A DNA stretch of 64,000 nucleotides, taken from the sequence record LC494302.1; one strand, given 5' to 3'. The first letter of the stretch is position 1, and the number at the start of each line of letters is the position of its first letter. A program made the position numbers and the translations under genes. This document shows, in pieces, positions 1-64,000 of this stretch. The notes beneath the pieces are model-generated. The model worked only from the letters and a program-made list of their open reading frames with translations, did not search any database and was not told the DNA's origin. Origin of the DNA: Escherichia phage SP27.

Positions 1-94
1 CAGGTACAATATTTCCGTACTTAACCATTCTTGTAAAAGGTAACATAAATCCCTCCTTATTCATTATATCATATTTACCCCATAAAGAAAACCC

Positions 95-123
95 TTGACA
101 TCCTTTCAGTACTGGTGTACTAT
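95..123 (+). promoter_or_regulatory. sigma70-like promoter upstream of family A array
   Basis: TTGACA 95-100, 17 bp spacer, TACTAT 118-123; AAGGAG RBS before ATG 149. Confidence 0.45.
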
Positions 124-148
124 AGAAGGAATATAAGGAGAACTACAC

Positions 149-376
149 ATGACAAATACTCTTAAGTACTACCTCAATACTCTAAATGAACTAGAGTACG
201 GGGAATTTCTCGCGGATAGTTCGTGGCTAATTGAGCTAAAAAATTATAATAGTCCAGGATGCACCCTTATGATGAACAATGCAATTGATACCCTCATTGT
301 GAGTATTTTACACAGCAACATCTGCGGGGATAGCAATAAACAATTATCAAAAATCTTAGTACTGCTATCTATATGA
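149..376 (+). CDS. hypothetical small protein, paralog family A (divergent first member)
   Basis: ORF with RBS; N-term KYYLNTL and NNAIDTL core resemble later copies. Confidence 0.55.
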   Translation: MTNTLKYYLNTLNELEYGEFLADSSWLIELKNYNSPGCTLMMNNAIDTLIVSILHSNICGDSNKQLSKILVLLSI

Positions 377-576
377 ATATCGAACAGTACTACATCGATG
401 CACTACCAACAAAAGGTCTACGTGAAAGCCTACTGCATACACAAACTAATTTCAAACACCTCAAACGTAGCCCTAAACTCCTGAACTCGTACAGGAATAA
501 TAACATAAGAAATGCTTTACAAGGGGTAGAATGTATGCAATACTATTACATCCTTACCCTATTAATTGAGTACTAA
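373..576 (+). CDS. hypothetical small protein, paralog family A
   Basis: ATGA overlap with upstream gene; C-term LTLLIEY tail. Confidence 0.6.
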   Translation: MNIEQYYIDALPTKGLRESLLHTQTNFKHLKRSPKLLNSYRNNNIRNALQGVECMQYYYILTLLIEY

Positions 577-577
577 T

Positions 578-787
578 ATGAATACTGAACATAAAGAATT
601 CTACACCAAATACCTTAGCAACGAAGAACAATTGTTTCTAAGGAGTGTATCACCTGTAAGTACCAATACTCAATTCGGTAGAGATTGCTTTAATAATTGT
701 ATACGTAGTACTCTAGAAGCAATCGAATGCAATAACAAAAATATTATGTACTCAGGTTTAATAGGACTAATATATTTCTATGAATAA
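578..787 (+). CDS. hypothetical small protein, paralog family A
   Basis: start moved to ATG 578 (MNTEHKEFY) by paralog alignment; FNNCIRSTLEA core. Confidence 0.6.
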   Translation: MNTEHKEFYTKYLSNEEQLFLRSVSPVSTNTQFGRDCFNNCIRSTLEAIECNNKNIMYSGLIGLIYFYE

Positions 788-974
788 TCATAAAGATTTC
801 TATTGTAGTAAACTACCCAAACAAGAACAGCTATCATTCTCTTTAGCACCACCTATGAGAAAGGATAATCTGTATTATAATTACGATTTCAGGATGGTGA
901 CACGTTATGCAATAGAACATCAGTTCCCTGAAACTAAGTACCGCTCTATCCTGAACCTCATCTTTAAGTTCTAA
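780..974 (+). CDS. hypothetical small protein, paralog family A
   Basis: MNNHKDFY N-terminus; overlaps neighbour. Confidence 0.6.
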   Translation: MNNHKDFYCSKLPKQEQLSFSLAPPMRKDNLYYNYDFRMVTRYAIEHQFPETKYRSILNLIFKF

Positions 975-1026
975 AAGGTACACCAGGGACCGAGTACTTT
1001 AATATAGTAAGGCTAATTACATTATA

Positions 1027-1212
1027 ATGAATCATATAAGCTACTACTACCAACAACTATCCGACAGAGACAAGTACAGTCACAACTCCCATGTGTGGTA
1101 CTACAAACGCGGCAGTATAAGAGACAAACAACATTACTTCTGTATTTCTATTAAAGAAGCACTGACAACTAAGTACACGTACCGAGCAGTACTTAAACTT
1201 ATTGAAATGTAA
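1027..1212 (+). CDS. hypothetical small protein, paralog family A (VLKLI subgroup)
   Basis: C-term YTYRAVLKLIEM shared with next 4 genes. Confidence 0.6.
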   Translation: MNHISYYYQQLSDRDKYSHNSHVWYYKRGSIRDKQHYFCISIKEALTTKYTYRAVLKLIEM

Positions 1213-1222
1213 AGAGAATACT

Positions 1223-1405
1223 ATGAACATTGAATTGTACTTAAGTAAATTACAGCCTGGCGATAGATTCATCTACAATAAGTTCGAATTCAACTACAAG
1301 AACGGGAGCAACAAATATCGTCGAGGATACCTATATACAAGCACAAGAGATGCACAAAACGAAAAGTACACATACAGAGAAGTACTTAAACTAATCTCTA
1401 TTTGA
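1223..1405 (+). CDS. hypothetical small protein, paralog family A (VLKLI subgroup)
   Basis: track ORF uses TTG at 1202; ATG 1223 (MNIELY) preferred; C-term YTYREVLKLISI. Confidence 0.55.
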   Translation: MNIELYLSKLQPGDRFIYNKFEFNYKNGSNKYRRGYLYTSTRDAQNEKYTYREVLKLISI

Positions 1406-1413
1406 GGTAATAT

Positions 1414-1599
1414 ATGAATACATTTGAGTACTATACCAATAAACTATCTATGCCTGAAAGATCTCATCTCTATGTGTGGAGAAATGCGTATAAAAGCGGC
1501 AATAAACTTATACAAAGAAATTCCCTTACAGTGTGTACAAATTTAATTAAAGCAGAGTACCGCACATATATTGAAGTACTCAAACTGATAGCAATATAA
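1414..1599 (+). CDS. hypothetical small protein, paralog family A (VLKLI subgroup)
   Basis: MNTFEYY N-term; C-term IEVLKLIAI. Confidence 0.6.
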   Translation: MNTFEYYTNKLSMPERSHLYVWRNAYKSGNKLIQRNSLTVCTNLIKAEYRTYIEVLKLIAI

Positions 1600-1607
1600 G
1601 GTACTCT

Positions 1608-1787
1608 ATGCAAGAATTCTATATCTATAACCTCCAGCACAAAGATAGATACAACTATAATAAATTCCAAAGGTACTACACAGTCGGGAACAAAAGAGAT
1701 AAAAAACGTTATCTACTCTCGTGTACAGTAGAAGCACAAAACGAAAAGTACACGTACAGAGAAGTACTTAAACTAATCTCAATCTAA
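1608..1787 (+). CDS. hypothetical small protein, paralog family A (59 aa, below ORF-track cutoff)
   Basis: read by hand: MQEFYIYNLQ...EKYTYREVLKLISI; fills gap between neighbours. Confidence 0.55.
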   Translation: MQEFYIYNLQHKDRYNYNKFQRYYTVGNKRDKKRYLLSCTVEAQNEKYTYREVLKLISI

Positions 1788-1794
1788 GGTAGAC

Positions 1795-1983
1795 ATGAAC
1801 ACTTTTGAGTACTACTTCAATAAACTAAACCACATAGAACAAAGTATGCACAACTCATTTATTCAGCACCATCAATCATCTGCACATGGAATTAAAAATA
1901 TATCGATTGAGATTATCACTACCCGTGTACAGTCATCTGAACGTTATATGTATATTGATGTACTGAAACTCATCTCTATGTAA
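1795..1983 (+). CDS. hypothetical small protein, paralog family A (VLKLI subgroup)
   Basis: MNTFEYYFNKL; C-term YMYIDVLKLISM. Confidence 0.6.
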   Translation: MNTFEYYFNKLNHIEQSMHNSFIQHHQSSAHGIKNISIEIITTRVQSSERYMYIDVLKLISM

Positions 1984-1991
1984 GGAATAAT

Positions 1992-2171
1992 ATGCAAGAA
2001 TACTATATAGAACACATAAGCATTAAAGACCGTTTCATGTACGACACCTTCGTGAAGTACTACAACCTGGCAACTAACAGTACTAAAAATATTAATCTCA
2101 ATAGCTGCATTCATCACGCACTAACAAAAGATAATCCCTTCAGGGAAATCCTCGCACTAGCATCTGTATAA
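1992..2171 (+). CDS. hypothetical small protein, paralog family A (59 aa, below ORF-track cutoff)
   Basis: read by hand: MQEYYIEHIS...NSCIHHALTK...; fills gap. Confidence 0.5.
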   Translation: MQEYYIEHISIKDRFMYDTFVKYYNLATNSTKNINLNSCIHHALTKDNPFREILALASV

Positions 2172-2181
2172 AGGAAACCAA

Positions 2182-2841
2182 ATGAAACTTAATGCACACA
2201 GCAAACAATACCTTAAGCACTTTAAGTACCTCAACAGTATTCAAGCAGAATCTATTACATCTGCATATACGTATCACCCAAATGTACTAAAGAAACGAAA
2301 TAAAAAGAAAAAATCCAGAAATGTTCTCGTATCTAAGAACCTCAAATCGTACTTGAAGAAAAATAATATAGCTCTTGCTTTTATTAATATCTATAATACT
2401 GATTTAAAAGTATTGAGTACTAATACCAGCACAAAAGCACTAAAGAATGCATCTATCTATATACACATGGATAATATCCCGTGCACTATAATTCTATCTT
2501 TCGGGAATGTATACTTCTTCGGGAATTGTAATAGCACCCATGATATCAGTACTGCACAATTCCAAATCGGCGATATGTACTGCATGGGTTCAGAAAAAAT
2601 ACACGATAACATGCACTTCTTCCAAAAGCAACGTACTAACGAAACTGATACAGTACTGCAATTCCTCAAAGAATTACAAGGCAAAGAATTATCAGAAGAA
2701 GATCTATTCATGTACAGTACTGTAATCGATAATCCAGAACTCTATAAAAACGCGTACAATCTAACAAAACATGTACAGGAACTTATCAGTACTGATAAGA
2801 AATTTCATCACCTCATTACGTATATTTCAAACTATGTATAA
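2182..2841 (+). CDS. hypothetical protein, family C-like member embedded in family A array
   Basis: 219 aa; contains EEDLFMYSTVID resembling the family C motif. Confidence 0.55.
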   Translation: MKLNAHSKQYLKHFKYLNSIQAESITSAYTYHPNVLKKRNKKKKSRNVLVSKNLKSYLKKNNIALAFINIYNTDLKVLSTNTSTKALKNASIYIHMDNIPCTIILSFGNVYFFGNCNSTHDISTAQFQIGDMYCMGSEKIHDNMHFFQKQRTNETDTVLQFLKELQGKELSEEDLFMYSTVIDNPELYKNAYNLTKHVQELISTDKKFHHLITYISNYV

Positions 2842-3016
2842 AGAATACTACAAAGATAAAATCCCAATGCATCTACAACACCATATACCAAACGTTGCAT
2901 TGGGTATCAAAGATCACGCAAAGATAATGTTCCAACAATGTACTAAGTACACGCTCATATACGATGATAATCCATATATGCTGTACTACGTAGTAATGCT
3001 AACATTCAGGTACTAA
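2834..3016 (+). CDS. hypothetical small protein, paralog family A
   Basis: start placed at ATG 2834 (MYKEYY); C-term VVMLTFRY. Confidence 0.55.
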   Translation: MYKEYYKDKIPMHLQHHIPNVALGIKDHAKIMFQQCTKYTLIYDDNPYMLYYVVMLTFRY

Positions 3017-3017
3017 T

Positions 3018-3197
3018 ATGAATACTTATAAAGAATTCTACCTCTCGTACCTTAATTCCGATATAGTAACATCCAATACATTCAGTACTAAAATTATCTA
3101 TAATGAATTAATGAAAGAATGTATTAAAGGTGCTATTAACCCTAAAGATACGTATGACTTGTACTATGCAGTACTAACCCTTGTTTTCACGAAATAA
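3018..3197 (+). CDS. hypothetical small protein, paralog family A (59 aa, below ORF-track cutoff)
   Basis: read by hand: MNTYKEFYLSYL...; fills gap. Confidence 0.5.
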   Translation: MNTYKEFYLSYLNSDIVTSNTFSTKIIYNELMKECIKGAINPKDTYDLYYAVLTLVFTK

Positions 3198-3205
3198 CAC
3201 ATAAT

Positions 3206-3397
3206 ATGAATAACCACAAAGAATACTACATAGAGAAACTCCCAATGTATCTCCAACACCTTGTACCAACAGAACCATTGGGTATAGAAAAAAACTACGA
3301 AAAAGACTACTTCATTCAGTGCACTAAATCCTCGATATATATTGAAGACTATAATCGAGTACTGTATCACATCCTTTTACTAATATATAGGTACTAA
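3206..3397 (+). CDS. hypothetical small protein, paralog family A
   Basis: MNNHKEYYIEKLP; C-term ILLLIYRY. Confidence 0.6.
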   Translation: MNNHKEYYIEKLPMYLQHLVPTEPLGIEKNYEKDYFIQCTKSSIYIEDYNRVLYHILLLIYRY

Positions 3398-3398
3398 T

Positions 3399-3581
3399 AT
3401 GCACAAAGAATACTACACACAATTTCTCCCCAGCATTTTTGAACACTACGCCAGATACAAAGTCCCTATGGATAACGATTTGGCAGTACTGGGATTCAAT
3501 AACTGCATAGAACGAAGTATAGAAAATAGTAGTAGTTATGACCAGCTATATAACACTATCCTACTTATATTCAGGTACTAA
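3399..3581 (+). CDS. hypothetical small protein, paralog family A
   Basis: MHKEYYTQFLP; FNNCIERSIEN; ILLIFRY. Confidence 0.6.
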   Translation: MHKEYYTQFLPSIFEHYARYKVPMDNDLAVLGFNNCIERSIENSSSYDQLYNTILLIFRY

Positions 3582-3582
3582 C

Positions 3583-3771
3583 ATGCATAAAGAATACTAC
3601 ACAAAATATTTCCCAATGTACCTCAGAACTAATCTATTAGATAAACCTCGCGGTATCAATGCACAAAATGATAAAGTGTATTTTACTATGTGCACTAAAG
3701 CATGTATACTAGATTTTGACAGCTACCATCGAGTACTGTATCATACCCTGTACCTAGCTTTCGTATTCTAA
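3583..3771 (+). CDS. hypothetical small protein, paralog family A
   Basis: start at ATG 3583 (MHKEYYTKYFP), 1 nt after upstream stop as at other junctions. Confidence 0.6.
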   Translation: MHKEYYTKYFPMYLRTNLLDKPRGINAQNDKVYFTMCTKACILDFDSYHRVLYHTLYLAFVF

Positions 3772-3780
3772 GAGAACAAT

Positions 3781-3966
3781 ATGCATAAAGAATTCTACTT
3801 AAGCCATCTGGATCTAAACTCCCAAATGCTTATACCACTAATCCCAATAGATATCAAGGATAAGAAAAATACCGAACAATTCATTTACCATACACAGTGT
3901 GCGATCACCCCAAATTACATTCCATATGAATTGTACTACATTATCGCCCTAATATATAGGTACTAA
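3781..3966 (+). CDS. hypothetical small protein, paralog family A
   Basis: MHKEFYLSHL; C-term IIALIYRY. Confidence 0.6.
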   Translation: MHKEFYLSHLDLNSQMLIPLIPIDIKDKKNTEQFIYHTQCAITPNYIPYELYYIIALIYRY

Positions 3967-3967
3967 T

Positions 3968-4153
3968 ATGCATAGAGAATACTACACACAATTTGTTAAA
4001 GGGAACTACAAACATGCCGTACCCAGAACCCCTTTAAATTCTCATGACCCAAGTACTATATTCTTGTTTAATGACGCAATACGTACAGTACTCAATACTA
4101 AAGATGAAGATGTGCAGTACGTATTCTTACTATTACTTATATACAGACACTAA
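3968..4153 (+). CDS. hypothetical small protein, paralog family A
   Basis: MHREYYTQF; FNDAIRTVLN; LLLLIYRH. Confidence 0.6.
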   Translation: MHREYYTQFVKGNYKHAVPRTPLNSHDPSTIFLFNDAIRTVLNTKDEDVQYVFLLLLIYRH

Positions 4154-4158
4154 CTAAT

Positions 4159-4341
4159 ATGAATAAAGAACATAAAGAATTCTATATACGAAAACTAACA
4201 TTCGTCCCCGTAAGAATATATAAAGAATGCGACCCAAGATTATACCTATGGCACTTCAATGAGTGCATAAAAGATTCTATATACCATAAGAACTATAAAG
4301 AACAATTGTGCTCAGTACTAACACTAGTACTATCATATTAA
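4159..4341 (+). CDS. hypothetical small protein, paralog family A
   Basis: MNKEHKEFYIRKL; FNECIKDSIYH. Confidence 0.6.
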   Translation: MNKEHKEFYIRKLTFVPVRIYKECDPRLYLWHFNECIKDSIYHKNYKEQLCSVLTLVLSY

Positions 4342-4356
4342 TTAATAGAGAATACT

Positions 4357-4548
4357 ATGTATAAAAACTTCTATATAAGTAAACTAAAAGAAAATGAACA
4401 AGTATGGATTAGATCTATAATTCCACTGGCATTTAATAGATATGCATTTAACAGATGTACCGAGATTGCTATAGACCCTTATAATATTAAAGAGAATGTA
4501 CAGTATAATCAGTACTACTATATCTTAATGCTTATATATAGAAAGTAA
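4357..4548 (+). CDS. hypothetical small protein, paralog family A
   Basis: MYKNFYISKL; FNRCTEIAID; ILMLIYRK. Confidence 0.6.
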   Translation: MYKNFYISKLKENEQVWIRSIIPLAFNRYAFNRCTEIAIDPYNIKENVQYNQYYYILMLIYRK

Positions 4549-5185
4549 TTAAACACATAGAGACAGGGGAAGCTCCTAGTGAACAACCTTTATGTACAGG
4601 CGAATTGTTAAAATTCAGCCTGGACAAATGCGATCACTAGGATTCTCCCCAGGCTAAACCCCGTAATCATAGGTAGTCATAAGTAATCATATATAAACAT
4701 TTATATGAGCACCGTAGAATCACAGAATGATTATATATGATTCAGTACTGATTAGTATAGACAAGAATGCTCAAGAATGCACGGGAAGGATTCAGAATGA
4801 TTCAGTACTGATATGCCACTAAGTAGGCAGAGGAAGTCTGCCGTACTTTGTAGTTTCCAAGCTCCTTTTCCATTTTGCAAATTACATCAAATGTAATCAA
4901 AAGTAATCACGCAATGATTAGTACTGAATTATTACTTTCACCTTAATTTCAATTACCCCTTTACCCTTCGGGGTAAAATTCAATTACCCCTTGAGGCTCC
5001 AGCAAAAAGTTGGTTAGTACTCCATCCTAAATCTGGATCGTAAAAAATTTGGAGTACCTATGAAATAAAAGTTGGATCTTCGAAAGTTGAAATTTACGTT
5101 GGGACATATAGGATTTGTGGGATATAATGAGTTTTGTAGCGATACAGATTATACGATTTCAGTACTGAATAATGAAAGAAAGCTA

Positions 5186-5213
5186 TTGACATTATGATTC
5201 AGTACTGTATAAT
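5186..5213 (+). promoter_or_regulatory. orphan sigma70-like promoter with no downstream ORF
   Basis: TTGACA 5186-5191, 16 bp spacer containing AGTACTG, TATAAT 5208-5213. Confidence 0.5.
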
Positions 5214-5549
5214 GTTCTACATAGGGTGATGAGTTGCTGCGAACAATTCATTTACTCTACCTCCTGTCGTGAGACAGTACAGAAAAGATAGTTCCTCCTG
5301 TGGTGGTACATCTTTTTGAACCTCATATGAAAATCGTAATAACAGTACTGATATTAACAGAATGGTGTCAGTACTGATTTTAATCTAAAGCATTATGCCA
5401 CCAGCACAAGTTGGTGGATTCCCTCTAACAGTATTCAGTACTACATGATAGTCTTCATCCTCCTAGGGTAACATAGTGAGGGCTATGATGGCAGTACTGA
5501 ATACTCCCTTTCAAAAGATAGATCTATGGTATAGTACTGACGGATTTTG

Positions 5550-5745
5550 GGTGTAGTTACCCTGGATGGATTTTGGACGTAGATATGTCTAGCCCTCCAG
5601 AAGTCTGGAAGTAAAGATGGCTATCCATCTAGACGGCTAAACGGATAGATTTCTGGATGGCTGGATGGCTAGACGTTTGGACGGCTAAACGGCTAGATGG
5701 TTACACGTCTGGAAGTATAGACGGCTAAATCAAAATTTTATTTTG
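5550..5745. repeat. cluster of short direct repeats (iteron-like)
   Basis: GACGGCTAAA x3, TCTGGAAGTA x2, several GGATGG/CCATCC and CTAGACG motifs within about 200 bp, locally GC-richer. Confidence 0.5.
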
Positions 5746-5950
5746 TTTTTTCCAATAGTTCCCCTACCGCGTGGGGATAGTTTCCCCGCAGTATCTGGAG
5801 TTAGATTTTTCTGAATCTGGAATCATTATCTTATAAACTGGGGGCAATGTCAACGGCCTGGACGGATATTTTTAAAAATTTTTTCAGTACTGAATTTTGG
5901 GCGTAACTATGCACCCGGTGGGCTTGAGTCTTTCTCGACTTGATGGAACT

Positions 5951-5978
5951 ATTATACAGTACTGAAAAAATAAAGCAA
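5951..5978 (-). promoter_or_regulatory. minus-strand sigma70-like promoter
   Basis: reverse complement reads TTGCTT-16-TATAAT; transcribes leftward through a GCACCCGGTGGG element. Confidence 0.4.
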
Positions 5979-6166
5979 TACCCTGGAAGCAAAAAAGTTT
6001 TAATTAATTTGCTTGCTATCCTGGGCCGGACTATGGTACTATATTTCAGTACTGAGAAAGTGCGTTTACCTGCTAGGGTGCGGGAGTGTATCCTTTTTTT
6101 ATATCTTGAATTTTGGGCGTAATTCCGCACCCTCTGGGGTTTCCGCTTTCTCGCGTCTATGTAGTA

Positions 6167-6194
6167 ATTATACGCTTTTTCAGGATCAAGTCAA
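6167..6194 (-). promoter_or_regulatory. minus-strand sigma70-like promoter
   Basis: reverse complement reads TTGACT-16-GCGTATAAT. Confidence 0.45.
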
Positions 6195-6349
6195 TACCTA
6201 AAAACAAAATAATTGAAAATAATTTAACGCGTTTAAACGGCCCGTAACGCCCTGGAATGATTAGAATGGTGCAAATGTATAGCTTAGGTGTATTAATGCG
6301 TTAGAATGCGTCTGAGGCCGTTTTATGGGGTGTAGTAGTGATTTGGTTG

Positions 6350-6440
6350 ATTCAGTACTGAATAATAGTACTCCTATATAGAAAGATAGTTCCCCTGGAT
6401 GGTTGCAGTACTGAATAATAGTACTCCTATATAGAAAGAA
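6350..6440. repeat. direct repeat of about 34 bp, two copies
   Basis: CAGTACTGAATAATAGTACTCCTATATAGAAAGA occurs twice about 55 bp apart. Confidence 0.7.
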
Positions 6441-6470
6441 AACTATTTTAAAAGTATTTGTAGAAAGTAC

Positions 6471-6530
6471 TTGCACCGTACTGATAAAAGCGTATAATGT
6501 TTTACATCGAGAGCGGGAACACTTCCCGCT
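6471..6530 (+). promoter_or_regulatory. class I early promoter plus 5' stem-loop cassette
   Basis: TTGCAC 6471-6476, TATAAT 6493-6498, GTTTTACATC; hairpin AGCGGGAAcacTTCCCGCT 6512-6530. Confidence 0.65.
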
Positions 6531-6553
6531 ACACATTAAGAGAGATTAAAACG

Positions 6554-6916
6554 ATGGCGACTCAAATCAATAAAATCATGCTTAACCTGGTAAACTTCCG
6601 CGATGAGATGAAAGGTCTTCCGGCTGAAACTGTAAAAATTCACATTGCAGCTTATCGGGAACTTATTGCAATGTTGCCGCTTAAGCGTGAACAATACGCC
6701 GCTACTTTGATGCTGGATTCAATGATCCATATAATGATCTCAAATGATTTAACGATGGTTTATCAGTACATGGGCGAAAATTTCGCGGTGTGTAGTAAGC
6801 CAGTACCAGGGATGGCAACAACTGAGGAATTGCACGGCTTAAACTTAAAACAAGATGCATGGGATAATATGCCTCGTTTCCTGGTATGGGCTGACAGTGG
6901 CAAAATTTACAAATAA
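6554..6916 (+). CDS. hypothetical protein
   Basis: start at ATG 6554 (MATQINK) downstream of cassette; 120 aa. Confidence 0.6.
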   Translation: MATQINKIMLNLVNFRDEMKGLPAETVKIHIAAYRELIAMLPLKREQYAATLMLDSMIHIMISNDLTMVYQYMGENFAVCSKPVPGMATTEELHGLNLKQDAWDNMPRFLVWADSGKIYK

Positions 6917-6930
6917 GTTTAATAAAGTAC

Positions 6931-6989
6931 TTGCAAACTATGTTTAATGGCGTATAATGTTTTACATCAGGTGGGGAATAGTTCCCCAC
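6931..6989 (+). promoter_or_regulatory. class I early promoter plus 5' stem-loop cassette
   Basis: AAAGTACTTGCAA -35, GCGTATAAT -10 at 6953-6958; hairpin GTGGGGAAtagTTCCCCAC 6971-6989. Confidence 0.7.
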
Positions 6990-7008
6990 TATATAAGAGG
7001 ATTAAAAA

Positions 7009-7248
7009 ATGGCTAAATCAAAAATGTTCTTAGGTCACAAAAACAAAACTCATTGGAATGTAAGCCTGTGGATTAATAACGATGAGGGATTGTATCGGTT
7101 GGCCCTGGACTTTATTGCCGCCAATACTAATCGCAATGATGCGGCCCGTCATATGATGTTATTTTTAGAACAGACTGGACAAGATAAAACACCGGACGGA
7201 TTCAAATATAGCACTACTGCGATCCGTGCGGCGATGGTTGGAATGTAA
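7009..7248 (+). CDS. hypothetical protein, paralog of 9050..9289
   Basis: shares HKNKTHWNVSLWINN and TPDGFKYSTTAIRAAMVGM with the 9050 gene. Confidence 0.65.
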   Translation: MAKSKMFLGHKNKTHWNVSLWINNDEGLYRLALDFIAANTNRNDAARHMMLFLEQTGQDKTPDGFKYSTTAIRAAMVGM

Positions 7249-7334
7249 TAGAATTTATTTAAAGTACTATCATTTTTTTGCGATAGTACTTTATAATAGT
7301 GTTTTATTCATACACCAACGATAAGGGCAACAGC

Positions 7335-7601
7335 ATGAATATTAAGTATTTTGCGACGCGTGAACAAGCTCGGATCGCCGCACGCCAGGACGGGGCAACG
7401 TTTAAAGATATGGGAGCGGGATCGGCAAGTGGTGAACGTTGGGCCATTGTAAAGCGTAGTACGGCCAGATCTTTACAGTACTGGTTAGCGGCCTTAAAAA
7501 GTCCCGATAGTGTATCGCGTCGAGTGGTAGAAATAAAGCTCGACCGAAAGGGCAACCGCGTGACCGTGTACCGTACTAAAAAGATTGCAGTACTTGAATA
7601 A
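7335..7601 (+). CDS. hypothetical protein, paralog of 20376..20771
   Basis: shares FATREQARIAAR..GETFKDMG and DRKGNRVTVY; start at ATG 7335. Confidence 0.6.
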   Translation: MNIKYFATREQARIAARQDGATFKDMGAGSASGERWAIVKRSTARSLQYWLAALKSPDSVSRRVVEIKLDRKGNRVTVYRTKKIAVLE

Positions 7602-7608
7602 AAAGTAC

Positions 7609-7667
7609 TTGCAAACTATGTTTAATGGCGTATAATGTTTTACATCGAGAGCGGGAACACTTCCCGC
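7609..7667 (+). promoter_or_regulatory. class I early promoter plus 5' stem-loop cassette
   Basis: TTGCAA 7609-7614, TATAAT 7631-7636; hairpin GCGGGAAcacTTCCCGC 7651-7667. Confidence 0.7.
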
Positions 7668-7688
7668 CTATAACCTGGAGTAATAAAA

Positions 7689-7919
7689 ATGACTAATATG
7701 TATATGACTGAAGTTAAAACCGTAAAAGATACTACCACGAATAAAACTACTTACTTACAGCGGATCTGTGGTGTATGGCAACGTATCAGCAAATCAAAGT
7801 ACTTTAAATTAACATCATATGCAAATCGTTCGGATTCATTCAGTACTGAAATAAAAGGTAATAAAGTACACCAATACGGCACTTATTATTATTATAGCCT
7901 GGACGCGATTGCAGTATAA
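7689..7919 (+). CDS. hypothetical protein
   Basis: GGAG RBS; 76 aa. Confidence 0.55.
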   Translation: MTNMYMTEVKTVKDTTTNKTTYLQRICGVWQRISKSKYFKLTSYANRSDSFSTEIKGNKVHQYGTYYYYSLDAIAV

Positions 7920-7957
7920 GCAGTTTACAAATCTTTACAATTGCCGGTATTGACTTA

Positions 7958-7988
7958 TTTTGTCAGTACTGGCATAATGTATTCATTG
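7958..7988 (+). promoter_or_regulatory. class II promoter (TTGACT ... AGTACTGGCATAAT)
   Basis: ATTGACTtattttgtcAGTACTGGCATAAT; no ORF downstream; faces a minus-strand promoter. Confidence 0.45.
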
Positions 7989-8093
7989 GCAGATAAGCCG
8001 TAGCCCATAGGGTGCGGGAGTGTATCTATAGAAAAAGTAGTTTAGTATAGTTACAATTGTGCACCCGGTGGGTTAGCTGTTGTCATGGGGTAT

Positions 8094-8122
8094 ATTATGC
8101 CAGTACTTGATAATGCTGTCAA
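8094..8122 (-). promoter_or_regulatory. minus-strand class II promoter, convergent with the 7958 promoter
   Basis: reverse complement reads ATTGACAgcattatcaAGTACTGGCATAAT. Confidence 0.45.
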
Positions 8123-8168
8123 TACTTTTTTTTTAATATTCAGTACTGAAAACTATTTTTAAAAAGTA

Positions 8169-8196
8169 CTTGCAAACTATGTTTAAAGGCGTATAA
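8169..8196 (+). promoter_or_regulatory. class I early promoter
   Basis: AAAAGTACTTGCAAactatgtttaaaGGCGTATAATGTTTTACATC. Confidence 0.65.
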
Positions 8197-8205
8197 TGTT
8201 TTACA

Positions 8206-8277
8206 TCAGGACGGGGAACGAAATAAGTAACTTCCCGTTAAGTAGCCCAGGAGTAAGGCACACGAAAAACTCCCCTG
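8206..8277 (+). other. conserved structured RNA-like element, copy 1
   Basis: CAGG-ACGGGGAA...TTCCCGT...CTCCCCTG nested complementarity; near-identical copy at 19183-19251. Confidence 0.4.
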
Positions 8278-8287
8278 ATAAAATAGT

Positions 8288-8315
8288 TTGACAATTGTTT
8301 TTAAAAGCGTATAAT
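8288..8315 (+). promoter_or_regulatory. sigma70-like promoter
   Basis: TTGACA 8288-8293, 16 bp spacer, TATAAT 8310-8315. Confidence 0.6.
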
Positions 8316-8347
8316 ACTTACATCAACTACTGAATGAGGGTTACAAA

Positions 8348-8959
8348 ATGAAAACTATCACTACTACTACTTATGTTATGGCTTTTTCTGAATTGAACGC
8401 AGAACAACAAACGTCAGCTATCGAACTGGTTCGGGAACGTGAAAAAAACTTAAACGATGATTATTTTTCTGAAAGTGAAATTGAATACTATAAAGAAACA
8501 GTACTACCGGAATATGGCATTAATGACGCTGAAATACAATTCAGTGGCTTTTGGTCCCAGGGTGACGGTGCATCAATCAGTACTGACCACGTTGACGCAG
8601 TGAAGTTTTTACGCAAGGTAAGAGCATTAACTAAGTATCGCTCAATCCGTCACTTGCTGAATGAAGATGATTTGGCGATGAGTGTAAAGCGTTCGCACTC
8701 CCACTACTCGCATGAGAATACTGTAAGCGGGTACATTGAATCGGCTTACACTGATTTAACCGCAAAACAAGAAACGTTAGTTAATGAGCTTGAGGAACTA
8801 CTCACTGAAACTATTCGTGAATTATCCCGCAAGTTGTACCGTGATTTAGAGAATGCATATGAGGATCAATTCACTACTGAAAACATTACGGCACTGATTG
8901 AGGGTAACGAATATCAATTCAATGTTATTGATGGAGTAGTAGAATCAATCGAATATTAA
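8348..8959 (+). CDS. hypothetical acidic protein
   Basis: 203 aa; GAGGG RBS; no family recognised. Confidence 0.6.
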   Translation: MKTITTTTYVMAFSELNAEQQTSAIELVREREKNLNDDYFSESEIEYYKETVLPEYGINDAEIQFSGFWSQGDGASISTDHVDAVKFLRKVRALTKYRSIRHLLNEDDLAMSVKRSHSHYSHENTVSGYIESAYTDLTAKQETLVNELEELLTETIRELSRKLYRDLENAYEDQFTTENITALIEGNEYQFNVIDGVVESIEY

Positions 8960-8971
8960 TTTAAAAAGTAC

Positions 8972-9031
8972 TTGCAAACTAAGTTTAAAAGCGTATAATA
9001 CTTTATATCGAGGCGGGGAGTGGTTCCCCGC
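8972..9031 (+). promoter_or_regulatory. class I early promoter plus 5' stem-loop cassette
   Basis: TTGCAA 8972-8977, TATAAT 8994-8999; hairpin GCGGGGAgtggTTCCCCGC 9013-9031. Confidence 0.65.
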
Positions 9032-9049
9032 TCAAACGAGGATTTAAAA

Positions 9050-9289
9050 ATGGCTAGTACTAAAACTTACAACGGACACAAAAACAAAACTCATTGGAAT
9101 GTAAGCCTTTGGATTAATAACGGTGAGTCATTGTATCGGCTTGCTCAAAGTTGCATCGCACAAAGTAGAACTAAAGATATTGCTGCGGAATGTATGTACC
9201 GCAGATTAAAAGCCAACGGTACTACTACAACGCCGGACGGCTTTAAGTATAGCACTACTGCGATCCGTGCTGCAATGGTTGGAATGTAA
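9050..9289 (+). CDS. hypothetical protein, paralog of 7009..7248
   Basis: start at ATG 9050 (MASTKTYNGHKNKTHWNVSLWINN); conserved C-term. Confidence 0.65.
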   Translation: MASTKTYNGHKNKTHWNVSLWINNGESLYRLAQSCIAQSRTKDIAAECMYRRLKANGTTTTPDGFKYSTTAIRAAMVGM

Positions 9290-9328
9290 TATTCAGTACT
9301 GAGATAATGGCGGGAACTATTACCCGCC
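9279..9328 (+). promoter_or_regulatory. promoter plus stem-loop
   Basis: TTGGAA 9279-9284, AGTACTGAGATAAT -10; hairpin GGCGGGaactattaCCCGCC 9309-9328. Confidence 0.4.
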
Positions 9329-9346
9329 TTTACTGAGGGTTATCTA

Positions 9347-9634
9347 ATGAGTAAAGTAATAAAGTACAATGTGTTAAGCAAATCATTGTCTATCAGTGAA
9401 TGCACCGATGGTTTTTGGATGTACGATGAAACGCGTGGCATGAATTTAGCTATGCGTGCAAAAACTGCTGAGGCGGCGTATATTCAAGCACTGGAATACT
9501 ACCAGGAACGTTTGAAGGAAGTAGAAGAAGATTATAAAAGCCTCAAAGCGAAAGTAGATCATTTCGTCGGTCAATTCGTGGAAGACAACGACGAGGACGG
9601 GCACTACTGCGACCGTTGCGGATCTTACAGTTAA
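9347..9634 (+). CDS. hypothetical protein
   Basis: 95 aa; C-terminal CDRCGSYS. Confidence 0.55.
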   Translation: MSKVIKYNVLSKSLSISECTDGFWMYDETRGMNLAMRAKTAEAAYIQALEYYQERLKEVEEDYKSLKAKVDHFVGQFVEDNDEDGHYCDRCGSYS

Positions 9635-9651
9635 GTACTAAGGATTATATA

Positions 9652-9864
9652 ATGAGTGATTTAATTGAACGTATCAAAGAGCTTGAAGAAAAAGAATTGC
9701 AGTTGATCGGGTTACGGAATAAAGTATTCCATGATTTAGGTGGCTTTATTAATGCCTGGGATAGTGGCGATCCTGATGCGTTACCTGCTAACCGCCAGGC
9801 GATGATCAATGATGTGCGTGGTGTCTTTGATTATGTTTTAAAAGTACTAGACACTAAGCAATAA
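9652..9864 (+). CDS. hypothetical protein
   Basis: start at ATG 9652 (MSDLIERIKELEEKE). Confidence 0.55.
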   Translation: MSDLIERIKELEEKELQLIGLRNKVFHDLGGFINAWDSGDPDALPANRQAMINDVRGVFDYVLKVLDTKQ

Positions 9865-9925
9865 AGGCGTATAATACTTTATATTGGTACTGACAAACAT
9901 TATAAGCGATGCAGGAGCTTTAATC

Positions 9926-10111
9926 ATGACAACATTATCTGAGGTTATCCGCGATCAAGCTGCAAAGGCTGGAATGACTGTTATCAATGTAGGGATCAAG
10001 ATTGAGATCTCCCCTAACGAGTTGCAAGGGATTCCCGATCCTACTAGCTGGGATCGTGCTGGGCGAATGATGAGTAATGCTTCATTACTGGACGGTACAA
10101 AATTTAATTAA
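9926..10111 (+). CDS. hypothetical protein
   Basis: start at ATG 9926 after AGGAG RBS (MTTLSEVIRDQ). Confidence 0.5.
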   Translation: MTTLSEVIRDQAAKAGMTVINVGIKIEISPNELQGIPDPTSWDRAGRMMSNASLLDGTKFN

Positions 10112-10118
10112 AAAGTAC

Positions 10119-10178
10119 TTGCAATTAGTTTTCAGTACTGTATAATGGTTTACATCAAAGGGAGAAATGGTTCTCCCT
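10119..10178 (+). promoter_or_regulatory. class I early promoter plus 5' stem-loop cassette
   Basis: TTGCAA 10119-10124, TATAAT 10141-10146; hairpin AGGGAGAAatggTTCTCCCT 10159-10178. Confidence 0.65.
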
Positions 10179-10196
10179 GGTAATGAGGAAAATACA

Positions 10197-10418
10197 ATGG
10201 CTAATATCACTACTCTTTCCCAACTGGAAGCACTGGTTAAATCTATGCGGGAACATGCCGACAAAATCGGCGTACAAGATCCAGCCGTTTGCTTCTGCGA
10301 CGAATTGAATGATGATACACTGGTAATAGCAGAAGTCCAGGACGTTTCTAACTATTCCTCGCGTTACACTGGCGGCGTAGCAAATAAAGGTGACTTCTGT
10401 TTATACCTTACAAAATAA
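10197..10418 (+). CDS. hypothetical protein
   Basis: start at ATG 10197 (MANITTLSQ) after GAGGA RBS. Confidence 0.55.
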   Translation: MANITTLSQLEALVKSMREHADKIGVQDPAVCFCDELNDDTLVIAEVQDVSNYSSRYTGGVANKGDFCLYLTK

Positions 10419-10453
10419 CAACGCGGGGAGATAATAACTCCCCGTTACTTTTT
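10419..10453 (+). terminator. intrinsic terminator
   Basis: AACGCGGGGAGataataaCTCCCCGTT stem followed by T-run. Confidence 0.5.
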
Positions 10454-10524
10454 CAGTACTGAATCATTTAATAGACGGATCTCGGCACCCGGTGGGTTAG
10501 TGACTGTTTCGTCTTGATGTAGTA

Positions 10525-10553
10525 ATTATGCCAGTACTGGATGCACTTGTCAA
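10525..10553 (-). promoter_or_regulatory. minus-strand class II promoter
   Basis: reverse complement reads TTGACAagtgcatccAGTACTGGCATAAT; transcribes leftward through GCACCCGGTGGG element. Confidence 0.45.
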
Positions 10554-10586
10554 CAACTATTTTTCAAATACTTTTTATTAAAATAC

Positions 10587-10640
10587 TTGCAATTAGTTTT
10601 TAAACGCGTATAATGTTTTGCATAGGGGGAGCGGTTCCCC
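10587..10640 (+). promoter_or_regulatory. class I early promoter plus 5' stem-loop cassette
   Basis: TTGCAA 10587-10592, TATAAT 10609-10614; hairpin GGGGGAgcggTTCCCC. Confidence 0.6.
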
Positions 10641-10661
10641 TGGTAACTAAGGAATAATAAA

Positions 10662-10898
10662 ATGCTTGAACAAATCAAATCAACGTCTGCGAATGTAACG
10701 GGAACGGTTGTACACTTTACTAGTGATGAATCGCGGGGCGTTCCCTATTGTGCTGTACATGTAAACACTGATGGCAACTACTGGTTTACGGTTTACGGAT
10801 CATATTCATTTGGACGGCCAGGGCATCAAAAAATTCTGGATAAAGTACAACCAACGGGTAAAAATATCACTGCCGAAATGTTTTATAAAAAATCATAA
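10662..10898 (+). CDS. hypothetical protein
   Basis: 78 aa downstream of cassette. Confidence 0.55.
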   Translation: MLEQIKSTSANVTGTVVHFTSDESRGVPYCAVHVNTDGNYWFTVYGSYSFGRPGHQKILDKVQPTGKNITAEMFYKKS

Positions 10899-10903
10899 AG
10901 TAC

Positions 10904-10962
10904 TTGCAATTAGTTTTTAGTACTGTATAATATTTTACATCGCAAGGGGAAACGGTTTCCCC
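10904..10962 (+). promoter_or_regulatory. class I early promoter plus 5' stem-loop cassette
   Basis: TTGCAA 10904-10909, TATAAT 10926-10931; hairpin GGGGAAacggTTTCCCC 10946-10962. Confidence 0.65.
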
Positions 10963-10982
10963 TGGTAACTAAGGATAATCAA

Positions 10983-11282
10983 ATGAAAATTGCAATCATC
11001 GCCCTGGCTTTATCTGTTTCCTCTTTCGCTGTTAATGCGTCGTTAGATGTAAGTAGTGAAAAATTCATTCAGTGCACTGTTGCAATGACCGATGAAAGAA
11101 CTGGCGAGATTGTATTAAAGGATTTAGAGATCCAGCCGGAAGCATTTAAAAACGGCCCGTTCCATGAAGAAGACGAAAACGGTAGCACGACAATTTATTA
11201 TGATGCCAGTTCCAAGCGTGGATCGGTCACTGTAATGGATACTGAGAAAGTAACACACACAGGCGTTATTAATTGCCGTTGA
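10983..11282 (+). CDS. small secreted or periplasmic protein (predicted signal peptide)
   Basis: N-terminus MKIAIIALALSVSSFAVNAS is signal-peptide-like (basic start, hydrophobic core, A-x-A-like site). Confidence 0.55.
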   Translation: MKIAIIALALSVSSFAVNASLDVSSEKFIQCTVAMTDERTGEIVLKDLEIQPEAFKNGPFHEEDENGSTTIYYDASSKRGSVTVMDTEKVTHTGVINCR

Positions 11283-11303
11283 TAGATACTACGGGGTAAC
11301 ATC

Positions 11304-11534
11304 ATGACTAAGCGAATTGTTTTACTTAACGAAAGCAGTACTACACAACTACTTAACGCCGTGCATTATGATATTGAAACGAGCGTTAATCTTATCAGTA
11401 CTGTAGTACTGTTGGACACTGGAAAGGTCGCCAATGATAAAGCGATTGCAGGTATATTAACGGATCTTGAGCCTGGTAGCAGTGCACCCATAACGTTAAA
11501 TGGTAAAGTGTTTAATATTTTACTCACTGATTAA
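11304..11534 (+). CDS. hypothetical protein
   Basis: 76 aa; followed by terminator. Confidence 0.55.
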   Translation: MTKRIVLLNESSTTQLLNAVHYDIETSVNLISTVVLLDTGKVANDKAIAGILTDLEPGSSAPITLNGKVFNILLTD

Positions 11535-11540
11535 GTACAT

Positions 11541-11568
11541 AGCCCACCAGGTGGGCTTTTTTGTTTTT
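11541..11568 (+). terminator. intrinsic terminator
   Basis: AGCCCACCaGGTGGGCT hairpin followed by TTTTTTGTTTTT. Confidence 0.75.
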
Positions 11569-11767
11569 ATAGTATCGTAGTACTGAGATACTTTGAAAAT
11601 AGTTTTAAGAAAGTAGTTGACATTACCACAGAAAAGCGTAGAATGTATTACATCAAGACGGGGAGCACTAAGTAGACCGCCAGTAAGTCGAACGAAAAAC
11701 TGGACACGTCGAGAAAACTTTGATACACTAATAAACGTAAACTAAACTTTAATTGAGGATTTATAAA

Positions 11768-12250
11768 ATGGCTAATGTAAAATCATTCATCAAAGCACTG
11801 GTAGCAAATGAAACTAACGTCGCGGCTGAGATCCTGGCTGAACTGGATAACGATACCATGAAAGCGGTACGCAATAATTTTAACATCGCGTACAGTACTG
11901 CGAAAGAACTACAAGCAAATAAAGCGGCAGAAATTGAAGCGGCAAAGGCGGCCCGTGAAGCAGAACTACAAGCAACAATCGAAAGTATCCAGGCGGCGGT
12001 GTCTGGATTGGATCTGGAAGTGGTTGTGGAAATGGCACATAAAGCCCTGGCGGTTAAGTATGGTGAAGATAAGCCAGAATCTAAACCTAAAAAATGGATT
12101 CAAGAACGTGTTACTGTAGTACTTGATAACGGGGAAGAACATATGATTCCTGTACGCGGTAACTGCATTGCGGTAGTACTGGACGCTATCAAAGAAAGCG
12201 GTATGACTCGCGAGGAATGGATCGAAGCTCATCGCAAAGTTGAAGCATAA
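11768..12250 (+). CDS. hypothetical protein
   Basis: start at ATG 11768 (MANVKSF) after GAGGA RBS; Ala/Glu-rich central helix. Confidence 0.55.
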   Translation: MANVKSFIKALVANETNVAAEILAELDNDTMKAVRNNFNIAYSTAKELQANKAAEIEAAKAAREAELQATIESIQAAVSGLDLEVVVEMAHKALAVKYGEDKPESKPKKWIQERVTVVLDNGEEHMIPVRGNCIAVVLDAIKESGMTREEWIEAHRKVEA

Positions 12251-12271
12251 CAATTAAAGTACTGAATCACT

Positions 12272-12300
12272 AGCCCACCTTAAACAGTGGGCTTTTTTGT
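12272..12300 (+). terminator. intrinsic terminator
   Basis: AGCCCACcttaaacaGTGGGCT followed by TTTTTTGT. Confidence 0.7.
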
Positions 12301-12453
12301 GTCTGTAGTATTCCAGTCCACCAGCACCGCCTAGAATCGATTCTAACGCATTAAACTGATTATCTGATGCATTGCCCTAGCTGGTGGCGTGAAGGTCGTT
12401 AGAATGCGATTGAGAGCGTTTAAAGTATTTTGCAAAAAGTAATAAAAAGTACT

Positions 12454-12512
12454 TGCACGATTAAGAGATTAGCGTATAATGTTTTACATCGAGAGGGGGA
12501 AACGGTTCTCCT
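12454..12512 (+). promoter_or_regulatory. class I early promoter plus 5' stem-loop cassette
   Basis: TTGCAC 12454-12459, GCGTATAAT 12475-12480; hairpin GGGGGAAacggTTCTCC. Confidence 0.6.
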
Positions 12513-12535
12513 TCCAAATCAAAGGAATCAAAACA

Positions 12536-12763
12536 ATGGCTATTATCATTACTCGCGTATCTGGTACTACTGGCAACGAACAAGTAGTTGCAGTCATTAC
12601 CAACAAGGAAGGTGCGGAATTGCAAAATGCAATGAATACCTGGGCCGTTAATGAGTTCGGTCAGTGGGCAAGTGTAGCATACATTGAAACCTATCAAGTG
12701 CCGTCGATTAGTTTAACTGATTTGGGCGTTGAGCGTATCCTTTGCCTGGATGAATTAAATTAA
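12536..12763 (+). CDS. hypothetical protein
   Basis: start at ATG 12536 (MAIIITRVSG). Confidence 0.55.
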   Translation: MAIIITRVSGTTGNEQVVAVITNKEGAELQNAMNTWAVNEFGQWASVAYIETYQVPSISLTDLGVERILCLDELN

Positions 12764-12772
12764 AAAAGTACT

Positions 12773-12832
12773 TGCAAAGTAAATCGAATAAAGTATAATA
12801 CATTACATCAAGGGGAGAAATGGTTCTCCCCA
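12773..12832 (+). promoter_or_regulatory. class I early promoter plus 5' stem-loop cassette
   Basis: TTGCAA 12773-12778, TATAAT 12794-12799; hairpin GGGGAGAAatggTTCTCCCC 12813-12832. Confidence 0.65.
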
Positions 12833-12848
12833 CTACAAGGAAACTAAA

Positions 12849-12992
12849 ATGAAAACTTGTCAATGTGGTCAGAAATCTATTACGGGTTTAAAGCGGGGCG
12901 TTGCTCTTTGCCAGTACCATTATAATTTACAAGTATGGGGTAAAGAATGGGCCGACCAGGTGGAAGCAGCAAAGAAAGCAAAAAGTAAGTAA
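12849..12992 (+). CDS. hypothetical small Cys-containing protein (47 aa, below ORF-track cutoff)
   Basis: read by hand: MKTCQCGQKSITGLKRGVALCQYHYN...; own cassette and RBS. Confidence 0.45.
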   Translation: MKTCQCGQKSITGLKRGVALCQYHYNLQVWGKEWADQVEAAKKAKSK

Positions 12993-13011
12993 AAATATTA
13001 TCACAGTACTA

Positions 13012-13040
13012 TTGACATAGTTTGATAGTACTGGCATAAT
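13012..13040 (+). promoter_or_regulatory. class II promoter
   Basis: CAGTACTATTGACAtagtttgatAGTACTGGCATAAT; no 5' hairpin. Confidence 0.6.
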
Positions 13041-13073
13041 AGATTTTATCAAGACAACTAAGAGGAAATTAAA

Positions 13074-13418
13074 ATGGCTAACATCAATACTATAGCAGCA
13101 CAAAATATCAACCTGTCTTCTGTTGAAGTTGTACACATTGCCGCCCGGCGTTGGTTCCAGGCGTCTTATGGTAATACTTATTTCTCTTTAACGGTAGATG
13201 TTGAAATCAATGGCGAATTTATTGAAGTAGTAAACGTGCCGTTCCAATATGGCTACGGGGATCATTTTGACACTGTAGCAATGGAAGAATTTAGCAAGGT
13301 TATTAATATGGAAGGTAAAGAGTTTTTACGCGGTTCTTATCTTTCCCGTTTTTGCCGTGATAATAATATCACTGTTTATAGTTCGGTAACTGATGTTAAA
13401 CGCAAAAAAGATCTTTAA
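13074..13418 (+). CDS. hypothetical protein, paralog of 19957..20280
   Basis: shares GNTY, YGYG and C-terminal DVKRKKD with the 19957 gene. Confidence 0.6.
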   Translation: MANINTIAAQNINLSSVEVVHIAARRWFQASYGNTYFSLTVDVEINGEFIEVVNVPFQYGYGDHFDTVAMEEFSKVINMEGKEFLRGSYLSRFCRDNNITVYSSVTDVKRKKDL

Positions 13419-13498
13419 TTAGCTTTACTTTATGCAGATACTTTGATATAGTGTCTGCATAGGGGAAAGAAATTAAATTAACTTAAGAGGATAGTATA

Positions 13499-13768
13499 AT
13501 GAAAAATATCAGTACTTTAATCGATGCAGGTACACATGTTCGGCGGTCTATGGTTGCAACCAGTACTACAAAACAAGTAGCGAGCGGTTATCTTGTATTT
13601 GTGCACGATGGAAAACTCCTGGAACGTTCAATCAATTTTGATGTTAAAAACAATTGCCGTTTTATTATCTTTAAGCGTGAGCAATATAAAATTGATTTAC
13701 CAGCAAAGCCCATTAGTGGGGCGTACAACGTGCAATCAATGTTTGAACGTCAACCATACACCTATTAA
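13499..13768 (+). CDS. hypothetical protein
   Basis: 89 aa. Confidence 0.5.
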   Translation: MKNISTLIDAGTHVRRSMVATSTTKQVASGYLVFVHDGKLLERSINFDVKNNCRFIIFKREQYKIDLPAKPISGAYNVQSMFERQPYTY

Positions 13769-13819
13769 TCAAAACATCGTTAGCGGTCGATTCAGGCCGC
13801 TTATATTGGGGATTATACC

Positions 13820-14092
13820 ATGAACGTTAATCAAGTACTGAATGAGATCGAAAGCATCATTAAACCGATGAAGCGTACTGATGCTATGTTAACACCGGAA
13901 GAATGCCGCCTTTATGAGCGTTACAGCGTCGAACAAGTCCAGGCAATGGCTATGGCTACCCCAGCCGTTAAACCGCCTGAGAATGCGTTACAGGACGTTA
14001 CAGGGGATTATATCATCAATCCAGTACTAGGGAAGATGGCTGCAATCACCGAAGATCAACAAGACTACTTAAGCCAGTACTTAAAAGGTTAA
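13820..14092 (+). CDS. hypothetical protein
   Basis: 90 aa. Confidence 0.5.
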   Translation: MNVNQVLNEIESIIKPMKRTDAMLTPEECRLYERYSVEQVQAMAMATPAVKPPENALQDVTGDYIINPVLGKMAAITEDQQDYLSQYLKG

Positions 14093-14097
14093 TTAAT

Positions 14098-14307
14098 ATG
14101 CTTACTGTACAGGATAAGATCGACATCTTAAAGGTTAATATGTATGTGATTGATGCAGTACCTGGTAAAGTATTTGCATACGATGATAGTACTGTAAGCG
14201 ATTTCTACTATAGCCAGGCCGTGGGGGATCTTTCTGTACAGTCGGTTATTGAAAACGTAGTTAATGCAGCGTATGAGCATTTACTTTCAAATAGTACTTG
14301 CAATTAG
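14098..14307 (+). CDS. hypothetical protein
   Basis: 69 aa immediately after previous gene. Confidence 0.5.
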   Translation: MLTVQDKIDILKVNMYVIDAVPGKVFAYDDSTVSDFYYSQAVGDLSVQSVIENVVNAAYEHLLSNSTCN

Positions 14308-14357
14308 TTTTTAAACGCGTATAATGTTTTACATGAAGGGGAGAAATGATTCTCCCC
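14298..14357 (+). promoter_or_regulatory. class I early promoter plus 5' stem-loop cassette
   Basis: TTGCAA 14298-14303, TATAAT 14320-14325; hairpin GGGGAGAAatgaTTCTCCCC 14338-14357. Confidence 0.65.
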
Positions 14358-14376
14358 ACTAATTAAGGAATATGAA

Positions 14377-14523
14377 ATGAAAGCATCAAAAAAGAGTACT
14401 AACAAGAAAGCACGTTCAACCTTAGATGGGGTATTCCCTTTACGTTTCGTTGATGAAGTGGTTTCCTACCCGCCTGGCCTTACTCCTGAGATGGTAGAAA
14501 GTTTGCGTAAATCTAAAAAATAG
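14377..14523 (+). CDS. hypothetical small basic protein (48 aa, below ORF-track cutoff)
   Basis: read by hand: MKASKKSTNKKARSTLDG...; AAGGA RBS. Confidence 0.4.
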   Translation: MKASKKSTNKKARSTLDGVFPLRFVDEVVSYPPGLTPEMVESLRKSKK

Positions 14524-14526
14524 TAC

Positions 14527-14586
14527 TTGCAATTAGTTTTTAGTACTGTATAATGTTTTACATAGAGGGGGGAAATGGTTCTCCCC
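14527..14586 (+). promoter_or_regulatory. class I early promoter plus 5' stem-loop cassette
   Basis: TTGCAA 14527-14532, TATAAT 14549-14554; hairpin GGGGGGAAatggTTCTCCCC. Confidence 0.65.
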
Positions 14587-14604
14587 AATAACAGGAGAAA
14601 CAAA

Positions 14605-14757
14605 ATGAAACAATACAACGCTCGGTTTGATGTTACTATCGGCAACGGTAAAGGTCAATTCTCTTTCAGTACTCGACGCAGTTATACAGAAAACTTCCTG
14701 CGTAATTGTGCACTGACCGCCGCACAAATTAAACATTACTTTCAGGCTAAAAAATGA
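14605..14757 (+). CDS. hypothetical small protein (50 aa)
   Basis: start at ATG 14605 (MKQYNARFDV) after AGGAGA RBS. Confidence 0.45.
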   Translation: MKQYNARFDVTIGNGKGQFSFSTRRSYTENFLRNCALTAAQIKHYFQAKK

Positions 14758-14843
14758 GATCATTAGCTTATTACAGTTCGGCCCTGGTCGGTGCATTGAT
14801 CGCGGCGTTGTTAGTAACCTATCTATTCTTTATGGTGATTTAA
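14754..14843 (+). CDS. possible small hydrophobic peptide (29 aa)
   Basis: read by hand: MRSLAYYSSALVGALIAALLVTYLFFMVI; ATGA overlap. Confidence 0.3.
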   Translation: MRSLAYYSSALVGALIAALLVTYLFFMVI

Positions 14844-14981
14844 ATGAATCCTAACGGTATAATTTACAGTACTCCTAAAACGAAAGCAGACAAGGTAAAC
14901 GCTAAAAAAGCGAAAGTAAAGGAGTACATCAAGCAAGGCATGACGCGAAAGGCGGCGATTCTAAAAGCTAAAAATAAATGA
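14844..14981 (+). CDS. possible small Lys-rich protein (45 aa)
   Basis: read by hand: MNPNGIIYSTPKTKADKVNAKKAKVKEY... Confidence 0.3.
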   Translation: MNPNGIIYSTPKTKADKVNAKKAKVKEYIKQGMTRKAAILKAKNK

Positions 14982-14987
14982 AAAAAG

Positions 14988-15009
14988 TGGTTGACTTCGG
15001 TCAGCCATT
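14988..15009 (+). terminator. intrinsic terminator (first part of repeated intergenic module)
   Basis: GGTTGAC-TTCG-GTCAGCC hairpin with tetraloop, then TTTTGC. Confidence 0.5.
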
Positions 15010-15112
15010 TTGCTATTATATATTCATTGAGAGATAGCTCACTAGCCCACAGGGTGCAGGAGTGTATCTATTGTATAATGTTTGAGTACTTAAAACTATT
15101 TTTAAAAAAGTA

Positions 15113-15172
15113 CTTGCAAACTATCTCAATAAGCGTATAATGTTTTACATCGCAAGGGGAAACGGTTTCCCC
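15113..15172 (+). promoter_or_regulatory. class I early promoter plus 5' stem-loop cassette
   Basis: TTGCAA 15113-15118, TATAAT 15135-15140; hairpin GGGGAAacggTTTCCCC 15156-15172. Confidence 0.65.
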
Positions 15173-15192
15173 TAGTAATAAGGAAACAAATC

Positions 15193-15534
15193 ATGACTAT
15201 CTCAATTGCTCAATCTAACTTTGAAAACGAAATCATCGCCCAGGCACTGCGTTTAAATGATGGTCGGGCCGAAATCAATTACGGTTTCAATTCAGGCGGT
15301 TGTGAAAAATATCAGTACTTTATAACTGCTGATGGCTGTGTCCTGGGCATCAATACAGTTATTGTAAACATCCAAAAAATTAATTTCAATGATCCAGACG
15401 ATAGCCAGTTTTACATCACTGGCGTAGACGTGAACTATGAGGATGACTCACTAACTGATGATCACACTGGCGAGCGGTTAGAAAGTGCATACGGTGAAGA
15501 TGATTATCAGTCCGGTCCAGAAGATTTCGAATAA
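15193..15534 (+). CDS. hypothetical acidic protein
   Basis: 113 aa. Confidence 0.55.
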   Translation: MTISIAQSNFENEIIAQALRLNDGRAEINYGFNSGGCEKYQYFITADGCVLGINTVIVNIQKINFNDPDDSQFYITGVDVNYEDDSLTDDHTGERLESAYGEDDYQSGPEDFE

Positions 15535-15547
15535 TATAAAAAAATAG

Positions 15548-15606
15548 TTTGACAATAGATTATAGTACTGTATAATGTTTTACATGAAGGGGAGAATAGT
15601 TCTCCC
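15548..15606 (+). promoter_or_regulatory. promoter plus 5' stem-loop cassette (TTGACA variant)
   Basis: TTGACA 15548-15553, TAGTACTGTATAAT -10; hairpin GGGGAGAAtagTTCTCCCC. Confidence 0.65.
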
Positions 15607-15627
15607 CACTAACAGAGAGAAAACAAA

Positions 15628-15840
15628 ATGGCTAATATCCGGTCGAAATTAAAAAATGCAAAACAAGTTTTATTTTCAGATCATGAATACTTTAATAAAG
15701 ATATTACAGGAGTTACAAGTATCAAGGAAGTAAAAGAAAAAACCGGCGTTTTGTGTGATGTGCGATTAGTTGGAACATTTGGGAATAACGTGCTATATCG
15801 CTGCGGTGATTACAATTTTACACTGACTATCATTAACTAA
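15628..15840 (+). CDS. hypothetical protein
   Basis: 70 aa. Confidence 0.55.
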   Translation: MANIRSKLKNAKQVLFSDHEYFNKDITGVTSIKEVKEKTGVLCDVRLVGTFGNNVLYRCGDYNFTLTIIN

Positions 15841-15868
15841 AAATATTATCACAGTACTATCAAAGCTA

Positions 15869-15897
15869 TTGACAATGATTGATAGTACTGGCATAAT
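15869..15897 (+). promoter_or_regulatory. class II promoter
   Basis: CAGTACTATcaaagctATTGACAatgattgatAGTACTGGCATAAT. Confidence 0.6.
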
Positions 15898-15932
15898 AAC
15901 TTTTATCAACTACACTACTAAGGAATTAAAAA

Positions 15933-16112
15933 ATGGCTATCATCGCAAAAACTGAAATCGTTGGTCTGGATTCTATCATCATGACGTTTGAAGATCAAAA
16001 AGGTATGTATGTAGTTTCCTATGGTGATTATGTTCGGGAGTATGAAACGGTAGACGAAGCCTTTGAAAGTTATATTCGCCAGGTGAATAAAGCATACGAC
16101 GACTACCGCTAA
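15933..16112 (+). CDS. hypothetical small protein (59 aa, below ORF-track cutoff)
   Basis: read by hand: MAIIAKTEIVGLDSIIMTFEDQKG...; AAGGA RBS. Confidence 0.45.
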   Translation: MAIIAKTEIVGLDSIIMTFEDQKGMYVVSYGDYVREYETVDEAFESYIRQVNKAYDDYR

Positions 16113-16139
16113 AATATATTACCAGTACTATTAAATCTA

Positions 16140-16168
16140 TTGACAATGTTTGATAGTACTGTATAATA
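16140..16168 (+). promoter_or_regulatory. class II promoter
   Basis: CAGTACTATtaaatctATTGACAatgtttgatAGTACTGTATAAT. Confidence 0.6.
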
Positions 16169-16211
16169 AGTTTTATAAACAGTAGTTAACTTAACCTAAG
16201 AGAGAAATAAA

Positions 16212-16355
16212 ATGATCGCACTGGATTCATTCATCGACGCAGTACTGGCAAAAACTGGCGAGGATCTGACCGCAGAACAATACGCGATGATCGAACAATG
16301 TCAACAGGACGGTAAATCGGTGAAAGATACTGTTAAGATTATCCGCAAGATGTAA
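16212..16355 (+). CDS. hypothetical small protein (47 aa, below ORF-track cutoff)
   Basis: read by hand: MIALDSFIDAVLAKTGEDLTAEQYAMIEQCQQDG...; followed by terminator. Confidence 0.45.
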   Translation: MIALDSFIDAVLAKTGEDLTAEQYAMIEQCQQDGKSVKDTVKIIRKM

Positions 16356-16361
16356 GATTAT

Positions 16362-16390
16362 AGCCCACTGGTTAACGCTGGTGGGCTTTA
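16362..16390 (+). terminator. intrinsic terminator
   Basis: AGCCCACtggttaacgctgGTGGGCT hairpin, weak T-run. Confidence 0.5.
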
Positions 16391-16460
16391 ATTCATCACC
16401 CTATACAATGCCAGTACTCAACCGTTTATCTCGTTAGAATGCGTTACAGGACGTTTAACA

Positions 16461-16658
16461 ATGATTAGCATGAAATCAGTACAAAAACAAATAGAAACAT
16501 TATCAAAAATTAAACGTAAACAGTACTCCTTAGAATATACAATCAATGGTAACTATCATCTAATGAAAGAGAATAATTTTATAGTCATTGATGAATCATT
16601 GCAAATCATTAGTATAGTACTGAAAGCATTAATCAATGACAGAAAAAAATTAAAATAA
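16461..16658 (+). CDS. hypothetical protein
   Basis: 65 aa. Confidence 0.45.
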   Translation: MISMKSVQKQIETLSKIKRKQYSLEYTINGNYHLMKENNFIVIDESLQIISIVLKALINDRKKLK

Positions 16659-16662
16659 TCTA

Positions 16663-16691
16663 TTGACAATATCATCCAGTACTGGCATAAT
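16663..16691 (+). promoter_or_regulatory. class II promoter
   Basis: ATTGACAatatcatccAGTACTGGCATAAT; followed by about 300 nt leader with TGATCA repeats. Confidence 0.55.
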
Positions 16692-16989
16692 ACTTACACC
16701 AAGACGAGAACGTCACTAACCCATAGGGTGCACAAATGTAACTGTATAATATTGATCAAAAAATGATCTGATCAATACTTGATCAATTTGCGTAAAGTAG
16801 TATAATTCTATGCAGTTGGTTAGACGAAAGGTTATGATTAGTAGTGCAAGTGTATAAAAATTTTCATGGTGTATCGTTCCGCACATATGGGGATGAATAT
16901 GTGGTATCATGTGGATTGGAAAAAGTAAGAACAAGTAATATTATTGTCGCATTACAGTACTATAGTATTTTTATAATGAGGTTAAAATA

Positions 16990-17247
16990 ATGGCTGTAGG
17001 ATTCGCGAAAGATGGGGCCGAACAAGACGAGATTAACGCAGTGATTCAGGCTGCCGTTAACCACGCTAGAAAGCAAATTAACGCACAAATAGAATCACTG
17101 ATACATTGCCTCGACTGCGGCGATATAATCCCTGAGAAACGACGCCAGGCCGTTAAGGGATGTAAGTACTGCATAACTTGCCAGGAGGATCATGATAGTA
17201 CTTTTAAACGTCCCCCGCGTAATTGTTGGCATAGATCTATGAGATAA
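16990..17247 (+). CDS. TraR/DksA-family C4 zinc-finger protein
   Basis: INAQ...CLDCGDIIPEKRRQAVKGCKYCITCQ matches the TraR core INAH...CEACGNPIPEARRKIFPGVTLCVECQ as I recall it. Confidence 0.75.
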   Translation: MAVGFAKDGAEQDEINAVIQAAVNHARKQINAQIESLIHCLDCGDIIPEKRRQAVKGCKYCITCQEDHDSTFKRPPRNCWHRSMR

Positions 17248-17253
17248 AAAGTA

Positions 17254-17281
17254 TTGACAGTACTGAAAGATAGTTTATAAT
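17254..17281 (+). promoter_or_regulatory. sigma70-like promoter
   Basis: TTGACAgtactgaaagatagttTATAAT. Confidence 0.55.
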
Positions 17282-17310
17282 ATTTTATATCTTAACTGAG
17301 GATTGAAATC

Positions 17311-17667
17311 ATGGGAATACAACATATCACGCGTACTACTGACAATGGCGAGATCACTGGCTATCAAGTACAGGGCAAAGTAGCACAATTGCAGTACTGG
17401 TTTGTTAAACGTGGAATCATTGCACCGGATCTTGATTATGACCGTGTAGCGTTTATTGATTCTCTTTATGTTGATCCTGATAGTCGGGGCAATGGTGAAG
17501 GTAACGAATTAATGAATGCCTTTATTGATGCCGCCGATGATTCAGATTGTATCATCTTAGAATGCGATACGGGAGAAGATAACGCCTTTAATCTTAAAGA
17601 ATGGTACGAAGGTTTCGGATTCGAGGTATTGATAGATAGTGAATATCCTATCATGATTTTATCATAG
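17311..17667 (+). CDS. GNAT-family acetyltransferase-like protein
   Basis: LYVDPDSRGNGEGNELMNAF resembles the acetyl-CoA-binding R/Q-x-x-G-x-G/A motif of GNAT enzymes; 118 aa. Confidence 0.45.
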   Translation: MGIQHITRTTDNGEITGYQVQGKVAQLQYWFVKRGIIAPDLDYDRVAFIDSLYVDPDSRGNGEGNELMNAFIDAADDSDCIILECDTGEDNAFNLKEWYEGFGFEVLIDSEYPIMILS

Positions 17668-17669
17668 TA

Positions 17670-17727
17670 CTTGCATTTAGTTTTCAGTACTGTTATAGTA
17701 CTTACATCAAGGGGAAACATCTTCCCC
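17670..17727 (+). promoter_or_regulatory. class I early promoter plus 5' stem-loop cassette
   Basis: TTGCAT 17670-17675, TATAGT -10; hairpin GGGGAAacatcTTCCCC 17711-17727. Confidence 0.55.
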
Positions 17728-17745
17728 TACTAAGAGGAAATGAAA

Positions 17746-17934
17746 ATGGAAAACTTATCAAGTATTTTAGTACAAGATGATTTCGGTAATCCTGGAAGTG
17801 CTATCATTGTTCGGGGCAATAAAGCAACGTTTGTTATTGCTGGTGGACCCGTACAGCGTAGCATTAAAAATAATGCTGTTACCATTAATAATGTACGCTA
17901 TCGCTTAGATAAAGAATTAATTCATAAACTGTAA
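17746..17934 (+). CDS. hypothetical protein
   Basis: start at second ATG (MENLSS), 7 nt after GAGGA. Confidence 0.5.
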   Translation: MENLSSILVQDDFGNPGSAIIVRGNKATFVIAGGPVQRSIKNNAVTINNVRYRLDKELIHKL

Positions 17935-17961
17935 TATTAATTTAATAGAGGATAACAATAA

Positions 17962-18285
17962 ATGTACATTCATACTACTATCACAAAGGAAGTCCGTTGC
18001 CAGTTCGAAAGTATTCCGGGCGTATGTTTCATCACTGGTACGTTTTCCCCTGGTGATCGTGATAATCCAGTACTGTTACAATTACGCCATCCATCATGGG
18101 ATAAAGCATTTGATCTACCGTTGAATGAATTCGCAACTACTGCTGAAAAGTACATTAAAAATATTCGCGAGAATGATCGACTATTCATTAATGCTTTTAG
18201 TGATTCCGCGTTAAGCGAGATCCACGGCGTATTGGTTGCAATCATGGAATCAATGCAGAAAACTAAATTCAAACAAGGTGAATAA
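17962..18285 (+). CDS. hypothetical protein
   Basis: 107 aa; GAGGATAA RBS region. Confidence 0.55.
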   Translation: MYIHTTITKEVRCQFESIPGVCFITGTFSPGDRDNPVLLQLRHPSWDKAFDLPLNEFATTAEKYIKNIRENDRLFINAFSDSALSEIHGVLVAIMESMQKTKFKQGE

Positions 18286-18291
18286 AAACTA

Positions 18292-18351
18292 TTGACAATA
18301 GATTATAGTACTGTATAATAAGTTACATGAAGGGGAGAAATGATTCTCCCC
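18292..18351 (+). promoter_or_regulatory. promoter plus 5' stem-loop cassette (TTGACA variant)
   Basis: TTGACA 18292-18297, TATAAT 18314-18319; hairpin GGGGAGAAatgaTTCTCCCC 18332-18351. Confidence 0.65.
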
Positions 18352-18368
18352 ACTGAGAGGAAAGAAAA

Positions 18369-18581
18369 ATGCAAGGTCAACTAATCGTTCGTAAATGGTC
18401 TGATACTAACGAAAAACCGTGGGATGTACAATACATCGGACCGGATGGGGTATCACGTTATCAGCCTGGCGTAACGCATAGTACTGAGCAATATGCCGCC
18501 GCTCACCGCGAACGCCTGTTAGAATCCATGAAACAGGGATTCTGTGAAAAATTCATTCAAGATCATTGGCTGAAAGATTAA
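18369..18581 (+). CDS. hypothetical protein
   Basis: 70 aa. Confidence 0.55.
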   Translation: MQGQLIVRKWSDTNEKPWDVQYIGPDGVSRYQPGVTHSTEQYAAAHRERLLESMKQGFCEKFIQDHWLKD

Positions 18582-18598
18582 TAGAAGGAGTACAGCTT

Positions 18599-18691
18599 AT
18601 GCAAATGAATCCGATGATTATTGTTTTAGCTGTACTTATGATCATTCATGCAATTGTAGAAGTATTAACGCAATCAGGAGTAATAAAATGA
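18599..18691 (+). CDS. possible small membrane peptide (30 aa)
   Basis: read by hand: MQMNPMIIVLAVLMIIHAIVEVLTQSGVIK; AAGGAG RBS 8 nt upstream. Confidence 0.4.
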   Translation: MQMNPMIIVLAVLMIIHAIVEVLTQSGVIK

Positions 18692-18861
18692 TTCAAGTAG
18701 AATTATCAGTACTGAAAGATCTGTTTTATCGGTTAGGTACTACTGGAGAGTATCCTAAAAGTGATACCGCAAAACTTTTTGTATCACTCGATTTATGGCA
18801 ACGCGAACAATTAGTAATGTCCTGGCGTAAAGGTAAAGCAGATAGCGAGGTGAAAGCATGA
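18688..18861 (+). CDS. hypothetical small protein (57 aa)
   Basis: ATGA overlap with previous; read by hand. Confidence 0.4.
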   Translation: MIQVELSVLKDLFYRLGTTGEYPKSDTAKLFVSLDLWQREQLVMSWRKGKADSEVKA

Positions 18862-19007
18862 AAGAATTCTTATTCGAAGTAGTGTTTCAAGGTGTCGGTA
18901 GTAATCAATTGATTCGCTCAAGTGGTTACAATGTTAACCAGGCATGGAATAACATTAAACAAATGTACCCGAACGCTATCACATATCGCAACCCAAAAGA
19001 AGTTTAA
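18858..19007 (+). CDS. hypothetical small protein (49 aa)
   Basis: ATGA overlap with previous; read by hand. Confidence 0.4.
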   Translation: MKEFLFEVVFQGVGSNQLIRSSGYNVNQAWNNIKQMYPNAITYRNPKEV

Positions 19008-19021
19008 AAATAATTGAAAAA

Positions 19022-19043
19022 GGGATTGACTCCGGTCAGTCCC
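19022..19043 (+). terminator. intrinsic terminator (first part of repeated intergenic module)
   Basis: GGGATTGAC-TCCG-GTCAGTCCC hairpin preceded by A-run, followed by TTTGC. Confidence 0.55.
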
Positions 19044-19145
19044 TTTGCTATTATATACGCATAGAAACAAATCAGCCCACCGGGTGCATAAATGTATCTA
19101 TTGTTTGCTGGTGGCTAGTACTGAAAACTATTTTTAAAAAAGTAC

Positions 19146-19173
19146 TTGCATTGTACTTAGAATCAAGTATAAT
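19146..19173 (+). promoter_or_regulatory. class I early promoter
   Basis: AAAAAGTACTTGCATtgtacttagaatcaaGTATAATGTTTTACATC. Confidence 0.65.
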
Positions 19174-19182
19174 GTTTTACAT

Positions 19183-19251
19183 CAGGACGGGGAACGAAAC
19201 AAGTAACCCCGTTAAGTAGTCCAGGAGTAAGACATACGAAAAACTCCCCTG
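19183..19251 (+). other. conserved structured RNA-like element, copy 2
   Basis: near-identical to 8206-8277 with a few substitutions; same flanking promoter arrangement. Confidence 0.4.
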
Positions 19252-19261
19252 ATAAAATAGT

Positions 19262-19289
19262 TTGACAATAGAAAGTAAACGAGTATAAT
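19262..19289 (+). promoter_or_regulatory. sigma70-like promoter
   Basis: TTGACA 19262-19267, 16 bp spacer, TATAAT 19284-19289. Confidence 0.6.
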
Positions 19290-19322
19290 ACTTACATCAA
19301 CCACTGATAAGGAAACATAAAA

Positions 19323-19598
19323 ATGCGGATTCTACTGACAGCTAACGAAATCGAACAAGTACTGACTACTAACCTGGAAGACTGGAAACGTGAAGCAGAT
19401 ATCCAGGCGGTTCAATGGTTAAATGATAAGTTAACGCCGGATGACTTAAGCAAGATTGTAGATCCTCAATTCTACGAAGATATCCACGACACCGCGTTAA
19501 GCGTCGAGGATGTACTAGATAAGCACTTTATTGATACTGATTTGCAGGTTTACGGTCGTAAAAACTTTATCACTATTCACGACATTTACAATAATTAA
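19323..19598 (+). CDS. hypothetical acidic protein
   Basis: 91 aa. Confidence 0.55.
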   Translation: MRILLTANEIEQVLTTNLEDWKREADIQAVQWLNDKLTPDDLSKIVDPQFYEDIHDTALSVEDVLDKHFIDTDLQVYGRKNFITIHDIYNN

Positions 19599-19601
19599 GT
19601 A

Positions 19602-19664
19602 TTGACAAAGTATCTTAGTACTGTATAATAGTTTACATCGAGTGAGGGGAAACGGTTCCCCTCC
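19602..19664 (+). promoter_or_regulatory. promoter plus 5' stem-loop cassette
   Basis: TTGACA 19602-19607, TATAAT 19624-19629; hairpin GAGGGGAAacggTTCCCCTC. Confidence 0.65.
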
Positions 19665-19686
19665 TAACAAAGAGAGAGAAATAAAA

Positions 19687-19869
19687 ATGGCTAAGTGCAC
19701 TATCTGCAAGAAAGAAATAGTATTAGTTCCAAGTGCCCGTGAACGTGCCGCTCGGTTCGGTGGCAAAGCGTCAGACTATACAAAAATGTTTACTGCCCAT
19801 ACAGCTTGCCAGGTAGCAAAACGTTCACAAGAAAGCGTAGAATTAATGCGTAAACTTTCCAAAAAATAA
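19687..19869 (+). CDS. hypothetical small protein with CxxC...HxxC
   Basis: start at ATG 19687 (MAKCTICKK); possible zinc-binding residues. Confidence 0.5.
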   Translation: MAKCTICKKEIVLVPSARERAARFGGKASDYTKMFTAHTACQVAKRSQESVELMRKLSKK

Positions 19870-19871
19870 GT

Positions 19872-19933
19872 ATTGACAAAGTATCTTAGTACTGTATAAT
19901 AGTTTACATCAAGTGAGGGGAATGGTTCCCCTC
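19872..19933 (+). promoter_or_regulatory. promoter plus 5' stem-loop cassette (near-duplicate of the 19602 cassette)
   Basis: identical GTATTGACAAAGTATCTTAGTACTGTATAATAGTTTACATC; hairpin GAGGGGAAtggTTCCCCTC. Confidence 0.65.
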
Positions 19934-19956
19934 CTAACTAAAAGAGAGAAATAAAA

Positions 19957-20280
19957 ATGGCTATGATCCTTGCCCAGAAAGTAGAATTGAAAATTGTAAC
20001 CTCCTTTGACATTAACGTTAATCGGTGGACTGATTCACACGGCAATACTTACCACTCTTGCTACGTGTCTGCGTTAATTGGCGACCGCTGGGAAGACCTG
20101 GGACACGAAACCTTTACATACGGTTACGGTACACAAGGCGAATACACGGGCTTGGAGATCATTAAAGAAACCGTTATAGGTTTCAACCCGAAAGAAAAAG
20201 TTATTCACCGCATCGAGGAAGAGATCAACAAAGAAATAACAGTTCGCTACCACGATGTAAAACGTAAGAAAGACATGTAA
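19957..20280 (+). CDS. hypothetical protein, paralog of 13074..13418
   Basis: shares GNTY, YGYG and DVKRKKD. Confidence 0.6.
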   Translation: MAMILAQKVELKIVTSFDINVNRWTDSHGNTYHSCYVSALIGDRWEDLGHETFTYGYGTQGEYTGLEIIKETVIGFNPKEKVIHRIEEEINKEITVRYHDVKRKKDM

Positions 20281-20302
20281 TAGAATCCATTTAAAGTACT
20301 AT

Positions 20303-20331
20303 TTGACATTGCCCAGATAGTACTTTATAAT
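20303..20331 (+). promoter_or_regulatory. sigma70-like promoter
   Basis: TTGACAttgcccagatagtacttTATAAT. Confidence 0.5.
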
Positions 20332-20375
20332 AGACTCTAACTTGTAGTACTAACTCAACTAATAGGATGTATACC

Positions 20376-20771
20376 ATGATTACTAAATTCTACGCTACCC
20401 GTGAAGCTGCCCGTATTGTTGCACGCGAGGAAGGCGAAACATTTAAAGACATGGGCAAAGATGCACCGAAAGGTCAACGCTGGGCCGTACAGTTCAAAGA
20501 GATCTCTGATATTGTGAATTCACCGGAGCCAGTACTAACAGCAGCAGAACTAAAACGAGCGGATTTACTGGCGTCAATACTTGATGCACAAGATGAGTTT
20601 ATCGCTGATTCTGATATCAAAGTACAGACAAACCACACCGCTTGGACTCACGCGGATCACCTGGCAAACCTTAAGCGTCCAAGTGAACTGATTCGCAACC
20701 AGAAAGAGATCCGACACGACCGTAAGGGTAATCGTGTAACAGTATACAGTAAACGCCGCCAGGTTATCTAA
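20376..20771 (+). CDS. hypothetical protein, paralog of 7335..7601
   Basis: start at ATG 20376 (MITKFYATREAARIVAR); C-term HDRKGNRVTVY. Confidence 0.6.
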   Translation: MITKFYATREAARIVAREEGETFKDMGKDAPKGQRWAVQFKEISDIVNSPEPVLTAAELKRADLLASILDAQDEFIADSDIKVQTNHTAWTHADHLANLKRPSELIRNQKEIRHDRKGNRVTVYSKRRQVI

Positions 20772-20803
20772 TAACTTGCAGTACTAACAACACGGCGGGA
20801 TCA

Positions 20804-20829
20804 GTTCCCGCCTTTTTTATAGGACAAAC
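20804..20829 (+). terminator. intrinsic terminator
   Basis: GGCGGGAtcagTTCCCGCC followed by TTTTTT. Confidence 0.7.
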
Positions 20830-20832
20830 AAA

Positions 20833-21087
20833 ATGATTAAGGTTCAACTATATAAAGATAACATCTTACGGGTACACTATAAAGCACCTCAGAGAATCAT
20901 CACAAAGGCCGTACAGCTTGCAAATGAGTTTATTAATGGTAACCTATTACCTAGGAAGTTAAGCAACGGGAAACTGCGTGTAATCGACGTGGACACTAAC
21001 AACAGGATAGTAATCGAGAACACAGGAAAGATAAACCTTTATGAGCATCAACAATACAATAAGAAAATAAAACTAATATCACGTTGA
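20833..21087 (+). CDS. hypothetical protein
   Basis: 84 aa. Confidence 0.5.
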   Translation: MIKVQLYKDNILRVHYKAPQRIITKAVQLANEFINGNLLPRKLSNGKLRVIDVDTNNRIVIENTGKINLYEHQQYNKKIKLISR

Positions 21088-21140
21088 CAGTACTCAAATG
21101 TTTTAGTACTATATGTACATACCAACACGGGGGAAACAAA

Positions 21141-21383
21141 ATGATTACTTTAGAAAAACGTATCAAAGAAACTACATCGCTGGTGGAACTGTTAACAGTA
21201 CTCAAATGTAAAACAACACCATTCAGCACGCCGGACTTTATTAATATGGTTGATGTTAATGGTCGCTATCGTATCACGGTCGAACAAGGAGCGGCGAAAG
21301 TATTCAGTACTAAAAACACGAAGGAAGTGATCCACGCCGTTAATGTTAAAAAAGTAGTTGCCATTGATAGTAAAGTACTGTAA
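21141..21383 (+). CDS. hypothetical protein
   Basis: start at ATG 21141 (MITLEKRIKE). Confidence 0.5.
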   Translation: MITLEKRIKETTSLVELLTVLKCKTTPFSTPDFINMVDVNGRYRITVEQGAAKVFSTKNTKEVIHAVNVKKVVAIDSKVL

Positions 21384-21414
21384 GATAGTTACATTAACTC
21401 AAGGAGAACATGCA

Positions 21415-21999
21415 ATGCGTAATTATACTAAATTCATCCGTACACTGTCAGAAATGGAAACCAACAAAGAGATCCTTTCAGCTTGTCGGTTAGCTGGCCT
21501 GGAGATCATCGGTGCTGGTTCTTCCCGTATAGTTTTCGCTTTAAATGATCGGTTAGTGATTAAGGTCGCGAATTGTGATGCGGGTGTAGAACAAAATGAA
21601 ACTGAATGTAAGGTATGGAATTTTTTAGACTATGACCGCCCTCAGTTGAAACAGTACTTTGCAAAGGTGCATATGCATTTATGCGATCCTGATAATATGT
21701 TTATCGTTATGGATCGGTTGAGTACTGCAAGTAAAGGCAGTGTGAAGCACGTAAACGCGTGCAATGAATTAAAGTACAATATTAAACGTAATGCAATCGA
21801 CCGCCAGCACCGCTTTGCTGATGCACTACAACACGTTGATGATACATTATCAACACTAACGATAAGAGATATCAGAAAACAGAATATCGGCCAGGATCGT
21901 AATGGACTTATTAAAGTACTTGATTACGGTTTAACCAGCAATATCTGGAATCAGTACTATAAAAAGCGTGATGTGGCAGCAAGTAAGGTAACACGATAA
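21415..21999 (+). CDS. protein-kinase-like protein (putative small Ser/Thr kinase)
   Basis: IGAGSSRIVF (Gly loop), VIKV (beta3 Lys), RDIRKQNIG (catalytic-loop-like) and KVLDYG (DFG-like) in canonical order; start at ATG 21415 after AAGGAG. Confidence 0.5.
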   Translation: MRNYTKFIRTLSEMETNKEILSACRLAGLEIIGAGSSRIVFALNDRLVIKVANCDAGVEQNETECKVWNFLDYDRPQLKQYFAKVHMHLCDPDNMFIVMDRLSTASKGSVKHVNACNELKYNIKRNAIDRQHRFADALQHVDDTLSTLTIRDIRKQNIGQDRNGLIKVLDYGLTSNIWNQYYKKRDVAASKVTR

Positions 22000-22013
22000 A
22001 AAAGATTAAAAAA

Positions 22014-22035
22014 GGGATTGACTCCGGTCAGTCCC
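22014..22035 (+). terminator. intrinsic terminator (first part of repeated intergenic module)
   Basis: GGGATTGAC-TCCG-GTCAGTCCC hairpin, identical to copies at 19022 and 24270. Confidence 0.55.
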
Positions 22036-22140
22036 TTTGCTATTATATATCCATTGAGAGATAACTCACTGACCCATAGGGTGCGGAAGTGTATCTATTA
22101 TATAAGTATTCAGTACTGAAAACTATTTTTAAAAAAGTAC

Positions 22141-22202
22141 TTGCATTGTACTTAGAATCAAGTATAATGTTTTATATCGAGAGGGGAAATGGTTCTCCCT
22201 GG
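22141..22202 (+). promoter_or_regulatory. class I early promoter plus 5' stem-loop cassette
   Basis: TTGCAT 22141-22146, TATAAT 22163-22168; hairpin AGGGGAAatggTTCTCCCT. Confidence 0.6.
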
Positions 22203-22219
22203 CAATAAGGAATAAAATC

Positions 22220-22441
22220 ATGACTACAATGACTTGCATTTACGCTTCCAATCTACTGAATGATGCGGCCTTTAATGTTGATTCAGAATATCAATGTTAT
22301 CGGGATGAAAATAAAAAAGTTTTTGTAGTTGATAATAATGGTTTCCATATTGAATTACAATCCGGCTTCACTGGTGTTGATGGTAAATCAGTATGGGGCG
22401 TACAGGATGATAAAGGCACATATCATTTTAAACGTAATTAA
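22220..22441 (+). CDS. hypothetical protein
   Basis: 73 aa. Confidence 0.55.
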   Translation: MTTMTCIYASNLLNDAAFNVDSEYQCYRDENKKVFVVDNNGFHIELQSGFTGVDGKSVWGVQDDKGTYHFKRN

Positions 22442-22444
22442 GTA

Positions 22445-22503
22445 TTGACAAAGTATACCAGTACTGTATAATAGTTTACATCAAGGGGAGAATAGTTCTC
22501 CCC
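22445..22503 (+). promoter_or_regulatory. promoter plus 5' stem-loop cassette
   Basis: TTGACA 22445-22450, TATAAT 22467-22472; hairpin GGGGAGAAtagTTCTCCCC 22485-22503. Confidence 0.65.
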
Positions 22504-22525
22504 GATACTAAAAGGAAACAAAATT

Positions 22526-22798
22526 ATGTCCAGCTACTCCGCTACTATGATCATTAAAGATATGAACGGTAATCCTACTTCTGCTGGTGGATCATTTGGA
22601 AACATTAATTTAGATGGTCGGTTATCCATGCAATCAGCAATCGATGCAGCGAAAGAAGTTTTTAAGAATGAATGTACTGTTAGTAAGCTGGATTATATGG
22701 GATTTGCTATCGAAAAAACTAATCGTTTTGTGGACTACAAAAAACCACTGATGATTGATACTAACCTGAAAGCAAACGAAGTGGAGTACTTATTATGA
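22526..22798 (+). CDS. hypothetical protein
   Basis: 90 aa. Confidence 0.55.
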   Translation: MSSYSATMIIKDMNGNPTSAGGSFGNINLDGRLSMQSAIDAAKEVFKNECTVSKLDYMGFAIEKTNRFVDYKKPLMIDTNLKANEVEYLL

Positions 22799-22986
22799 CA
22801 GTTGAAGAAGTTAAAAAAGTACTGGCAGTACTACGCTATCATAATCATTGTAAGGTGAAGAATGATCCTGATTATCTTGATTCATCCCTGGAAGAGGATA
22901 CACTACAAGCAATAAGCCATATGCAAACATTAGCAAAGCGTATGACCGAAAAGAATAGACCGGACTATATCGGAAATAAAATTTAA
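22795..22986 (+). CDS. hypothetical protein
   Basis: ATGA overlap with previous gene. Confidence 0.5.
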   Translation: MTVEEVKKVLAVLRYHNHCKVKNDPDYLDSSLEEDTLQAISHMQTLAKRMTEKNRPDYIGNKI

Positions 22987-22993
22987 AAAGTAC

Positions 22994-23054
22994 TTGCATT
23001 GTAGTTAGATTAACGTATAATGTTTTACATAGAGCGGGGGAATAGTTCTCCCGC
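22994..23054 (+). promoter_or_regulatory. class I early promoter plus 5' stem-loop cassette
   Basis: TTGCAT 22994-22999, TATAAT 23016-23021; hairpin GCGGGGGAAtagTTCTCCCGC. Confidence 0.65.
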
Positions 23055-23072
23055 CAGTCCAGGAGATACACC

Positions 23073-23336
23073 ATGAACACTATCGAAATCACTATCAATG
23101 CACACGTATACGACAACGTAATCATGCAAACTACTATGACCGCTAATGATACCAGTACTTTGCGGAATACTGTTATTAGTGCCGTATGTGCCGCTATCGG
23201 TGATGTCGCCCTGGAAAATGCAGAACATATCAACAACGGTTTCACTATGTGCAAGCGTGATAACGCAAAACATATCATCGTAGAAGGTTACGGCGGTGTA
23301 GAATTTAATGTTTATATGAAAAAAGTACTTGCATAA
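23073..23336 (+). CDS. hypothetical protein
   Basis: 87 aa. Confidence 0.55.
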   Translation: MNTIEITINAHVYDNVIMQTTMTANDTSTLRNTVISAVCAAIGDVALENAEHINNGFTMCKRDNAKHIIVEGYGGVEFNVYMKKVLA

Positions 23337-23385
23337 TAACTAAAACAAAGTATAATGTTTTGCATAGGGGGAGATATCCTCCCCC
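23329..23385 (+). promoter_or_regulatory. class I early promoter plus 5' stem-loop cassette
   Basis: TTGCAT 23329-23334, TATAAT 23351-23356; hairpin GGGGGAGatatcCTCCCCC. Confidence 0.6.
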
Positions 23386-23403
23386 ACTAAAAGGAGTAAT
23401 AAA

Positions 23404-23628
23404 ATGGCTAACTTTGATGAACTGATGCGGGAAGTAGCTAACCTGGCAGAAGAGAAGAAATCATTCGATTCTATCTATAACACCGCTCATCGTGATTCAG
23501 TACTGGCATGTACTCAGGATCAAAAAGATGAACTAATCGCCACCTATCATGAAGCATGGAAGTACTACCGACAATGGGAGAAAGAAGAAAGAGAGTCTAC
23601 CATTGACGGCCTCAACAATCTAATCTAA
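23404..23628 (+). CDS. hypothetical protein
   Basis: 74 aa. Confidence 0.55.
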   Translation: MANFDELMREVANLAEEKKSFDSIYNTAHRDSVLACTQDQKDELIATYHEAWKYYRQWEKEERESTIDGLNNLI

Positions 23629-23647
23629 AAGTTTTATTTCAGTACTA

Positions 23648-23676
23648 TTGACATAGCTTGATAGTACTGATGTAAT
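23648..23676 (+). promoter_or_regulatory. class II promoter
   Basis: CAGTACTATTGACAtagcttgatAGTACTGATGTAAT. Confidence 0.5.
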
Positions 23677-23704
23677 AACTTTACTAACTACAAGGGGAAA
23701 CATA

Positions 23705-23962
23705 ATGGAACAGTTCACACAATATCGGGTAAATCCTCAAGCTATGGCCTACGTAGAAGACCATAAAACATTACCAGTACTAACACCAATTAAAGGCCAT
23801 ATCTATCGTGCAATGTCATGGAATACCGCCCAGGATGGATATACTACCGCTGGCGTGGGTATGTATTGCGGGAATGGTGAATGGTTTGATCCAAATAATC
23901 CGGTAGCCATTGACAGTACTGAAAAAATGAAATGGGCCGACTACATCGAAGATATTTCATAA
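23705..23962 (+). CDS. hypothetical protein
   Basis: 85 aa. Confidence 0.55.
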   Translation: MEQFTQYRVNPQAMAYVEDHKTLPVLTPIKGHIYRAMSWNTAQDGYTTAGVGMYCGNGEWFDPNNPVAIDSTEKMKWADYIEDIS

Positions 23963-23968
23963 AACTAT

Positions 23969-24029
23969 TTGACAGTACTAACCAGTAATGTATAATGTTT
24001 TACATAGAGCGGGGGAATAGTTCTCCCGC
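23969..24029 (+). promoter_or_regulatory. promoter plus 5' stem-loop cassette
   Basis: TTGACA 23969-23974, TATAAT 23991-23996; hairpin GCGGGGGAAtagTTCTCCCGC, identical to the one at 23034. Confidence 0.65.
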
Positions 24030-24051
24030 CAATAGTTTGGAGTAAAACATT

Positions 24052-24252
24052 ATGTCTATCGCTATCGCCCTGGTTGAAGTACTGAAAGAAGCTAAAGCCA
24101 ACCAGATCGACGTAAAGATCCAGGAACTACAAAACGGCGTAATCGGCTGTACTTGTACCGCTGGTGGAGCGGCAGACTATCGAGAACACGAATCACTCGA
24201 ATCACTGGTTCGGTATCTTACCATGATCGTTGATGATTGGAGAATCATCTAA
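24052..24252 (+). CDS. hypothetical protein
   Basis: 66 aa. Confidence 0.55.
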   Translation: MSIAIALVEVLKEAKANQIDVKIQELQNGVIGCTCTAGGAADYREHESLESLVRYLTMIVDDWRII

Positions 24253-24269
24253 CAAAAAAGAATAAAAAA

Positions 24270-24291
24270 GGGATTGACTCCGGTCAGTCCC
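24270..24291 (+). terminator. intrinsic terminator (first part of repeated intergenic module)
   Basis: GGGATTGAC-TCCG-GTCAGTCCC hairpin. Confidence 0.55.
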
Positions 24292-24414
24292 TTTGCTATT
24301 ATATACGCATAGACAAAAACTAGCCCACAGGGTGCATAGGTGTATCTAAAATATATGGTTAATAACGGTGAGTAACTATCTGCTGGTGGAGTGAAAACTA
24401 TTAATAAAAAAGTA

Positions 24415-24443
24415 TTGACAAAGTATATCAGTACTGCGATAAT
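24415..24443 (+). promoter_or_regulatory. class II-like promoter
   Basis: TTGACAaagtatatcAGTACTGCGATAAT; downstream variant hairpin GGGCGGCaatggtgcgacGGCCC. Confidence 0.5.
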
Positions 24444-24496
24444 GTATCTCGTAGGGCGGCAATGGTGCGACGGCCCACAAAGTTAGGAGATTCAAA

Positions 24497-24829
24497 ATGA
24501 GTACTTCAATCGCTATCGTTAAAGCTTTCATCCGTACCAATGTTTCATCTGTATTCATCGACGGTATGGATCGGGAAGTAGAATACTCAATCATTATCGC
24601 ACAGACTGCAAACGGTGCTCGGTATATCCTCAATGATAGTGAAGCAAATCACTACTACTTCACTAAAGCTACTGGCTTTAAACGCATCGATGCCGATGTA
24701 GTATACGCTAAGATGAATAAGCTGGTAGACAAGATTAACGCTAAAGGCACTATTGATTTACAGTACTGGACCGAAACCGATCCAGAATATGGATCTCACC
24801 GCTACCTGAATCCAGGTATTAAAATGTAA
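24497..24829 (+). CDS. hypothetical protein
   Basis: 110 aa; AGGAGA RBS. Confidence 0.55.
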   Translation: MSTSIAIVKAFIRTNVSSVFIDGMDREVEYSIIIAQTANGARYILNDSEANHYYFTKATGFKRIDADVVYAKMNKLVDKINAKGTIDLQYWTETDPEYGSHRYLNPGIKM

Positions 24830-24836
24830 AAAGTAC

Positions 24837-24898
24837 TTGCATAGTACTTAGATTCATGTATAATGTTTTACATAGAGAGGGGGAAATGGTTCTCCCTC
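24837..24898 (+). promoter_or_regulatory. class I early promoter plus 5' stem-loop cassette
   Basis: TTGCAT 24837-24842, TATAAT 24859-24864; hairpin GAGGGGGAAatggTTCTCCCTC. Confidence 0.65.
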
Positions 24899-24918
24899 CT
24901 AAATTAAGGAGTTTTATC

Positions 24919-25320
24919 ATGACCTTCTCAATCACTTCCTTCGCTGACGTTTTAGTACTGGCTCGGACTTTTGGTAAAGATGCACTGGAGTACGCTGTAA
25001 GTAATGGCACTATCCAACCGGAACAGTGCCGCATCATTGGAAACTGCAAACGTTGGGCGGTATCCAATACTATTGCACTGGAAAACTTCCACGATGGCAA
25101 CAATGAATATTCTGTTGATGTAGTATTCGAAGCCGTTGATCTCGGCGGTATCTATAATACTAACCTGAATGATGTGCGTATCGTTCGCACGGGGTTCGGT
25201 GCTTATGATGTATCTATCCGTGAAGCTATGAACACCGGATACATTAGCAAGGACTTACTTGCTCACATCATGCAGCTGTGTACGGAACGTAACGAAGCAC
25301 GTACTATCTTAGGGCTGTAA
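24919..25320 (+). CDS. hypothetical protein
   Basis: start at ATG 24919 (MTFSITSF) after AAGGAG. Confidence 0.55.
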   Translation: MTFSITSFADVLVLARTFGKDALEYAVSNGTIQPEQCRIIGNCKRWAVSNTIALENFHDGNNEYSVDVVFEAVDLGGIYNTNLNDVRIVRTGFGAYDVSIREAMNTGYISKDLLAHIMQLCTERNEARTILGL

Positions 25321-25344
25321 GCAATACACATCACCAAACATCAT

Positions 25345-25365
25345 AGGCCGCTCTCTAGCGGCCTT
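25345..25365 (+). terminator. possible terminator hairpin
   Basis: AGGCCGCtctctaGCGGCCT; no clear T-run. Confidence 0.35.
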
Positions 25366-25388
25366 AACTATATCAGGAGTACATACAC

Positions 25389-25598
25389 ATGATCTATACA
25401 GTATACAGCGTCCTAGGCACTATTGCAGGCGTACATGATAACGTCGATAGTGCTATGCGTACAGTACTGCAACAGGTTCCACTAAAGCCTAAGACCATTA
25501 AGCAGATGACAGCACGACTAACCAGGGCGACCGATGGCGTGGAAGTATGGCAGGACTACGGGGATACACAGATAATCGTTAGCGTAACGAAGGATTAA
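25389..25598 (+). CDS. hypothetical protein
   Basis: 69 aa; AGGAG RBS. Confidence 0.55.
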   Translation: MIYTVYSVLGTIAGVHDNVDSAMRTVLQQVPLKPKTIKQMTARLTRATDGVEVWQDYGDTQIIVSVTKD

Positions 25599-25626
25599 TG
25601 CGTAAAGGGATCTAGTACTGATTCAG

Positions 25627-25692
25627 AAAAAAGTCAAGGCGTTTTTAAAATTATGCGTTAAAAAAATGCATAGGTAATCCCTTGACTTTTTT
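25627..25692. terminator. long imperfect hairpin, possible bidirectional terminator
   Basis: AAAAAAGTCAAGG ... CCTTGACTTTTTT arms enclosing about 40 nt, at the boundary before family B array. Confidence 0.45.
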
Positions 25693-25789
25693 GAAATAAA
25701 AGGGATTGGACTATGGCAAAATGCGTAGGGGGCTAAAGGGCGGGTAACCTTAGCGACTTCGATAAAGGGGTATTACGAATAAAATGTTA

Positions 25790-25818
25790 TTGATTTTTTA
25801 TACGAATCGTATATTATA
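25790..25818 (+). promoter_or_regulatory. putative promoter for family B array
   Basis: TTGATT then about 17 bp then TATATTAT; GGAG RBS before ATG 25848. Confidence 0.4.
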
Positions 25819-25847
25819 GGATTGATATTATTTTTAATGGAGTCCCT

Positions 25848-26045
25848 ATGCGTATTTTAACTAAAGAACAGCACCACGAAAGACTTATCAATAACATGGC
25901 TATGATAATGTATAAGTCCCATGACCGTGGTATTGCCTATAAGCGTGAATTAATTATGGCACTATTCATTGGAACTAACTTTCAGGAAAGGTATGTCAAC
26001 GATTGGATTTGGTATTTAATTGAAGATATAACGAGTAAACTATGA
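25848..26045 (+). CDS. hypothetical small protein, paralog family B
   Basis: motif FIGTNFQERYVNDWIWYLIEDI. Confidence 0.6.
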   Translation: MRILTKEQHHERLINNMAMIMYKSHDRGIAYKRELIMALFIGTNFQERYVNDWIWYLIEDITSKL

Positions 26046-26242
26046 AAATGCGTATTTTAAATAAAGAAGAATATCAATCACTGTTACGTAAAAACTTCAC
26101 AAAGATTTATAATACAGACACACACGTAGAACGAATGGAGTTATACCTTTTGATTACTTTGGGAACTAACTATCAGGAAAGATGGGTGATTCAATATATG
26201 GATACATTGAAAAATAAAATATTGTCCACGAGGAAACAATGA
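26042..26242 (+). CDS. hypothetical small protein, paralog family B
   Basis: motif LGTNYQERWV; ATGA overlap. Confidence 0.6.
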   Translation: MKMRILNKEEYQSLLRKNFTKIYNTDTHVERMELYLLITLGTNYQERWVIQYMDTLKNKILSTRKQ

Positions 26243-26448
26243 AAACTATAACACGAACCCAATCATACGGTCTTATCTTGAAATACATGGACTTAATGGT
26301 GGATATCAGCAAAGACCTTCCTAAAACTGAAATTGAAGTTGCAAGAGCAGAGATCCGCATGTTGGCTGTACTGAACACAAACCATCAGGAAGATTATGTT
26401 GAAGAATGGATTCGATTTTTAATTCAAGATATAAAGAGTAAATTATGA
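26239..26448 (+). CDS. hypothetical small protein, paralog family B
   Basis: motif LNTNHQEDYVEEWIRFLIQDI. Confidence 0.6.
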   Translation: MKTITRTQSYGLILKYMDLMVDISKDLPKTEIEVARAEIRMLAVLNTNHQEDYVEEWIRFLIQDIKSKL

Positions 26449-26657
26449 TTTTTTTAACACCAGAAGAATATAAGAAACGTTTCAATTCCGCACAGGGTGA
26501 AATCTTACTTATATACCTTTCAAATGCAGACCTTAACTTATCAAGGGTATTAGAAAAAGATTTACTTATGGGTGCATTCCTTGATACAGACTTTCAGGTG
26601 TATTATGTAGGGGAATACTTAATTGCACTCCAGAATTACATTAAGAGTAAACTATGA
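26445..26657 (+). CDS. hypothetical small protein, paralog family B
   Basis: motif LDTDFQVYYVGEYLIALQNYIKSKL. Confidence 0.6.
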   Translation: MIFLTPEEYKKRFNSAQGEILLIYLSNADLNLSRVLEKDLLMGAFLDTDFQVYYVGEYLIALQNYIKSKL

Positions 26658-26866
26658 ATAGCATTAACTCAAATCTATATACCGAACGCGTCGCGGCCAG
26701 ACAACTTGAAATTCTCATAGTATATGAAGAGACTGATGATTTAAACTTAGCATTAGTATTGGAAAATGATATACTATTGGGTGCATTCCTCGGCACAGAC
26801 TATCAGGAGCACTTCTTGAATGAGTATATAATTGCACTCCAGAAATACATTAAGAGCAAACTATGA
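26654..26866 (+). CDS. hypothetical small protein, paralog family B
   Basis: motif LGTDYQEHFLNEYIIALQKYIKSKL. Confidence 0.6.
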   Translation: MNSINSNLYTERVAARQLEILIVYEETDDLNLALVLENDILLGAFLGTDYQEHFLNEYIIALQKYIKSKL

Positions 26867-27081
26867 AACATTTAAGTAATTACGAGAAGAATAAAATTAT
26901 CGTTGCTGCAATAAACAAATATTTTACACTTCCTCACACAGAAGGTTTATGTGTAAGGGAACACAGGATAAACACCACCGATATACGCATGATGGCTGTA
27001 CTGGGGACGAACTTTCAGGAAGAGTATGTTGTTGCACACATAGTTGCCCTCACTGATCTAATAAGGGACAAATGTAAATGA
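26863..27081 (+). CDS. hypothetical small protein, paralog family B
   Basis: motif LGTNFQEEYV. Confidence 0.6.
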   Translation: MKHLSNYEKNKIIVAAINKYFTLPHTEGLCVREHRINTTDIRMMAVLGTNFQEEYVVAHIVALTDLIRDKCK

Positions 27082-27335
27082 AACACTTAACTGATGATGA
27101 ATTTGAAACTATAATTCGTAAACTAACCCCCATCACAAGGATAGTCTACGGTGACCCCAGCCTTACATGGAACCAAATGCGAGCTAAAGTTAATGAGCTA
27201 TGGTTGCTGTACTTTATGGGGACTCAATATCAAGATAAGTTTTGCACAGAATATATCGAACAATTAACGAATGTTATACAGGATAAACTAGATGATTATT
27301 TGCTCACAAAACATGAAGACTTTATCAGGAGTTGA
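27078..27335 (+). CDS. hypothetical small protein, paralog family B
   Basis: motif MGTQYQDKF. Confidence 0.6.
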   Translation: MKHLTDDEFETIIRKLTPITRIVYGDPSLTWNQMRAKVNELWLLYFMGTQYQDKFCTEYIEQLTNVIQDKLDDYLLTKHEDFIRS

Positions 27336-27564
27336 GTATCAAACTGCCCTATTCTCTTTAATCCATGCCCTTAGAAAAAACAATGCCTTATATGGTGCAC
27401 CTGAAGTGGATGTTATCAACGGTGAACTTTATCTTATGAAATTCATTGGAACAAACTATCAAGATCTGTTCATTCAACGATACTTATCAGCATTAAGAAA
27501 CCAAATCCAATATAAAACCATCAAGGCCAAAAAAGAATGGAATAAACAATGCGACACAGACTAA
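27313..27564 (+). CDS. hypothetical small protein, paralog family B
   Basis: motif IGTNYQDLF; start uncertain (track 27292, ATG 27313 also possible). Confidence 0.5.
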   Translation: MKTLSGVEYQTALFSLIHALRKNNALYGAPEVDVINGELYLMKFIGTNYQDLFIQRYLSALRNQIQYKTIKAKKEWNKQCDTD

Positions 27565-27797
27565 ATCACAAAATGTATTGTAAACTATTGCAGACATTGG
27601 CACAGAAACACTATGACACGGTATCTGGAATATTACCCTATGATATCATGCGTTTACTTCACTGTGAGGCCGAGATGCTTGTACTGATGACAGGCACTGA
27701 TAAAAACGCAATTGCCAAATCAATAGATATGTTCATCGAAGCACACTGCCAACACATGAGAACCGAAATCTGGAGGAAAGAGAATGATAATCCTTAA
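27549..27797 (+). CDS. hypothetical small protein, paralog family B (divergent)
   Basis: degenerate motif MTGTDKNAIAKSIDMFIEAH. Confidence 0.5.
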   Translation: MRHRLNHKMYCKLLQTLAQKHYDTVSGILPYDIMRLLHCEAEMLVLMTGTDKNAIAKSIDMFIEAHCQHMRTEIWRKENDNP

Positions 27798-27999
27798 TGA
27801 GTATCAGTATCATTGGAGGTTACAAACTATCAAATCAAAAGTGTATAGTATTGTGTTAAACAAATCTATTGCACAAGAGGACAAATGTGTTATAATAGCT
27901 GAAATGAAGTTGGGTGTATTCGTAGGGACAAACTATCAAAACATCTACACTGACGTATTGTTAAGTGCCTTACGTAACAAGGTGGTATCCAAAATATGA
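27784..27999 (+). CDS. hypothetical small protein, paralog family B
   Basis: motif VGTNYQNIY. Confidence 0.6.
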   Translation: MIILNEYQYHWRLQTIKSKVYSIVLNKSIAQEDKCVIIAEMKLGVFVGTNYQNIYTDVLLSALRNKVVSKI

Positions 28000-28214
28000 G
28001 AAATTTACAAGGCTTTGAATACATCAGACTCCTGAAAACATGTGGAAGCAGAAGGAGAATGATATCAAGCGATAAGAGCATCCAAGCTAACCTTAAGCAC
28101 GCACTAGTAACTGAACTCTATGTAGGTGCACTCTTAGGCACAAACTATCAACAAATGTATGTAGATCTATGGATTGACGCTCTACAGAAAGAGGTTAAAA
28201 GTAAATGCAAATGA
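27996..28214 (+). CDS. hypothetical small protein, paralog family B
   Basis: motif LGTNYQQMYV. Confidence 0.6.
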   Translation: MRNLQGFEYIRLLKTCGSRRRMISSDKSIQANLKHALVTELYVGALLGTNYQQMYVDLWIDALQKEVKSKCK

Positions 28215-28423
28215 TTAATTTAAGTAAAGACGAATTTTATGTTATACTGGCGAAAACTTATCCAGCACGTAAGGCCGTTTATGATAGTCACATTATTGAA
28301 CCCTCAAAGAAGTTGATTTTAGTAAATGAGATAAAGATGCTTTCAGTCTTAGGAACAAACTATCAAGAGAATGCTGTACTGATGTTAATTGATGCCCTCC
28401 AGAGAGAGGTTAAACGTAAATGA
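28205..28423 (+). CDS. hypothetical small protein, paralog family B
   Basis: motif LGTNYQENAV. Confidence 0.6.
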   Translation: MQMINLSKDEFYVILAKTYPARKAVYDSHIIEPSKKLILVNEIKMLSVLGTNYQENAVLMLIDALQREVKRK

Positions 28424-28650
28424 AAATGATTAATTTAACTTACCATGAATATCAAAAACGTTTAAATGCATCCAGAGATATAAGGATTCAAATATTCAAT
28501 AACAAAAAATTGAAACCTGATACCAGAAGAATCAAAATCATAGAAGCCGTGTTGTGTAACTTCCTAGGGACTAACTATCAGGAAGGTAAGGTAGAAAACT
28601 ATCTTATAGAACTCATGAATAGTATTGAAAATAAATGTAAGGGTAATTAA
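28420..28650 (+). CDS. hypothetical small protein, paralog family B
   Basis: motif LGTNYQEGKV; C-terminal ...SIENKCKGN. Confidence 0.6.
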   Translation: MKMINLTYHEYQKRLNASRDIRIQIFNNKKLKPDTRRIKIIEAVLCNFLGTNYQEGKVENYLIELMNSIENKCKGN

Positions 28651-28651
28651 C

Positions 28652-28891
28652 ATGAAAATGATTAAATTATCTCAAGCAAAATATAAAGAACGCCTGGTAA
28701 AAATTGCACCTGGACTTAATGAAATCCATCACGGAGAAGTCATTAAACACGGAAATAAGATGATTATGAAACTTGAGTTAAAGGTGGGTGCATTCATAGG
28801 AACAAACTATCAGGAGTATTATGTAGATGAATACATAATCGCACTTAAGAGATACATTGGAAGAAAACTATATCTACAAACTAAAGAATAG
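28652..28891 (+). CDS. hypothetical small protein, paralog family B
   Basis: start at ATG 28652 (MKMIKLSQ); motif IGTNYQEYYV. Confidence 0.6.
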   Translation: MKMIKLSQAKYKERLVKIAPGLNEIHHGEVIKHGNKMIMKLELKVGAFIGTNYQEYYVDEYIIALKRYIGRKLYLQTKE

Positions 28892-28920
28892 TATTGAAAA
28901 TAAATGTAAGGGTAATTAAC

Positions 28921-29184
28921 ATGCAAATGATCAATTTAAGTAAAGATGAATATACCGAGCGTATGACAAAAATTACGCACAAACGTAATACAATCTATCA
29001 CAACCCAGAAATTCAACACAGTAAGAAAATGATTATGATGCGTGAGTTAAAGATGGGTGTATTCTTAGGAACAAACTATCAAGATACAGAAGTAAATCGC
29101 TTAATCGCGGAGTTACTACTGGAAATCAGAGGTAAGCTGTACTTTCATCAAATGACCCAACCACTGAGGTGTACTGATCGATGA
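28921..29184 (+). CDS. hypothetical small protein, paralog family B (recent duplicate)
   Basis: start at ATG 28921 (MQMINLSKDEY); preceded by a 38-nt exact copy of the 28420 gene end. Confidence 0.6.
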   Translation: MQMINLSKDEYTERMTKITHKRNTIYHNPEIQHSKKMIMMRELKMGVFLGTNYQDTEVNRLIAELLLEIRGKLYFHQMTQPLRCTDR

Positions 29185-29432
29185 ATGCGATGAATATTGT
29201 GAATAACATCAGATTAGCAGAAAGATTTGATAGAATTGGGGAAGCACTGAGAAGATACGATAAAGAATATGGTCATTTGAGCTTTTCTATAGAAAAGAGA
29301 TATGAACTTGAAGCAGAGTTTAAAATGCAGAGTCTCTTAGGCACACAGTATCAAAACCAATATATTCAAACTTGGATTGATTGTTTAATCCAGACAATTT
29401 ACGTAAGAAACATTAAATGCAAAATGAAATGA
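29181..29432 (+). CDS. hypothetical small protein, paralog family B
   Basis: motif LGTQYQNQYI. Confidence 0.6.
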   Translation: MNAMNIVNNIRLAERFDRIGEALRRYDKEYGHLSFSIEKRYELEAEFKMQSLLGTQYQNQYIQTWIDCLIQTIYVRNIKCKMK

Positions 29433-29671
29433 TATACTTAACACATGATGAGTTAACAGAAAGACTAGATAAATCCAAAAGACTTACAAATAAACTTCCT
29501 CACAACACAAATCAAACCCCAGCAGAAAGGAGTGCAGAAGTTTTATTCCAAAGATTACCATACCTTCTTGGAACTGATAGGCAAGAGTATCACATTGAAC
29601 GTATAATTAAATATCTCAAAATTACTATTAAGGAAAAAGTAAATGCAAATGAAATACTTAACAGACGATGA
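29417..29671 (+). CDS. hypothetical small protein, paralog family B
   Basis: motif LGTDRQEYHIERIIKYLKITIKEK; close paralog of next gene. Confidence 0.6.
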   Translation: MQNEMIYLTHDELTERLDKSKRLTNKLPHNTNQTPAERSAEVLFQRLPYLLGTDRQEYHIERIIKYLKITIKEKVNANEILNRR

Positions 29672-29894
29672 GTTAAAAGAACGACTAATTAAATCCAGAA
29701 AACTTACAAATCAACTTCCAAACGACACAAACAAGTCACATGCCGAAAGGAGTGCAGAAGTTTTATACATTCAACTCATGTACTTTCTTGGCACTGACAG
29801 ACAAGAGTATTACATTGAAAGTATGCTTCGATATCTTAAATTCTCTATAAAGGAAAAGATACATGCTCAAGAATTTAAAAATCCTAACAGTTAA
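29643..29894 (+). CDS. hypothetical small protein, paralog family B
   Basis: motif LGTDRQEYYIESMLRYLKFSIKEK. Confidence 0.6.
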   Translation: MQMKYLTDDELKERLIKSRKLTNQLPNDTNKSHAERSAEVLYIQLMYFLGTDRQEYYIESMLRYLKFSIKEKIHAQEFKNPNS

Positions 29895-30105
29895 TGAATA
29901 TCATACGATTGTAATGAAAACTAATAGTGCAATTTCTAAAAAATCAAACCCCAAGTACATACTGGAACACACATTTGAAGAACGTCAATTAGCTTTAGTT
30001 GAAGCAAAACTTCTTGCACTCCTAGGGACTAACTATCAAGAAGAATACATCAGAAAACTAATATACCTTTTAACTAAACATATAAGAAAAAGAAAAAATG
30101 CATGA
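29863..30105 (+). CDS. hypothetical small protein, paralog family B
   Basis: motif LGTNYQEEYI. Confidence 0.6.
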   Translation: MLKNLKILTVNEYHTIVMKTNSAISKKSNPKYILEHTFEERQLALVEAKLLALLGTNYQEEYIRKLIYLLTKHIRKRKNA

Positions 30106-30332
30106 AACACTTGACAGATGATGAACATGGGCTTATAGTAATGGATGTAATCAACATCGAATACAAAAAGTTGATACGCTACCGTTGTTATGAAGATAAG
30201 CAACTCGTTCTAGCAGAACAGAAGTTGTTTCGACTCTTAAACACAAACTTCCAAGCACAATACGAAGAATCGTATATGTACCTTTTGGCGAGGAAAGCAA
30301 AAAGAGATTATGAAAATTTTAAGCAAAGGTGA
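30102..30332 (+). CDS. hypothetical small protein, paralog family B
   Basis: motif LNTNFQAQY. Confidence 0.55.
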   Translation: MKHLTDDEHGLIVMDVINIEYKKLIRYRCYEDKQLVLAEQKLFRLLNTNFQAQYEESYMYLLARKAKRDYENFKQR

Positions 30333-30525
30333 TTCAGTAATATTACTTATAGAGAGTTCAAGTAAATTCTTAAACATAACACTGTCTGATATAGATGAAG
30401 ATGACAAAGAAGTACTGAGAGCAGATTTAAGAGTACTGTTACATATCGGAACAAACCTACAAGAAGAATATGTAGAATGCTACATCAATGAACTTAAAGA
30501 ATCAGTACTGAGAAAATGCAAATGA
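30310..30525 (+). CDS. hypothetical small protein, paralog family B
   Basis: motif IGTNLQEEYV. Confidence 0.6.
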   Translation: MKILSKGDSVILLIESSSKFLNITLSDIDEDDKEVLRADLRVLLHIGTNLQEEYVECYINELKESVLRKCK

Positions 30526-30743
30526 AAATCATTACCGATGCAGAATACCTAACAATCATAAATGGACTGTTTTTGAAGCTCTTCGTCATTAACACATCAG
30601 ATATACCAGATATGGATAAAATTATTAAGAGAAATGAAGTCTATGTTCTAGCTACCCTTGGAACGAACTATCAAGAACACGACATTAAAGATTATATTAA
30701 TACACTTAAACGAGCGATTGAACTAAAATGCCAAAACCACTAG
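30516..30743 (+). CDS. hypothetical small protein, paralog family B
   Basis: motif LGTNYQEHDI. Confidence 0.6.
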   Translation: MQMKIITDAEYLTIINGLFLKLFVINTSDIPDMDKIIKRNEVYVLATLGTNYQEHDIKDYINTLKRAIELKCQNH

Positions 30744-30943
30744 GAACAGCAGAATACATTGAACTAATGGCATTACACTTCTCATCCTTTCAGAAACTTA
30801 GGCGAGAATCAAAGAATGATTTAGAATATACCATCAGAGGTTCCGATTTAAGAATGCTTCTCACCCTAGACACAGATTCCCAAGAGCGATTTGTCAATGA
30901 GCATATTAGAGCACTTTTAATGGAAATTCAAAGTAAACTATGA
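30728..30943 (+). CDS. hypothetical small protein, paralog family B
   Basis: motif LDTDSQERFV. Confidence 0.55.
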   Translation: MPKPLGTAEYIELMALHFSSFQKLRRESKNDLEYTIRGSDLRMLLTLDTDSQERFVNEHIRALLMEIQSKL

Positions 30944-31155
30944 AGATAATATCAAACCAAGAGTACTTGGCACTATTCAGGAAGAATAATCACAAATATA
31001 TGGCACTTGATTCAAGAACTGATATAAGTGAACTTGAAAAAAATCTTTTGCGTTCAGAGATGATAGTACTGACACTCTTAGGAACACAGCATCAAGAGAG
31101 AACTGTTAATTCACACATAGGTATTCTTATACAGATTGTACTGGAAAAGATATGA
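30940..31155 (+). CDS. hypothetical small protein, paralog family B
   Basis: motif LGTQHQERTV. Confidence 0.6.
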   Translation: MKIISNQEYLALFRKNNHKYMALDSRTDISELEKNLLRSEMIVLTLLGTQHQERTVNSHIGILIQIVLEKI

Positions 31156-31373
31156 GAATCATAACACAACAAGATATTCTTAAGTTCACAAGGGTTCATG
31201 CATCTGAATTTGATGCTATATTATCAAAAAGTTACAACAACCCTTATACAGAAGATGTACATTACAGTGAATTATGGATGTATATACTTTTAGGTACAAA
31301 TAAACAAGAGCAAGCAGTACAGAAGTATTTGACAGCTTTACGTGATGCTACTGCTAATGGAGTATGTGTTTAA
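31152..31373 (+). CDS. hypothetical small protein, paralog family B
   Basis: motif LGTNKQEQAV. Confidence 0.6.
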   Translation: MRIITQQDILKFTRVHASEFDAILSKSYNNPYTEDVHYSELWMYILLGTNKQEQAVQKYLTALRDATANGVCV

Positions 31374-31374
31374 T

Positions 31375-31617
31375 ATGAAAGTACTGACAGAACTAGAAAT
31401 GTATCATAGATTTAATAAGTACTATCATTTACTTAAGCCTATACAGAGGATTAAATGTCCATTTGAAGAGAAACAGGTTTTAATCTATGAGCACAAGTTC
31501 TTTGTATCATTAGGTACAGATCAACAAGAGTACTATTTGACGTTGTACTTGATTACATTAATAGATTTAATTCACTATAAAACAAAACAAGCTAATAAAG
31601 AGAAATATGAAAACTAA
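31375..31617 (+). CDS. hypothetical small protein, paralog family B
   Basis: start at ATG 31375 (MKVLTELEMY); motif LGTDQQEYYL. Confidence 0.55.
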   Translation: MKVLTELEMYHRFNKYYHLLKPIQRIKCPFEEKQVLIYEHKFFVSLGTDQQEYYLTLYLITLIDLIHYKTKQANKEKYEN

Positions 31618-31951
31618 TATACAACTCAAGGTATATAAATCATTTGAACATACATATATCAAAAGTAGTCTATGTAGAGATGTAATGGATTACAAGGGTA
31701 AGCCATTCACAATTACCTATGATTCTTATGTTAGTGATTTATATATATCATTTGTTAATTACGAAAATAAAATATACAAGCACGTTGATATTAAAGATTT
31801 AAGTACTTTATCTGAAGAGGAATACTTTCAGGAATCATTAGTATGGGATTTAGAGTTTCCTATGCCATTAGTACATAAGATGATAGTACTAATGAAAGAA
31901 TCTAAACAGGAGCCTAATGGTGATTATGAAGAACACACAGTTGAGTATTAA
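31607..31951 (+). CDS. hypothetical protein, paralog family C
   Basis: motif EEEYFQESLVWD. Confidence 0.6.
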   Translation: MKTNIQLKVYKSFEHTYIKSSLCRDVMDYKGKPFTITYDSYVSDLYISFVNYENKIYKHVDIKDLSTLSEEEYFQESLVWDLEFPMPLVHKMIVLMKESKQEPNGDYEEHTVEY

Positions 31952-32321
31952 AAGTACTGATAATATTAAGAGTTATACAAGCTCAAGTACTGTGACAATC
32001 GAAGTGAATTCTCTTAATGCTGGTAATACAGTAGATAAGTTCTTTATTGCTCAAGGGTACAGGAAAGATATTCATCAATATTGTTCAGTATATGGGGAGT
32101 ACAATAGTACTGAAGATATAATTTATTGGTCAACACATCAAGATTATCTAACTAAAATTGGCGTTCCAGATGTTAGTACTTTATCTGAAGAAGAATACTT
32201 TCAGTACAGCTTAGTACATGATTTACATATACCTTTAGGGTTAATCAAGGGTATGCAGGAAGAGGTTCATAAGCTTAAATCCATGAGTAAAGGTACTTTC
32301 ATTAGAACAGTGCAATACTAG
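31917..32321 (+). CDS. hypothetical protein, paralog family C
   Basis: motif EEEYFQYSLVHD; start uncertain (overlaps previous gene). Confidence 0.5.
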   Translation: MVIMKNTQLSIKSTDNIKSYTSSSTVTIEVNSLNAGNTVDKFFIAQGYRKDIHQYCSVYGEYNSTEDIIYWSTHQDYLTKIGVPDVSTLSEEEYFQYSLVHDLHIPLGLIKGMQEEVHKLKSMSKGTFIRTVQY

Positions 32322-32322
32322 C

Positions 32323-32351
32323 TTGACAGTACTTTTCTTTAGTGCTATAGT
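32323..32351 (+). promoter_or_regulatory. internal sigma70-like promoter
   Basis: TTGACAgtacttttctttagtgcTATAGT. Confidence 0.55.
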
Positions 32352-32380
32352 ACCTGTACGTTAATCATAGGGTAGAAATT

Positions 32381-32626
32381 ATGTTAAATTTTTTAAATTT
32401 TCTTATCGTCTTGTGTATTGTTCTTGGGATTGCACCATTTGTATTGTATTTCATGGATTCAGATGAAATGCAGAAGATGAATTGCACAAGGACAGGACAG
32501 AGTAGAGTAGAGACGATTCTTATGCCTGTTACGGTTATTGTTAACAACATGCCCATTACGAACATGGTCCCTACCCTAACGACAACGTACCAGTACTCTT
32601 GTACAGACGGAGAGAGGTGGAGATGA
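32381..32626 (+). CDS. small membrane protein (predicted N-terminal transmembrane helix)
   Basis: N-term MLNFLNFLIVLCIVLGIAPFVLYFM is hydrophobic; downstream of internal promoter. Confidence 0.45.
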   Translation: MLNFLNFLIVLCIVLGIAPFVLYFMDSDEMQKMNCTRTGQSRVETILMPVTVIVNNMPITNMVPTLTTTYQYSCTDGERWR

Positions 32627-32943
32627 AATTTAATATAGCAAAAACATCGAGTATATGTATTTTTGGTTATGCAGAAGAGTTAGGTGATATTGACATTCTT
32701 TTGTACAAAAAGGATGGTGTTATGCATTTCAAGTACCAGGATGAAGAGGCAGACAATTATCTTTTACCTAATTTAGTACAAATGCAGGAAGAGGAATTAT
32801 TCCAGTACAGCTTAATATACGACATTGTTATTTGCACGATGCCAGTACTAATTAGTATTCAAAAAGTGATGCTCGATATGTATGATAAGCTAATACAAGG
32901 TACATCAGGGAGAATCATTGAAATCGATATACAAGACAATTAA
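32623..32943 (+). CDS. hypothetical protein, paralog family C
   Basis: start at ATG 32623 (MKFNIAK) after GGTGGAG; motif EEELFQYSLIYD. Confidence 0.55.
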   Translation: MKFNIAKTSSICIFGYAEELGDIDILLYKKDGVMHFKYQDEEADNYLLPNLVQMQEEELFQYSLIYDIVICTMPVLISIQKVMLDMYDKLIQGTSGRIIEIDIQDN

Positions 32944-33136
32944 TCAAGAATGGAAGACCCAAAAGTACAGGGAATTCAACAGGAATTTTACAAAAGATGC
33001 ATTGAATTTAAAAACAACAGAGTTTGATATGTTTATTTTTCTTGGAACACGTTCACAAGAACAATTTGTTCATTATTATATAAATTCGTTGCGAACGGAG
33101 ATAGTATGCAAAACACAGGGTATTATAAAAAGGTAA
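32918..33136 (+). CDS. hypothetical small protein, paralog family B
   Basis: motif LGTRSQEQFVHYYINSLRTEI. Confidence 0.55.
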   Translation: MKSIYKTINQEWKTQKYREFNRNFTKDALNLKTTEFDMFIFLGTRSQEQFVHYYINSLRTEIVCKTQGIIKR

Positions 33137-33372
33137 ACCAATATTTGTACGCTACAAAGTACAGGGATTTTTGTTTAAAGGGTGGTGATGAAGATTTTTC
33201 TTTGCGATTATCAGAATTTAATCTGTTATTTTATCTTGGTACAAAAGAACAAGAAGAAATGGCACAGAAATTTATCAAGCACCTTTTACAAAAAATTAAT
33301 ATGCAAATTTTGATGCTTAAGTTACAGAATGAGATAAATGAATATGAATCCAGAAATAGTTCAGGATCTTAA
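33106..33372 (+). CDS. hypothetical small protein, paralog family B
   Basis: motif LGTKEQEEMAQKFIKHLLQKI. Confidence 0.55.
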   Translation: MQNTGYYKKVNQYLYATKYRDFCLKGGDEDFSLRLSEFNLLFYLGTKEQEEMAQKFIKHLLQKINMQILMLKLQNEINEYESRNSSGS

Positions 33373-33730
33373 AAAAGTAATATTTCTTTTGAATACCAGA
33401 AGTGAATTGTATACAGAGTTAAAAGAGATTAATGCATTTTATCAGAATTTTGTAATCCAAGAGATCAGTGATTTAATTACAGATGCATTATTTGAATTCT
33501 CGGAGAAATACAAAGGTTCAGAGTTCAGTGTTAAGAATGTTATTCGTCCAAGTGCAAGGAAAATTATATTATCACATTTTACATTTGACAATAAAGATTT
33601 ATTCAGTCATAATCCAAGTACAGCTTTATATTTTATTCCTGATTCAGACAAAAATCATCCTATTCATTACGGATGGATTTTGTCATATATAGTACAAGGA
33701 AAGGAGTATCCTATTAAATGGAAAGATTAG
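33338..33730 (+). CDS. hypothetical protein
   Basis: 130 aa; no family motif recognised. Confidence 0.5.
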   Translation: MNMNPEIVQDLKKVIFLLNTRSELYTELKEINAFYQNFVIQEISDLITDALFEFSEKYKGSEFSVKNVIRPSARKIILSHFTFDNKDLFSHNPSTALYFIPDSDKNHPIHYGWILSYIVQGKEYPIKWKD

Positions 33731-33878
33731 GGCGATTAGATTATTACACAATTAATACAAATTATTTGTTGCGTAATATAAAATCCGATTACAAAATATG
33801 GATAAAGAACAGAGATAGCATGTGTTATGAATTTTATTTAGATTATGCTATCAAACGATTTTTAAGAGAAGAACATTA

Positions 33879-34082
33879 ATGCAAAAGATTAATACGATAA
33901 CATTAAATGCATTACAGGATTCATTATTAGATAGTATTAAGATGTATTACAATATACATTTGAAGGGTGGTATTGATAATTACGATTATTATTTGAGTTT
34001 AATTACATTTGAGCACCTTTCAGTACAGGACAGGATTTTACATCCTACAAATCCTAGGTATCCATCGATAGGTAAATTATGA
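33879..34082 (+). CDS. hypothetical protein
   Basis: 67 aa; no family motif recognised. Confidence 0.4.
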   Translation: MQKINTITLNALQDSLLDSIKMYYNIHLKGGIDNYDYYLSLITFEHLSVQDRILHPTNPRYPSIGKL

Positions 34083-34627
34083 ATGAGATAAAGTTATTAG
34101 CACACAAGATAAGTACAATAATGCTTATCCTCAATAACAACCATCCTATATCGCATATAGATGGAATCCTGAGTCAGAGGACAGGTGGTAGTTTATATTT
34201 GTCCATAAACGCGGATATCGCAAGGAAATACATTGATATTGATGTTGAAATCGAATATGATACAACGGGGATTGTTGATGTAGGTGCATTAATCAGTTCA
34301 AATCCAGTATCAGCATCCCCATTGACCAAAGATGTTAGTACAGGATTCGAAGGATATTTGTGGTACAATACCAATGATGATTATTTTATATATCAGCATT
34401 CCAATACAAATTATGATGAAGACAAATTTCAGTTCATAGACCCTTATGATGAAGCTGAAGTATTTCAAAAATCATTAATCACAAAACCGCATGAGATGAT
34501 GTATCTAATGTTATTCAGTACAATGCATTTGAATCCATTAATTAAAGGTTTAAAATTTTATATTCAATTAAATTTAGTCCATGTAGTTTATGATTTATTA
34601 ATGCAAGGATATAGTTATGAAGTATAA
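34079..34627 (+). CDS. hypothetical protein, paralog family C
   Basis: motif EAEVFQKSLITK. Confidence 0.55.
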   Translation: MNEIKLLAHKISTIMLILNNNHPISHIDGILSQRTGGSLYLSINADIARKYIDIDVEIEYDTTGIVDVGALISSNPVSASPLTKDVSTGFEGYLWYNTNDDYFIYQHSNTNYDEDKFQFIDPYDEAEVFQKSLITKPHEMMYLMLFSTMHLNPLIKGLKFYIQLNLVHVVYDLLMQGYSYEV

Positions 34628-34928
34628 AATGATGTATACCCCAGATATGATTTATGTTGAATTAGAAGATGATGACGATGGGTGGAATTTGATTTATTCA
34701 AGAAGTTCAGGTTGGTACATGGCACATTTAAATGATTCGATAGTTACAGATTATTTTGTAGATTTCAATACATTATCCGATGAAGAATTGTTCCAACAGC
34801 AATTAGTGATTGACACGGGTGGTTATGATGTCTTATTATTAAAAAAGATACAGAAAGCTGTTATTGATTTTAAGCCCATGATATGGCAAAGGAAATATTA
34901 TGACCTCGAAGTACCATACCAGCAATGA
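34617..34928 (+). CDS. hypothetical protein, paralog family C
   Basis: motif DEELFQQQLVID. Confidence 0.55.
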   Translation: MKYKMMYTPDMIYVELEDDDDGWNLIYSRSSGWYMAHLNDSIVTDYFVDFNTLSDEELFQQQLVIDTGGYDVLLLKKIQKAVIDFKPMIWQRKYYDLEVPYQQ

Positions 34929-35466
34929 AATTCAGTACACCTACGCTAATGCAATCCTTATGGGACAAAAGTTAGCTTGTATTGTTGCAGCCTTATATAA
35001 TGCCCAGAAATATCACAAGCGTCATTTCCACAAATGTATTGGTATTATTCCATCGAAGTACAATACATATATTGCGTGCACGAGTCATTTTGATAAACGA
35101 TTCAATACACCAGATATACCAAATGCCCGTAGTGTTATTGGTCTTTTGGATTTCGCACCTGGTGCTGTTATTGGAAAGAATGATTTAGAGTACGCATGGT
35201 ATAATAAAAATGCCCCGTTAGTAATGGTAACATATGATAAAGAAACGAACAACGCAATAGAGTACAATACATATAAATCAGAGGAAGAATTTTTTCAAGG
35301 TTCAATGCTTGTACCAGTGCGTTTGTTATTTTATAATGTCATAATGAGTACAGTACACAATAGTCCATTACACAAGAATCACAAAATTAATTTCAATTTT
35401 TGTGCTTATGCGATTGATGGTGTGTATGAGTGTTTAATGGAGGTATTGAGTTATGAAGCTGAATAA
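34900..35466 (+). CDS. hypothetical protein, paralog family C
   Basis: motif EEEFFQGSMLVP. Confidence 0.55.
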   Translation: MTSKYHTSNEIQYTYANAILMGQKLACIVAALYNAQKYHKRHFHKCIGIIPSKYNTYIACTSHFDKRFNTPDIPNARSVIGLLDFAPGAVIGKNDLEYAWYNKNAPLVMVTYDKETNNAIEYNTYKSEEEFFQGSMLVPVRLLFYNVIMSTVHNSPLHKNHKINFNFCAYAIDGVYECLMEVLSYEAE

Positions 35467-35794
35467 TACATTTGATATTAATAAGTTAAGAGAATGGTTT
35501 TATAGTATTGAAATTGAAGCCATCCCGTATCATAGATATGAACAATATAATTTAACCAGTATTGATATCAGTGAGTTGTACGCGTATTATCAAAGTGCAT
35601 TAGAGATGCATAAGTTATTTTTGAGTACAGATTTTGTTCTAAATTACAATTTTGAGGAATTTAAAAATTATAATTTAGTACAGAAATATGTAGTAGCAAA
35701 GTACATGTACCTTCAAGGAATTACAAGTATAGTGGAATTCAATACAGTCCTTGCTTTAGTTGAGGTAATTTTATGCAGTACATGTATGATTTAG
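35453..35794 (+). CDS. hypothetical protein, possibly degenerate family C
   Basis: degenerate motif SELYAYYQSALEMH. Confidence 0.45.
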   Translation: MKLNNTFDINKLREWFYSIEIEAIPYHRYEQYNLTSIDISELYAYYQSALEMHKLFLSTDFVLNYNFEEFKNYNLVQKYVVAKYMYLQGITSIVEFNTVLALVEVILCSTCMI

Positions 35795-36279
35795 AGTTCA
35801 GCTTAGATGCTGCATTTAAATATGTTCACAAGATAGAAACAATATACAGTACATTATGTGCAATAAAATCAGTAACAGAAGAGCTTGATGTTGGTGAAAA
35901 ATATCAGGTATGGAATAATACATTTTTAAATAAAGAACGTTGCTCTACGGGGTTTAATATTTTAACATTTAATCCCAGCAATTGTTACCCAGAGAAGCAT
36001 GAACGTTATCCGAATGACGACATGTGGTTTGAGTACAAAGAAGATTGTGATATGTCGTTCATTGAAGTTCCTGATGATTTTAATGCACAAGATTTAACAG
36101 ACGAGTGGTGGTTCCAGCAGAATTTAGTCCACGATGATATTGATTTATTTTTTTATGTAGTATTTAAAATGCTTTATCACAACAATATAGTACAAGATAG
36201 TGTATTTTTTTCATGTCTATATATTGATGATTTGTACAATGAAATTCAAATCAACATGCCCAGAACGCCTGTATCGTAA
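35773..36279 (+). CDS. hypothetical protein, paralog family C
   Basis: motif DEWWFQQNLVHD. Confidence 0.55.
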   Translation: MQYMYDLEFSLDAAFKYVHKIETIYSTLCAIKSVTEELDVGEKYQVWNNTFLNKERCSTGFNILTFNPSNCYPEKHERYPNDDMWFEYKEDCDMSFIEVPDDFNAQDLTDEWWFQQNLVHDDIDLFFYVVFKMLYHNNIVQDSVFFSCLYIDDLYNEIQINMPRTPVS

Positions 36280-36304
36280 GATATGGGCTTTTTTCGTTTT
36301 GGTA

Positions 36305-36333
36305 TTGACATAGAAGACCAAAGCTGTTATCAT
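36305..36333 (+). promoter_or_regulatory. internal sigma70-like promoter
   Basis: TTGACAtagaagaccaaagctgtTATCAT. Confidence 0.45.
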
Positions 36334-36874
36334 GTGTATTCATTTTAAAGGAGAATATATAGTGAGTTTCATAATCCCAAGTACATACGAAGATGCATCA
36401 AGTGCAGTTCATAAGATTCATTATATTTTTAATTTAATTATTAGATCTGCAAAAATTAAAATGTATGCACCTCTTGTGACAAATAATCGAAATGAAGAAA
36501 TTTTTATTAGCACAGACAAAATTATTTTTCCATATTTCAATGAAGATAGATTGTGGTTCATACATTTAGCTGCATTACAAAAATATAAGATGTCAATTCG
36601 TAATAATTTGGTTATACCGTTATATCATCCCGATATTGGAGAGGATGAGTATTTTCAGTACAGCACAGTACACCGCCATGAAGATATCTTTGCTGCTATG
36701 CTTATTGCTAAATTGAACACCGTTGATTTGGAGCAGTACAAATACAATAATAAATCATGTAAGATCATAATCCCTGCATTCATAGCTCTTTATGATTATG
36801 TGGTGCATAACAAAAAAGATGATACATATGCTTTCAATGAAGAGTATTTGGATTTTTTTAAGGATAACATATGA
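36332..36874 (+). CDS. hypothetical protein, paralog family C
   Basis: motif EDEYFQYSTVHR. Confidence 0.55.
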   Translation: MCIHFKGEYIVSFIIPSTYEDASSAVHKIHYIFNLIIRSAKIKMYAPLVTNNRNEEIFISTDKIIFPYFNEDRLWFIHLAALQKYKMSIRNNLVIPLYHPDIGEDEYFQYSTVHRHEDIFAAMLIAKLNTVDLEQYKYNNKSCKIIIPAFIALYDYVVHNKKDDTYAFNEEYLDFFKDNI

Positions 36875-37410
36875 GCAGTACAACAGTATCAAAAGTACAG
36901 AAAGCAATGTCATTCAATGAAATTGGTACATTTAAAGATAAGATCATTGATTGCCTTGAATACATGATTTGTAGTAATATCGAAAGTATCGAGATATTTA
37001 ACAAGACAAATCGCTCTTACCATATGATGTACATTGCAAACAATAATGGTATCATTCCATTTATTTCGGATAGTACAATATGGTACGCATGTGATACGAA
37101 AAAAACCACAATAGGTTTACATTTATTTGAGACACATTATGATCTAATTATTCCTGAGCATTGTATGCAAGAAGAAGAATATTTTCAAATGCAATGTATA
37201 CATTCACCATTAGTGTTGTTTAGTTTATATATTATACCTTATATCACCAAATGTGTTCATGAGAATAAAGCTCCGTGGAATCATGAATTTGTATCGTTGA
37301 AGTTATTGTATAATGTATTAGTAGAATATTATGATTACAGGCACAATGGTACAATCAGTGATGTATGGGATTTTGAATCGCTAAGGGTGAAAACATACAC
37401 AGGTGAATGA
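36871..37410 (+). CDS. hypothetical protein, paralog family C
   Basis: motif EEEYFQMQCIHS. Confidence 0.55.
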   Translation: MSSTTVSKVQKAMSFNEIGTFKDKIIDCLEYMICSNIESIEIFNKTNRSYHMMYIANNNGIIPFISDSTIWYACDTKKTTIGLHLFETHYDLIIPEHCMQEEEYFQMQCIHSPLVLFSLYIIPYITKCVHENKAPWNHEFVSLKLLYNVLVEYYDYRHNGTISDVWDFESLRVKTYTGE

Positions 37411-38026
37411 TATGACCAGAATTAAAATGTATGATTTGATGCAGTACAGTAAAATTGCCATTCCAGTGCTTAATAAAGTGCTGGATGCATTCATTGCCAA
37501 ATACCCTGAGAATTCAGTGTTATGTATTCCATTTAGTGTTCCAGATAAAGATGATATATTCCAAGTGAATGTCAGTACACGTGGTATTACATTACAGCAG
37601 AAATACATGGATACGGAATATTATGGAATAAAGTTGGATTCAGTACAGGGTTCAAAATCAGCCTATGATTTTTTTGTTCCTAATAATATAGAGTCATGGG
37701 AAACAAACATTTCAAAGAAAGATGAAAATGATGTTCCTATTAGTGGTGTGTTCAACAATAAAGTTTTTTATTATTACGAAACCGACAAATTCCCTGAAGA
37801 GTTATATTACAATTCAGAAATGAATGAAGATGTAGATGCATTCATGTTTCAATTATCTTTAGTACATGATATCATTGATGTTAAAGAGTTAAGAGCAGAA
37901 ATCAATTTAGCTAAAGAGTTATCGGACATGCTGCCACCGTTTAGTATGCTTTTTTGTGAAGGTGGTTATTTTTCAAAAGAAGTGTTTGAACATTTCGTAG
38001 ATGTTGTAAAAGGGTTGGATATATAG
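37403..38026 (+). CDS. hypothetical protein, paralog family C
   Basis: motif DAFMFQLSLVHD. Confidence 0.55.
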   Translation: MNDMTRIKMYDLMQYSKIAIPVLNKVLDAFIAKYPENSVLCIPFSVPDKDDIFQVNVSTRGITLQQKYMDTEYYGIKLDSVQGSKSAYDFFVPNNIESWETNISKKDENDVPISGVFNNKVFYYYETDKFPEELYYNSEMNEDVDAFMFQLSLVHDIIDVKELRAEINLAKELSDMLPPFSMLFCEGGYFSKEVFEHFVDVVKGLDI

Positions 38027-38027
38027 T

Positions 38028-38222
38028 ATGCTTACAGTTGATGTTAAACAAAAATACCGTAAGTTTGATTGGTTCACCGACAGTTTCCAGCTTGAATTAT
38101 TACATTTGAATATCTGTGAAACATTATGTGCAGAAACACAAGATGAATTTGATGATAGAGTGATGAACATAGTAATGCTTTCTTGCTTTAAACATTTTGG
38201 TTATTTTTTCGGACAGAATTGA
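38028..38222 (+). CDS. hypothetical small protein
   Basis: 64 aa; weak motif DSFQLELLHL. Confidence 0.4.
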   Translation: MLTVDVKQKYRKFDWFTDSFQLELLHLNICETLCAETQDEFDDRVMNIVMLSCFKHFGYFFGQN

Positions 38223-38230
38223 GGTAAAAA

Positions 38231-38749
38231 ATGCATCAACACAAGCATCATTCATATGATTTTGCAATTAACATTATGAAGTTCATTCGAGCGTTGGAGG
38301 ATGGGAAGCTTAGTCATAAGTACAGAAAAGAGGGTAACAATTGGTTCAGAAATGATGATGATGAGTTCAGAAGTCATAAGATTGTTTACAGCAATAATTA
38401 CAGTGCCAATTACCTACAAGATGTAGTGATGTGTTTTGAATACGTGTTGCAGTTCAGGGGTTCAATCCAGGATGAGTTGATGGAGCACATGTACATCAGA
38501 TACCTTCCAATGCTCAAAGATGAAAATGTATTATTAAATTCAATATACCAACGAGTTCGTGAAATTGAGTGCAGGGATATATTAGATACAGAAGAATCGT
38601 ATTTCCAGCAATCCCTGATTTATGCACCTGATTTATTACAGGTACATAATTTGTTTAATACATTACGTCAAAACATCAGTACAGACATATTTTTGTCATT
38701 ATCGGATTATGATACATTTGTCAAAGATTTAGAGGAAATAGGTTTATGA
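38231..38749 (+). CDS. hypothetical protein, paralog family C
   Basis: motif EESYFQQSLIYA. Confidence 0.55.
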   Translation: MHQHKHHSYDFAINIMKFIRALEDGKLSHKYRKEGNNWFRNDDDEFRSHKIVYSNNYSANYLQDVVMCFEYVLQFRGSIQDELMEHMYIRYLPMLKDENVLLNSIYQRVREIECRDILDTEESYFQQSLIYAPDLLQVHNLFNTLRQNISTDIFLSLSDYDTFVKDLEEIGL

Positions 38750-39090
38750 GTATATTTTCGGTTTATATAGTAAACGTCAGTAAAGATGGTAGTTTAATTG
38801 AATTTGATGTAGTTGATAACAATGATAATTCATATGGTATTAAGGTACAGGACAATGATGTACAGTTCAGTACAAGGACAAATTTTGAGAATCCAGTCCA
38901 AGTTCCGAATTTCATAGAAGATGAAGCTGCACGATTCCAATACGAAACGGCATATGACAATGTACATATGCATATTATTATGCAAACGAGTTTAGTTCAA
39001 TTAGTTCCTTTGTTCAGACAAAATATATATGTACATGAAGTGTCGATTAATGGCATTCAAAGTTCCGTTTTGTTCGGTACAAATATGTAA
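38746..39090 (+). CDS. hypothetical protein, paralog family C
   Basis: motif EAARFQYETAYD. Confidence 0.5.
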   Translation: MSIFSVYIVNVSKDGSLIEFDVVDNNDNSYGIKVQDNDVQFSTRTNFENPVQVPNFIEDEAARFQYETAYDNVHMHIIMQTSLVQLVPLFRQNIYVHEVSINGIQSSVLFGTNM

Positions 39091-39100
39091 GGAAAGTACA

Positions 39101-39652
39101 ATGAGTTCAATGAGTTTATTAGATACATTAGAAAAAGACAGAAGTGCAATTAAGCGTTTAAAAGAGCAAGTACAAAAGATTGTATACAACGTTGATAAGT
39201 TTGAAGTCCCAGGAAGATTTGGTGATATTTCCCATACGGAGATCAAATCCCTTAAGTCAGATTTGTTGATTAAAAATAAAAATGGGTTGATTTTAGTTTT
39301 GAGTTCAGATATGATGGGGGCAACACATAGTTATAATGCAGTATCGGTGCGTTCAGAGTGTGAAGGTATATATCTATCACAGGGTTTCAATAGCGAGACA
39401 CAGGTTTGTTTTTGTGATGCAGTACATGACCCTATGAAGTTCACGAGAAGTGAAGCCCAAGCGTTATTAGAGCTATCAGACGAGAGTTTGTTTCAGTACA
39501 GTACAATGTATGACAATGATAAGCTTCGTTGTATGTACGCTGTAAAGCATTATACACATGAGTTCTCTGGATTTGCATACCTTTTAGTTAGAACCAATAC
39601 CAGATATATTGATATGTTAGAAGATTACATCGATAAAGTTGTTAATGTATGA
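39101..39652 (+). CDS. hypothetical protein, paralog family C
   Basis: start at ATG 39101 (MSSMSLLD) after AAGGAAAG; motif DESLFQYSTMYD. Confidence 0.55.
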   Translation: MSSMSLLDTLEKDRSAIKRLKEQVQKIVYNVDKFEVPGRFGDISHTEIKSLKSDLLIKNKNGLILVLSSDMMGATHSYNAVSVRSECEGIYLSQGFNSETQVCFCDAVHDPMKFTRSEAQALLELSDESLFQYSTMYDNDKLRCMYAVKHYTHEFSGFAYLLVRTNTRYIDMLEDYIDKVVNV

Positions 39653-39834
39653 TGTATGATTATGTGATGGGATAATGCTGATGAAAGAGTTATTTGAAGA
39701 TCAGTTCAATGCATATGTGGATAATATTCTTTATTCCAGTCGTGCCAGTCAACGAGGAAATCGTGCTTACAACATAGATTACCTATTAACGGTGCTGAGT
39801 TCACAGTACACCTACGCTGTACAGAGGACATATT

Positions 39835-40038
39835 ATGAATAATTTTAGAGATGTTGCTAAGGAGAAGTTCAAGTGCAGTTTAGATTACGGTTTAAATGAT
39901 TTTCTTACATGCACAATGTACAGGAATGATGATTATGAGCAATCCGTAATTTCGTTGCACAGATATTTCGAAATAATTTACGCAAGATATCTTAGAAGGT
40001 TAGATGGGATAGGGGATTGGAATTATGATTACGTTTGA
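39835..40038 (+). CDS. hypothetical small protein
   Basis: AGAGGA RBS; 67 aa. Confidence 0.45.
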   Translation: MNNFRDVAKEKFKCSLDYGLNDFLTCTMYRNDDYEQSVISLHRYFEIIYARYLRRLDGIGDWNYDYV

Positions 40039-40234
40039 AGAGCCGGAAGTGTTAAGTTCGCATAGTATTAAGGGTTTTGAATACATGATGGATTTGATTT
40101 TGAAGGATACATATTTGGTTCAGAGTGTAGATAATACGGTACACCGAGTATTGAATTTATACGAGATGACGAGTCGAAGGCTTTGTGCTATGAAAAGGAT
40201 TGAAGAAATCAAGCTTTCTAGGCTGAATAAATAG
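40025..40234 (+). CDS. hypothetical small protein
   Basis: 69 aa; overlaps previous. Confidence 0.4.
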   Translation: MITFEEPEVLSSHSIKGFEYMMDLILKDTYLVQSVDNTVHRVLNLYEMTSRRLCAMKRIEEIKLSRLNK

Positions 40235-40433
40235 AGACGTTTCATTTTTACAGGCCGCTGGGGGGGGTCAAAAAAATTTCCGCTGAAAAACATGCTAAGG
40301 TATATGTTTAATATAAAGTTTTATATTGTGTTTTTCAGAGTACAGTTCATGTTTCCTGAAACAAAAAATACCCCGCCCCCGCAACGTGCTCCTTATATTG
40401 GAGTTTACCTTATTAATTATAGTAGAGATTAAG

Positions 40434-40811
40434 ATGGAAATAAAATATAATGAATTTTGTGCAAGGACATGGATGTACACTGGTGAGTTAGTTACGCACT
40501 CTAACTTATACAAGGGTGATTTAAACTACGCTAGGGACAAGATTTTAAAGTACTGGAATGCTGACTTTTATTTGATGGATTTTAGTACTGGGTTTCATGG
40601 GATATCTATCGAGATGCCGGACTATACAGTACTTGATGATGCTGCACTGTTCCAGGAGGCATTAGTATTTGATAAGAAGTACATCTGTACATTAGAAGAG
40701 ATGATTGAATTACAGCGTAGAATTAAATGTATTCACAGGGAATGTATAGATATCTGGTGCAGTACTGGTGAGGCCGATTTCTGGAAATTTTTTAATCTAG
40801 GAGAAGAGTGA
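40434..40811 (+). CDS. hypothetical protein, paralog family C
   Basis: start at ATG 40434 (MEIKYNEF); motif DAALFQEALVFDKKY. Confidence 0.55.
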   Translation: MEIKYNEFCARTWMYTGELVTHSNLYKGDLNYARDKILKYWNADFYLMDFSTGFHGISIEMPDYTVLDDAALFQEALVFDKKYICTLEEMIELQRRIKCIHRECIDIWCSTGEADFWKFFNLGEE

Positions 40812-41167
40812 TGGAATTTGATTTTTTAATATCAGTACATACTTTCAAGCACAGTTATCAGTACTTTTGTAATTTAAACAAAGGTGATTTAATGCACAGT
40901 GCGAATGAGTATATTCATTACACTCAGGGTAAATTTACATTCATTGATTACAGTTCATTACAGTATCCACACCAAGATATGCCGGACTATACATTAATGG
41001 ATACCGCAGAACTATTCCAAGAATCATTAGTATTTGATAAGAAGTACTTGTGTACATTTGAAGAAGTTATTGCAATACAAAATGAAATGAAAGAGTATGC
41101 TGCTTTGCATAAACCCAATTCAAGTATTAATCAAGAATACAAATTCAATTTAGGAATTCAAGAATGA
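40808..41167 (+). CDS. hypothetical protein, paralog family C
   Basis: motif TAELFQESLVFDKKY. Confidence 0.6.
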   Translation: MMEFDFLISVHTFKHSYQYFCNLNKGDLMHSANEYIHYTQGKFTFIDYSSLQYPHQDMPDYTLMDTAELFQESLVFDKKYLCTFEEVIAIQNEMKEYAALHKPNSSINQEYKFNLGIQE

Positions 41168-41523
41168 CATATGATTATTCTATGTACTATTATAAGTTAC
41201 CTAAAGGATGGGACTTGTGCTGTAATCTTATTAAGGGCGACTCGGAACATGAGTTGAGTTTATATATGCATTACAAAGATTCTTGTTTTAAATTTATTCA
41301 TGTATCACATGACGACTATGACTATGAATCTGAGAGTCTTATAGATTATACAGTACTGGACGATGGCGAACTATTTCAGGCTGCATTAGTGTTTGATAAG
41401 AATAAGTACTCCTGTACATTTGAAGAAATGGTTTCTTTGCAAAATGAAATGAAGAGATTTGAAAAAGAAAACGTATTTAATCCATCCCCATCAAGAACGA
41501 ATAATTATTATTTCAATATATGA
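41164..41523 (+). CDS. hypothetical protein, paralog family C
   Basis: motif DGELFQAALVFDKNKY. Confidence 0.6.
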   Translation: MTYDYSMYYYKLPKGWDLCCNLIKGDSEHELSLYMHYKDSCFKFIHVSHDDYDYESESLIDYTVLDDGELFQAALVFDKNKYSCTFEEMVSLQNEMKRFEKENVFNPSPSRTNNYYFNI

Positions 41524-41532
41524 GATTATAAA

Positions 41533-42024
41533 ATGACATTACAGAGTTCATTGGAAAAAGCAAAGAAGATTCATGAGTACATGAATATGGCAAAAGAAGG
41601 TTCAGTTTACGGTGTTTTCAAAGACACAAGTACTCAATATTATGTACCGGATAACCTCCTTTATAATGACTGCTCAGATACAGAAACGTGCGTACTGGAT
41701 ACAGAAACGTGTGTACTGGATACCGACCCTAATGATTATGAATGCTACATTAATATGCATAATGAGTACATGGTCTATATTAATGATACAGATACCATCA
41801 ACAGTACTGACAGCGATTCCAATGACATTATAATTCCGAGTGAAGTACTGGAAGGTCCGTGGGATAGTGAAGAGTATTACTTCCAACAAAGTACTGTATA
41901 TGATAATGAAGTACTTGATGTTATTATAATTATGTGGTACTTTAAAAGTATTGGTTCTGGGAACTTCTATTTCGATTACAAATACGTAAAGAAAACTGTA
42001 GATAACGGTATTAACAGGGGTTGA
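41533..42024 (+). CDS. hypothetical protein, paralog family C (EEYYFQ subgroup)
   Basis: VLEGPWDSEEYYFQQSTVYDNEVLDVIIIMWYFKSIGSGNFYFDYKYV. Confidence 0.65.
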   Translation: MTLQSSLEKAKKIHEYMNMAKEGSVYGVFKDTSTQYYVPDNLLYNDCSDTETCVLDTETCVLDTDPNDYECYINMHNEYMVYINDTDTINSTDSDSNDIIIPSEVLEGPWDSEEYYFQQSTVYDNEVLDVIIIMWYFKSIGSGNFYFDYKYVKKTVDNGINRG

Positions 42025-42025
42025 A

Positions 42026-42496
42026 ATGAGTTTAGAAAGAGCATTAGAGATTGCGAAGTTAATTGATTTATGCAGCAAAGAAATTGTAGCAAATTGTCTT
42101 AATGGATATCTATTCAAGGAAGGTAAATCTTATTGTCGAATGAGATACGATGACAGTAGTGAGTACATTCACATGTATGAAGAAAACTTAGATTCTTCTG
42201 AAACAACACTCAATGGGTGTGATGTTAATTTGGAAGATAATTACATGTACTTCTGTCGTGATGCTGATATTTTAATACAAGATTCTGACATTATATCTGG
42301 TGCAGCAGAGAAACATCTTCCGTATTCAGTACTGGATAATGACTGGGGAAGTGAAGAGTTCTACTTCCAGCAGAATACTATCTACGAGGAATATGTGCTT
42401 GACAAGCTTGTCATTCTGTGGTACTTTAATAATACCGATTGTCCTAGCTTCTATCTGGACTTGGATCTACTACGAGTTATTAAAGAGGATATATGA
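42026..42496 (+). CDS. hypothetical protein, paralog family C (EEYYFQ subgroup)
   Basis: VLDNDWGSEEFYFQQNTIYEEYVLDKLVILWYF. Confidence 0.65.
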   Translation: MSLERALEIAKLIDLCSKEIVANCLNGYLFKEGKSYCRMRYDDSSEYIHMYEENLDSSETTLNGCDVNLEDNYMYFCRDADILIQDSDIISGAAEKHLPYSVLDNDWGSEEFYFQQNTIYEEYVLDKLVILWYFNNTDCPSFYLDLDLLRVIKEDI

Positions 42497-42936
42497 GTTT
42501 AGCAAGTGCACTTAAACTGGCACACAAAATACATCACTTCCACGATAACATAAAAAGTGGTTTCTATGGTGATAAAGTAAGTGCATTTGGTAATGAGTAT
42601 TATCTATCAGGTATAAAGACATACTCTGATGATATTTTACTTATGGGCCATGATAAAGACAATACTATACAGTACTCTTCATGTAGTCAATATACTAGTT
42701 TTTTTGTATATATTCCAGGTACTAAGATTACGTTTGACACATCAAATACACCTGTTGACTTCGGGGTACTTGATGGCCCGTGGGGTACTGAAGAGTATTA
42801 CTTCCAACAGAGTCTTATTTTTAACCAAGAAATGCTTGATTCCTTGGTTGTTTTGTGGTACTTTAAGGAATTGAAGTTTGAACCATTTTTTCTTGACTGG
42901 GGAGCATGTGAATATTTAAGTACAGGGGATTTGTAA
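42493..42936 (+). CDS. hypothetical protein, paralog family C (EEYYFQ subgroup)
   Basis: VLDGPWGTEEYYFQQSLIFNQEMLDSLVVLWYF. Confidence 0.65.
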   Translation: MSLASALKLAHKIHHFHDNIKSGFYGDKVSAFGNEYYLSGIKTYSDDILLMGHDKDNTIQYSSCSQYTSFFVYIPGTKITFDTSNTPVDFGVLDGPWGTEEYYFQQSLIFNQEMLDSLVVLWYFKELKFEPFFLDWGACEYLSTGDL

Positions 42937-43427
42937 TGTCGTTACAAAGTGCATTGAAAGAAGCAAAGAAGATTCATGAGTACATGATTATGGTACAGGA
43001 AGGTTCAGTACCTGGGGTGTATAAAACATCTGATACTGAATTTTTTGTAAAAGACCGTGACGATTATGACGAGTCCGAGATATGTGCAGAAACATTAGTA
43101 CTGCACACTGATACTGGTGACAGTGATAACTGTGAATATCATATGTACAATCAGTACATTAGTTATTGCCGTAATGAAGATATTACCATCTACAACACAG
43201 ATAGTGATGCTGATGACACTATCATTCCTTATTCAGTACTGGAAGGACCGTGGGATAGTGAAGAATATTACTTCCAGAATAGTACGTTGTACAATGAAGA
43301 AGAACTGGATGTTATTGTGATTATGTGGTACTTTAAAAGTATTGGTTCTGATAGTTTCTATTTCGATTATGAATACGTAGAGAATACTGTAGGGGAAGAT
43401 AATGTCATTACAAAGTGCACTGGATAA
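42936..43427 (+). CDS. hypothetical protein, paralog family C (EEYYFQ subgroup)
   Basis: VLEGPWDSEEYYFQNSTLYNEEELDVIVIMWYFKSIGSDSFYFDYEYV. Confidence 0.65.
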   Translation: MSLQSALKEAKKIHEYMIMVQEGSVPGVYKTSDTEFFVKDRDDYDESEICAETLVLHTDTGDSDNCEYHMYNQYISYCRNEDITIYNTDSDADDTIIPYSVLEGPWDSEEYYFQNSTLYNEEELDVIVIMWYFKSIGSDSFYFDYEYVENTVGEDNVITKCTG

Positions 43428-43845
43428 AGCAAAAGAACTACAGGTATATATTGAAGATATCAAGGCTGGGAAGTTCGAAGAAGTATACAAAGCCGAGAAT
43501 GGTAACTACTACAAGGATAGTGATTTTACCACAACTACAGTTATTCTTGGGCTGAATTCCAAAAGTCCCGCAGATTTTTCACAATACAATCCAGATGCAG
43601 AATTTATCAGTTATGCTTATGGTGGTGAAATCCGTTTTTATAATCGCAGCAGACCTTTAAAATTGAACTTTGAAGTACTGAAAGGTCCGTGGGATAGTGA
43701 AGAGTATTACTTTCAGAATAGTACTTTGTATGATGATGAAGTACTAGATACTTTAGTTATTATGTGGTACTTTAAAAGTATTGATAGTACAAGATTTTAT
43801 TTGGATTATGAATATGTACGTGAAGCATATAAGGGCAAACGATGA
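43402..43845 (+). CDS. hypothetical protein, paralog family C (EEYYFQ subgroup)
   Basis: VLKGPWDSEEYYFQNSTLYDDEVLDTLVIMWYFKSIDSTRFYLDYEYV. Confidence 0.65.
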   Translation: MSLQSALDKAKELQVYIEDIKAGKFEEVYKAENGNYYKDSDFTTTTVILGLNSKSPADFSQYNPDAEFISYAYGGEIRFYNRSRPLKLNFEVLKGPWDSEEYYFQNSTLYDDEVLDTLVIMWYFKSIDSTRFYLDYEYVREAYKGKR

Positions 43846-44156
43846 AATTCTTATACAGTATTCAGTACATTCCTGGTACAATTAGTTTAATGTATTTCTT
43901 CGATCATGATAATTTCCAGCACCTTGCCGTTAGAAGATGTAATGAATCTTTAATGATTGAATATCTTCACGATTGTGATTATATTCCTGACTTCCTTGAA
44001 TGTGATTACAGAGATGATCATGAAACATTTCTTTTTCAGGAATCACTTGTATGGGATAAGAGAATTAATTTTTATGCTTTACTTGAGATACAAAAACAAG
44101 TGAAGTACTACTGGGATTACTTAATTACCCAAGAATATATAGAGATTGAAATATAA
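43842..44156 (+). CDS. hypothetical protein, paralog family C
   Basis: motif HETFLFQESLVWD. Confidence 0.55.
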   Translation: MKFLYSIQYIPGTISLMYFFDHDNFQHLAVRRCNESLMIEYLHDCDYIPDFLECDYRDDHETFLFQESLVWDKRINFYALLEIQKQVKYYWDYLITQEYIEIEI

Positions 44157-44629
44157 TGTACGAAAGTGATCTTAAGCACGCTGAGGAATTAGTTAATATA
44201 GTAAAGTTCTTTCAAAATAATGTAAAGTACTTAGACGACAAAGGGGCATATATTAGTACTATAAGTGTTGGTACAGATATTCTAGGATTAGGTAATGAAT
44301 ATAAGTACGAGTCCCATGATTATGATTTGGAATTCAAGTACTTCGAATGGAATCCTGGAACTTTCTATTCAATCGATGAAAGTGGGAAATATTTTGAATT
44401 CACCGAAGAAGACGTACTATTCTTAAATTCAGAAGATGCTTACTTCCAGTACAGTACTATATACCCAAATAGTGCATTAAGAGCTTTAGTAGTTTTTAAT
44501 GCATTTCTGAAAGAGAACTTTAATAATTCTATATTCATTGATTTAAATTATGTATATGAACTAAATCAGGTGATATATATGGAGTCCAGAAAAAATGAGT
44601 TACGAAAGTGCAATCAAGAAAGCAAATGA
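44156..44629 (+). CDS. hypothetical protein, paralog family C
   Basis: motif EDAYFQYSTIYP. Confidence 0.55.
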   Translation: MYESDLKHAEELVNIVKFFQNNVKYLDDKGAYISTISVGTDILGLGNEYKYESHDYDLEFKYFEWNPGTFYSIDESGKYFEFTEEDVLFLNSEDAYFQYSTIYPNSALRALVVFNAFLKENFNNSIFIDLNYVYELNQVIYMESRKNELRKCNQESK

Positions 44630-45041
44630 TATTCTAAAAGTTGTTAAGTTCTTCAAAGAAAATCCTGAATACGTAGATGATGAACGAAGAGAAGTTTCTA
44701 ATGGCACGAAGATTACAATTGATTCTTTATTTGACACTAGCAACAACAACTGTAGTACTATTGAATTAGCATACGATTATATTTCATTGAACAGAAAATA
44801 TGATGAAGTTACGATAGAGCGTCATGAGAATGAAGAATCTTTTAAAATTTCTGATATTTTATCTCTGAGTACAGAAGAAGGGTACTTCCAGGGAAGTACT
44901 GTTTATAATGAAGGAACACTAGACAATCTATGTACATTTAGTGTACTATATCAGAAGTCAGTACTGGATATATTTTATCTAGACACTGAAAAACTTGATA
45001 GGTTAGTTGATTTCGTTACTATAGAAGAGGCATCCGTTTGA
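44595..45041 (+). CDS. hypothetical protein, paralog family C
   Basis: motif EEGYFQGSTVYN. Confidence 0.55.
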   Translation: MSYESAIKKANDILKVVKFFKENPEYVDDERREVSNGTKITIDSLFDTSNNNCSTIELAYDYISLNRKYDEVTIERHENEESFKISDILSLSTEEGYFQGSTVYNEGTLDNLCTFSVLYQKSVLDIFYLDTEKLDRLVDFVTIEEASV

Positions 45042-45574
45042 GAAAAATTAACATTAATGATTATGATGCATTACAAGATTTATCAAAAAAGATTCGCACT
45101 ATCGTACCAGTACTGAAGAAATGCAGTACTGGATTAATCGATCCTAGTACTGTTGTTAATGAGAAGTACAATTTTCATTATGTATTACAGGGTACTGGGG
45201 CATTCCAGAAGTGTGAGGTGCGTGAGAAACACGTAATTGATACATCATTGTTTTCTATTGGTGCACCTATGTCGAATAATACTATTTTCCTGGATGACGC
45301 AGGAAATATTCAACAATTAACATTTAAGAAAAGGAAAAAGAACAATAACATTGGTGTGTACGCGATGAAGTGGGGTCAACCTGATTTGAAGCGTGAAATT
45401 CACATCCCTAAGTACAATTACAATTCATTTGAAGAACAGTGCTTTCAACTATCGTGTACTGACCCTGACTATGCTATCATTCAGTTCTATATGGAATTGC
45501 AGATAGCATTTAACAGTAATTTGTATATTAACTTATTGGCGATTAACATTGATGAAGTATTCAAAAACATTTAA
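45038..45574 (+). CDS. hypothetical protein, paralog family C
   Basis: motif EEQCFQLSCTDP. Confidence 0.5.
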   Translation: MRKININDYDALQDLSKKIRTIVPVLKKCSTGLIDPSTVVNEKYNFHYVLQGTGAFQKCEVREKHVIDTSLFSIGAPMSNNTIFLDDAGNIQQLTFKKRKKNNNIGVYAMKWGQPDLKREIHIPKYNYNSFEEQCFQLSCTDPDYAIIQFYMELQIAFNSNLYINLLAINIDEVFKNI

Positions 45575-45770
45575 TCGAATTGAATACATGAGAACTGTGA
45601 GTGCAGTGTGGGACATATGGTTCACTACTAAACCAAAAATGGATTACCATGACTTTAAGCTCTTGTTCTTCGTTGGCTCTAACAAACAGGATGTTGCAAT
45701 GAAGGGTTATATTCAGCACTTACAGGAACTAATCCAGAAGAGAATATATGAAAATAATAGACCAAAATGA
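45549..45770 (+). CDS. hypothetical small protein, family B-like, embedded in family C array
   Basis: FFVGSNKQDVAMKGYIQHLQELIQKRI resembles family B core. Confidence 0.5.
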   Translation: MMKYSKTFNRIEYMRTVSAVWDIWFTTKPKMDYHDFKLLFFVGSNKQDVAMKGYIQHLQELIQKRIYENNRPK

Positions 45771-45939
45771 CATTGCTAAACTATTCAATATATATTCTAC
45801 TAGAATGATGCAAACAGACTCATATAGTACTGAATTCAAAGAGTTGAAAGTACTGATGTACTTAGGAACCCAATACCAAGAACAAGTTATTTTAGAATAT
45901 ATTAATTCGTTGAAGAAGGATATCCGTTATGTACGATGA
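45748..45939 (+). CDS. hypothetical small protein, family B-like, embedded in family C array
   Basis: motif LGTQYQEQVILEYINSLKKDI. Confidence 0.55.
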   Translation: MKIIDQNDIAKLFNIYSTRMMQTDSYSTEFKELKVLMYLGTQYQEQVILEYINSLKKDIRYVR

Positions 45940-46489
45940 TTTAGATCTTGCGTTTGAACGTATGGTAATTTTAATGCAATGCAATGAAATGCATGAAACA
46001 ATCCGTCGCACCAAAGGGATTGAATATACAAGTAAACTATTCTCATACGAAAGTCGTCGAGGGATGGATCATTTTTACTGCACTGATTGTTCAAAGTTTT
46101 CAGTACTGAAATATTATCATCCTACTGTTTCCAATAATAGTTTAATATCCACATATGACGGTGATCTGTTTAGTGTAATGTATGACACATTACATCCATC
46201 AATTTCAATCTATAAAGATTGCGATAGTAGTTTATCGTATATAATTGAAGATTACTTATCTCCTAATACTGAAGAGAATATTTTTCAGAACAGTGTGTTG
46301 CATGATGAATTAAGTATAAAATGCATCTATATGTTCAATAAGTTAAAAGAGTACGCCGATAATAATTACTTCATTGATGATTTAGCGGTATTGTCTGTTT
46401 CCGTTTTTAATACAAATGATATTGATATGAAATACTATAATGAGATTTGTAAAGTACATAATATGTATAAGGAACTATTATGCCAATAA
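45929..46489 (+). CDS. hypothetical protein, paralog family C
   Basis: motif EENIFQNSVLHD. Confidence 0.55.
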   Translation: MYDDLDLAFERMVILMQCNEMHETIRRTKGIEYTSKLFSYESRRGMDHFYCTDCSKFSVLKYYHPTVSNNSLISTYDGDLFSVMYDTLHPSISIYKDCDSSLSYIIEDYLSPNTEENIFQNSVLHDELSIKCIYMFNKLKEYADNNYFIDDLAVLSVSVFNTNDIDMKYYNEICKVHNMYKELLCQ

Positions 46490-47082
46490 ATGCAAATAAA
46501 TGTTGTAGTGCAGATGTGCATTTGTTTTTTAAGAAATTAGTAAATGATATTATCTATATGCAAGAAATCATTTATCACAAAAGAATGGACTTAGAAAAAG
46601 CATTAGTTCAGTTCTCTTTTATGCTGGATGGGATTATTACTCTAGATGGTGATGGATTGCGTATAGCATTTGACGGTAATTCAAATAGGGTTTTCTATTG
46701 GATGAATAATAAATTATGTTCCTCAATTTGCCGCACTTTTTATAACCCTATTTCGGACTTATATCAATTGGTGTATTCTAAAGGTGCAGTAGAAGCATCA
46801 TATGGTGATAGTTATGCCCTAGGAAAGAGTATTCCATATATGCAATCATTTGATATTGAATTAGTCAGTACTGATGAAGATGCAATGTTCACAAATGATT
46901 TAACGATGGAACGTGAATCTGCAATGAGATATATTACAAATTCTATGCATACATTCTTTCAACGAGTAGAATTTGATAATGTATATATAGCAAATGTAAA
47001 TATTTTTACTGACCTGTGTCAGTACTTGAGAAGTGTTTGTGATTTTGATGAAAGCTATTGTAAGCTTTATACTGAGGTATAA
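46480..47082 (+). CDS. hypothetical protein, possibly degenerate family C
   Basis: degenerate motif DEDAMFTNDLTME; 200 aa. Confidence 0.45.
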   Translation: MPINANKCCSADVHLFFKKLVNDIIYMQEIIYHKRMDLEKALVQFSFMLDGIITLDGDGLRIAFDGNSNRVFYWMNNKLCSSICRTFYNPISDLYQLVYSKGAVEASYGDSYALGKSIPYMQSFDIELVSTDEDAMFTNDLTMERESAMRYITNSMHTFFQRVEFDNVYIANVNIFTDLCQYLRSVCDFDESYCKLYTEV

Positions 47083-47087
47083 AACAA

Positions 47088-47450
47088 ATGAACACATTAA
47101 GTATTACATACTATACAACTAAAAAATTAGTTACTTGTTTAATATCATTGAAGACAAACCATGATGATATGTTTGATATGGCTGCATATGAATTAGAATT
47201 ATCAGAAGATGGCTTCAAGAGCTATGAAGTATATAGCTATGTTCGTGAAGATGTAATTGACACTACACTAATGCAAGAGGATGAGTTATTCCAAGAAAGT
47301 TTAGTATGGGATAATAAGTACGATTGTAACTTTGATTTCTTATGTTTAATCCAGAAAGAAATGAAAAGAATCTTTGATAATTATCCAGTGAAGAGATTGA
47401 GTACTGGACCGGAGCAGTACAGGAGAATTTTATTCCGTTATGAAGACTGA
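47088..47450 (+). CDS. hypothetical protein, paralog family C
   Basis: motif EDELFQESLVWDNKY. Confidence 0.6.
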   Translation: MNTLSITYYTTKKLVTCLISLKTNHDDMFDMAAYELELSEDGFKSYEVYSYVREDVIDTTLMQEDELFQESLVWDNKYDCNFDFLCLIQKEMKRIFDNYPVKRLSTGPEQYRRILFRYED

Positions 47451-47775
47451 ATTAGTGAAAGTAATGTACGCTACTCATATTAAACTACTACTTGTGAAAT
47501 TTGATTATAATAAAAAACATAATGATTTCTATACTTTAATTCGTGATGAAAATACATTCTCCTTGCGATGCAACAATATACCGTTGAAGATAAATGATTT
47601 TACTTCACTTGACGAGGGTGAATTATTTCAAGAATCATTAGTTTTTAATAGTAATATAAAAATTGATATAGAAGTTATTAAAAAATACCAGATTTTATTG
47701 AACAAAATTATGAATTGTTATCCATGTGAAATAGGTGGTCATATGCAGTTCAAATCAAAAATGTATGAATTATGA
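47440..47775 (+). CDS. hypothetical protein, paralog family C
   Basis: motif EGELFQESLVFN. Confidence 0.6.
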   Translation: MKTELVKVMYATHIKLLLVKFDYNKKHNDFYTLIRDENTFSLRCNNIPLKINDFTSLDEGELFQESLVFNSNIKIDIEVIKKYQILLNKIMNCYPCEIGGHMQFKSKMYEL

Positions 47776-47782
47776 GGTTTAT

Positions 47783-48319
47783 ATGTTAGATGAAAAAATG
47801 AACAATGGAACACAATATAATCATCTTAAGTTAGATACATTCGAATCAGCTATCAGTACTGCACAAGATATAATTGATATTATCAAGTTCATTAAAGAAA
47901 ATAAGTTCAAATGTTTGAAAATACTAAATCGTTCAATGTACCGTGATAACAATATTCATGTATCAGTACGTAGACCGAAAGATAAAGAAAGTGGGAGAGA
48001 TTTCTATAACAACAGTGAGCAGTTCGAATGTGAATATGATCCAGAATTCAGAGGCGGTTTCATGTGTTACAGTATAAAGGATACCTCACACATTGAGATA
48101 CGTTCATCGAAAGGTGGCATACGTACATTAGAGTTCATTGATATAGTTTTAAATCAGGAATACTACTTTCAACTATCATTATTGTTTCCTGCATACGATT
48201 TAGGAGTTCTATTCATGTATAAGTACTTTTATGAGCACTGGAATGAAGACTTCTATCTGGACTTAGAAGATTACCAATTAGTTTGGAAAGAAATGGTAGA
48301 ACTTCGCAATCCCTCTTGA
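47783..48319 (+). CDS. hypothetical protein, paralog family C
   Basis: start at ATG 47783 (MLDEKMNNG); motif QEYYFQLSLLFP. Confidence 0.5.
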   Translation: MLDEKMNNGTQYNHLKLDTFESAISTAQDIIDIIKFIKENKFKCLKILNRSMYRDNNIHVSVRRPKDKESGRDFYNNSEQFECEYDPEFRGGFMCYSIKDTSHIEIRSSKGGIRTLEFIDIVLNQEYYFQLSLLFPAYDLGVLFMYKYFYEHWNEDFYLDLEDYQLVWKEMVELRNPS

Positions 48320-48368
48320 CACCCACCGATTCTTTGTGATATAATCCCTTTATATTAATTGTAAAGGG
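48316..48368 (+). promoter_or_regulatory. internal promoter plus stem-loop
   Basis: TTGACA 48316-48321, 18 bp spacer, TATAAT 48340-48345; hairpin CCCTTTAtattaattgTAAAGGG. Confidence 0.55.
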
Positions 48369-48378
48369 TTATAACACA

Positions 48379-48855
48379 ATGTCCAAAGACCTATCATTTA
48401 GCAATGCACAAAAAATAGCAAAAGACATTATCAGGGTTTATAAATTCCTTGCGAATGTTACTGAAGATTTTTCCGTGGGGGAACATAAAGTTATTAAACG
48501 AAATGGATACCTTTCATTTATGGATGGGTTACTCTATAGTTCAGATGAATCAACTTGTAGCATTAGAGTACTTGATGAAGTACCAAGTGGTGATTTTATT
48601 TCATACCATTTTCCAAGTTCAGATAATTTCAAATACTACAATCATCTTCTTATAAATGAAGCATTTAATACGATTGTAATTAACACTGAAGAAGAGTTCT
48701 TCCAGTACAGTACTGTGTATCCAGAGAGGATTGTTTTCAGTTCAGTGATTTTAACAGCCCTTAAAAATGAACTAAATTCCGATAGTGATCATTTCTACTT
48801 GGACCTGAACAATGTCGATTGTATTATTGAGTACCTGGAGAAAAATGGTTTATGA
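48379..48855 (+). CDS. hypothetical protein, paralog family C
   Basis: motif EEEFFQYSTVYP. Confidence 0.6.
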   Translation: MSKDLSFSNAQKIAKDIIRVYKFLANVTEDFSVGEHKVIKRNGYLSFMDGLLYSSDESTCSIRVLDEVPSGDFISYHFPSSDNFKYYNHLLINEAFNTIVINTEEEFFQYSTVYPERIVFSSVILTALKNELNSDSDHFYLDLNNVDCIIEYLEKNGL

Positions 48856-49337
48856 TTACTACAGAATATGATTACTATGGTGTTTTAGAATTTACAGAAA
48901 ATATCTATCGCATTGCAAAGGAGTTCAGAAGTCCTAAGCCTTTTGGTGGAATGCCTTTTGGTGGTATGTTTCAATACGATGAGTTCAGTTCATCTAAAGG
49001 AAGACTAGCATTTACTAATGGTAGAGGTAATCAAATCTACGCGGAGTACTTTGATGATAATGACTTTCATTACAAAGCCGAATACATTTCATATTGCCCT
49101 GGGTCTGATTTGAAGATTAATATTGATACATTTAGAGAAGCAGTATTTGTTCCGTATAATGATTTAGTCTTCATGTCAGAGGAAATGTACTTTCAGGGTT
49201 CTTGTATTCATGATGTAAAAGTACTTAATGCTATGTTATTTTATGGTGCACTACTTAATCATTACAAATACAATCAACGATTCTTTTTAGATTTAGCAGT
49301 CTACTATAAATGCGTGGATTATTTGAATGCAAAATAA
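48852..49337 (+). CDS. hypothetical protein, paralog family C
   Basis: motif EEMYFQGSCIHD. Confidence 0.6.
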   Translation: MITTEYDYYGVLEFTENIYRIAKEFRSPKPFGGMPFGGMFQYDEFSSSKGRLAFTNGRGNQIYAEYFDDNDFHYKAEYISYCPGSDLKINIDTFREAVFVPYNDLVFMSEEMYFQGSCIHDVKVLNAMLFYGALLNHYKYNQRFFLDLAVYYKCVDYLNAK

Positions 49338-49689
49338 GAAAACAATTCAGTACATGACGGATGGCAATGAATGCTTTGCTTCAAGATATGAATTCAACAA
49401 GAACCATTTCGTAACCTATATCCCTGAATATAATCAGTTTTATCTACAGATTTACCAAAATGATTCATATATGAATGAGATATATTCTGAAATAAAAATC
49501 CCGGATTATAGTACTTTATCAGAAGAGGAATTGTTTCAGCAGAGCACTATCAGTACTGAAGATGTGTATGAAATAATGGAATACCAGAAGGTACTTAAAT
49601 ATTTCCATGAAGTTCAGGATATACAAATGGATAGTGTTAAAGCGTGGAATTATAACACATACGAGGTAAATTATGTTCGAAATGATTAA
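49327..49689 (+). CDS. hypothetical protein, paralog family C
   Basis: motif EEELFQQSTIST. Confidence 0.55.
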   Translation: MQNKKTIQYMTDGNECFASRYEFNKNHFVTYIPEYNQFYLQIYQNDSYMNEIYSEIKIPDYSTLSEEELFQQSTISTEDVYEIMEYQKVLKYFHEVQDIQMDSVKAWNYNTYEVNYVRND

Positions 49690-50086
49690 AATTATGCAAC
49701 GATGTATTGTAGACCAACACGGGATATATGGATATCGTTTAAGTGCTCCTATTGACAAAAATAAAACAACCTATGTAAGCTATAATGCTGTACAAGGATT
49801 TGATATATTCATTGATGCCAACAATAAAATCAAACAAGCTAAGGATGTGTCTATAATGACCCCTGATGAGTTATTTCAGTACAGCTTAGTCTTTCCTACA
49901 TGTATCGATTTACAACGTCTAGGAGCGATACAGAAGGTTTTACGCGAACATAAAGTACAACCCAATAAAGTCACACACATTCCAGAAACAATCTTCAAAA
50001 CCATAGAAGTAGAAACTCCTGATTATATGTTAAGTGATGATGAGTACTACGAGAAACACTTCCCTGGTAAAGTTTGGAGAGACTAA
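49673..50086 (+). CDS. hypothetical protein, paralog family C
   Basis: motif PDELFQYSLVFP. Confidence 0.55.
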   Translation: MFEMIKIMQRCIVDQHGIYGYRLSAPIDKNKTTYVSYNAVQGFDIFIDANNKIKQAKDVSIMTPDELFQYSLVFPTCIDLQRLGAIQKVLREHKVQPNKVTHIPETIFKTIEVETPDYMLSDDEYYEKHFPGKVWRD

Positions 50087-50568
50087 TGAACCGAAAGTAC
50101 AGAGAAACTATGAAGTTCGCTAAGGAGTGTTTAGAGACATTTGATTTCATTTTCGATAACAAAGACTCACTGGGTCATCACTTCGTAATTACAAAGAAAG
50201 AAGATAAGAGATACAAGTGTGAAAGATTAGGATACAGTATTGAGTTCTCCTTAATGATTGATGGAATGATAAACTCCTTATATGAATGTGGTAAGACTGA
50301 TTACCTTTCATTTAGATCATGGAGTGAAGGTATCATGTTCTTGAGAACAAATGGAGTTTTATATCCGTTTCTTGATGATTTATCAGAAGAAAGTTACTTT
50401 CAAAATAGTTTAATTTACACAGAAAAAGAACTCAAGATGCTATTCATTATGTCGTACTTTAAAAAGTACTGCAATTTTAAATCATTATCTTTTGAGATCT
50501 CTGCAATGAAAGTATTCATTAAAAATGTAAAAGAATTAAAGAGGATTTACGATGTACATAGAAAATGA
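50074..50568 (+). CDS. hypothetical protein, paralog family C
   Basis: motif EESYFQNSLIYT. Confidence 0.55.
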   Translation: MERLMNRKYRETMKFAKECLETFDFIFDNKDSLGHHFVITKKEDKRYKCERLGYSIEFSLMIDGMINSLYECGKTDYLSFRSWSEGIMFLRTNGVLYPFLDDLSEESYFQNSLIYTEKELKMLFIMSYFKKYCNFKSLSFEISAMKVFIKNVKELKRIYDVHRK

Positions 50569-51094
50569 TAATGTAAAATGCATTGCCGACATTTGTATAA
50601 AATTAATGAAAATTTTCATTAACCCAAAATACAAGACTCGTTCTTTACGTCATAATATTGATGAGCATTGTACCATTAATATACTAGGTAGTATTCTTGA
50701 TGTAAAATATGATGGTAAAATGTTATTCGGTATAAGAGAAGAGAAGATAGATGATGCATTCTTTTCTTCTAAAGATAAATTTGAACCTTCTGATTATAAA
50801 GTGATTATTCGTGATGATAGCATCTATATTAGTAGTGATTATTCAAATTACTTCGATAAAATATACACTGAAAACGTTGACTACCATTATGAAATGATTG
50901 ATTTACCAGTAACAGACATTGATATGGAGAGAATCAAATTTTCATTATCAGATAATGAGTACTTAGGTATACAAACATATTATTCACTACAAGGAAAGAT
51001 TCCACCTGCTATGTATATAAGGATTGAGATTGGTAATGTATTCAATGATAAGGTTATATCAATTGCTGATAAAATATTGAGGGTTGAATTATGA
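50552..51094 (+). CDS. hypothetical protein, possibly degenerate family C
   Basis: weak motif ERIKFSLSDN; 180 aa. Confidence 0.45.
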   Translation: MYIENDNVKCIADICIKLMKIFINPKYKTRSLRHNIDEHCTINILGSILDVKYDGKMLFGIREEKIDDAFFSSKDKFEPSDYKVIIRDDSIYISSDYSNYFDKIYTENVDYHYEMIDLPVTDIDMERIKFSLSDNEYLGIQTYYSLQGKIPPAMYIRIEIGNVFNDKVISIADKILRVEL

Positions 51095-51654
51095 ATATCA
51101 ATGATTACCAATTTCATAGGCTTGAATTTCGTCATTGTGTTGCATTTGCAAAAACATTGATGTGCATCATTGACACTCTTTCATCCAAACAATTTCGTAA
51201 GGATAATGATTTATTTCTGAAAAAAGGTCGTGTAACATCATCCGATATCAGTGTTGAACTATTTGTTGATATCAGTGTTGATACCGGAGACAGTACAAGG
51301 GTTGGTTGTATAGGTCATATTGGTACACATTGCTTCACATGGAATCCAAATACAAGTCAAGTACGAATTGATTATAGAAATTCACGTTGGGTTGATCTTA
51401 GTACTGAATCCGATTTAGAATCAGCTATGTTCCAGCTAAGTTTAATTCACAATCCTAATGAACTTCTTTACATTATTACTTTCAGTTATCTGTTACAAAA
51501 CTACGATAATCCATCAGGGTTTTTCATAGAATCGGATATAGAAGAAATTATGGAAGAGTTTCCTAGTTTAAAGGATATTCTGGTAGAAAAAGATTTCTAT
51601 GAAGACTTCAGAGATTTATACGACATGCACTTGGAGTTATTTAAGAATGGATAA
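51091..51654 (+). CDS. hypothetical protein, paralog family C
   Basis: motif ESAMFQLSLIHN. Confidence 0.55.
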   Translation: MNINDYQFHRLEFRHCVAFAKTLMCIIDTLSSKQFRKDNDLFLKKGRVTSSDISVELFVDISVDTGDSTRVGCIGHIGTHCFTWNPNTSQVRIDYRNSRWVDLSTESDLESAMFQLSLIHNPNELLYIITFSYLLQNYDNPSGFFIESDIEEIMEEFPSLKDILVEKDFYEDFRDLYDMHLELFKNG

Positions 51655-52165
51655 AGATGATATTCTAATTAGACTAATTAAGAGTTTAATAAAGTTCTCA
51701 AATAATGATGTCGATACATACAAAGTAGGGGATATTGAATTCAAATCATTTGGTATGTACGGTGAGGACAAAACATATTATGCGTCAATGAAATTTCAAG
51801 ATTTTCACGAGATGTTAATATCGTTATCATATGAAGATGTTGATCCAAGATGGAGTTCCAGTATTTCACTATCGAGAATGGTAATTCGTAGTAAGCATCG
51901 TTACATTTCGTCAAAGAATACTCCTAACTTGATTAATATTGTGTTGAATGAAAATACCAATCCTATATCTAAACTTGATATCGTACCGTTAACCGATGAA
52001 GTACTTTTTCAATTGAGTACCATTTGTGATGAAGATGTGATATCATGTATGAAAATTTATGAGACGGTTGGGAGTGATATTCACATGAACTATTACCTAA
52101 CGATAGATGGAACATACCTCAGAGATGAAGCTCTAGCGTACATTGACAGTGTTTTACCAAAATAA
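51647..52165 (+). CDS. hypothetical protein, paralog family C
   Basis: start at ATG 51647 (MDKDDILIRL), uncertain; motif DEVLFQLSTICD. Confidence 0.5.
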   Translation: MDKDDILIRLIKSLIKFSNNDVDTYKVGDIEFKSFGMYGEDKTYYASMKFQDFHEMLISLSYEDVDPRWSSSISLSRMVIRSKHRYISSKNTPNLINIVLNENTNPISKLDIVPLTDEVLFQLSTICDEDVISCMKIYETVGSDIHMNYYLTIDGTYLRDEALAYIDSVLPK

Positions 52166-52190
52166 AGACCCTTATGGGTCTTTTTGTGTT
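52164..52190 (+). terminator. intrinsic terminator
   Basis: AAGACCCttatGGGTCTT followed by TTTTGTGTTT. Confidence 0.7.
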
Positions 52191-52196
52191 TATGTC

Positions 52197-52225
52197 TTTA
52201 CAGTAGCATTCAGATGTGTTATAAT
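52197..52225 (+). promoter_or_regulatory. possible promoter
   Basis: weak -35 TTTACA/TTACAG, -10 TATAAT 52220-52225. Confidence 0.3.
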
Positions 52226-52252
52226 CACTTTTAATAGAGGATAGGAGAAGAT

Positions 52253-52819
52253 ATGAGTACTGAATTAATTAAAGAAGTTACCTTACTTCTGAAGCATTGT
52301 TTTAAGTTCATTCCTGATACTGGTTCACGCCAGTACATTAAAGTTAATGAGAAATATAACATCAATATCCTTGTATCTGAAACTGCGAGCAGTTATGCTA
52401 ACATTGAGTTGGATTCTGAAGAAAAATATACAGTATTACAAATCATAGCAGATGTACAACGTAAACAAGATTACCGTTCTTCATTTTACAACGATTATCT
52501 GTGTGTTTGCTCAAACTTCAGTGAGAATAAAATTGTGTATAAGAATTTATACACACATGAAGTGATTGATACATATAATTATAAAATTTCATCTGATGAA
52601 TACAATGTGCTAATGTTCAACGCAAACCTTTTGTATGATGCCAGTACTGTACGCTGTTTAGAGTTAGCATATAAAATTCCAAAGATCATGGAAAGAAAAG
52701 ATTTGATTCACTTTAAAACTATTTTAAAATACAGTACAAAAGAATTAGAGGATTTAGTACAGGCTCTTAAGAATTTCATTAATGAACATGTACCTGTTAA
52801 ATTCGAGGATGCACAATGA
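52253..52819 (+). CDS. hypothetical protein, possibly degenerate family C
   Basis: weak motif DEYNVLMFNANLLYD; 188 aa. Confidence 0.45.
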   Translation: MSTELIKEVTLLLKHCFKFIPDTGSRQYIKVNEKYNINILVSETASSYANIELDSEEKYTVLQIIADVQRKQDYRSSFYNDYLCVCSNFSENKIVYKNLYTHEVIDTYNYKISSDEYNVLMFNANLLYDASTVRCLELAYKIPKIMERKDLIHFKTILKYSTKELEDLVQALKNFINEHVPVKFEDAQ

Positions 52820-53400
52820 ACCATATCAGAACTAAAATTTTGAGACTCATGCATGACATTGCAGAACTTTCAGAGATTCATGACATTACAGAAATTGTTG
52901 AATTTGATGATTATCGACTGAAAATTGAAAACAAATCCAAACATCGTTTTGGATCAGTTCAGTTGGATGTATATAAAACTTATGAATTTTCTAAAAAAAT
53001 TAAAAGTTCATGGGATACGATTACTATGTACATTCGCACATCCAGAAATCGTGAACGTATTGGTTCTATTTCTTCTAATATGGTATTTGCGAATGCATTA
53101 CATGAAAAAATGAATAAAATTGTAGAATCTGATTTCAGTGAAGATGATGGTTTTATTGGGTTGGATGTTCCACCAGAATTAGACCAAAGTGAAGATATTC
53201 GAGATGCATTCATTTTCCAGAAATCATTGTTGGACAATTACAAAGAATTCGAGTACTTAATGCTTTGTTACGATACTGCAAAAGTTCTTGATTGTGGTGA
53301 ACTAGTTATGTACAATGATTTTATCAATTACAAGACTGATGTTCTGAATACACTACTTCAAAATATAGAATCGGTTAAGGAAAAATATGAACGCTTATAG
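52816..53400 (+). CDS. hypothetical protein, paralog family C
   Basis: motif DAFIFQKSLLDN. Confidence 0.55.
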   Translation: MNHIRTKILRLMHDIAELSEIHDITEIVEFDDYRLKIENKSKHRFGSVQLDVYKTYEFSKKIKSSWDTITMYIRTSRNRERIGSISSNMVFANALHEKMNKIVESDFSEDDGFIGLDVPPELDQSEDIRDAFIFQKSLLDNYKEFEYLMLCYDTAKVLDCGELVMYNDFINYKTDVLNTLLQNIESVKEKYERL

Positions 53401-53965
53401 TTATATGACAGAACGCCATCAGTTATTATATGATATCAGTACAAAAATGTTATCAATTGTTAGTAGTGCAAAAGAAATTGAAAAACAATACCTCATCCGT
53501 GATGTAGCAATTTCATCTAAATGTTGGTCCAATGAATATTACGATCACGGTATTCTTACTATTTCTGGGGCTAGAAATATTTGTATTGTAAAAAATAAAA
53601 ATAAAAGTAATGAAGAGTGTGAGATTATAACCGATATACAAATTAAGGATGATGGAAGTTTTTCACACCACCCATTCCATATTAGTACTATTGGTGTTTT
53701 ATATAATATTAAAGTACTATTCGGTGATGAAGAGTATGTGTTAAAATCTATCAATCCAGAATCAAGTACAGTTGAAGAAGAACTGTTCCAGATGAGCACT
53801 GTTATACCTGAAGAGGTTCTTAGTACTGTTATTTTTTGTAGTTTAATTTATCATGAATACAAAAAGTACCAGTTCGATTTCCACATGTTAGGAACATACA
53901 TCTTCAATAATTTGAATGTAGATCGTTTAACAGCATTAAATGCAGCAATGGATAAGGTGCTATAA
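53387..53965 (+). CDS. hypothetical protein, paralog family C
   Basis: motif EEELFQMSTVIP. Confidence 0.55.
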   Translation: MNAYSYMTERHQLLYDISTKMLSIVSSAKEIEKQYLIRDVAISSKCWSNEYYDHGILTISGARNICIVKNKNKSNEECEIITDIQIKDDGSFSHHPFHISTIGVLYNIKVLFGDEEYVLKSINPESSTVEEELFQMSTVIPEEVLSTVIFCSLIYHEYKKYQFDFHMLGTYIFNNLNVDRLTALNAAMDKVL

Positions 53966-54393
53966 TGACAAGAGATGATTGTTTGTACATATGGGATATA
54001 ATTGAAACTACACTTTCAAATCCAGAAAATTATAAAACAAAAAAAAGACAACGACACAAAATATGGATAGATTTGTTCGTTGAGGGCATACACGCAGTGA
54101 CTATTTGGGATTCACCGAGGGCATCATCATCTACTCTGTTGGACAATGAATGCATTGATTGCATTAATTCCACTTTTCATCTCTACGGTACTACAATTTT
54201 TGGTACATTTCTGGATATTGAAAGTAAAGATGATATTGATTCACTTGCGTTACAATACCAAGTACTATATAATACTAAATTAATTTACGATTTAGTACTA
54301 GCTTCTTATGTGTATAAATTAATGATGAAATATAATCATATTTCTGTTTCAGTTTATACTAAGGATATTCTTTCATTAAGAGACAAAACATGA
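53965..54393 (+). CDS. hypothetical protein, possibly degenerate family C
   Basis: weak motif DSLALQYQVLYN. Confidence 0.45.
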   Translation: MTRDDCLYIWDIIETTLSNPENYKTKKRQRHKIWIDLFVEGIHAVTIWDSPRASSSTLLDNECIDCINSTFHLYGTTIFGTFLDIESKDDIDSLALQYQVLYNTKLIYDLVLASYVYKLMMKYNHISVSVYTKDILSLRDKT

Positions 54394-54899
54394 GTTTATT
54401 AAATGCACGCGAATTGGTTGAGATGTATGAGATTTTGTCTTCATATAAAAATTCTCCAAAAGATGTAATTCTAAACAAAAAGTTCCATGTCAGTGTTGAA
54501 CATATAACAAATATAGATATGATTTCTTTGGTGGAAAGTAATAAGTCAGGTCTGGAGCGTGATATCATGCGTTTGATTTATATTCCTAAACCATCATATA
54601 CTAATGATAGTACTATTAGCAATGAGACATTCATGTATAGTCCTGGTACGGATTCTACTATAGTATCGCTGTCCAATAAATCAATGGATACTTTCCAATT
54701 CATCTATACCAGTACTGATAACATTGAAGAAATTGAATTTCAAAACAATACATTAAGTCCATGTAGTAGTGTTATAACCTTTATGTCATATCTATGGTCA
54801 ACTAAAACAAGTGCTGTTGTATATAGTTCAAATTATACACAAGATAGTATTGTTGAATCATATAAAGTTCTAAAGGAATACTATGAAAATAACAAATGA
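54390..54899 (+). CDS. hypothetical protein, possibly degenerate family C
   Basis: weak motif MDTFQFIYTSTD. Confidence 0.45.
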   Translation: MSLLNARELVEMYEILSSYKNSPKDVILNKKFHVSVEHITNIDMISLVESNKSGLERDIMRLIYIPKPSYTNDSTISNETFMYSPGTDSTIVSLSNKSMDTFQFIYTSTDNIEEIEFQNNTLSPCSSVITFMSYLWSTKTSAVVYSSNYTQDSIVESYKVLKEYYENNK

Positions 54900-55464
54900 T
54901 TTTATTAAAAGTGTAGTACACCCTATGCTTAGTATTATGAAAAAAATACAGAATCTACCGGAAGATAACGATTACAAGTTTAATCGTTTTGATTCAGATG
55001 TGTTTTGTATTGAAATTGAAATTAATAACAATCGTAATTTACATTTAAAATTCAAAGAATCTTCGAGTCCGTACTACAACTTTGATATGAATTTTAAAAT
55101 AGATACTGACATTGAAGAAAACGTAATATCAAATCATACTAGCAAAAATGGTTTTATGCATAGAACTACTATGTACAATAATAAAAATAGTATTATATCT
55201 AAATGGAATCAACAATTCACTAAAATTTGTGAAATTGAATATAATGATTTTGGTAAAGAACATTACTTTCAGTTAAGTACAATTCATGAACTTCCACCAT
55301 ATGATTATGTTAAAACATGGTTTGATATTCATAATATAATTGATGATGCAATCAAACTTCCATTTGGTGTGTCAATATCATATACTGCTCCTAAAACATT
55401 TGTTTTTACTGAAGATATGATTATGAAAAAGATATGGGCAATCATCCCACTTATGATGGATTAA
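54883..55464 (+). CDS. hypothetical protein, paralog family C
   Basis: motif KEHYFQLSTIHE. Confidence 0.55.
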   Translation: MKITNDFIKSVVHPMLSIMKKIQNLPEDNDYKFNRFDSDVFCIEIEINNNRNLHLKFKESSSPYYNFDMNFKIDTDIEENVISNHTSKNGFMHRTTMYNNKNSIISKWNQQFTKICEIEYNDFGKEHYFQLSTIHELPPYDYVKTWFDIHNIIDDAIKLPFGVSISYTAPKTFVFTEDMIMKKIWAIIPLMMD

Positions 55465-55470
55465 ATTTGT

Positions 55471-55496
55471 ACCAGGGGTTGACTCTGGTTTTTTTG
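55471..55496 (+). terminator. possible intrinsic terminator
   Basis: ACCAGgggttgactCTGGT short stem followed by TTTTTTTGT. Confidence 0.4.
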
Positions 55497-55525
55497 TATG
55501 ATACATTGTTCTCAAGGAGAATTTT

Positions 55526-56077
55526 ATGAACTACAATCATGATCTTTTTACATTATGTGCATCCAAATGTGTTGAAGGATGGGCAGATAAAATCAATATC
55601 ATAATTCATCGATATCTCGTCTTTAGTTCCCGTGCACGAAGTGAGGGGGCTATGGATTTCAAATATACACTATCTATTGATGGTGTAACTATCCATGCAG
55701 ACGAAGAACGTCTGAACATTAATTTGTATGATTCCTGTGTATTTGCTATTCACCAAAAGATGGGGAAAGGATGGGGTTGTAATAACATTAACTCCAAAGC
55801 TATCTTTTGGGTTGGTCACCATCAGACAGTACTTGATCCTTCAATCAAATCTAATCTTTTATCCGATAATATGGTTTATGATTTATTGTACTCCGAAGAA
55901 CAACATTTTCAGTTAAGTACATTGCATGTTCTGGCACAGTACGAGGATTGTTACAAAACATTAGAACTATGCCATTCCCTTGAACTTAAAGATAAATTAA
56001 TACAAGTTTACCCTTCATTCTTTCATGAAGAAGTCCAAAGTACACTAGATCATATTTTATATGGATACGATAAATGA
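55526..56077 (+). CDS. hypothetical protein, paralog family C
   Basis: motif EEQHFQLSTLHV; AAGGAGA RBS. Confidence 0.55.
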   Translation: MNYNHDLFTLCASKCVEGWADKINIIIHRYLVFSSRARSEGAMDFKYTLSIDGVTIHADEERLNINLYDSCVFAIHQKMGKGWGCNNINSKAIFWVGHHQTVLDPSIKSNLLSDNMVYDLLYSEEQHFQLSTLHVLAQYEDCYKTLELCHSLELKDKLIQVYPSFFHEEVQSTLDHILYGYDK

Positions 56078-56676
56078 GAAAAAGTTATCAAGAAGCTATT
56101 GACTTAATTCGTGAAGTTATCAAGGTGGCTCCTGCTGCTATTGAGTTCAAGAAGTCCATATACAAGAAGTATGGGTCAATGTCGAGTATGTGCTTTCAAA
56201 AGAAACGTAGAGCATTCACTACCCAGTACTGGAATGATTCTATCATCCTGAGCAATGAGACTCAGCGTATTTTAACACTAGAATCTGAACCTAATGAGTA
56301 CGGGGAAGGAAACATTTGTGTACCTGATTATGATGAAATTAACTTCAACTGCGGTGATTTTGAAACAACATTATTACTTCATGAGGGTTATCCAGAAGGT
56401 GATGTATTAGCTGAATACAATCCAAAAACTAAAATTCTCAAAAGAGGAATTCAGTTCACTATTAATAACAAAGATGATGTTGAAGCAGCACTGATGCAAC
56501 TGAGTACAAGTGAACCTATCACTATTAGTGTAGAAGAGTTATGGGGAATTATTTCAGTACTCAATGAGTGCTATAAAGTAAAATCATTGCGTAATCACAC
56601 CCTTATATTGCATACTAATATGGCAAATATAAAATGTAAGCACATTCAAGAAATGGTGGTTCCAGATGGACTTTAA
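56074..56676 (+). CDS. hypothetical protein, paralog family C
   Basis: motif EAALMQLSTSEP. Confidence 0.5.
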   Translation: MRKSYQEAIDLIREVIKVAPAAIEFKKSIYKKYGSMSSMCFQKKRRAFTTQYWNDSIILSNETQRILTLESEPNEYGEGNICVPDYDEINFNCGDFETTLLLHEGYPEGDVLAEYNPKTKILKRGIQFTINNKDDVEAALMQLSTSEPITISVEELWGIISVLNECYKVKSLRNHTLILHTNMANIKCKHIQEMVVPDGL

Positions 56677-57250
56677 AGAAATTGAAAGTAAATTAAAGTA
56701 CTTCAAAGATATCAAACTTCTTTGGGAAAAGTATAAAATTGATTACAATTTCAGTGATGATGAGACAATAAAATACATTGAGATTAATATCAAAATCAAG
56801 TTCAAGAATAATAATTATGGTGAAGTAAGCTTAAATCATGCTGGTATATCACTCAAGGACTATGATGGTTCAACACTCGCATATTTCGACTTCACACCAG
56901 AACCAGGTGAAACACTACTTAGTGAGATAAATTCCTATGACATGGAAGTGTTCGGCGGGAATCCGTTACTGTTCCGACTTTCTGAAGAGTGGAGTGAAGA
57001 ATACTACACTTACAAAGATGGTGTAGTACTTGACATTCATGGAGAAGTTGTGAATGACTTGGAAGAACGTTTGTTCCAAGAATTGTGTGTTTCAAATACT
57101 TCATATGCATACAATCATATCCTTGACATGTTTGATTTATATAGTAAAATAGATGCTGAAATGAATGCACATGGTATTCATTACCTTACAATTAACGACT
57201 ATGCTCAACTCGAAACCGCTGTGAAAGCATTGACTAAAGTACTGAAATAG
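56666..57250 (+). CDS. hypothetical protein, paralog family C
   Basis: motif EERLFQELCVSN. Confidence 0.5.
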   Translation: MDFKEIESKLKYFKDIKLLWEKYKIDYNFSDDETIKYIEINIKIKFKNNNYGEVSLNHAGISLKDYDGSTLAYFDFTPEPGETLLSEINSYDMEVFGGNPLLFRLSEEWSEEYYTYKDGVVLDIHGEVVNDLEERLFQELCVSNTSYAYNHILDMFDLYSKIDAEMNAHGIHYLTINDYAQLETAVKALTKVLK

Positions 57251-57259
57251 GAATGAAAT

Positions 57260-57673
57260 ATGAAACTGTATCATGCGAGTACTGTAAAAATTGATAACTT
57301 TTATATCCCGTATGGTGGCCTTCATATGGGAGGTAAACACAGTGCTTTAGAAGCTGCCTTACGCAAGCTGAGAAGCCCACTAAACGTTGTTGACGCATGT
57401 ACAGTATACTTGCATACCTTAGAAGTTGATGTTGATAACGTGCTTCTGTGTGAAGATTTAGGCAGTGATGATGAGTGGCGTTCACTTATTGAGAATTGCA
57501 CGGCTCAAGGTTATGATGCTGTTCAGTACAAAAATGATTACGAGCCAGACAATGTTCCTAGCTTTATGATTTGGGATACATCTAAAATTCGTATTATTGA
57601 AGTTGATGCGATGCATATGGATGAAGCTGAAATGATCATCGAAGATTTCCTTGATGAATATGAAGGTGTATAA
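57260..57673 (+). CDS. hypothetical acidic protein
   Basis: 137 aa; no family motif recognised. Confidence 0.5.
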   Translation: MKLYHASTVKIDNFYIPYGGLHMGGKHSALEAALRKLRSPLNVVDACTVYLHTLEVDVDNVLLCEDLGSDDEWRSLIENCTAQGYDAVQYKNDYEPDNVPSFMIWDTSKIRIIEVDAMHMDEAEMIIEDFLDEYEGV

Positions 57674-58191
57674 TGATTGAACCTATGACAGTACTAGCAC
57701 GTACTAAATTATTATTGAAGATTGCTGAAATATTCACTGTTCTTATGTACAATAATCAAGACATAACTGACTTAGGTATTAAGCAACCGTGGCAAATTAC
57801 AAAGTTCACGGCGTTCCACCGATTGTCATATAATGGTGAAACTGTTCTTGATTTTAATCCAAAAGCCACGTTCGTGAATTACGCTGCATTATATGGATGT
57901 AATGGTGGATTAACAAATGACTTCACTGAAATAAAAGTACAATCAGAATCATTAGAATTTAATGACTTAATATATCCAGAATTTAAGTTAACAGAAGAAA
58001 CACTATTTCAGTACTCACTAATTATAAAAGATGTATATGATCTTGAGTACTACAAAGAGTTAGTAGATATTTTTAAGAATACTCGACTTTCAAAAGATAT
58101 TGTGATATTCTGGTATGTTGAGTATGTTACAGAGGAATTGCTAGAAGAATTTCTTCTAAATATGACAGCTATAAAGGAGAAGTTATGTTAG
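57673..58191 (+). CDS. hypothetical protein, paralog family C
   Basis: motif EETLFQYSLIIK. Confidence 0.55.
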   Translation: MIEPMTVLARTKLLLKIAEIFTVLMYNNQDITDLGIKQPWQITKFTAFHRLSYNGETVLDFNPKATFVNYAALYGCNGGLTNDFTEIKVQSESLEFNDLIYPEFKLTEETLFQYSLIIKDVYDLEYYKELVDIFKNTRLSKDIVIFWYVEYVTEELLEEFLLNMTAIKEKLC

Positions 58192-58658
58192 ATATTTTAG
58201 GAAACATCGACACTGCAAATTATTTTATTCAAGATGCATTGTTTAATACAGTACAACAAGGTTTAGAAGTTCACCACAATGTTTATCAGGGTGATGGATA
58301 TTTTGTTGATATTATCGAGACACGTAAAAATACATTTAATGTTAACATTACGACGCTTGGAAGACAGAACATTGCACGAATTTTAGTAAGTAAAGATGAA
58401 ATAGTACTGAGATACAGTGCTAAGTTTATGTTGACTTATAAGAAAAAAACTGATATGTTCAGTACTAATTTATTTGATGAGCCATTTGACCTTGAAGATA
58501 TTGAAGCTACTTTCTTTACTCAAAGTACTATGGTAAAATACACTGATGTTCAATTTTCTGCTGATGTAATGTCAGAAACATTACAAATGATCAAGGTATT
58601 ATTTTATGCATTTGAGCAATTTAGAGAAGAAAGAAACAAGGTTAACAACCACAGATGA
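58185..58658 (+). CDS. hypothetical protein, paralog family C
   Basis: motif EATFFTQSTMVK. Confidence 0.5.
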   Translation: MLDILGNIDTANYFIQDALFNTVQQGLEVHHNVYQGDGYFVDIIETRKNTFNVNITTLGRQNIARILVSKDEIVLRYSAKFMLTYKKKTDMFSTNLFDEPFDLEDIEATFFTQSTMVKYTDVQFSADVMSETLQMIKVLFYAFEQFREERNKVNNHR

Positions 58659-59019
58659 ACTAATAGAGGCGATCACTAAGGAGTCAAAATACCATAAAGG
58701 GATTCGTCTATACTTTATAGATACTGGTTCGATGGAAGGTACATACATTTATGGTTCACAATCGTTGTCTTATGATGCAATGCCAAATAAACATGTTAAA
58801 ATCTTTTTAGGTTCAAGTAATAAAACTTTCTTGACAATTAATGATAAAAACGTTATTATGAATTCGTTGGGTCATGATAAGGTGGAAATTGATCTAAACA
58901 CGCTGGAGGATATTGATTTTTTTCAATACGAGTGTTTAGGTGTTGACTTACATGGCATTAGTAGCGATATGATAAAATCATTAATCAAATATTTCGAAGG
59001 TGTTCATAAATGTATCTAA
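58606..59019 (+). CDS. hypothetical protein, paralog family C
   Basis: motif DIDFFQYECLGV; start uncertain. Confidence 0.5.
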   Translation: MHLSNLEKKETRLTTTDELIEAITKESKYHKGIRLYFIDTGSMEGTYIYGSQSLSYDAMPNKHVKIFLGSSNKTFLTINDKNVIMNSLGHDKVEIDLNTLEDIDFFQYECLGVDLHGISSDMIKSLIKYFEGVHKCI

Positions 59020-59507
59020 CTAAATCAATGAAAAATTCATTTGATAAAATTAAGAGTTGTCTTGATGGAGAAAATATTACAAGTGTTACACAAACTGCTG
59101 ACCAAATTCAAAGCAGTTCAAGTGATTGCACTGTTATTTTTGGTTTACATAGTCTGCGTTTATCAATAGTAAATAATATTGACAACACTGCTATTGTAAT
59201 CACACCATGCAATATTCAAAATGAGAATGGTGTATATCTTCATCACATGGGAACAGTATTTCACATTTTCAATTCAAACGAAAACATTGTTAAGGAATAC
59301 AATACTCTTAATATTGATTCAGGTGAATTATTTCAAATGAGTACTTTGTACTCATGTAATTTTACAGATACTTCATGTATTTTGCCATTTTTCTTGGAAA
59401 TTATTAAGAAAATGGAAAATTTAAAACGTGAATACAATAAAGAAATGGTTCCTGAAGCTATATTAAATATTACTAATGCTATAGAGAAGTATAATGCAGT
59501 GACTTAA
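59010..59507 (+). CDS. hypothetical protein, paralog family C
   Basis: motif SGELFQMSTLYS. Confidence 0.55.
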   Translation: MYLTKSMKNSFDKIKSCLDGENITSVTQTADQIQSSSSDCTVIFGLHSLRLSIVNNIDNTAIVITPCNIQNENGVYLHHMGTVFHIFNSNENIVKEYNTLNIDSGELFQMSTLYSCNFTDTSCILPFFLEIIKKMENLKREYNKEMVPEAILNITNAIEKYNAVT

Positions 59508-59549
59508 TAAAAACGCACATGGAGTGCATTAGAAGATCAAGGATAGATC

Positions 59550-60023
59550 ATGGAGATTAAAACTGTTGAAAATGGGAAAATTGATGACATTTTAGAGTTG
59601 GACGCATTCAAAGTTCATGATATAATGTTTAATGTGAAGGACATTATTCAATGTCTATTTTTGTGTAGCAAGACAATGCATGATTTTTTTCACAACCCAA
59701 ATACTAACGTTTTTATACTAACAATCAGTACTGAAAACTCGTTTATCATGGGTATGCCTATGAGTACAAATGAACAATATATTGATTGTGTTATTCGTAA
59801 TAACGATAGTATTACGCCACAATCTGAAGTACGTAAAAAGAAAAACACCTACACAATCAAAGATGATAAAATTATGATGTGCTGTAGTAAAGGGTTTATA
59901 TTAGATAATTTTATCGTAAAAGACAGTTATCACGACTTTAAAGTATCTGAAAATCAATCCAATGTAGTTCTTTATGCGAGTGACATAGAAAGTCTAACAG
60001 TTAAAGATCCTAGTTTGGAGTAA
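59550..60023 (+). CDS. hypothetical protein
   Basis: 157 aa; no family motif recognised. Confidence 0.5.
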   Translation: MEIKTVENGKIDDILELDAFKVHDIMFNVKDIIQCLFLCSKTMHDFFHNPNTNVFILTISTENSFIMGMPMSTNEQYIDCVIRNNDSITPQSEVRKKKNTYTIKDDKIMMCCSKGFILDNFIVKDSYHDFKVSENQSNVVLYASDIESLTVKDPSLE

Positions 60024-60025
60024 TT

Positions 60026-60157
60026 ATGTCGAAGAAAGTTAACAATTTCGTACAGAAACATATGAATGAGTTTAATAAACCTCAGACACATGTGGATCGT
60101 AAAAAAGAAATGAAAAATGGTAAAGTAAAACACAAGTCGAGATTTATTCTCGACTAA
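60026..60157 (+). CDS. possible small Lys-rich protein (43 aa, below ORF-track cutoff)
   Basis: read by hand: MSKKVNNFVQKHMNEFNKPQTHVDRKKEMKNGKVKHKSRFILD; GGAG RBS. Confidence 0.35.
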   Translation: MSKKVNNFVQKHMNEFNKPQTHVDRKKEMKNGKVKHKSRFILD

Positions 60158-60166
60158 TTTTTTGTC
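60135..60166 (+). terminator. possible intrinsic terminator
   Basis: GTCGAGatttattCTCGAC followed by TAATTTTTTG. Confidence 0.45.
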
Positions 60167-60180
60167 TAAATTTATGAGGA

Positions 60181-61035
60181 TTGTATATGTTAGACATTTC
60201 AGATTTTCTTAATTTTAAAAAGTATTCAGTACTTGAACATATCAACGAATTTCTGAATTCTACTACACCATTTGGTATCAGTACATCAGATGCATACGAT
60301 GGATATACAATCTTCCCATACAATGACTTTCAAATTTCCGTCAAAAAAGGTTTTACAAAAGAAGTTGCAATTCGTGATGTAGTAATGTATAGCGATTCTT
60401 CTATTTCTTACTGTCATGATGTGAACAAGTTTGAATCTCTTGCAACACCTAATTGTTCATACTACAAATCACATGACACGATGATGTATAAAGAACAACA
60501 TATCAATGGTGTTTCGTTCTATAAAACTAGCAGTGATAAATCATATACATCTAGAGATGATTTTGGAAAATACACATGTACTATGCACACGGATAATGAA
60601 AAAACAAATTACACTCATTCATTCGAGTCCAAATTCCAAGAGAGTGAAGTTTCAAATATCACTATACAAGAACAGGTTTCAGAAGGCATTGTATATCGTA
60701 GCACTGCATTCTTTCGCATGAAAGATATTGCCACAGGCAGACCAATGATGTACAATATTGACATATACATGAAAGGTGATATATCCGAAGTAGTGATTAG
60801 TACTGGTTATCGTGAAAAATATACAGTTACAATGGAATCACCAGATGCATCATTAGTTCATCTCTTTAACAATTTATATACATTCCAATTCGAACTTAGT
60901 TTCGATCCAAATGAATATCAAATATTTGATATATTAAAAAGTAATATTATTAATAAGTTAGAATATTACTACAAGTTAGGTGGTAAGATGTGCATAGTTA
61001 ATACTATGTTACATAACATAAAAGAAACATTATAA
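60181..61035 (+). CDS. hypothetical protein
   Basis: 284 aa; GAGGA RBS; no family recognised. Confidence 0.6.
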   Translation: MYMLDISDFLNFKKYSVLEHINEFLNSTTPFGISTSDAYDGYTIFPYNDFQISVKKGFTKEVAIRDVVMYSDSSISYCHDVNKFESLATPNCSYYKSHDTMMYKEQHINGVSFYKTSSDKSYTSRDDFGKYTCTMHTDNEKTNYTHSFESKFQESEVSNITIQEQVSEGIVYRSTAFFRMKDIATGRPMMYNIDIYMKGDISEVVISTGYREKYTVTMESPDASLVHLFNNLYTFQFELSFDPNEYQIFDILKSNIINKLEYYYKLGGKMCIVNTMLHNIKETL

Positions 61036-61051
61036 ATCTGGAGGATTTGGT

Positions 61052-61345
61052 ATGGATACTAAATTCAAAATTATTTTTAAAACTAAGCCGTATATTCCAC
61101 ATACAGCAGAACGTTTTATACCACATGGTGCTGAGGAAATTATTCACCAAGATGGTACTAAGTTATACCTTGTTCCTTGTTCTTATGAACGTGCAGTAGA
61201 AATGTTACTAATGAATGCTAGACTATGCAAAAACAAGTACATTAGTTACCTATACAATGAACATATTTTAGATTTCAATGATGAAAATATGTTCATTCTA
61301 GCAATTGAGGATTTTGATAACTGGTACAATATTATTAAAATCTAA
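61052..61345 (+). CDS. hypothetical protein
   Basis: 97 aa; GGAGGA RBS. Confidence 0.6.
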   Translation: MDTKFKIIFKTKPYIPHTAERFIPHGAEEIIHQDGTKLYLVPCSYERAVEMLLMNARLCKNKYISYLYNEHILDFNDENMFILAIEDFDNWYNIIKI

Positions 61346-61353
61346 TGAAAATA

Positions 61354-61400
61354 ATGTGAACATATTAGATTCTTGTGATATAATGTTCACATCTTTTTTT
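61354..61400 (+). terminator. intrinsic terminator whose loop contains an extended -10 promoter element
   Basis: ATGTGAACAT ... ATGTTCACAT 10-bp stem followed by T9; loop holds TGATATAAT. Confidence 0.65.
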
Positions 61401-61417
61401 TGATAACGGAGATATAG

Positions 61418-61804
61418 ATGAATACAAGTTCAATCCTAAAAGCAATTGGTGGTGTTTTACTCATTGAAGTAAAAGGTGAACCAAAGCTATGCTGTTTAGA
61501 AGATATGAAGAATACAAAACACTTCAGTACTGGTCAGATTTTCAATGCCATTCGTATTCTAAATGACAAATCCATTGCTGATTATGGAAAAGTTTGGCCT
61601 GTATATCAAAATGCTGATGGTGATATCAGTACTGATTGGAAAACAATTGAGGCGGTACGACAAAGTTGTGAGAGTGATTGGGACTTCATTGTTGAAGTTT
61701 GTGATCAACTACAAGAAGATGTTCCAGAAATTGTCGAACGAAAAGAAGTCCTAGCACGACTTGAAAAATTCCGTCACGGAACACTACAGTATGACACAAT
61801 CTAA
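61418..61804 (+). CDS. hypothetical protein
   Basis: 128 aa; ACGGAGA RBS. Confidence 0.6.
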   Translation: MNTSSILKAIGGVLLIEVKGEPKLCCLEDMKNTKHFSTGQIFNAIRILNDKSIADYGKVWPVYQNADGDISTDWKTIEAVRQSCESDWDFIVEVCDQLQEDVPEIVERKEVLARLEKFRHGTLQYDTI

Positions 61805-61853
61805 TCTGCTTATTAAAAATATCTAATTAACATTATATAAAAGGAATTTAAAA

Positions 61854-62159
61854 ATGGAAGACAATGGAATGAAATTTGATATGTTTGAAGGTGTACCAGA
61901 GTTCGATTTCAATAAACTTGAAAATGGTGAAGAATCAGAACTAGTAAGTGTTACACTAAAATCAGATACCAAAAAGAAATATTCCCCATCAGTTCGTTCA
62001 CGTTCTCAAGAAGAATATGAAACCTTCATTGAGAGTATTCATTACGAAACGTTCCATCATGCAGATGGTACTCCGTATGAAGTTCGTGTTACAGTACTGA
62101 AGCCTGAAGTAAACCCAATGGAAAATCTACGTCCTGTTTACTGCTGGGCAAGCCACTAA
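61854..62159 (+). CDS. hypothetical protein
   Basis: 101 aa; AAGGAA RBS. Confidence 0.6.
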   Translation: MEDNGMKFDMFEGVPEFDFNKLENGEESELVSVTLKSDTKKKYSPSVRSRSQEEYETFIESIHYETFHHADGTPYEVRVTVLKPEVNPMENLRPVYCWASH

Positions 62160-62169
62160 TAAACCAAAG

Positions 62170-62198
62170 GACGGGATATAATATCTCGTCTTTTTTTT
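62170..62198 (+). terminator. intrinsic terminator
   Basis: GACGGGAtataataTCTCGTC followed by T8. Confidence 0.65.
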
Positions 62199-62210
62199 GT
62201 CTGGAGATAT

Positions 62211-63059
62211 ATGAAACTTTATCTAATCGTTGACTACAGTAAGGGTTATTATGACTACGCAGAAGAATCTGAAGGGTATTGCTCGTCTACTAATGTCAAT
62301 GTACGCACCAGTAGTACACATGAGCATGAATCTATTACAAACCTAAAAGATTTCATCGCATATCGAGCATTTGAAAAGAATTTCTGTCGTAGTAGATATT
62401 CGAAGTTTGAGTACCCGTTAATTGATGTTCCTGATGAATTGATGTTCCAGTTAATGCTCACTGGAGTACAAGATTATGATTACATCGCGTACAATCACAT
62501 TACTAAGAAAATTTATATCGGTACGTCAACACATGACATTTCTATGTATGCATCATGCCCCGATGATCGAATGAATGATAGAAAATCATACTATAGTGGT
62601 TCAGTTGGTTCAAATGATTCATTAAATGAAAATTTATTCTTTGAGTACGAGTTTGATAATCATCGAGGGAAAAAAGACCGAGAAGATTATTGTACTGAAA
62701 TTGATAGTACCAATGGATATGAAGAAGTGAAAGAAGCGATAATGCCATATATCCTTGACAAGTACTACAAAGATTTTCAGTACTGTAGTAATTTTCTAAT
62801 CCGAAATTCTATCATAATCGGTCGTCAAAGTACTGCATTCTCTAAGTACTACAATGATTCCCCTGTTGCTGAAAATGAAAACTGTAATATTCTCTCAATC
62901 CCACGTGAAGATATGGTATTCATGTTCACATCTTTCATTGAAGATGATGAGTTGTATGTAAAAAACAAGCACAGGTTCATGCCAAGTAAGATTGAGGTTA
63001 TGAGAAGCTTAAGTGCAGATATCTTAACTAATTTCACTGAAAAAACAGAATACAACTGA
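62211..63059 (+). CDS. hypothetical protein with family C-like motif
   Basis: 282 aa; contains DELMFQLMLTGV. Confidence 0.55.
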   Translation: MKLYLIVDYSKGYYDYAEESEGYCSSTNVNVRTSSTHEHESITNLKDFIAYRAFEKNFCRSRYSKFEYPLIDVPDELMFQLMLTGVQDYDYIAYNHITKKIYIGTSTHDISMYASCPDDRMNDRKSYYSGSVGSNDSLNENLFFEYEFDNHRGKKDREDYCTEIDSTNGYEEVKEAIMPYILDKYYKDFQYCSNFLIRNSIIIGRQSTAFSKYYNDSPVAENENCNILSIPREDMVFMFTSFIEDDELYVKNKHRFMPSKIEVMRSLSADILTNFTEKTEYN

Positions 63060-63088
63060 GACATACCATAAGTTTATGATATAATGTA

Positions 63089-63122
63089 AGGTGACAGCAG
63101 AATATGTTGTCGCCTTTTTTTT
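63089..63122 (+). terminator. intrinsic terminator
   Basis: GGTGACAGcagaatatgTTGTCGCC followed by T8. Confidence 0.6.
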
Positions 63123-63737
63123 AATCCTGAAAGGTTCCATATGGAAATGATTAAAGCCTAATCCACTCGAAAAGTAGAGGGTAGATGAGTAGTCCTTTCA
63201 GTACGAACAGCAAATGAAACCCGTTAGATGATGGCATAGTTTGAACCACTCACGGCAATGCGGCTGTATAAAGAACTCCAATAGGATAAAGAGAGTTCCT
63301 CGATAGACATATAAGGATCGCACCTTACCAATTATCTAAGGGAGATTTCATGAGAAATTTGCGGTCGGAATTATACAATATAGTTGCGTCCAAATTTTGT
63401 GAAATCAAATACAAGTACTGGTCATATGGTATTTGTATTATGTGTCGGGATGTTTAAGACCGACGACCGTTGCTACAAGAACCGCGATAGAGAGAAACAG
63501 AGCAACCCGCTTTCGTCTCGTAAGAGAATTCGTGATATGAACTATGTGAAGGCCACCAGCGTCAAACTTTTTTGTTCTTTCCCCTGCGGGGGGATGAAAT
63601 ATGCTCAAGCAAACCCCGTCAATATTAATTAAAAGAAAATAGTACTTGTAGAATTAGACATGCGTAGCATGGTAATTCTACTGATGTTGATGAAATCAAC
63701 GTCACGTATATTCATTGATGTTTCCATAGGAATAATG

Positions 63738-64000
63738 ATGGCATTTATTAGAAAAGAAAAAACTGTTACTTATAAAACTTTGAATTTTGATGATTGCATT
63801 AATCAATCACAAGACGAAGATATCTTTACTGGATATGTGGTTATTAAAGAAAAAGGATGCATTTCTTATATAAAGGAATTGCAAAATGGAATTGAAGTGA
63901 CTTCAGTTAAATTACTTCCTACTCAAAAACCAACAATATCAAAAGCCCAGTATGGTAATTATTTTGAAGAAAGATATAGTAATAATTCAATAAGTGTTAA
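63738..64000 (+). CDS. hypothetical protein, 3' end beyond window
   Basis: ATG 63738 (MAFIRKEKTV...) open to the window end. Confidence 0.45.
   Translation, partial: MAFIRKEKTVTYKTLNFDDCINQSQDEDIFTGYVVIKEKGCISYIKELQNGIEVTSVKLLPTQKPTISKAQYGNYFEERYSNNSISV

Follow-up and report, generated by a model that had tools for sequence, protein, structure and literature searches.

Why does the same intergenic module recur at least four times between the genes of a jumbo phage, and does it provide only the homology at which gene cassettes are exchanged? The window, a stretch of 64,000 nucleotides of Escherichia phage SP27 (LC494302.1), is derived from an Asteriusvirus-like jumbo coliphage of the Rak2-like group. 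By alignment, positions 1 and 19800 of phage fEgEco12 correspond to positions 4822 and 24557 of the window, respectively, which places the equivalent of the ~21-kb direct terminal repeat (DTR) at 4822..25750. The DTR of fEgEco12 itself comprises 20,993 bp (PMC13070987). The four modules are located within this region. The preliminary description had placed them after genes ending at 14981, 19007, 21999 and 24252, and ORFs end at exactly these positions, with all pieces of the module lying where they had been reported. For instance, the 22-mer GGGATTGACTCCGGTCAGTCCC of the hairpin is found exactly at 19022, 22014 and 24270 (chance expectation 0), its variant GTGGTTGACTTCGGTCAGCCAT is present at about 14987, and TTTGCTATTATATA occurs once per module (15009, 19044, 22036 and 24292). 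The core RCCCAYNGGGTGC has nine exact copies as compared to 0.14 expected by chance, on the plus strand at 8003, 15045, 16719, 19075, 22072 and 24323 and on the minus strand at 5911, 8061 and 10485. The latter are the oppositely oriented copies that had been proposed; the earlier inventory was correct for the copies it listed and had missed those at 8003(+) and 16719(+) as well as degenerate ones at ~6076(+) and ~6132(-). Moreover, the four modules can be aligned across ~200 nt with a mean column identity of 74%, and the alignment spans the A-run, the hairpin, the -10, the RNA element described below, the UP element and the class I promoter. Therefore, the similarity is not restricted to the promoter consensus, the one outcome that would have spoken against a common module.

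The repeated spacer of 150-200 bp consists, in this order, of a terminator-like hairpin, a sigma70 promoter, an element of ~48 nt and, ~40 nt beyond the tail of this element, the UP-element promoter of the next operon. Within the GC-rich hairpin with its T-run, the 5' arm also contains the -35 (TTGACT) of a host sigma70 promoter that is close to the consensus and has an extended -10 (TGcTATTAT; TGn-TATTAT in general). Thus, the sequence previously described as a hairpin contains a -35, and TTTGCTATTATATA is the corresponding -10. The ~48-nt element begins at the predicted transcription start of this nested promoter. In the first module, all features of which are on the plus strand like those of the other three, the terminator scan identified the hairpin AAAGTGGTTGAC-TTCG-GTCAGCCATTTT (14984..15011), which would end the upstream operon directly after the ORF ending at 14981. 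The -35 of the promoter TTGACT-17-TGc-TATTAT (14991..15019; 10/12 matches, TG present) lies within its 5' arm. The RNA element (15026..15073; 59.2 bits, E=2e-15 with the covariance model R1) comprises the predicted start A at 15026, the stem P1 (UGAG/CUCA), the hairpin P2 (GCCC-ACA-GGGU), GC and a tail, and is followed by the class I promoter TTGCAA-16-TATAAT with the GGGGAAACGGTTTCCCC leader (15114..15192) up to the ATG at 15193. In the second module (hairpin and promoter together 19019..19054), the hairpin at 19019-19046 overlaps the RNA promoter at 19026-19054; the RNA element is a short form (19061..19103; 35 bits, E=1e-7) without the P1 stem and with the A-rich 5' end AUAGAAACAAAUC, and the class I promoter TTGCAT-16-TATAAT (19146..19173) is the reference copy of D2. 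The third module has its hairpin at 22011-22038, overlapping the promoter at 22018-22046 (together 22011..22046), an RNA element with P1 UGAG/CUCA (22053..22100; 64.2 bits, E=6e-17) and a class I promoter with leader hairpin (22141..22219; D1, D2) up to the ATG at 22220. In the fourth module, the hairpin at 24267-24294 overlaps the promoter at 24274-24302 (together 24267..24302), the RNA element is again a short form (24309..24351; 41.8 bits, E=8e-10), and the downstream promoter TTGACA-17-GATAAT (24415..24443) is not of class I. The modules are mosaic: the first and the third share one RNA type and the second and the fourth the other, while the class I promoters of the second and the third are 94% identical.

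The promoter in front of the element is not a peculiarity of the modules. In the promoter scan, each of the four modules showed TTGACT-17-TATTAT and the copies elsewhere TTGAC(A/T)-17-CATAAT, in both cases with the TG. A promoter with at least 9/12 matches lies at a fixed distance from 120 of the 131 distinct copies collected from many phages, as compared to 1.6% of random positions, and the commonest spacing between the end of the -10 and the sequence CAU is 5 nt. From this geometry, transcription is predicted to start at the A of CAU, 7 nt past the -10. In 57 of 136 copies, the -35 lies within a stable hairpin.

What would be transcribed from this promoter has a conserved architecture: the hairpin P1, with a variable stem and an A-rich loop, precedes the invariant hairpin RCCC-AYN-GGGU, to which GC and the tail nGArrUgUAUCUAU are joined. 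Sequence and covariation indicate that the RNA starts directly with P1, which has a stem of 3-5 bp of free sequence and a purine/A-rich loop of 6-8 nt; P2 (RCCC-AYN-GGGU plus GC) follows after 2-3 nt and precedes the semi-conserved tail. Across the window and six loci, the model R1 gave 70 hits. P1 is paired in 93% of the cases, with compensatory changes at all four pairs, and these are also the top four mutual-information pairs of the alignment. Double-change cells number 101 as compared to 37±4 in shuffles, slid controls collapse, and the covariation was reproduced in an independent metagenome set. When only the core was used to define copies, a hairpin of 4 bp or more was still present in 61% of them and in 27% of shuffles; the minimum free energy averaged -3.35 kcal/mol, as compared to -1.0±0.2 kcal/mol in shuffles. 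Because P2 is invariant, the support for its pairing consists of one compensatory change, a CG-to-UA double change, and of loop-length variants, with a 4-nt loop in some copies; its R1-U11 position is either G·U or A-U. A coding function was considered and rejected, as neither the frame nor the length after any start codon is conserved and the P1 stems differ freely. The invariant 13-mer, which always stands at one position and in one orientation with respect to the promoter, could also suggest a DNA operator, in which RCCCAYNGGGTGC..GTATCTA at +17 to +47 would bind a phage or host regulator that silences these very strong promoters or blocks elongation. However, an operator leaves the covarying P1 hairpin unexplained, the motif is not palindromic and no candidate regulator was identified, which makes this reading highly improbable. 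The core of the module is quite probably a promoter-driven structured RNA.

The RNA unit also occurs without a terminator, on the opposite strand and in convergent pairs, and the window holds 10-11 copies on both strands. When the whole 64-kb window was searched with R1, no matches were found outside 5895-24351, and the DTR equivalent (4822..25750) contains all copies of the element together with all class I promoters of the window. An RNA gene without an embedded terminator (7950..8031, plus strand; promoter TTGACT-17-TGg-CATAAT at 7950-7978, RNA at 7985-8031) converges on a short-form gene (8045..8122, minus strand; promoter 8122-8094, RNA end at 8045). A degenerate convergent pair lies at 6040..6194, with a minus-strand copy at 6111-6159 (26.9 bits; promoter 6194-6167) and a weak plus-strand copy at ~6076 that misses E=1. 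The copy at 5895..5985 (minus strand) has P1 AGUC/GACU and the tail variant ACGCCCAAAAUUCA. The stand-alone gene at 10412..10553 (minus strand; promoter 10553-10525, conserved element 10516-10469) would start at ~10518 and reach a bidirectional terminator at 10444-10424 and then a U-run, giving a predicted RNA of ~105 nt. Finally, a gene at 16663..16747 (plus strand; promoter 16663-16691, start A 16698, P1 GACG/CGUC) belongs to a block (16660-16978) that is missing in the phages ECO103 and EC22.5-2.

This distribution recalls bacterial REP/REPIN sequences, hairpin repeats that are scattered over intergenic regions next to an invariant motif and often form inverted doublets. The phage element could accordingly be selfish, REP/REPIN- or MITE-like DNA, whose single-stranded hairpin and invariant motif would be recognised by a transposase or nuclease and whose inverted doublets would be the mobile form. 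It is likewise a multi-copy hairpin of free stem sequence beside an invariant motif, occurs in both orientations, forms convergent doublets with a conserved spacing of ~58-70 nt, and the copy at 16660-16978 is present or absent among close relatives. Unlike REP/REPIN sequences, however, it is phage-borne, its copies have a correctly spaced promoter, and no cognate transposase is known. A DNA-level element would need neither a sigma70 promoter at a fixed distance, as 92% of the copies have (120/131), nor a predicted start that falls precisely at the hairpin base; moreover, the copies are confined to terminator-promoter gaps of the DTR, and their positions are syntenic across Asteriusvirus genomes. 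Therefore, we regard selfish DNA as very unlikely. The confinement of strong early promoters to the terminal repeat, plausibly the first DNA to enter the cell, and the inward direction of most copies would also suit a role in replication or DNA entry. In T4, R-loops prime replication at oriF and oriG, and transcription from the early promoters of T7 aids DNA entry; transcripts of the element could by analogy prime replication or help to pull the long genome into the cell. Neither role requires a conserved RNA fold, though, and one third of the copies point the other way, so that this explanation appears the least probable one.

The element might also act in cis. HK022 put RNA and the lambdoid nut sites (boxA/boxB) are short, promoter-proximal stem-loop RNAs of phage early transcription with purine-rich loops, and the nascent P1-P2 could similarly modify its own polymerase, causing antitermination as with HK022 put or lambda nut/N, or stabilise or regulate the downstream mRNA. 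Like put, the element lies directly after a strong early promoter, is short and has two stem-loops, and its P1 loops GAACA, GAGAA and GCGAA recall the purine-rich ones of boxB. A polymerase that started from the nested promoter would then transcribe through the next operon, including its terminators, and hairpins located 2-3 nt from a 5' end are well known to stabilise mRNAs. Read-through into the genes is likely because a terminator is mostly absent between a plus-strand copy and the gene that follows it (it is present for 2 of 28 solo copies); most copies may therefore never exist as discrete small RNAs. However, a separate promoter always intervenes between the element and the gene, and about one third of the copies are directed against the genes, being oriented away from all of them or towards another copy. 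Several minus-strand copies run directly into a strong terminator with no ORF behind it, which would be pointless for an antiterminator; in 3-4 of 8 solo minus-strand copies, a terminator lies 20-25 nt past the conserved element. Furthermore, the element has no boxA-like sequence, and ~10 copies are present as compared to two for put and nut, although processive antitermination would need no fresh copy per operon. A leader acting in cis is thus unlikely.

The RNA family is present in jumbo phages of E. coli, Klebsiella, Cronobacter, Pectobacterium, Erwinia and Salmonella and in related metagenome contigs, and it was not found in Rfam, E. coli genomes or 185,000 bacterial genomes. Between genera, the DTRs share essentially no nucleotide similarity beyond the promoter/leaders, a few ORFs and the RNA genes, of which all 10 copies are covered. 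In comparisons of close relatives, the conservation of the RNA (95.4%) does not exceed that of its flanks (95.7%).

The preliminary description had suggested that cassettes are shuffled by recombination between the modules. A comparison of the window with five Asteriusvirus genomes yielded 60 distinct junction ends. Of these, 43 fall in promoter/leader repeats, which make up 16% of the region and whose intervals were partly hand-defined after inspection. The four modules hold seven junction ends (4.1% expected, p=0.012) and the RNA gene proper only one. In 15 junctions, an overlap of 48-108 nt indicates an indel between flanking direct repeats. Breakpoints thus do fall at repeated regulatory sequences, as had been proposed, but mainly at promoter/leader repeats and mostly outside the modules; the main crossover substrate is the class I promoter with its 5'-UTR hairpin (16-17 copies, mostly elsewhere). 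The proposed shuffling is thus partly supported, with the neighbouring repeated promoters, rather than the RNA, as the sites at which gene cassettes have been exchanged. Selection for intact genes alone would also favour intergenic junctions.

Similar breakpoint behaviour is known from the promoter-early stem-loop cassettes (PeSLs) of T4-type phages (Arbiol 2010, PMC2839356; Comeau 2014, PMC4122927). Both PeSLs and the modules combine a stem-loop with a sigma70-like early promoter that has an A/T-rich upstream region, recur between the small ORFan genes of hyperplastic regions, and lie at indel or replacement junctions of close relatives, with repeats flanking gained or lost cassettes. With this precedent (PMC4122927), the modules could be pure cassette boundaries in which the shared regulatory sequence, including the core, serves as recombination homology and the transcribed element has no function. 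The clustering of junctions at repeated regulatory sequences, 15 of them with flanking direct repeats, the mosaic modules and the fact that, within the genus, the RNA is not conserved beyond its flanks would all agree with this. However, the RNA gene holds 1/60 junction ends, homology patches do not need compensatory stem changes, and an element present in both orientations is useless for recombination between direct repeats. Moreover, the invariant 13-mer is kept from E. coli to Erwinia and Pectobacterium phages, although the surrounding ORFs are unalignable. A functionless boundary is therefore quite unlikely, and given its own promoter, its covarying hairpin and its conservation across genera, the central AGCCCAC..GGGTGC..GTATCTA element cannot be read as a mere homology patch. 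In contrast to PeSLs, in which the -35 follows the stem-loop, the -35 of the module lies inside it; the first promoter drives a conserved structured non-coding element of ~48 nt while the second serves the gene; the RNA part is not a preferred crossover site; and the modules occur in Rak2-like jumbo phages, confined to the long DTR.

Highly transcribed non-coding regions have been detected by RNA-seq in the long terminal repeat of PA5oct, a jumbo phage related to the Rak2-like group, namely ncRNA001 (236 nt) and ncRNA002 (451 nt) (PMC7318152). They share their non-coding nature and location with the element; however, R1 gave no match at either locus, and there is no sign of homology. In its general architecture, the element can also be compared with enterobacterial Hfq-type small RNAs, as it has its own sigma70 promoter and some minus-strand copies of ~100 nt combine an A-rich motif, an AU-rich spacer and a GC hairpin with U-tail. 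Unlike in those RNAs, most copies have no terminator, the genes are multi-copy, the conserved part is a hairpin plus tail, and neither a conserved single-stranded seed nor complementary targets were found.

Thus, the core of the module resembles a gene for a small structured RNA that had not been described before. In Rak2-like jumbo phages, the terminal repeat carries ~10 copies of it per genome, which makes ~20 copies per virion DNA. Since all copies are on strong promoters, the RNA is predicted to be abundant and early. It may act either on its own, as a small RNA, or within longer transcripts whose 5' end it forms, with P1 serving mainly as a 5'-end cap and protection. Only tentatively, we propose that it works by protein binding, with the invariant P2 plus tail as the recognition site for a host or phage protein; the complement of the tail is not enriched in the window, and neither a complementary target nor a partner protein was identified. 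The module is a compact unit of stop, small-RNA gene and restart in the early, terminally repeated part of the genome, in which the GC-rich hairpin with T-run would terminate the upstream operon, the nested sigma70 promoter would start the RNA at the foot of P1 and the UP-element promoter would restart transcription for the next operon. The promoter/leader repeats of the modules and of many other intergenic regions provide the homology for gain and loss of single-gene cassettes. Taken as a whole, a stop, small-RNA gene and restart module that produces an early protein-binding RNA, with cassettes exchanged via the promoter/leader repeats, is the best explanation, and we hold it with slightly better than even confidence.

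The four repeated spacers that follow the genes ending at 14981, 19007, 21999 and 24252 (modules 1 to 4) belong to a phage region with many relatives. Megablast searches with 14000-25000 revealed a full-length match of 97% identity to the Escherichia phage vB_EcoM_E9.1. About 90 jumbo phages of the Asteriusvirus type, among them PBECO4 and 121Q, matched in part and in a mosaic fashion. For the related phage fEgEco12, a direct terminal repeat (DTR) of 20,993 bp has been determined by PhageTerm and restriction digests (PMC13070987). Position 1 of fEgEco12 aligns with position 4822 of the window and the end of its DTR corresponds to about 25750. Thus, the modules sit in the equivalent of a DTR. 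This region contains very small genes behind many sigma70-type promoters. The ORFs between 5 and 25 kb encode 40-210 aa, are all "hypothetical" in the relatives and for the most part cannot be aligned between genera. Small variable ORFs in a hyperplastic region are also the setting of the promoter-early stem-loop (PeSL) cassettes of T4-type phages (PMC2839356, PMC4122927).

All module pieces listed in the preliminary description were found where it had placed them. The 22-nt hairpin is present in three exact copies with none expected, TTTGCTATTATATA in four exact copies and the core RCCCAYNGGGTGC in nine exact copies with 0.14 expected. The four modules can be aligned over about 200 nt with a mean column identity of 74%. 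Since the similarity spans the A-run, the hairpin, the -10 region, the central element, the UP element and the class I promoter of the next operon, the likeness goes beyond a promoter consensus, and the idea of a repeated module was borne out. Further copies were detected at 8003 (plus strand) and 16719 (plus strand) and as a degenerate convergent pair at about 6076/6132. Moreover, the modules are mosaics. Modules 1 and 3 carry type A of the central RNA element and modules 2 and 4 type B, and the class I promoter is common to modules 2 and 3 (94% identical). Modules 2 and 4 are short forms that lack the stem of the first hairpin (P1) of the RNA element and keep an A-rich stretch.

Directly 3' of the upstream stop codon, a hairpin scores as intrinsic-terminator-like in a terminator scan, and a promoter is nested in it. 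The hairpin and the promoter overlap in module 1 (14984-15011 and 14991-15019), module 2 (19019-19046 and 19026-19054), module 3 (22011-22038 and 22018-22046) and module 4 (24267-24294 and 24274-24302). In all four modules, the nested sigma70 promoter consists of TTGACT in the 5' arm of the hairpin, a 17-bp spacer and an extended -10 region, TGc-TATTAT (TTTGCTATTATATA), with a score of 10/12. The copies outside the modules have TTGAC(A/T)-17-TGg-CATAAT on their own strand. The conserved element begins at the A of a conserved 'CAU', which is the seventh nucleotide past the -10 region. Of 131 distinct copies, which were taken from the window, from six phage genera and from metagenome contigs, 120 are preceded at this fixed distance by a promoter scoring at least 9/12, in comparison to 1.6% of random positions. 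The -35 region lies within a stable hairpin in 57 of 136 copies. PeSLs typically have a stem-loop that directly precedes, or is merged with, a sigma70-like early promoter. The modules share this arrangement, and their hairpin and promoter overlap more tightly than those of published PeSLs. In PeSLs, an A/T-rich region lies upstream, and a Shine-Dalgarno (SD) sequence and a start codon form the 3' end. The modules have an upstream A-run, but their SD sequence and ATG come after the class I promoter, and the nested promoter is followed by the non-coding element. The terminator-nested promoter would be a neat and portable 'stop-restart' design.

The RNA element is about 48 nt long, and in it P1 is followed by an invariant hairpin (P2, RCCC-AYN-GGGU), a GC and a tail. 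Because P1 runs out of register in a MAFFT alignment of all copies, a covariance model was built from 14 copies of equal geometry. It finds 70 matches in the window and six loci, ten of them in the window and all of these between 5895 and 24351. In the model alignment, P1 is paired in 93% of cases and shows compensatory changes at four of four pairs, which are also the top four mutual-information pairs. The number of P1 double-change cells was 101, in comparison to 37±4 in shuffles, and sliding the partners makes the signal collapse. P1 behaves in the same way in a second set of 86 matches from metagenome contigs. As the choice of the 14 copies is biased and the alignments are fitted to the model, importance attaches to an added test, in which copies were chosen by the invariant core alone and the 22 nt upstream were examined. 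A hairpin of at least 4 bp lies next to the core in 61% of the copies and in 27% of shuffles (maximum 46%), and the folding energy is -3.35 kcal/mol versus -1.0±0.2 kcal/mol in shuffles. P1 occurs as at least a dozen different stems, for instance UGGC/GCCG, UGAG/CUCA, GACG/CGUC, AGUC/GACU, AGAC/GUCU, ACCAC/GUGGU, AGCA/UGCU, GCCA/UGGC, GGAG/CUCC, GGAA/UUCC and ACCG/CGGU, with purine- or A-rich loops throughout (e.g. AGAACAA, AGAUAA, GAGAAA and GCGAAA). A DNA operator would not explain this exchange of P1 stems. P2 is invariant, and covariation therefore neither proves nor disproves it. Three features are consistent with pairing: the outer pair is either G·U or A-U, a CG-to-UA double change occurs in one copy, and the loop has 4 nt in some copies. 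The tail nGArrUgUAUCUAU, which comes after the GC, is conserved to 60-88% per position, and conservation ends beyond it. Taken together, the predicted transcription unit and the predicted fold are both well supported.

Other features were considered for the element. Pairing of the tail with the 5' end or with the P1 loop, as a third helix, looked suggestive in single cases but is not claimed, since own duplexes (-4.8 kcal/mol) differ little in energy from swapped ones (-4.35 kcal/mol, permutation p=0.028) and no mutual-information pair was found beyond P1. Coding potential was rejected. An AUG, GUG or UUG often occurs at 'nUG UAU CUA', but ORF length and frame are unconserved and an SD sequence would lie too close. 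The ORF 14991-15140 with a TTG start is spurious. Two intrinsic-terminator-like hairpins at 11541-11557 and 12272-12293 (AGCCCACCAGGTGGGCT, AGCCCACC..GTGGGCT) start with AGCCCAC, which also forms the first seven bases of the RNA core; this may be due to chance or to a distant relationship.

A 71-nt query matches jumbo phages of Escherichia, Salmonella, Klebsiella (RaK2, K64-1), Cronobacter (GAP32), Pectobacterium (CBB) and Erwinia (Hallingskeid). Many further copies are present in metagenomes, and a pattern scan of IMG/VR gave matches only on contigs of 345-378 kb or their fragments. In CBB, all copies lie within the annotated 22.5-kb terminal repeat. Across genera, the DTRs resemble each other at the nucleotide level essentially only in a few ORFs and in the RNA genes and promoter/leader units. 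Among six Asteriusvirus genomes, the copy positions are syntenic save for one presence/absence difference. Rfam 15 gave no match at gathering thresholds for the whole window, and in E-value mode two copies yielded chance-level scores only (at most 18.5 bits, far below the gathering scores). The element has no match in 5,426 E. coli genomes, which were searched for host mimicry, and the two single pattern matches in 185,000 bacterial genomes were both rejected by the covariance model. No homology was found with the RNA-seq-defined ncRNAs of the PA5oct DTR. A literature search with the motif sequence and for Rak2-like promoters and ncRNAs returned unrelated primer matches only, and the CBB paper gives RpoD-like promoters and no such RNA element. 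In public records, the element is either unannotated or covered on one strand or the other by tiny 'hypothetical protein' CDSs, as in CBB (3384-3557 of its locus, CBB_7), at 11959-12099 of the Hallingskeid locus and at 9314-9427, 13383-13475 and 16355-16456 of a further related locus (L024). These short CDSs are probably mis-annotations.

About one third of the copies lie on the strand opposite the genes, and convergent pairs with 58-70 nt between the cores occur in the window (8003/8073, 6076/6132), in GAP32 and in CBB. Of eight solo minus-strand copies, three to four meet a GC hairpin and a U-run 20-25 nt past the conserved part; for one of them, an RNA of about 105 nt (10519-10412) is predicted in the window. 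Another promoter follows all solo plus-strand copies about 40-70 nt further on, and only 2 of 28 have a terminator ahead of the next gene. Among paired copies, 3 of 16 have a terminator-like site within at most 120 nt, the limit that was also used for the solo copies. These arrangements bear on a possible cis-acting role like that of put or nut, the antitermination RNAs of HK022 and lambdoid phages. The plus-strand copies do lie, in the same orientation, between a promoter and the terminators or genes to be read through. However, this orientation fails for the third of copies that are on the minus strand or in convergent pairs, and such a role is weakened by the minus-strand copies, by the terminators that follow some of them and by the extra promoter ahead of each gene. 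A selfish DNA repeat of the REP/REPIN type would account for a hairpin with an invariant motif that is dispersed and often forms inverted doublets, features that fit an RNA gene equally well, but it does not explain the fixed promoter.

We favour the view that the element is an abundant early RNA, in which the invariant P2 and the tail form a putative protein recognition site and P1 would cap the 5' end. This reading is based on the conserved part being a hairpin plus tail rather than a seed, on the numerous copies on strong promoters, on their free orientation relative to the genes and on the fact that neither complementary targets in the window nor a homologue in the E. coli genomes were found. 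Complements of the tail occur 45 times in the window with 40±7 expected, and this lack of enrichment differs from an Hfq-type seed with targets. In a further-reaching reading, which is possible but less likely than not, the DTRs of Rak2-like jumbo phages carry many genes for a new family of early small RNAs, with promoters nested in the preceding terminators. These RNAs would be among the first products of the incoming DNA, and their invariant hairpin plus tail would capture or recruit one particular protein, of the host or the phage, and so serve as a decoy, sponge or scaffold in host take-over. An element without a function of its own is a less likely alternative, which is in line with the finding that, among close relatives, conservation of the RNA does not exceed that of its flanks (95.4% versus 95.7%).

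The preliminary description had also suggested that gene cassettes are shuffled by recombination between the modules. In a comparison of 4000-26500 with five distinct Asteriusvirus genomes, 43 junctions gave 60 distinct junction ends, of which 43 fall in promoter/leader repeats that make up 16% of the sequence; some of the intervals were defined by hand after inspection, and intergenic junctions are also favoured by selection for intact genes. Breakpoints do fall in modules 1-4 (7 of 60 ends, 4.1% expected, p=0.012), and the RNA gene proper contains only 1 of 60, which is no enrichment. Fifteen junctions combine an overlap of 48-108 nt on one side with additional DNA on the opposite side, the pattern typical of a cassette that has direct repeats on its flanks. 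For instance, TH47 lacks three ORFs (22200-22982) that are bordered by copies of the class I promoter/leader at 22132 and 22985, ECO103 carries an extra 455 bp flanked by 15105-15199 and 121Q an extra 248 bp flanked by 24401-24468. The RNA gene and leader at 16660-16978 are absent from ECO103. Between close relatives of T4-type phages, indels and replacements likewise end in the PeSL repeats, which are the known precedent. Thus, recombination at repeats is partly supported: the clustering of junction ends and the mosaic modules speak for it, but the substrate is mainly the class I promoter with its leader hairpin and not the RNA element.

This class I unit, the main recombination substrate of the region, is present in 16-17 copies in 6442-24885 (e.g. 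10110-10199, 14518-14607 and 22132-22221). It consists of an A/T-rich UP-like stretch, AAAAAGTACTTGCA-N16/17-TATAAT and a GC hairpin of the GGGGAGAAATGGTTCTCCCC type in the 5'-UTR, followed by the SD sequence and ATG. Another non-coding segment of about 85 nt (ACAUCAGGACGGGGAAC..CCCCGUUAAGUAG..CCAGGAGUAAG..CUCCCCUGAU) is likewise conserved. It is located at 8198-8290 and 19177-19262, where a class I promoter precedes it and an additional promoter, TTGACA-16-TATAAT, follows, and PBECO4 has an additional copy inserted in module 2. The segment has a closed multi-stem fold (-21 kcal/mol, z=-2.85) and may be another small RNA or a leader. The sequence AGTTCCCCTACCGCGTGGGGATAGTTTCCCCGC at 5748-5790 resembles, in both stem flanks, the type I-E CRISPR repeat of E. 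coli (GAGTTCCCCGCGCCAGCGGGGATAAACCG). As the sequence is also able to form a hairpin like those of the class I leaders, the resemblance may be coincidental. The palindrome AGTACT is extremely frequent across 5000-25000 and the related loci, mostly as CAGTACTG and in Mimasvirus and Hallingskeid as AGTACTGTACA. It is found in promoter spacers by the -10 region, after RNA tails and in UP regions, and a regulator or a modification or restriction function may act on it. Shortly after the RNA copy at 16699, a cluster of TGATCA (GATC) repeats occupies 16750-16800, within a long untranslated stretch before a gene for a DksA-like zinc-finger protein (16990-17247). Hallingskeid has a similar cluster after the corresponding RNA copy (about 14690-14760 of its locus), and these clusters could be an operator or a Dam/SeqA-related site.

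Further repeats lie near the left end of the DTR equivalent and outside it. About 750 nt inside its left end, an 8-nt-periodic run (GGATGGCT / AGACGGCT / AAACGGCT ..., repeat family D12) extends over 5560-5730, and part of it (within 5615-5780) is conserved at the nucleotide level in other genera. A function of the run at the terminus, in packaging or in entry is conceivable. Small paralogous genes form tandem arrays immediately outside the DTR equivalent (26500-31600, 41800-43900 and scattered over 31800-55900), with a spacing of about 215-270 nt and a conserved ..GGnACnAACTATCAA.. motif in the families D6, D7 and D9 and of about 440-480 nt in D4 and D5. A coding motif, GAAGAnGAATAnTTTCAGTACAGC (D15/D18), is recurrent there as well.

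The new point is that the module core is predicted to be a promoter-driven, covarying small RNA, which is conserved across genera and whose promoter is nested in the preceding terminator; such an RNA is undescribed in Rfam 15 and the searchable literature. Moreover, the breakpoints carry cassette shuffling of the PeSL type from T4-type phages into the terminal repeats of jumbo phages and identify the module part that actually recombines. Rak2-like jumbo phages, such as PBECO4, 121Q, RaK2, K64-1, GAP32 and CBB, are under development for therapy, and to our knowledge most of their early genes have no known function. The predicted RNA is invariant and structured, is present in about ten copies per terminal repeat and has been kept across phages of six host genera amid gene turnover, which makes it a strong candidate for a core component of host take-over.

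What the first reader, a model, noticed from the sequence alone, without database searches (positions are those of the whole stretch)
16663..17247. TraR/DksA-type zinc-finger protein behind a 300-nt leader with TGATCA repeats
The 85-aa protein aligns by eye with TraR through the C4 zinc-finger core (CLDCGDIIPEKRRQAVKGCKYCITCQ) and the preceding INA segment. TraR/DksA proteins bind the RNA polymerase secondary channel, so a phage copy is a plausible transcription-reprogramming factor. The class II promoter at 16663 sits about 300 nt upstream, and the leader contains TTGATCAA palindromes (4 GATC in 40 bp at 16750-16790) plus CATATGGGG/ATGTGG repeats, suggesting extra regulation.
Basis: partly seen in the sequence, partly recalled or inferred. 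Interest (0 to 1): 0.5.

Follow-up and report, generated by a model that had tools for sequence, protein, structure and literature searches.

The report
Phage YbiI/TraR-like protein behind inserted cassette
The 85-residue gene is a real, already annotated DksA/TraR-family zinc-finger gene of an E. coli jumbo phage. The "300-nt leader" in front of it is a separate 332-bp insertable cassette with its own two promoters, a conserved folded RNA motif, a pair of GATC-rich operator-like repeats and a 48-codon gene.

Summary
The window comes from an Asteriusvirus, a 121Q/PBECO4-like E. coli jumbo phage. The locus lies in the early region inside the long direct terminal repeat.

**The protein.** ORF 16990-17247 passes Pfam zf-dskA_traR. 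It is closest to E. coli YbiI over its full length, and its model superposes on RNA-polymerase-bound TraR. The family call is therefore right, and GenBank relatives are already labelled "DksA-like zinc-finger protein". The canonical DxxDxA tip is not present (DGAEQD instead). A phage-specific invariant tail, FKRxPRNCWHRSMR, replaces the end of the TraR helix.

**The "leader".** It is not a leader of this gene. The 332 bp are absent from ph0011-type relatives and are flanked by a 10-bp direct repeat. They contain, in order:
- promoter P1;
- one copy of a two-hairpin RNA motif (10 copies in the window, 74 in 239 kb of Rak2-like early regions, clear covariation, not in Rfam);
- two GATCAA-N5-GATC sites that overlap a second promoter, P2;
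- a real 48-aa gene, joined to the zinc-finger gene by a TAATG stop/start overlap.

The same motif-operator-orf48 unit occurs in Erwinia-phage relatives, where the DksA-like gene lies 8 kb away.

**Verdict.** The protein is ordinary. The regulatory anatomy is new and moderately interesting.

The parts
16461..16658 (+). Upstream 65-aa early ORF. In relatives without the cassette it is the gene joined by TAATG to the DksA-like gene.
   Evidence: ORF list; phrog_36844 E 1e-46; in ph0011 it abuts the DksA-like CDS.
16650..16659 (.). Left copy of the 10-bp direct repeat TTAAAATAAT that bounds the 332-bp cassette.
   Evidence: Sequence; alignment with ph0011, which has a single copy and lacks everything between.
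16663..16691 (+). Promoter P1: TTGACA, 17-bp spacer, CATAAT, TG-extended, with CCAGTACTGG in the spacer. Inferred start near 16698.
   Evidence: Promoter scan 11/12. The AGTACTGGCATAAT type has 6 exact copies in the window against 0.02 expected for up to 1 mismatch; 4 of the 6 are followed by the RNA motif.
16694..16750 (+). Copy of a repeated two-hairpin RNA motif. Hairpin 1 is 16703-16714 (GAC-GAGAAC-GUC). Hairpin 2 is 16719-16729 (ACCC-AUA-GGGU). The conserved tail is GC....UGUAaCU.
   Evidence: Covariance model hit 62.6 bits, E 1.6e-13; covariation counts; paralogous copies in the window; no Rfam family.
16754..16768 (.). Site O1, GATCAAAAAATGATC: two GATC sites 11 bp apart.
   Evidence: Exact pattern GATCAANNNWTGATC occurs only here and at O2 in the window: 3 strand-matches against 0.06 expected. 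The same site type sits at the same place in 121Q, Hallingskeid and L027-L030.
16769..16785 (.). Site O2, TGATCAATACTTGATCA: a perfect 7-3-7 palindrome with two GATC sites 11 bp apart. It overlaps the -35 of P2.
   Evidence: Sequence. In relatives O2 overlaps the -10 or the +1 region of P2.
16779..16806 (+). Promoter-like site P2: TTGATC, 16-bp spacer, TATAAT.
   Evidence: Promoter scan 10/12; the -10 is conserved in 121Q, Turkey3 and EC.P1.
16844..16990 (+). orf48: a 48-aa gene with a GTG start and AAAGG 12 nt upstream. Its stop overlaps the next start (TAATG).
   Evidence: phrog_38664 E 7e-36. The protein is conserved at 63-65% identity across alleles although this part of the DNA differs far more than the flanks. 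Homologues of 49-62 aa occur in other genera. AlphaFold pLDDT 89, four strands plus a helix.
16982..16991 (.). Right copy of the direct repeat TTAAAATAAT. It contains the orf48 stop and the first two bases of the DksA-like ATG.
   Evidence: Sequence; alignment.
16990..17247 (+). 85-aa DksA/TraR-family (YbiI-like) C4 zinc-finger protein. GAGG lies 8 nt upstream of the ATG.
17254..17281 (+). Next consensus promoter (TTGACA, 16-bp spacer, TATAAT) for the GNAT acetyltransferase gene 17311-17667. No terminator-like site lies between it and the zinc-finger gene.
   Evidence: Promoter and terminator scan; Pfam Acetyltransf_1.

Best explanation
The locus is two units joined together in the early, host-RNA-polymerase-transcribed terminal-repeat region of an Asteriusvirus jumbo phage.

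**Unit 1: the zinc-finger gene.** It encodes an 85-aa YbiI/TraR-like protein. Its most likely action is to insert its N-terminal helix into the secondary channel of E. coli RNA polymerase. The helix carries the conserved tip KDGAEQ with acidic residues D8, E11, D13 and E14. The zinc-ribbon domain would dock on the rim through R51/R52, the equivalents of TraR R48/R49. [quoted passage not shown] This step is inferred from homology and fold.

**Unit 2: a 332-bp moron-like cassette.** It lies between the upstream 65-aa gene and the zinc-finger gene and is bounded by the repeat TTAAAATAAT.
- P1 transcribes a short two-hairpin RNA motif. The motif marks many early transcripts of Rak2-like phages; its role is unknown. 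Candidate roles are a protein-recognised element for 5'-end stability or processing, or an antitermination element.
- Next come two GATCAA-N5-GATC sites that overlap promoter P2. They most likely bind a factor, possibly in a Dam-methylation-sensitive way, that gates P2.
- Last is the 48-aa gene. Its stop overlaps the zinc-finger start.

In phages that carry the cassette, the zinc-finger gene is therefore co-transcribed from P1 and P2, and its translation is coupled to orf48. In phages without it, the gene is coupled to the 65-aa gene in the same way.
For: **Identity of the phage and region**
- The 1.3-kb query is 99.2% identical to Asteriusvirus records. It lies in annotated direct terminal repeats and occurs at two places in several records.
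- Rak2-like phages use RpoD-like early promoters (PMC5259590).

**Protein**
- Pfam scores above its gathering cut-off.
- The YbiI model NF008243 matches residues 1-72 at 81 bits.
- PDB sequence matches: YbiI E 2e-12, TraR E 1e-5.
- The model has helix 8-32, a zinc ribbon, and helices 49-54 and 62-71. Foldseek places it on TraR in the RNAP complex 6n57_M with TM 0.66.
- M1, A2, G4, R27, four Cys, R51 and R52 are invariant, and K7, D8, G9, A10 and Q12 nearly invariant, in 58 homologues.
- YbiI rescues a dksA deletion when overexpressed (PMC2613031). Five phage TraR homologues bind RNAP (PMC9239242).

**Cassette**
- Presence/absence alignment with the 10-bp repeat.
- P1 plus the motif has paralogues in the window.
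- The motif occurs 10 times against 0.36 expected.
- 16 of 22 copies have a stem of at least 3 bp in fixed register, against 2.1 +/- 1.3 in shuffles; there are 10 different stem sequences.
- The covariance model finds 74 copies. 91.8% of cells are paired against 72.7% shuffled and at most 51% when slid. The three inner pairs of helix 1 show 20-35 double-sided changes.
- The operator pattern is unique to this spot in the window.
- The order motif, O1, P2/O2, orf48 homologue recurs in 121Q, Turkey3 and EC.P1, in Hallingskeid and in four metagenomic contigs. O2 always overlaps a core element of P2.
Against: - No experiment exists on this protein subfamily.
- The DxxDxA motif is not met. The tip reads D8-G-A-E11-Q-D13, and with the YbiI spacing only the 'DxA' part aligns. 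PMC9239242 reports that homologues lacking the motif are weaker or inactive.
- The model has moderate confidence (pLDDT 73), and residues 72-85 are unstructured.
- The covariation alignment was fitted to the model structure, and many copies are related by duplication.
- The orf48 homologue in phage CBB has neither the motif nor the operators.
- orf48 has no recognisable DNA-binding fold; the best Foldseek E-value is 0.8. The operator-binding factor is therefore unidentified.
- The direction of the indel, insertion or deletion, is not resolved.
Confidence: 0.6

Rival explanations
1. The GATC cluster works purely through host or phage Dam methylation and SeqA, with no sequence-specific repressor. 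Pairs of GATC sites exactly 11 bp apart would be bound by SeqA when hemimethylated after replication. Alternatively, methylation would alter recognition of P2 directly. Either way, P2 (orf48 plus the DksA-like gene) would be tied to the replication state of the phage DNA. Known parallels, from my own knowledge, are the IS10 pIN promoter, P1 cre and Mu mom.
For: - GATC is the invariant core of every repeat, while the 5' flanking base varies (T, C or G).
- Two pairs with 11-bp spacing recur in every variant read.
- The cluster is the densest in the window.
- Asteriusvirus and other Rak2-like phages encode N6-adenine methyltransferases (PMC11895373; PMC5259590).
- All hosts are Dam-positive Enterobacterales (established knowledge).
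Against: - The two bases after GATC are also conserved (GATCAA), and O2 is a perfect 17-bp palindrome. Methylation alone does not require either.
- The methylation status of these sites is unknown.
- The specificity of the phage methyltransferase is unknown.
Confidence: 0.3
2. The zinc-finger protein is not an RNA-polymerase secondary-channel regulator. Like several C4 zinc-finger 'DksA/TraR-family' proteins it would have another target. The conserved basic Cys/His/Trp tail FKRxPRNCWHRSMR might bind nucleic acid or another host protein. Or the protein might act only in a complex with a small partner protein, as TraR of phage VP882 does with QisA.
For: - No canonical DxxDxA.
- PMC9239242 states that not all C4 zinc-finger proteins act like DksA.
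- The tail is invariant across Asteriusvirus and T4-like phages and differs from the bacterial YbiI tail GYNRRGSKDSQLR.
- The gene's start overlaps the stop of a small upstream gene in both arrangements.
- The VP882 TraR-QisA complex is a precedent (bioRxiv 10.64898/2026.07.27.740977).
Against: - The fold, the RR pair and the long N-terminal helix with an acidic, strongly conserved tip are what secondary-channel binding needs.
- YbiI complements a dksA deletion at high level.
- The upstream coupled gene differs between phages (orf48 or the 65-aa ORF), so a dedicated partner is unlikely.
Confidence: 0.25
3. The 'RNA motif' is a DNA-level element, for example a protein-binding palindrome ACCC-N3-GGGT placed downstream of early promoters. 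Or it is merely a remnant of duplicated promoter modules with no function of its own.
For: - Hairpin 2 never varies in its three C-G pairs, so it gives no covariation support.
- Copies are partly related by duplication: 78-83% identity among window copies.
- The hairpins are only 4 bp long.
Against: - Hairpin 1 has 10 different complementary stem sequences at a fixed register and 20-35 double-sided changes per inner pair.
- In all 22 copies read in the window, Muenster and Hallingskeid, the motif lies on the transcribed strand. In all but one (a copy 29 nt from the end of the Muenster record) it follows a -10 element by a fixed short distance of roughly 20-28 nt.
- It is kept across four or more genera while the flanks diverge.
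Confidence: 0.15

Closest known systems
E. coli YbiI (PDB 2KGO; NCBIfam NF008243, DksA/TraR family C4-type zinc finger protein)
   Same: - Best sequence match, over the full length: residues 1-74, E 2e-12.
- Same N-terminus, MA.G[FW]A.D.A..[DE][EQ]IN.
- Same CxxC-N17-CxxC spacing and the same RR pair.
- Bacterial 88-aa homologues are 49-62% identical over 81-86% of the query.
   Different: - The score of 81 bits is below the 96-bit equivalog cut-off.
- The phage clade has E11 where YbiI has V11.
- It has one extra residue before the first Cys.
- Its invariant tail is different: FKRxPRNCWHRSMR instead of GYNRRGSKDSQLR.
- YbiI itself has no established function.
TraR of the F plasmid and its phage homologues (lambda Orf73, P2 Orf82, VP882 Orf61)
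   Same: - Small size; a single N-terminal helix plus a C4 zinc ribbon plus a short C-terminal helix.
- R51/R52 correspond to TraR R48/R49.
- The model superposes on RNAP-bound TraR (TM 0.66).
- Encoded by a mobile element or phage and expressed early.
- Expected to work without ppGpp.
   Different: - Only 26-27% identity.
- The DxxDxA tip is replaced by DGAEQD.
- The C-terminal helix is shorter and followed by a Pro-Pro break and a basic tail.
- The phage is virulent (a jumbo myovirus; close homologues are also in T4-like phages), not a temperate phage or plasmid.
DksA
   Same: Same Pfam zinc-finger family and the same presumed binding site on RNAP.
   Different: DksA is 151 aa with a two-helix coiled coil and ppGpp-contacting residues. 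Here there is one helix and no such residues. The NCBIfam DksA model scores only 13.9 bits.
Dam-regulated phage and transposon promoters (Mu mom with OxyR, IS10 pIN, P1 cre) and the TGATCA/G clusters of the P1 pac site. These are recalled from my own knowledge, not tested here.
   Same: A cluster of GATC (TGATCA-type) sites overlaps or adjoins a promoter in a phage of a Dam-positive host.
   Different: - The sites here are GATCAA units in 11-bp pairs.
- They sit 12 kb inside the terminal repeat, not at a genome end.
- No OxyR-like or pacase partner is identified, and methylation dependence is untested.
Promoter-proximal phage RNA elements (lambda nut boxB, HK022 put) and the DTR-encoded ncRNAs of the related jumbo phage PA5oct
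   Same: - Short hairpins with covarying stems and purine-rich loops directly after early promoters.
- Some copies are ORF-less promoter-to-terminator units.
- PA5oct transcribes two abundant ncRNAs from its terminal repeat (PMC7318152).
   Different: No sequence or Rfam similarity. The hairpins are only 4 bp. No N-like protein or antitermination evidence exists, so the function is unknown.
Morons (self-contained promoter-plus-gene insertions in phage genomes)
   Same: A small gene with its own promoters lies between two adjacent genes, is present or absent among close relatives, and has short direct repeats at its boundaries.
   Different: - Classical morons carry their own terminator and sit in the late regions of temperate phages.
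- This one has no terminator.
- It is spliced so that the stop/start overlap with the downstream gene is kept.

Membership tests
DksA/TraR C4-type zinc finger (Pfam PF01258) | Profile match above the curated gathering score | tested here: met
   41.2 bits against 24.9, E 1.6e-10, residues 39-68; phrog_54 'DksA-like zinc-finger protein' E 1e-18.
DksA/TraR C4-type zinc finger (Pfam PF01258) | Four cysteines as CxxC-N17-CxxC | tested here: met
   C40, C43, C61 and C64 are invariant in 58 homologues.
TraR-type RNAP secondary-channel regulators (as defined functionally in PMC9239242) | DxxDxA motif at the tip of the N-terminal helix | tested here: not met
   The tip is F5-A-K-D8-G-A10-E11-Q-D13. 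Only 'DxA' (D8, A10) aligns when the YbiI spacing to the first Cys is used. An alternative register gives DxxExD.
TraR-type RNAP secondary-channel regulators (as defined functionally in PMC9239242) | Arg pair in the globular domain (TraR R48, R49) that contacts the rim helices and beta' Si3 | tested here: met
   PEKRRQ aligns with TraR PEARRK; R51 and R52 are invariant.
TraR-type RNAP secondary-channel regulators (as defined functionally in PMC9239242) | TraR-like three-element fold: N-terminal helix, zinc-ribbon globule, C-terminal helix | tested here: met
   AlphaFold helices 8-32, 49-54 and 62-71. Foldseek on 6n57_M gives TM 0.66, rmsd 3.2 A over 67 columns, probability 1.00. Model pLDDT is only 73, and the C-terminal helix is short and followed by an unstructured tail.
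TraR-type RNAP secondary-channel regulators (as defined functionally in PMC9239242) | Binds RNAP and changes initiation at rRNA and r-protein promoters; complements a dksA deletion | not testable with these tools
   Needs biochemistry and genetics. The only indirect support is that YbiI rescues a dksA deletion when overexpressed (data not shown in PMC2613031).
YbiI equivalog (NCBIfam NF008243) | Score at or above the 96-bit cut-off | tested here: not met
   81.4 bits over residues 1-72 of the protein and 1-71 of the 88-position profile. The C-terminal tail differs.
Rfam RNA families (any) | Covariance-model match for the leader or motif | tested here: not met
   No match at gathering score in the 64 kb. 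Only chance-level matches (E at least 1.4) in 16600-17050.
Dam/SeqA-controlled promoter | At least two GATC sites on the same helical face near or in the promoter | tested here: met
   Pairs at 16754/16765 and 16770/16781, each 11 bp apart, with the second pair overlapping the -35 of P2. The same 11-bp pairs occur in all the variants read.
Dam/SeqA-controlled promoter | Promoter activity depends on the methylation state | not testable with these tools
   Needs dam and seqA hosts or methylome data.

The most novel reading that the evidence does not exclude
The first ~55 nt transcribed from P1 belong to an undescribed family of structured RNA. It has a variable-stem hairpin with a purine-rich loop, an invariant RCCC-AYN-GGGU hairpin and a GC....UGUAUCUAU tail. 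The motif sits a fixed short distance downstream of early sigma70 promoters throughout Rak2-like jumbo phages. Some copies are stand-alone, roughly 100-nt promoter-to-terminator RNA genes that converge on the early operons. It could be the recognition element of a phage-wide early-transcript control system acting on stability, processing or antitermination. In this cassette it is combined with a methylation-sensitive GATCAA operator that times expression of orf48 and of the polymerase-binding zinc-finger protein.
Probability: 0.45. Interest if true: 0.6.

Novelty: new member of a known kind. Interest (0 to 1): 0.4.

Why it matters
**The protein.** It adds a virulent-phage branch to the TraR/DksA story. 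This branch occurs in jumbo Asteriusvirus and in T4-like phages, has an altered tip and carries an invariant extra tail. If it binds the secondary channel without DxxDxA, it would widen the rules for what makes such a factor active.

**The cassette.** It shows how a small gene with its own control region can be spliced in front of an early gene while the stop/start overlap is kept.

**The RNA motif.** A recurrent, covarying 5' RNA motif (74 copies in 239 kb) is a concrete and cheaply testable handle on early-gene control in Rak2-like jumbo phages. None of the jumbo-phage genome papers I read describes such an element.

Tried and rejected
- **Rfam.** A gathering-score scan of the window and a permissive scan of 16600-17050 found nothing relevant. 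There are no tRNA or tmRNA genes.
- **RNAalifold on a plain MAFFT alignment.** It recovered only hairpin 2, because hairpin 1 was mis-registered. A second MAFFT attempt was also mis-registered. I solved this with a six-sequence same-geometry seed and a covariance model.
- **Longer-range pairings.** I looked for pairings between AGAUA, AGACG or AUAG and UAUCU, CGUCU or CUAU, and for GGGUG with CGCCC. They fit some copies but not in a consistent register, so I do not claim them.
- **Folding the whole P1 leader.** The z-score is only -1.76, so there is no strong global structure.
- **orf48 as the operator-binding protein.** The model is confident (pLDDT 89), but no PDB fold match has E below 0.8. 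There is no support for or against.
- **The search for related loci with the orf48 alignment.** It returned only 121Q from IMG/VR.
- **Scanning IMG/VR for TGATCAANNNTTGATCA.** It was uninformative.
- **P1 pac-like packaging site.** Rejected: the cluster lies about 12 kb inside a terminal repeat of about 20-25 kb, not at an end.
- **The 'CATATGGGG/ATGTGG repeats'.** Rejected as a regulatory feature: they are coding and not conserved at the DNA level.
Full report
**Where the window comes from**

Bases 16400-17700 are 99.2% identical to Escherichia phages BAU.Micro_ELP-22 and SHEFM2K. They are 89-99% identical to 121Q, PBECO4 and other members of the genus Asteriusvirus, which are jumbo myoviruses of 348-386 kb. 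In records assembled with both ends the locus occurs twice and lies under a feature called 'Direct Terminal Repeats'. A terminal repeat of 20.7 kb has been measured for an Asteriusvirus (PMC11895373). Rak2-like phages have no RNA polymerase of their own reported. Their early regions, in and next to the terminal repeat, carry RpoD-like promoters in front of many short genes (PMC5259590). The same pattern is seen here: seven perfect TTGACA-16-TATAAT sites lie in 14-20 kb, all on the + strand.

**Check of the observation**

- The 85-aa ORF at 16990-17247, the promoter at 16663-16691 (TTGACA, 17-bp spacer, CATAAT, TG-extended) and the four GATC sites (16754, 16765, 16770, 16781) are all there.
- The GATC cluster is the densest in the window. 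Only 1 of 300 dinucleotide-preserving shuffles reaches four sites in 31 bp.
- TTGATCAA occurs only at 16752 and 16779.
- The 327 nt between the promoter and the ATG are not an untranslated leader. They contain a second promoter-like site (16779-16806) and a 48-aa ORF (16844-16990). That ORF is annotated in 121Q as gp293 and forms its own PHROG.
- The 'CATATGGGG/ATGTGG repeats' are codons of that ORF and are not kept in the 121Q allele.

**The zinc-finger protein**

The family call holds.
- Pfam zf-dskA_traR scores 41.2 bits against a cut-off of 24.9.
- The best NCBIfam model is the YbiI model NF008243. It matches residues 1-72 at 81.4 bits, below the 96-bit equivalog cut-off. The TraR subfamily model follows at 52.5 bits, below its 59.7 cut-off.
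- Against solved structures the order is the same: YbiI (2kgo) E 2e-12 over residues 1-74, and TraR (6n57, 5w1s) E 1e-5 over residues 18-71.
- An AlphaFold model from 58 homologues (pLDDT 73) has a long N-terminal helix (8-32), a zinc ribbon, and helices 49-54 and 62-71, then an unstructured tail. Foldseek places it on TraR in its RNA polymerase complex with TM 0.66 (normalised to TraR), rmsd 3.2 A and probability 1.00.

The homologues fall into two groups.
- One group is 84-87-aa phage proteins, 62-99% identical. They occur in Asteriusvirus and in T4-like phages (Citrobacter phage Moon, Yersinia phages MHG19 and fHe-Yen9-01, Escherichia phage RZ, Klebsiella and Edwardsiella phages). All end in the invariant tail FKRxPRNCWHRSMR.
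- The other group is 88-aa bacterial YbiI proteins, 49-62% identical over 81-86% of the query, ending in GYNRRGSKDSQLR.

Both groups share the N-terminus MA.G[FW]AKDGA.Q. In the 58 sequences K7, D8, G9, A10 and Q12 are nearly invariant, and R51 and R52 are invariant.

Three features define a working TraR-type factor according to Gopalkrishnan et al. (PMC9239242).
- The Arg pair (TraR R48/R49) is present.
- A C-terminal helix is present but short.
- The DxxDxA tip is not present as such. If the distance to the first Cys is used as in YbiI, D8 and A10 match TraR D6 and A8, and F5 replaces D3. In another register the phage clade reads D8xxE11xD13.

The same paper notes that homologues with incomplete motifs were weaker, and that some zinc-finger 'homologues' without the motif do not work at all. 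On the other side, YbiI was reported to rescue the amino-acid auxotrophy of a dksA deletion when overexpressed (PMC2613031).

My reading is that the protein most likely binds the secondary channel of host RNA polymerase early in infection and shifts initiation, as lambda Orf73 does. This is inference from fold and conserved residues. I put it at about 0.6.

**The 'leader' is a cassette**

In ph0011 the 65-aa gene (window 16461-16658) abuts the DksA-like gene with the overlap TAATG, and the 332 bp are missing. phAPEC6 and UE-S1 show the same 75% two-piece match. In the window the segment is bounded by TTAAAATAAT at 16650-16659 and 16982-16991; ph0011 has one copy. The TAATG overlap is rebuilt at the right end, now between orf48 and the DksA-like gene. 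About 26 of 40 matching records carry the cassette. Between the window type and the 121Q type, the flanks and the first ~100 bp of the cassette are nearly identical. The central ~190 bp are highly diverged at the DNA level, yet the orf48 protein stays 63-65% identical. orf48 is therefore a real gene, and the middle of the cassette has been exchanged as a block. I could not decide whether the polymorphism arose by insertion or by deletion between the repeats.

**First element: a repeated structured RNA motif**

P1 and the next ~55 nt have paralogues in the window at 10553-10485, 8124-8046 and 5964-5910, all on the minus strand. The core AACCCANNGGGTG, allowing one mismatch, occurs 10 times in the window against 0.36 expected, always within the first 25 kb. 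It also occurs in the terminal repeat of Klebsiella phage Muenster (Alcyoneusvirus) and in the first 12 kb of Erwinia phage Hallingskeid.

All 22 copies read in these three sources lie on the transcribed strand. In all but one (a copy 29 nt from the end of the Muenster record) the box follows a -10 hexamer by a fixed short distance of roughly 20-28 nt. Often the promoter is built into a terminator hairpin, as in GGGATTGACTCCGGTCAGTCCCTTTGCTATTAT.

Between the promoter and the box there is a 3-5-bp hairpin whose stem differs from copy to copy while staying complementary. Examples are GGC/GCC, GCC/GGC, GAC/GTC, AGC/GCT, CGC/GCG, AGTC/GACT, AGCA/TGCT, TGAG/CTCA and ACCAC/GTGGT. The loop is purine-rich (GAGAAC, GAGAAA, AGAUAA, AGAACAA).
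- 16 of 22 copies have such a stem at a fixed register, against 2.1 +/- 1.3 in shuffles (maximum 8 in 2000).
- A covariance model built from six window copies found 74 copies in 239 kb of early regions. These came from the window, Muenster, Hallingskeid and IMG/VR contigs, some of whose lengths match the RaK2, GAP32, CBB and 121Q genomes.
- On that alignment 91.8% of cells pair, against 72.7% in shuffles (0 of 500 reach it) and at most 51% with slid partners.
- The three inner pairs of hairpin 1 have 20-35 double-sided changes among 70 distinct sequences.

There are caveats. The alignment was fitted to the model, copies are related by duplication, and hairpin 2 (RCCC-AYN-GGGU) hardly varies. 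Rfam has no such family. An exact pattern search found the motif in IMG/VR in eight jumbo contigs of 345-378 kb, one 109-kb contig and three 10-14-kb fragments.

What follows the motif differs between copies.
- The minus-strand copies run into an intrinsic terminator after about 100 nt with no ORF. An example is 10517 to 10400, whose terminator stem is GGGGAG...CUCCCC.
- The + strand copies at 15046, 19076 and 22073 are followed by a second promoter, a hairpin and a gene.

The related jumbo phage PA5oct is known from RNA-seq to make two abundant non-coding RNAs from its terminal repeat (PMC7318152). None of the Rak2-like or related jumbo-phage genome papers I read describes this motif. The function is open. 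The invariant box argues for recognition by a protein. Its position a few nucleotides from the 5' end fits a stability or processing element, or an antitermination element.

**Second element: the GATC cluster read as paired sites on promoter P2**

The four GATC sites form two units:
- O1, GATCAAAAAATGATC (16754-16768);
- O2, TGATCAATACTTGATCA (16769-16785), a perfect 7-3-7 palindrome.

In each unit the two GATC sites are 11 bp apart. O2 covers the -35 (TTGATC) of P2. The pattern GATCAANNNWTGATC matches nowhere else in the window exactly (0.06 expected), and matches with two mismatches are at chance level.

The 121Q-type allele has O1 at the same place, a half-site on the -35, and a perfect O2 (TGATCAAATCTTGATCA) just after the -10 of P2.

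In Erwinia phage Hallingskeid only 53 nt of the 331-nt query are recognisably similar by blastn. Yet the same order is found there: terminator/promoter, RNA motif, O1 (GATCAAGAAATGATC), a P2 of TTGACT-17-AATAAT whose -10 lies inside O2 (GATCAATAATTGATC), a Shine-Dalgarno sequence, and a 60-aa gene. That gene is a homologue of orf48. Four further metagenomic variants (L027-L030) show the same arrangement with small differences in the spacers.

The Hallingskeid DksA-like gene, which has the same KDGAEQ tip and RNCWHRSMR tail, is 8 kb away. The GATCAA sites and the motif therefore belong to the orf48 unit, not to the zinc-finger gene. The orf48 homologue of phage CBB (unannotated, 49 aa) has a plain promoter and no such sites, so the link is not absolute.

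Two readings remain, and they are not exclusive.
- **A site-specific factor.** The bases after GATC are conserved, and O2 is a perfect palindrome that always overlaps a core promoter element.
- **Dam methylation and SeqA.** GATC is the only fully invariant part, the 11-bp pairs put both sites on one face of the helix, and these phages encode adenine methyltransferases.

The obvious candidate for a self-regulating protein, orf48, gives a confident model of four strands and one helix (pLDDT 89). It has no structural neighbour (best E 0.8), so nothing can be said either way.

**How the pieces work together (inferred)**

No terminator-like site was found between 16692 and 17281. Transcripts from P1 (carrying the motif) and from P2 (lacking it) should therefore run through orf48 and the DksA-like gene and on into the GNAT acetyltransferase gene, which also has its own perfect promoter at 17254.
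- orf48 has a weak start: GTG, or TTG in other alleles, 12 nt after AAAGG.
- The DksA-like gene has GAGG 8 nt before its ATG, inside the end of orf48.

In cassette-bearing phages the zinc-finger protein is thus placed under two extra promoters and whatever controls P2. In cassette-free phages it depends on upstream promoters only.

**Novelty and score**

- The protein is a new member of a known and already annotated kind.
- Three things are not in the records or papers I could read: its YbiI-like subtype with an altered tip and invariant tail, the insertable cassette, and the RNA motif family.
- None of this overturns anything.
- The RNA motif is the part most worth a follow-up.
- Overall interest is 0.4.

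Noticed in passing
whole window, e.g. 16677-16684, 17258-17265, 17392-17399: The palindrome AGTACT, often extended to CAGTACTG, occurs 270 times in 64 kb. That is 12.6 times the mononucleotide expectation. CAGTAC, GTACTG and AGTACT are the three most over-represented hexamers. It lies in promoter spacers, before terminators (TTCAGTACTGAAAAA) and inside ORFs. Only 5 copies fall in 32-40 kb.
   Followed up: partly
window 1-24000 versus 24001-64000: GATC density is about 4 per kb in the first 24 kb (terminal-repeat and early region). It is only about 1.3 per kb in the rest, roughly three-fold below expectation. GATC avoidance therefore applies to the non-early part only.
   Followed up: partly
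window 14984-15019, 19019-19054, and upstream of 22073 and 24324: A G+C-rich terminator hairpin doubles as a promoter: AAAGGGATTGACTCCGGTCAGTCCCTTTGCTATTATAT. The -35 TTGACT lies in the stem and the -10 TATTAT lies where the T-tract would be. Each one is followed by the RNA motif. The same design occurs in Muenster and Hallingskeid.
   Followed up: partly
window 10553-10400(-), 8124-~7990(-), 5964-~5830(-), 6180-~6060(-); 7950-8034(+): These are ORF-less promoter-plus-RNA-motif units, mostly on the minus strand and converging on + strand genes. The unit at 10553-10400 ends in an intrinsic terminator that also has a T-run on the + strand, so it looks bidirectional. The copies at 8004(+) and 8072(-) face each other and overlap. 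They are candidate small RNA genes.
   Followed up: partly
L026 692-841 (Pectobacterium phage CBB, NC_041878 16896-17045): A 49-aa homologue of orf48 (MRVLKSHNDIIFATYGDCYMVKKGRMKIVCNNPVIALYYYCKLLSENIK) is not annotated in the RefSeq record. Its stop overlaps the start of gp043 (ATGA).
   Followed up: yes
window 15933-16112: The neighbouring 59-aa ORF contains MYVVSYGDY, which resembles the GEYVVSYG core of the 121Q-type orf48 allele (GDEYVVSCG in the window allele). The early small genes may include distant paralogues of one fold.
   Followed up: no
window 17264 onward, compared with PBECO4 and the Salmonella SD phages: PBECO4-type relatives match the query only up to about 17264. The GNAT acetyltransferase region after the DksA-like gene is therefore replaced or diverged in them. 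This is another mosaic boundary directly at the promoter at 17254.
   Followed up: no
protein residues 59-85 (window 17164-17244): The C-terminal 27 residues alone match a separate PHROG (phrog_25948, E 4e-11). A T4-like phage (TH58) has a tblastn match to residues 60-85 only. The tail may therefore also exist as a separate or truncated ORF.
   Followed up: no
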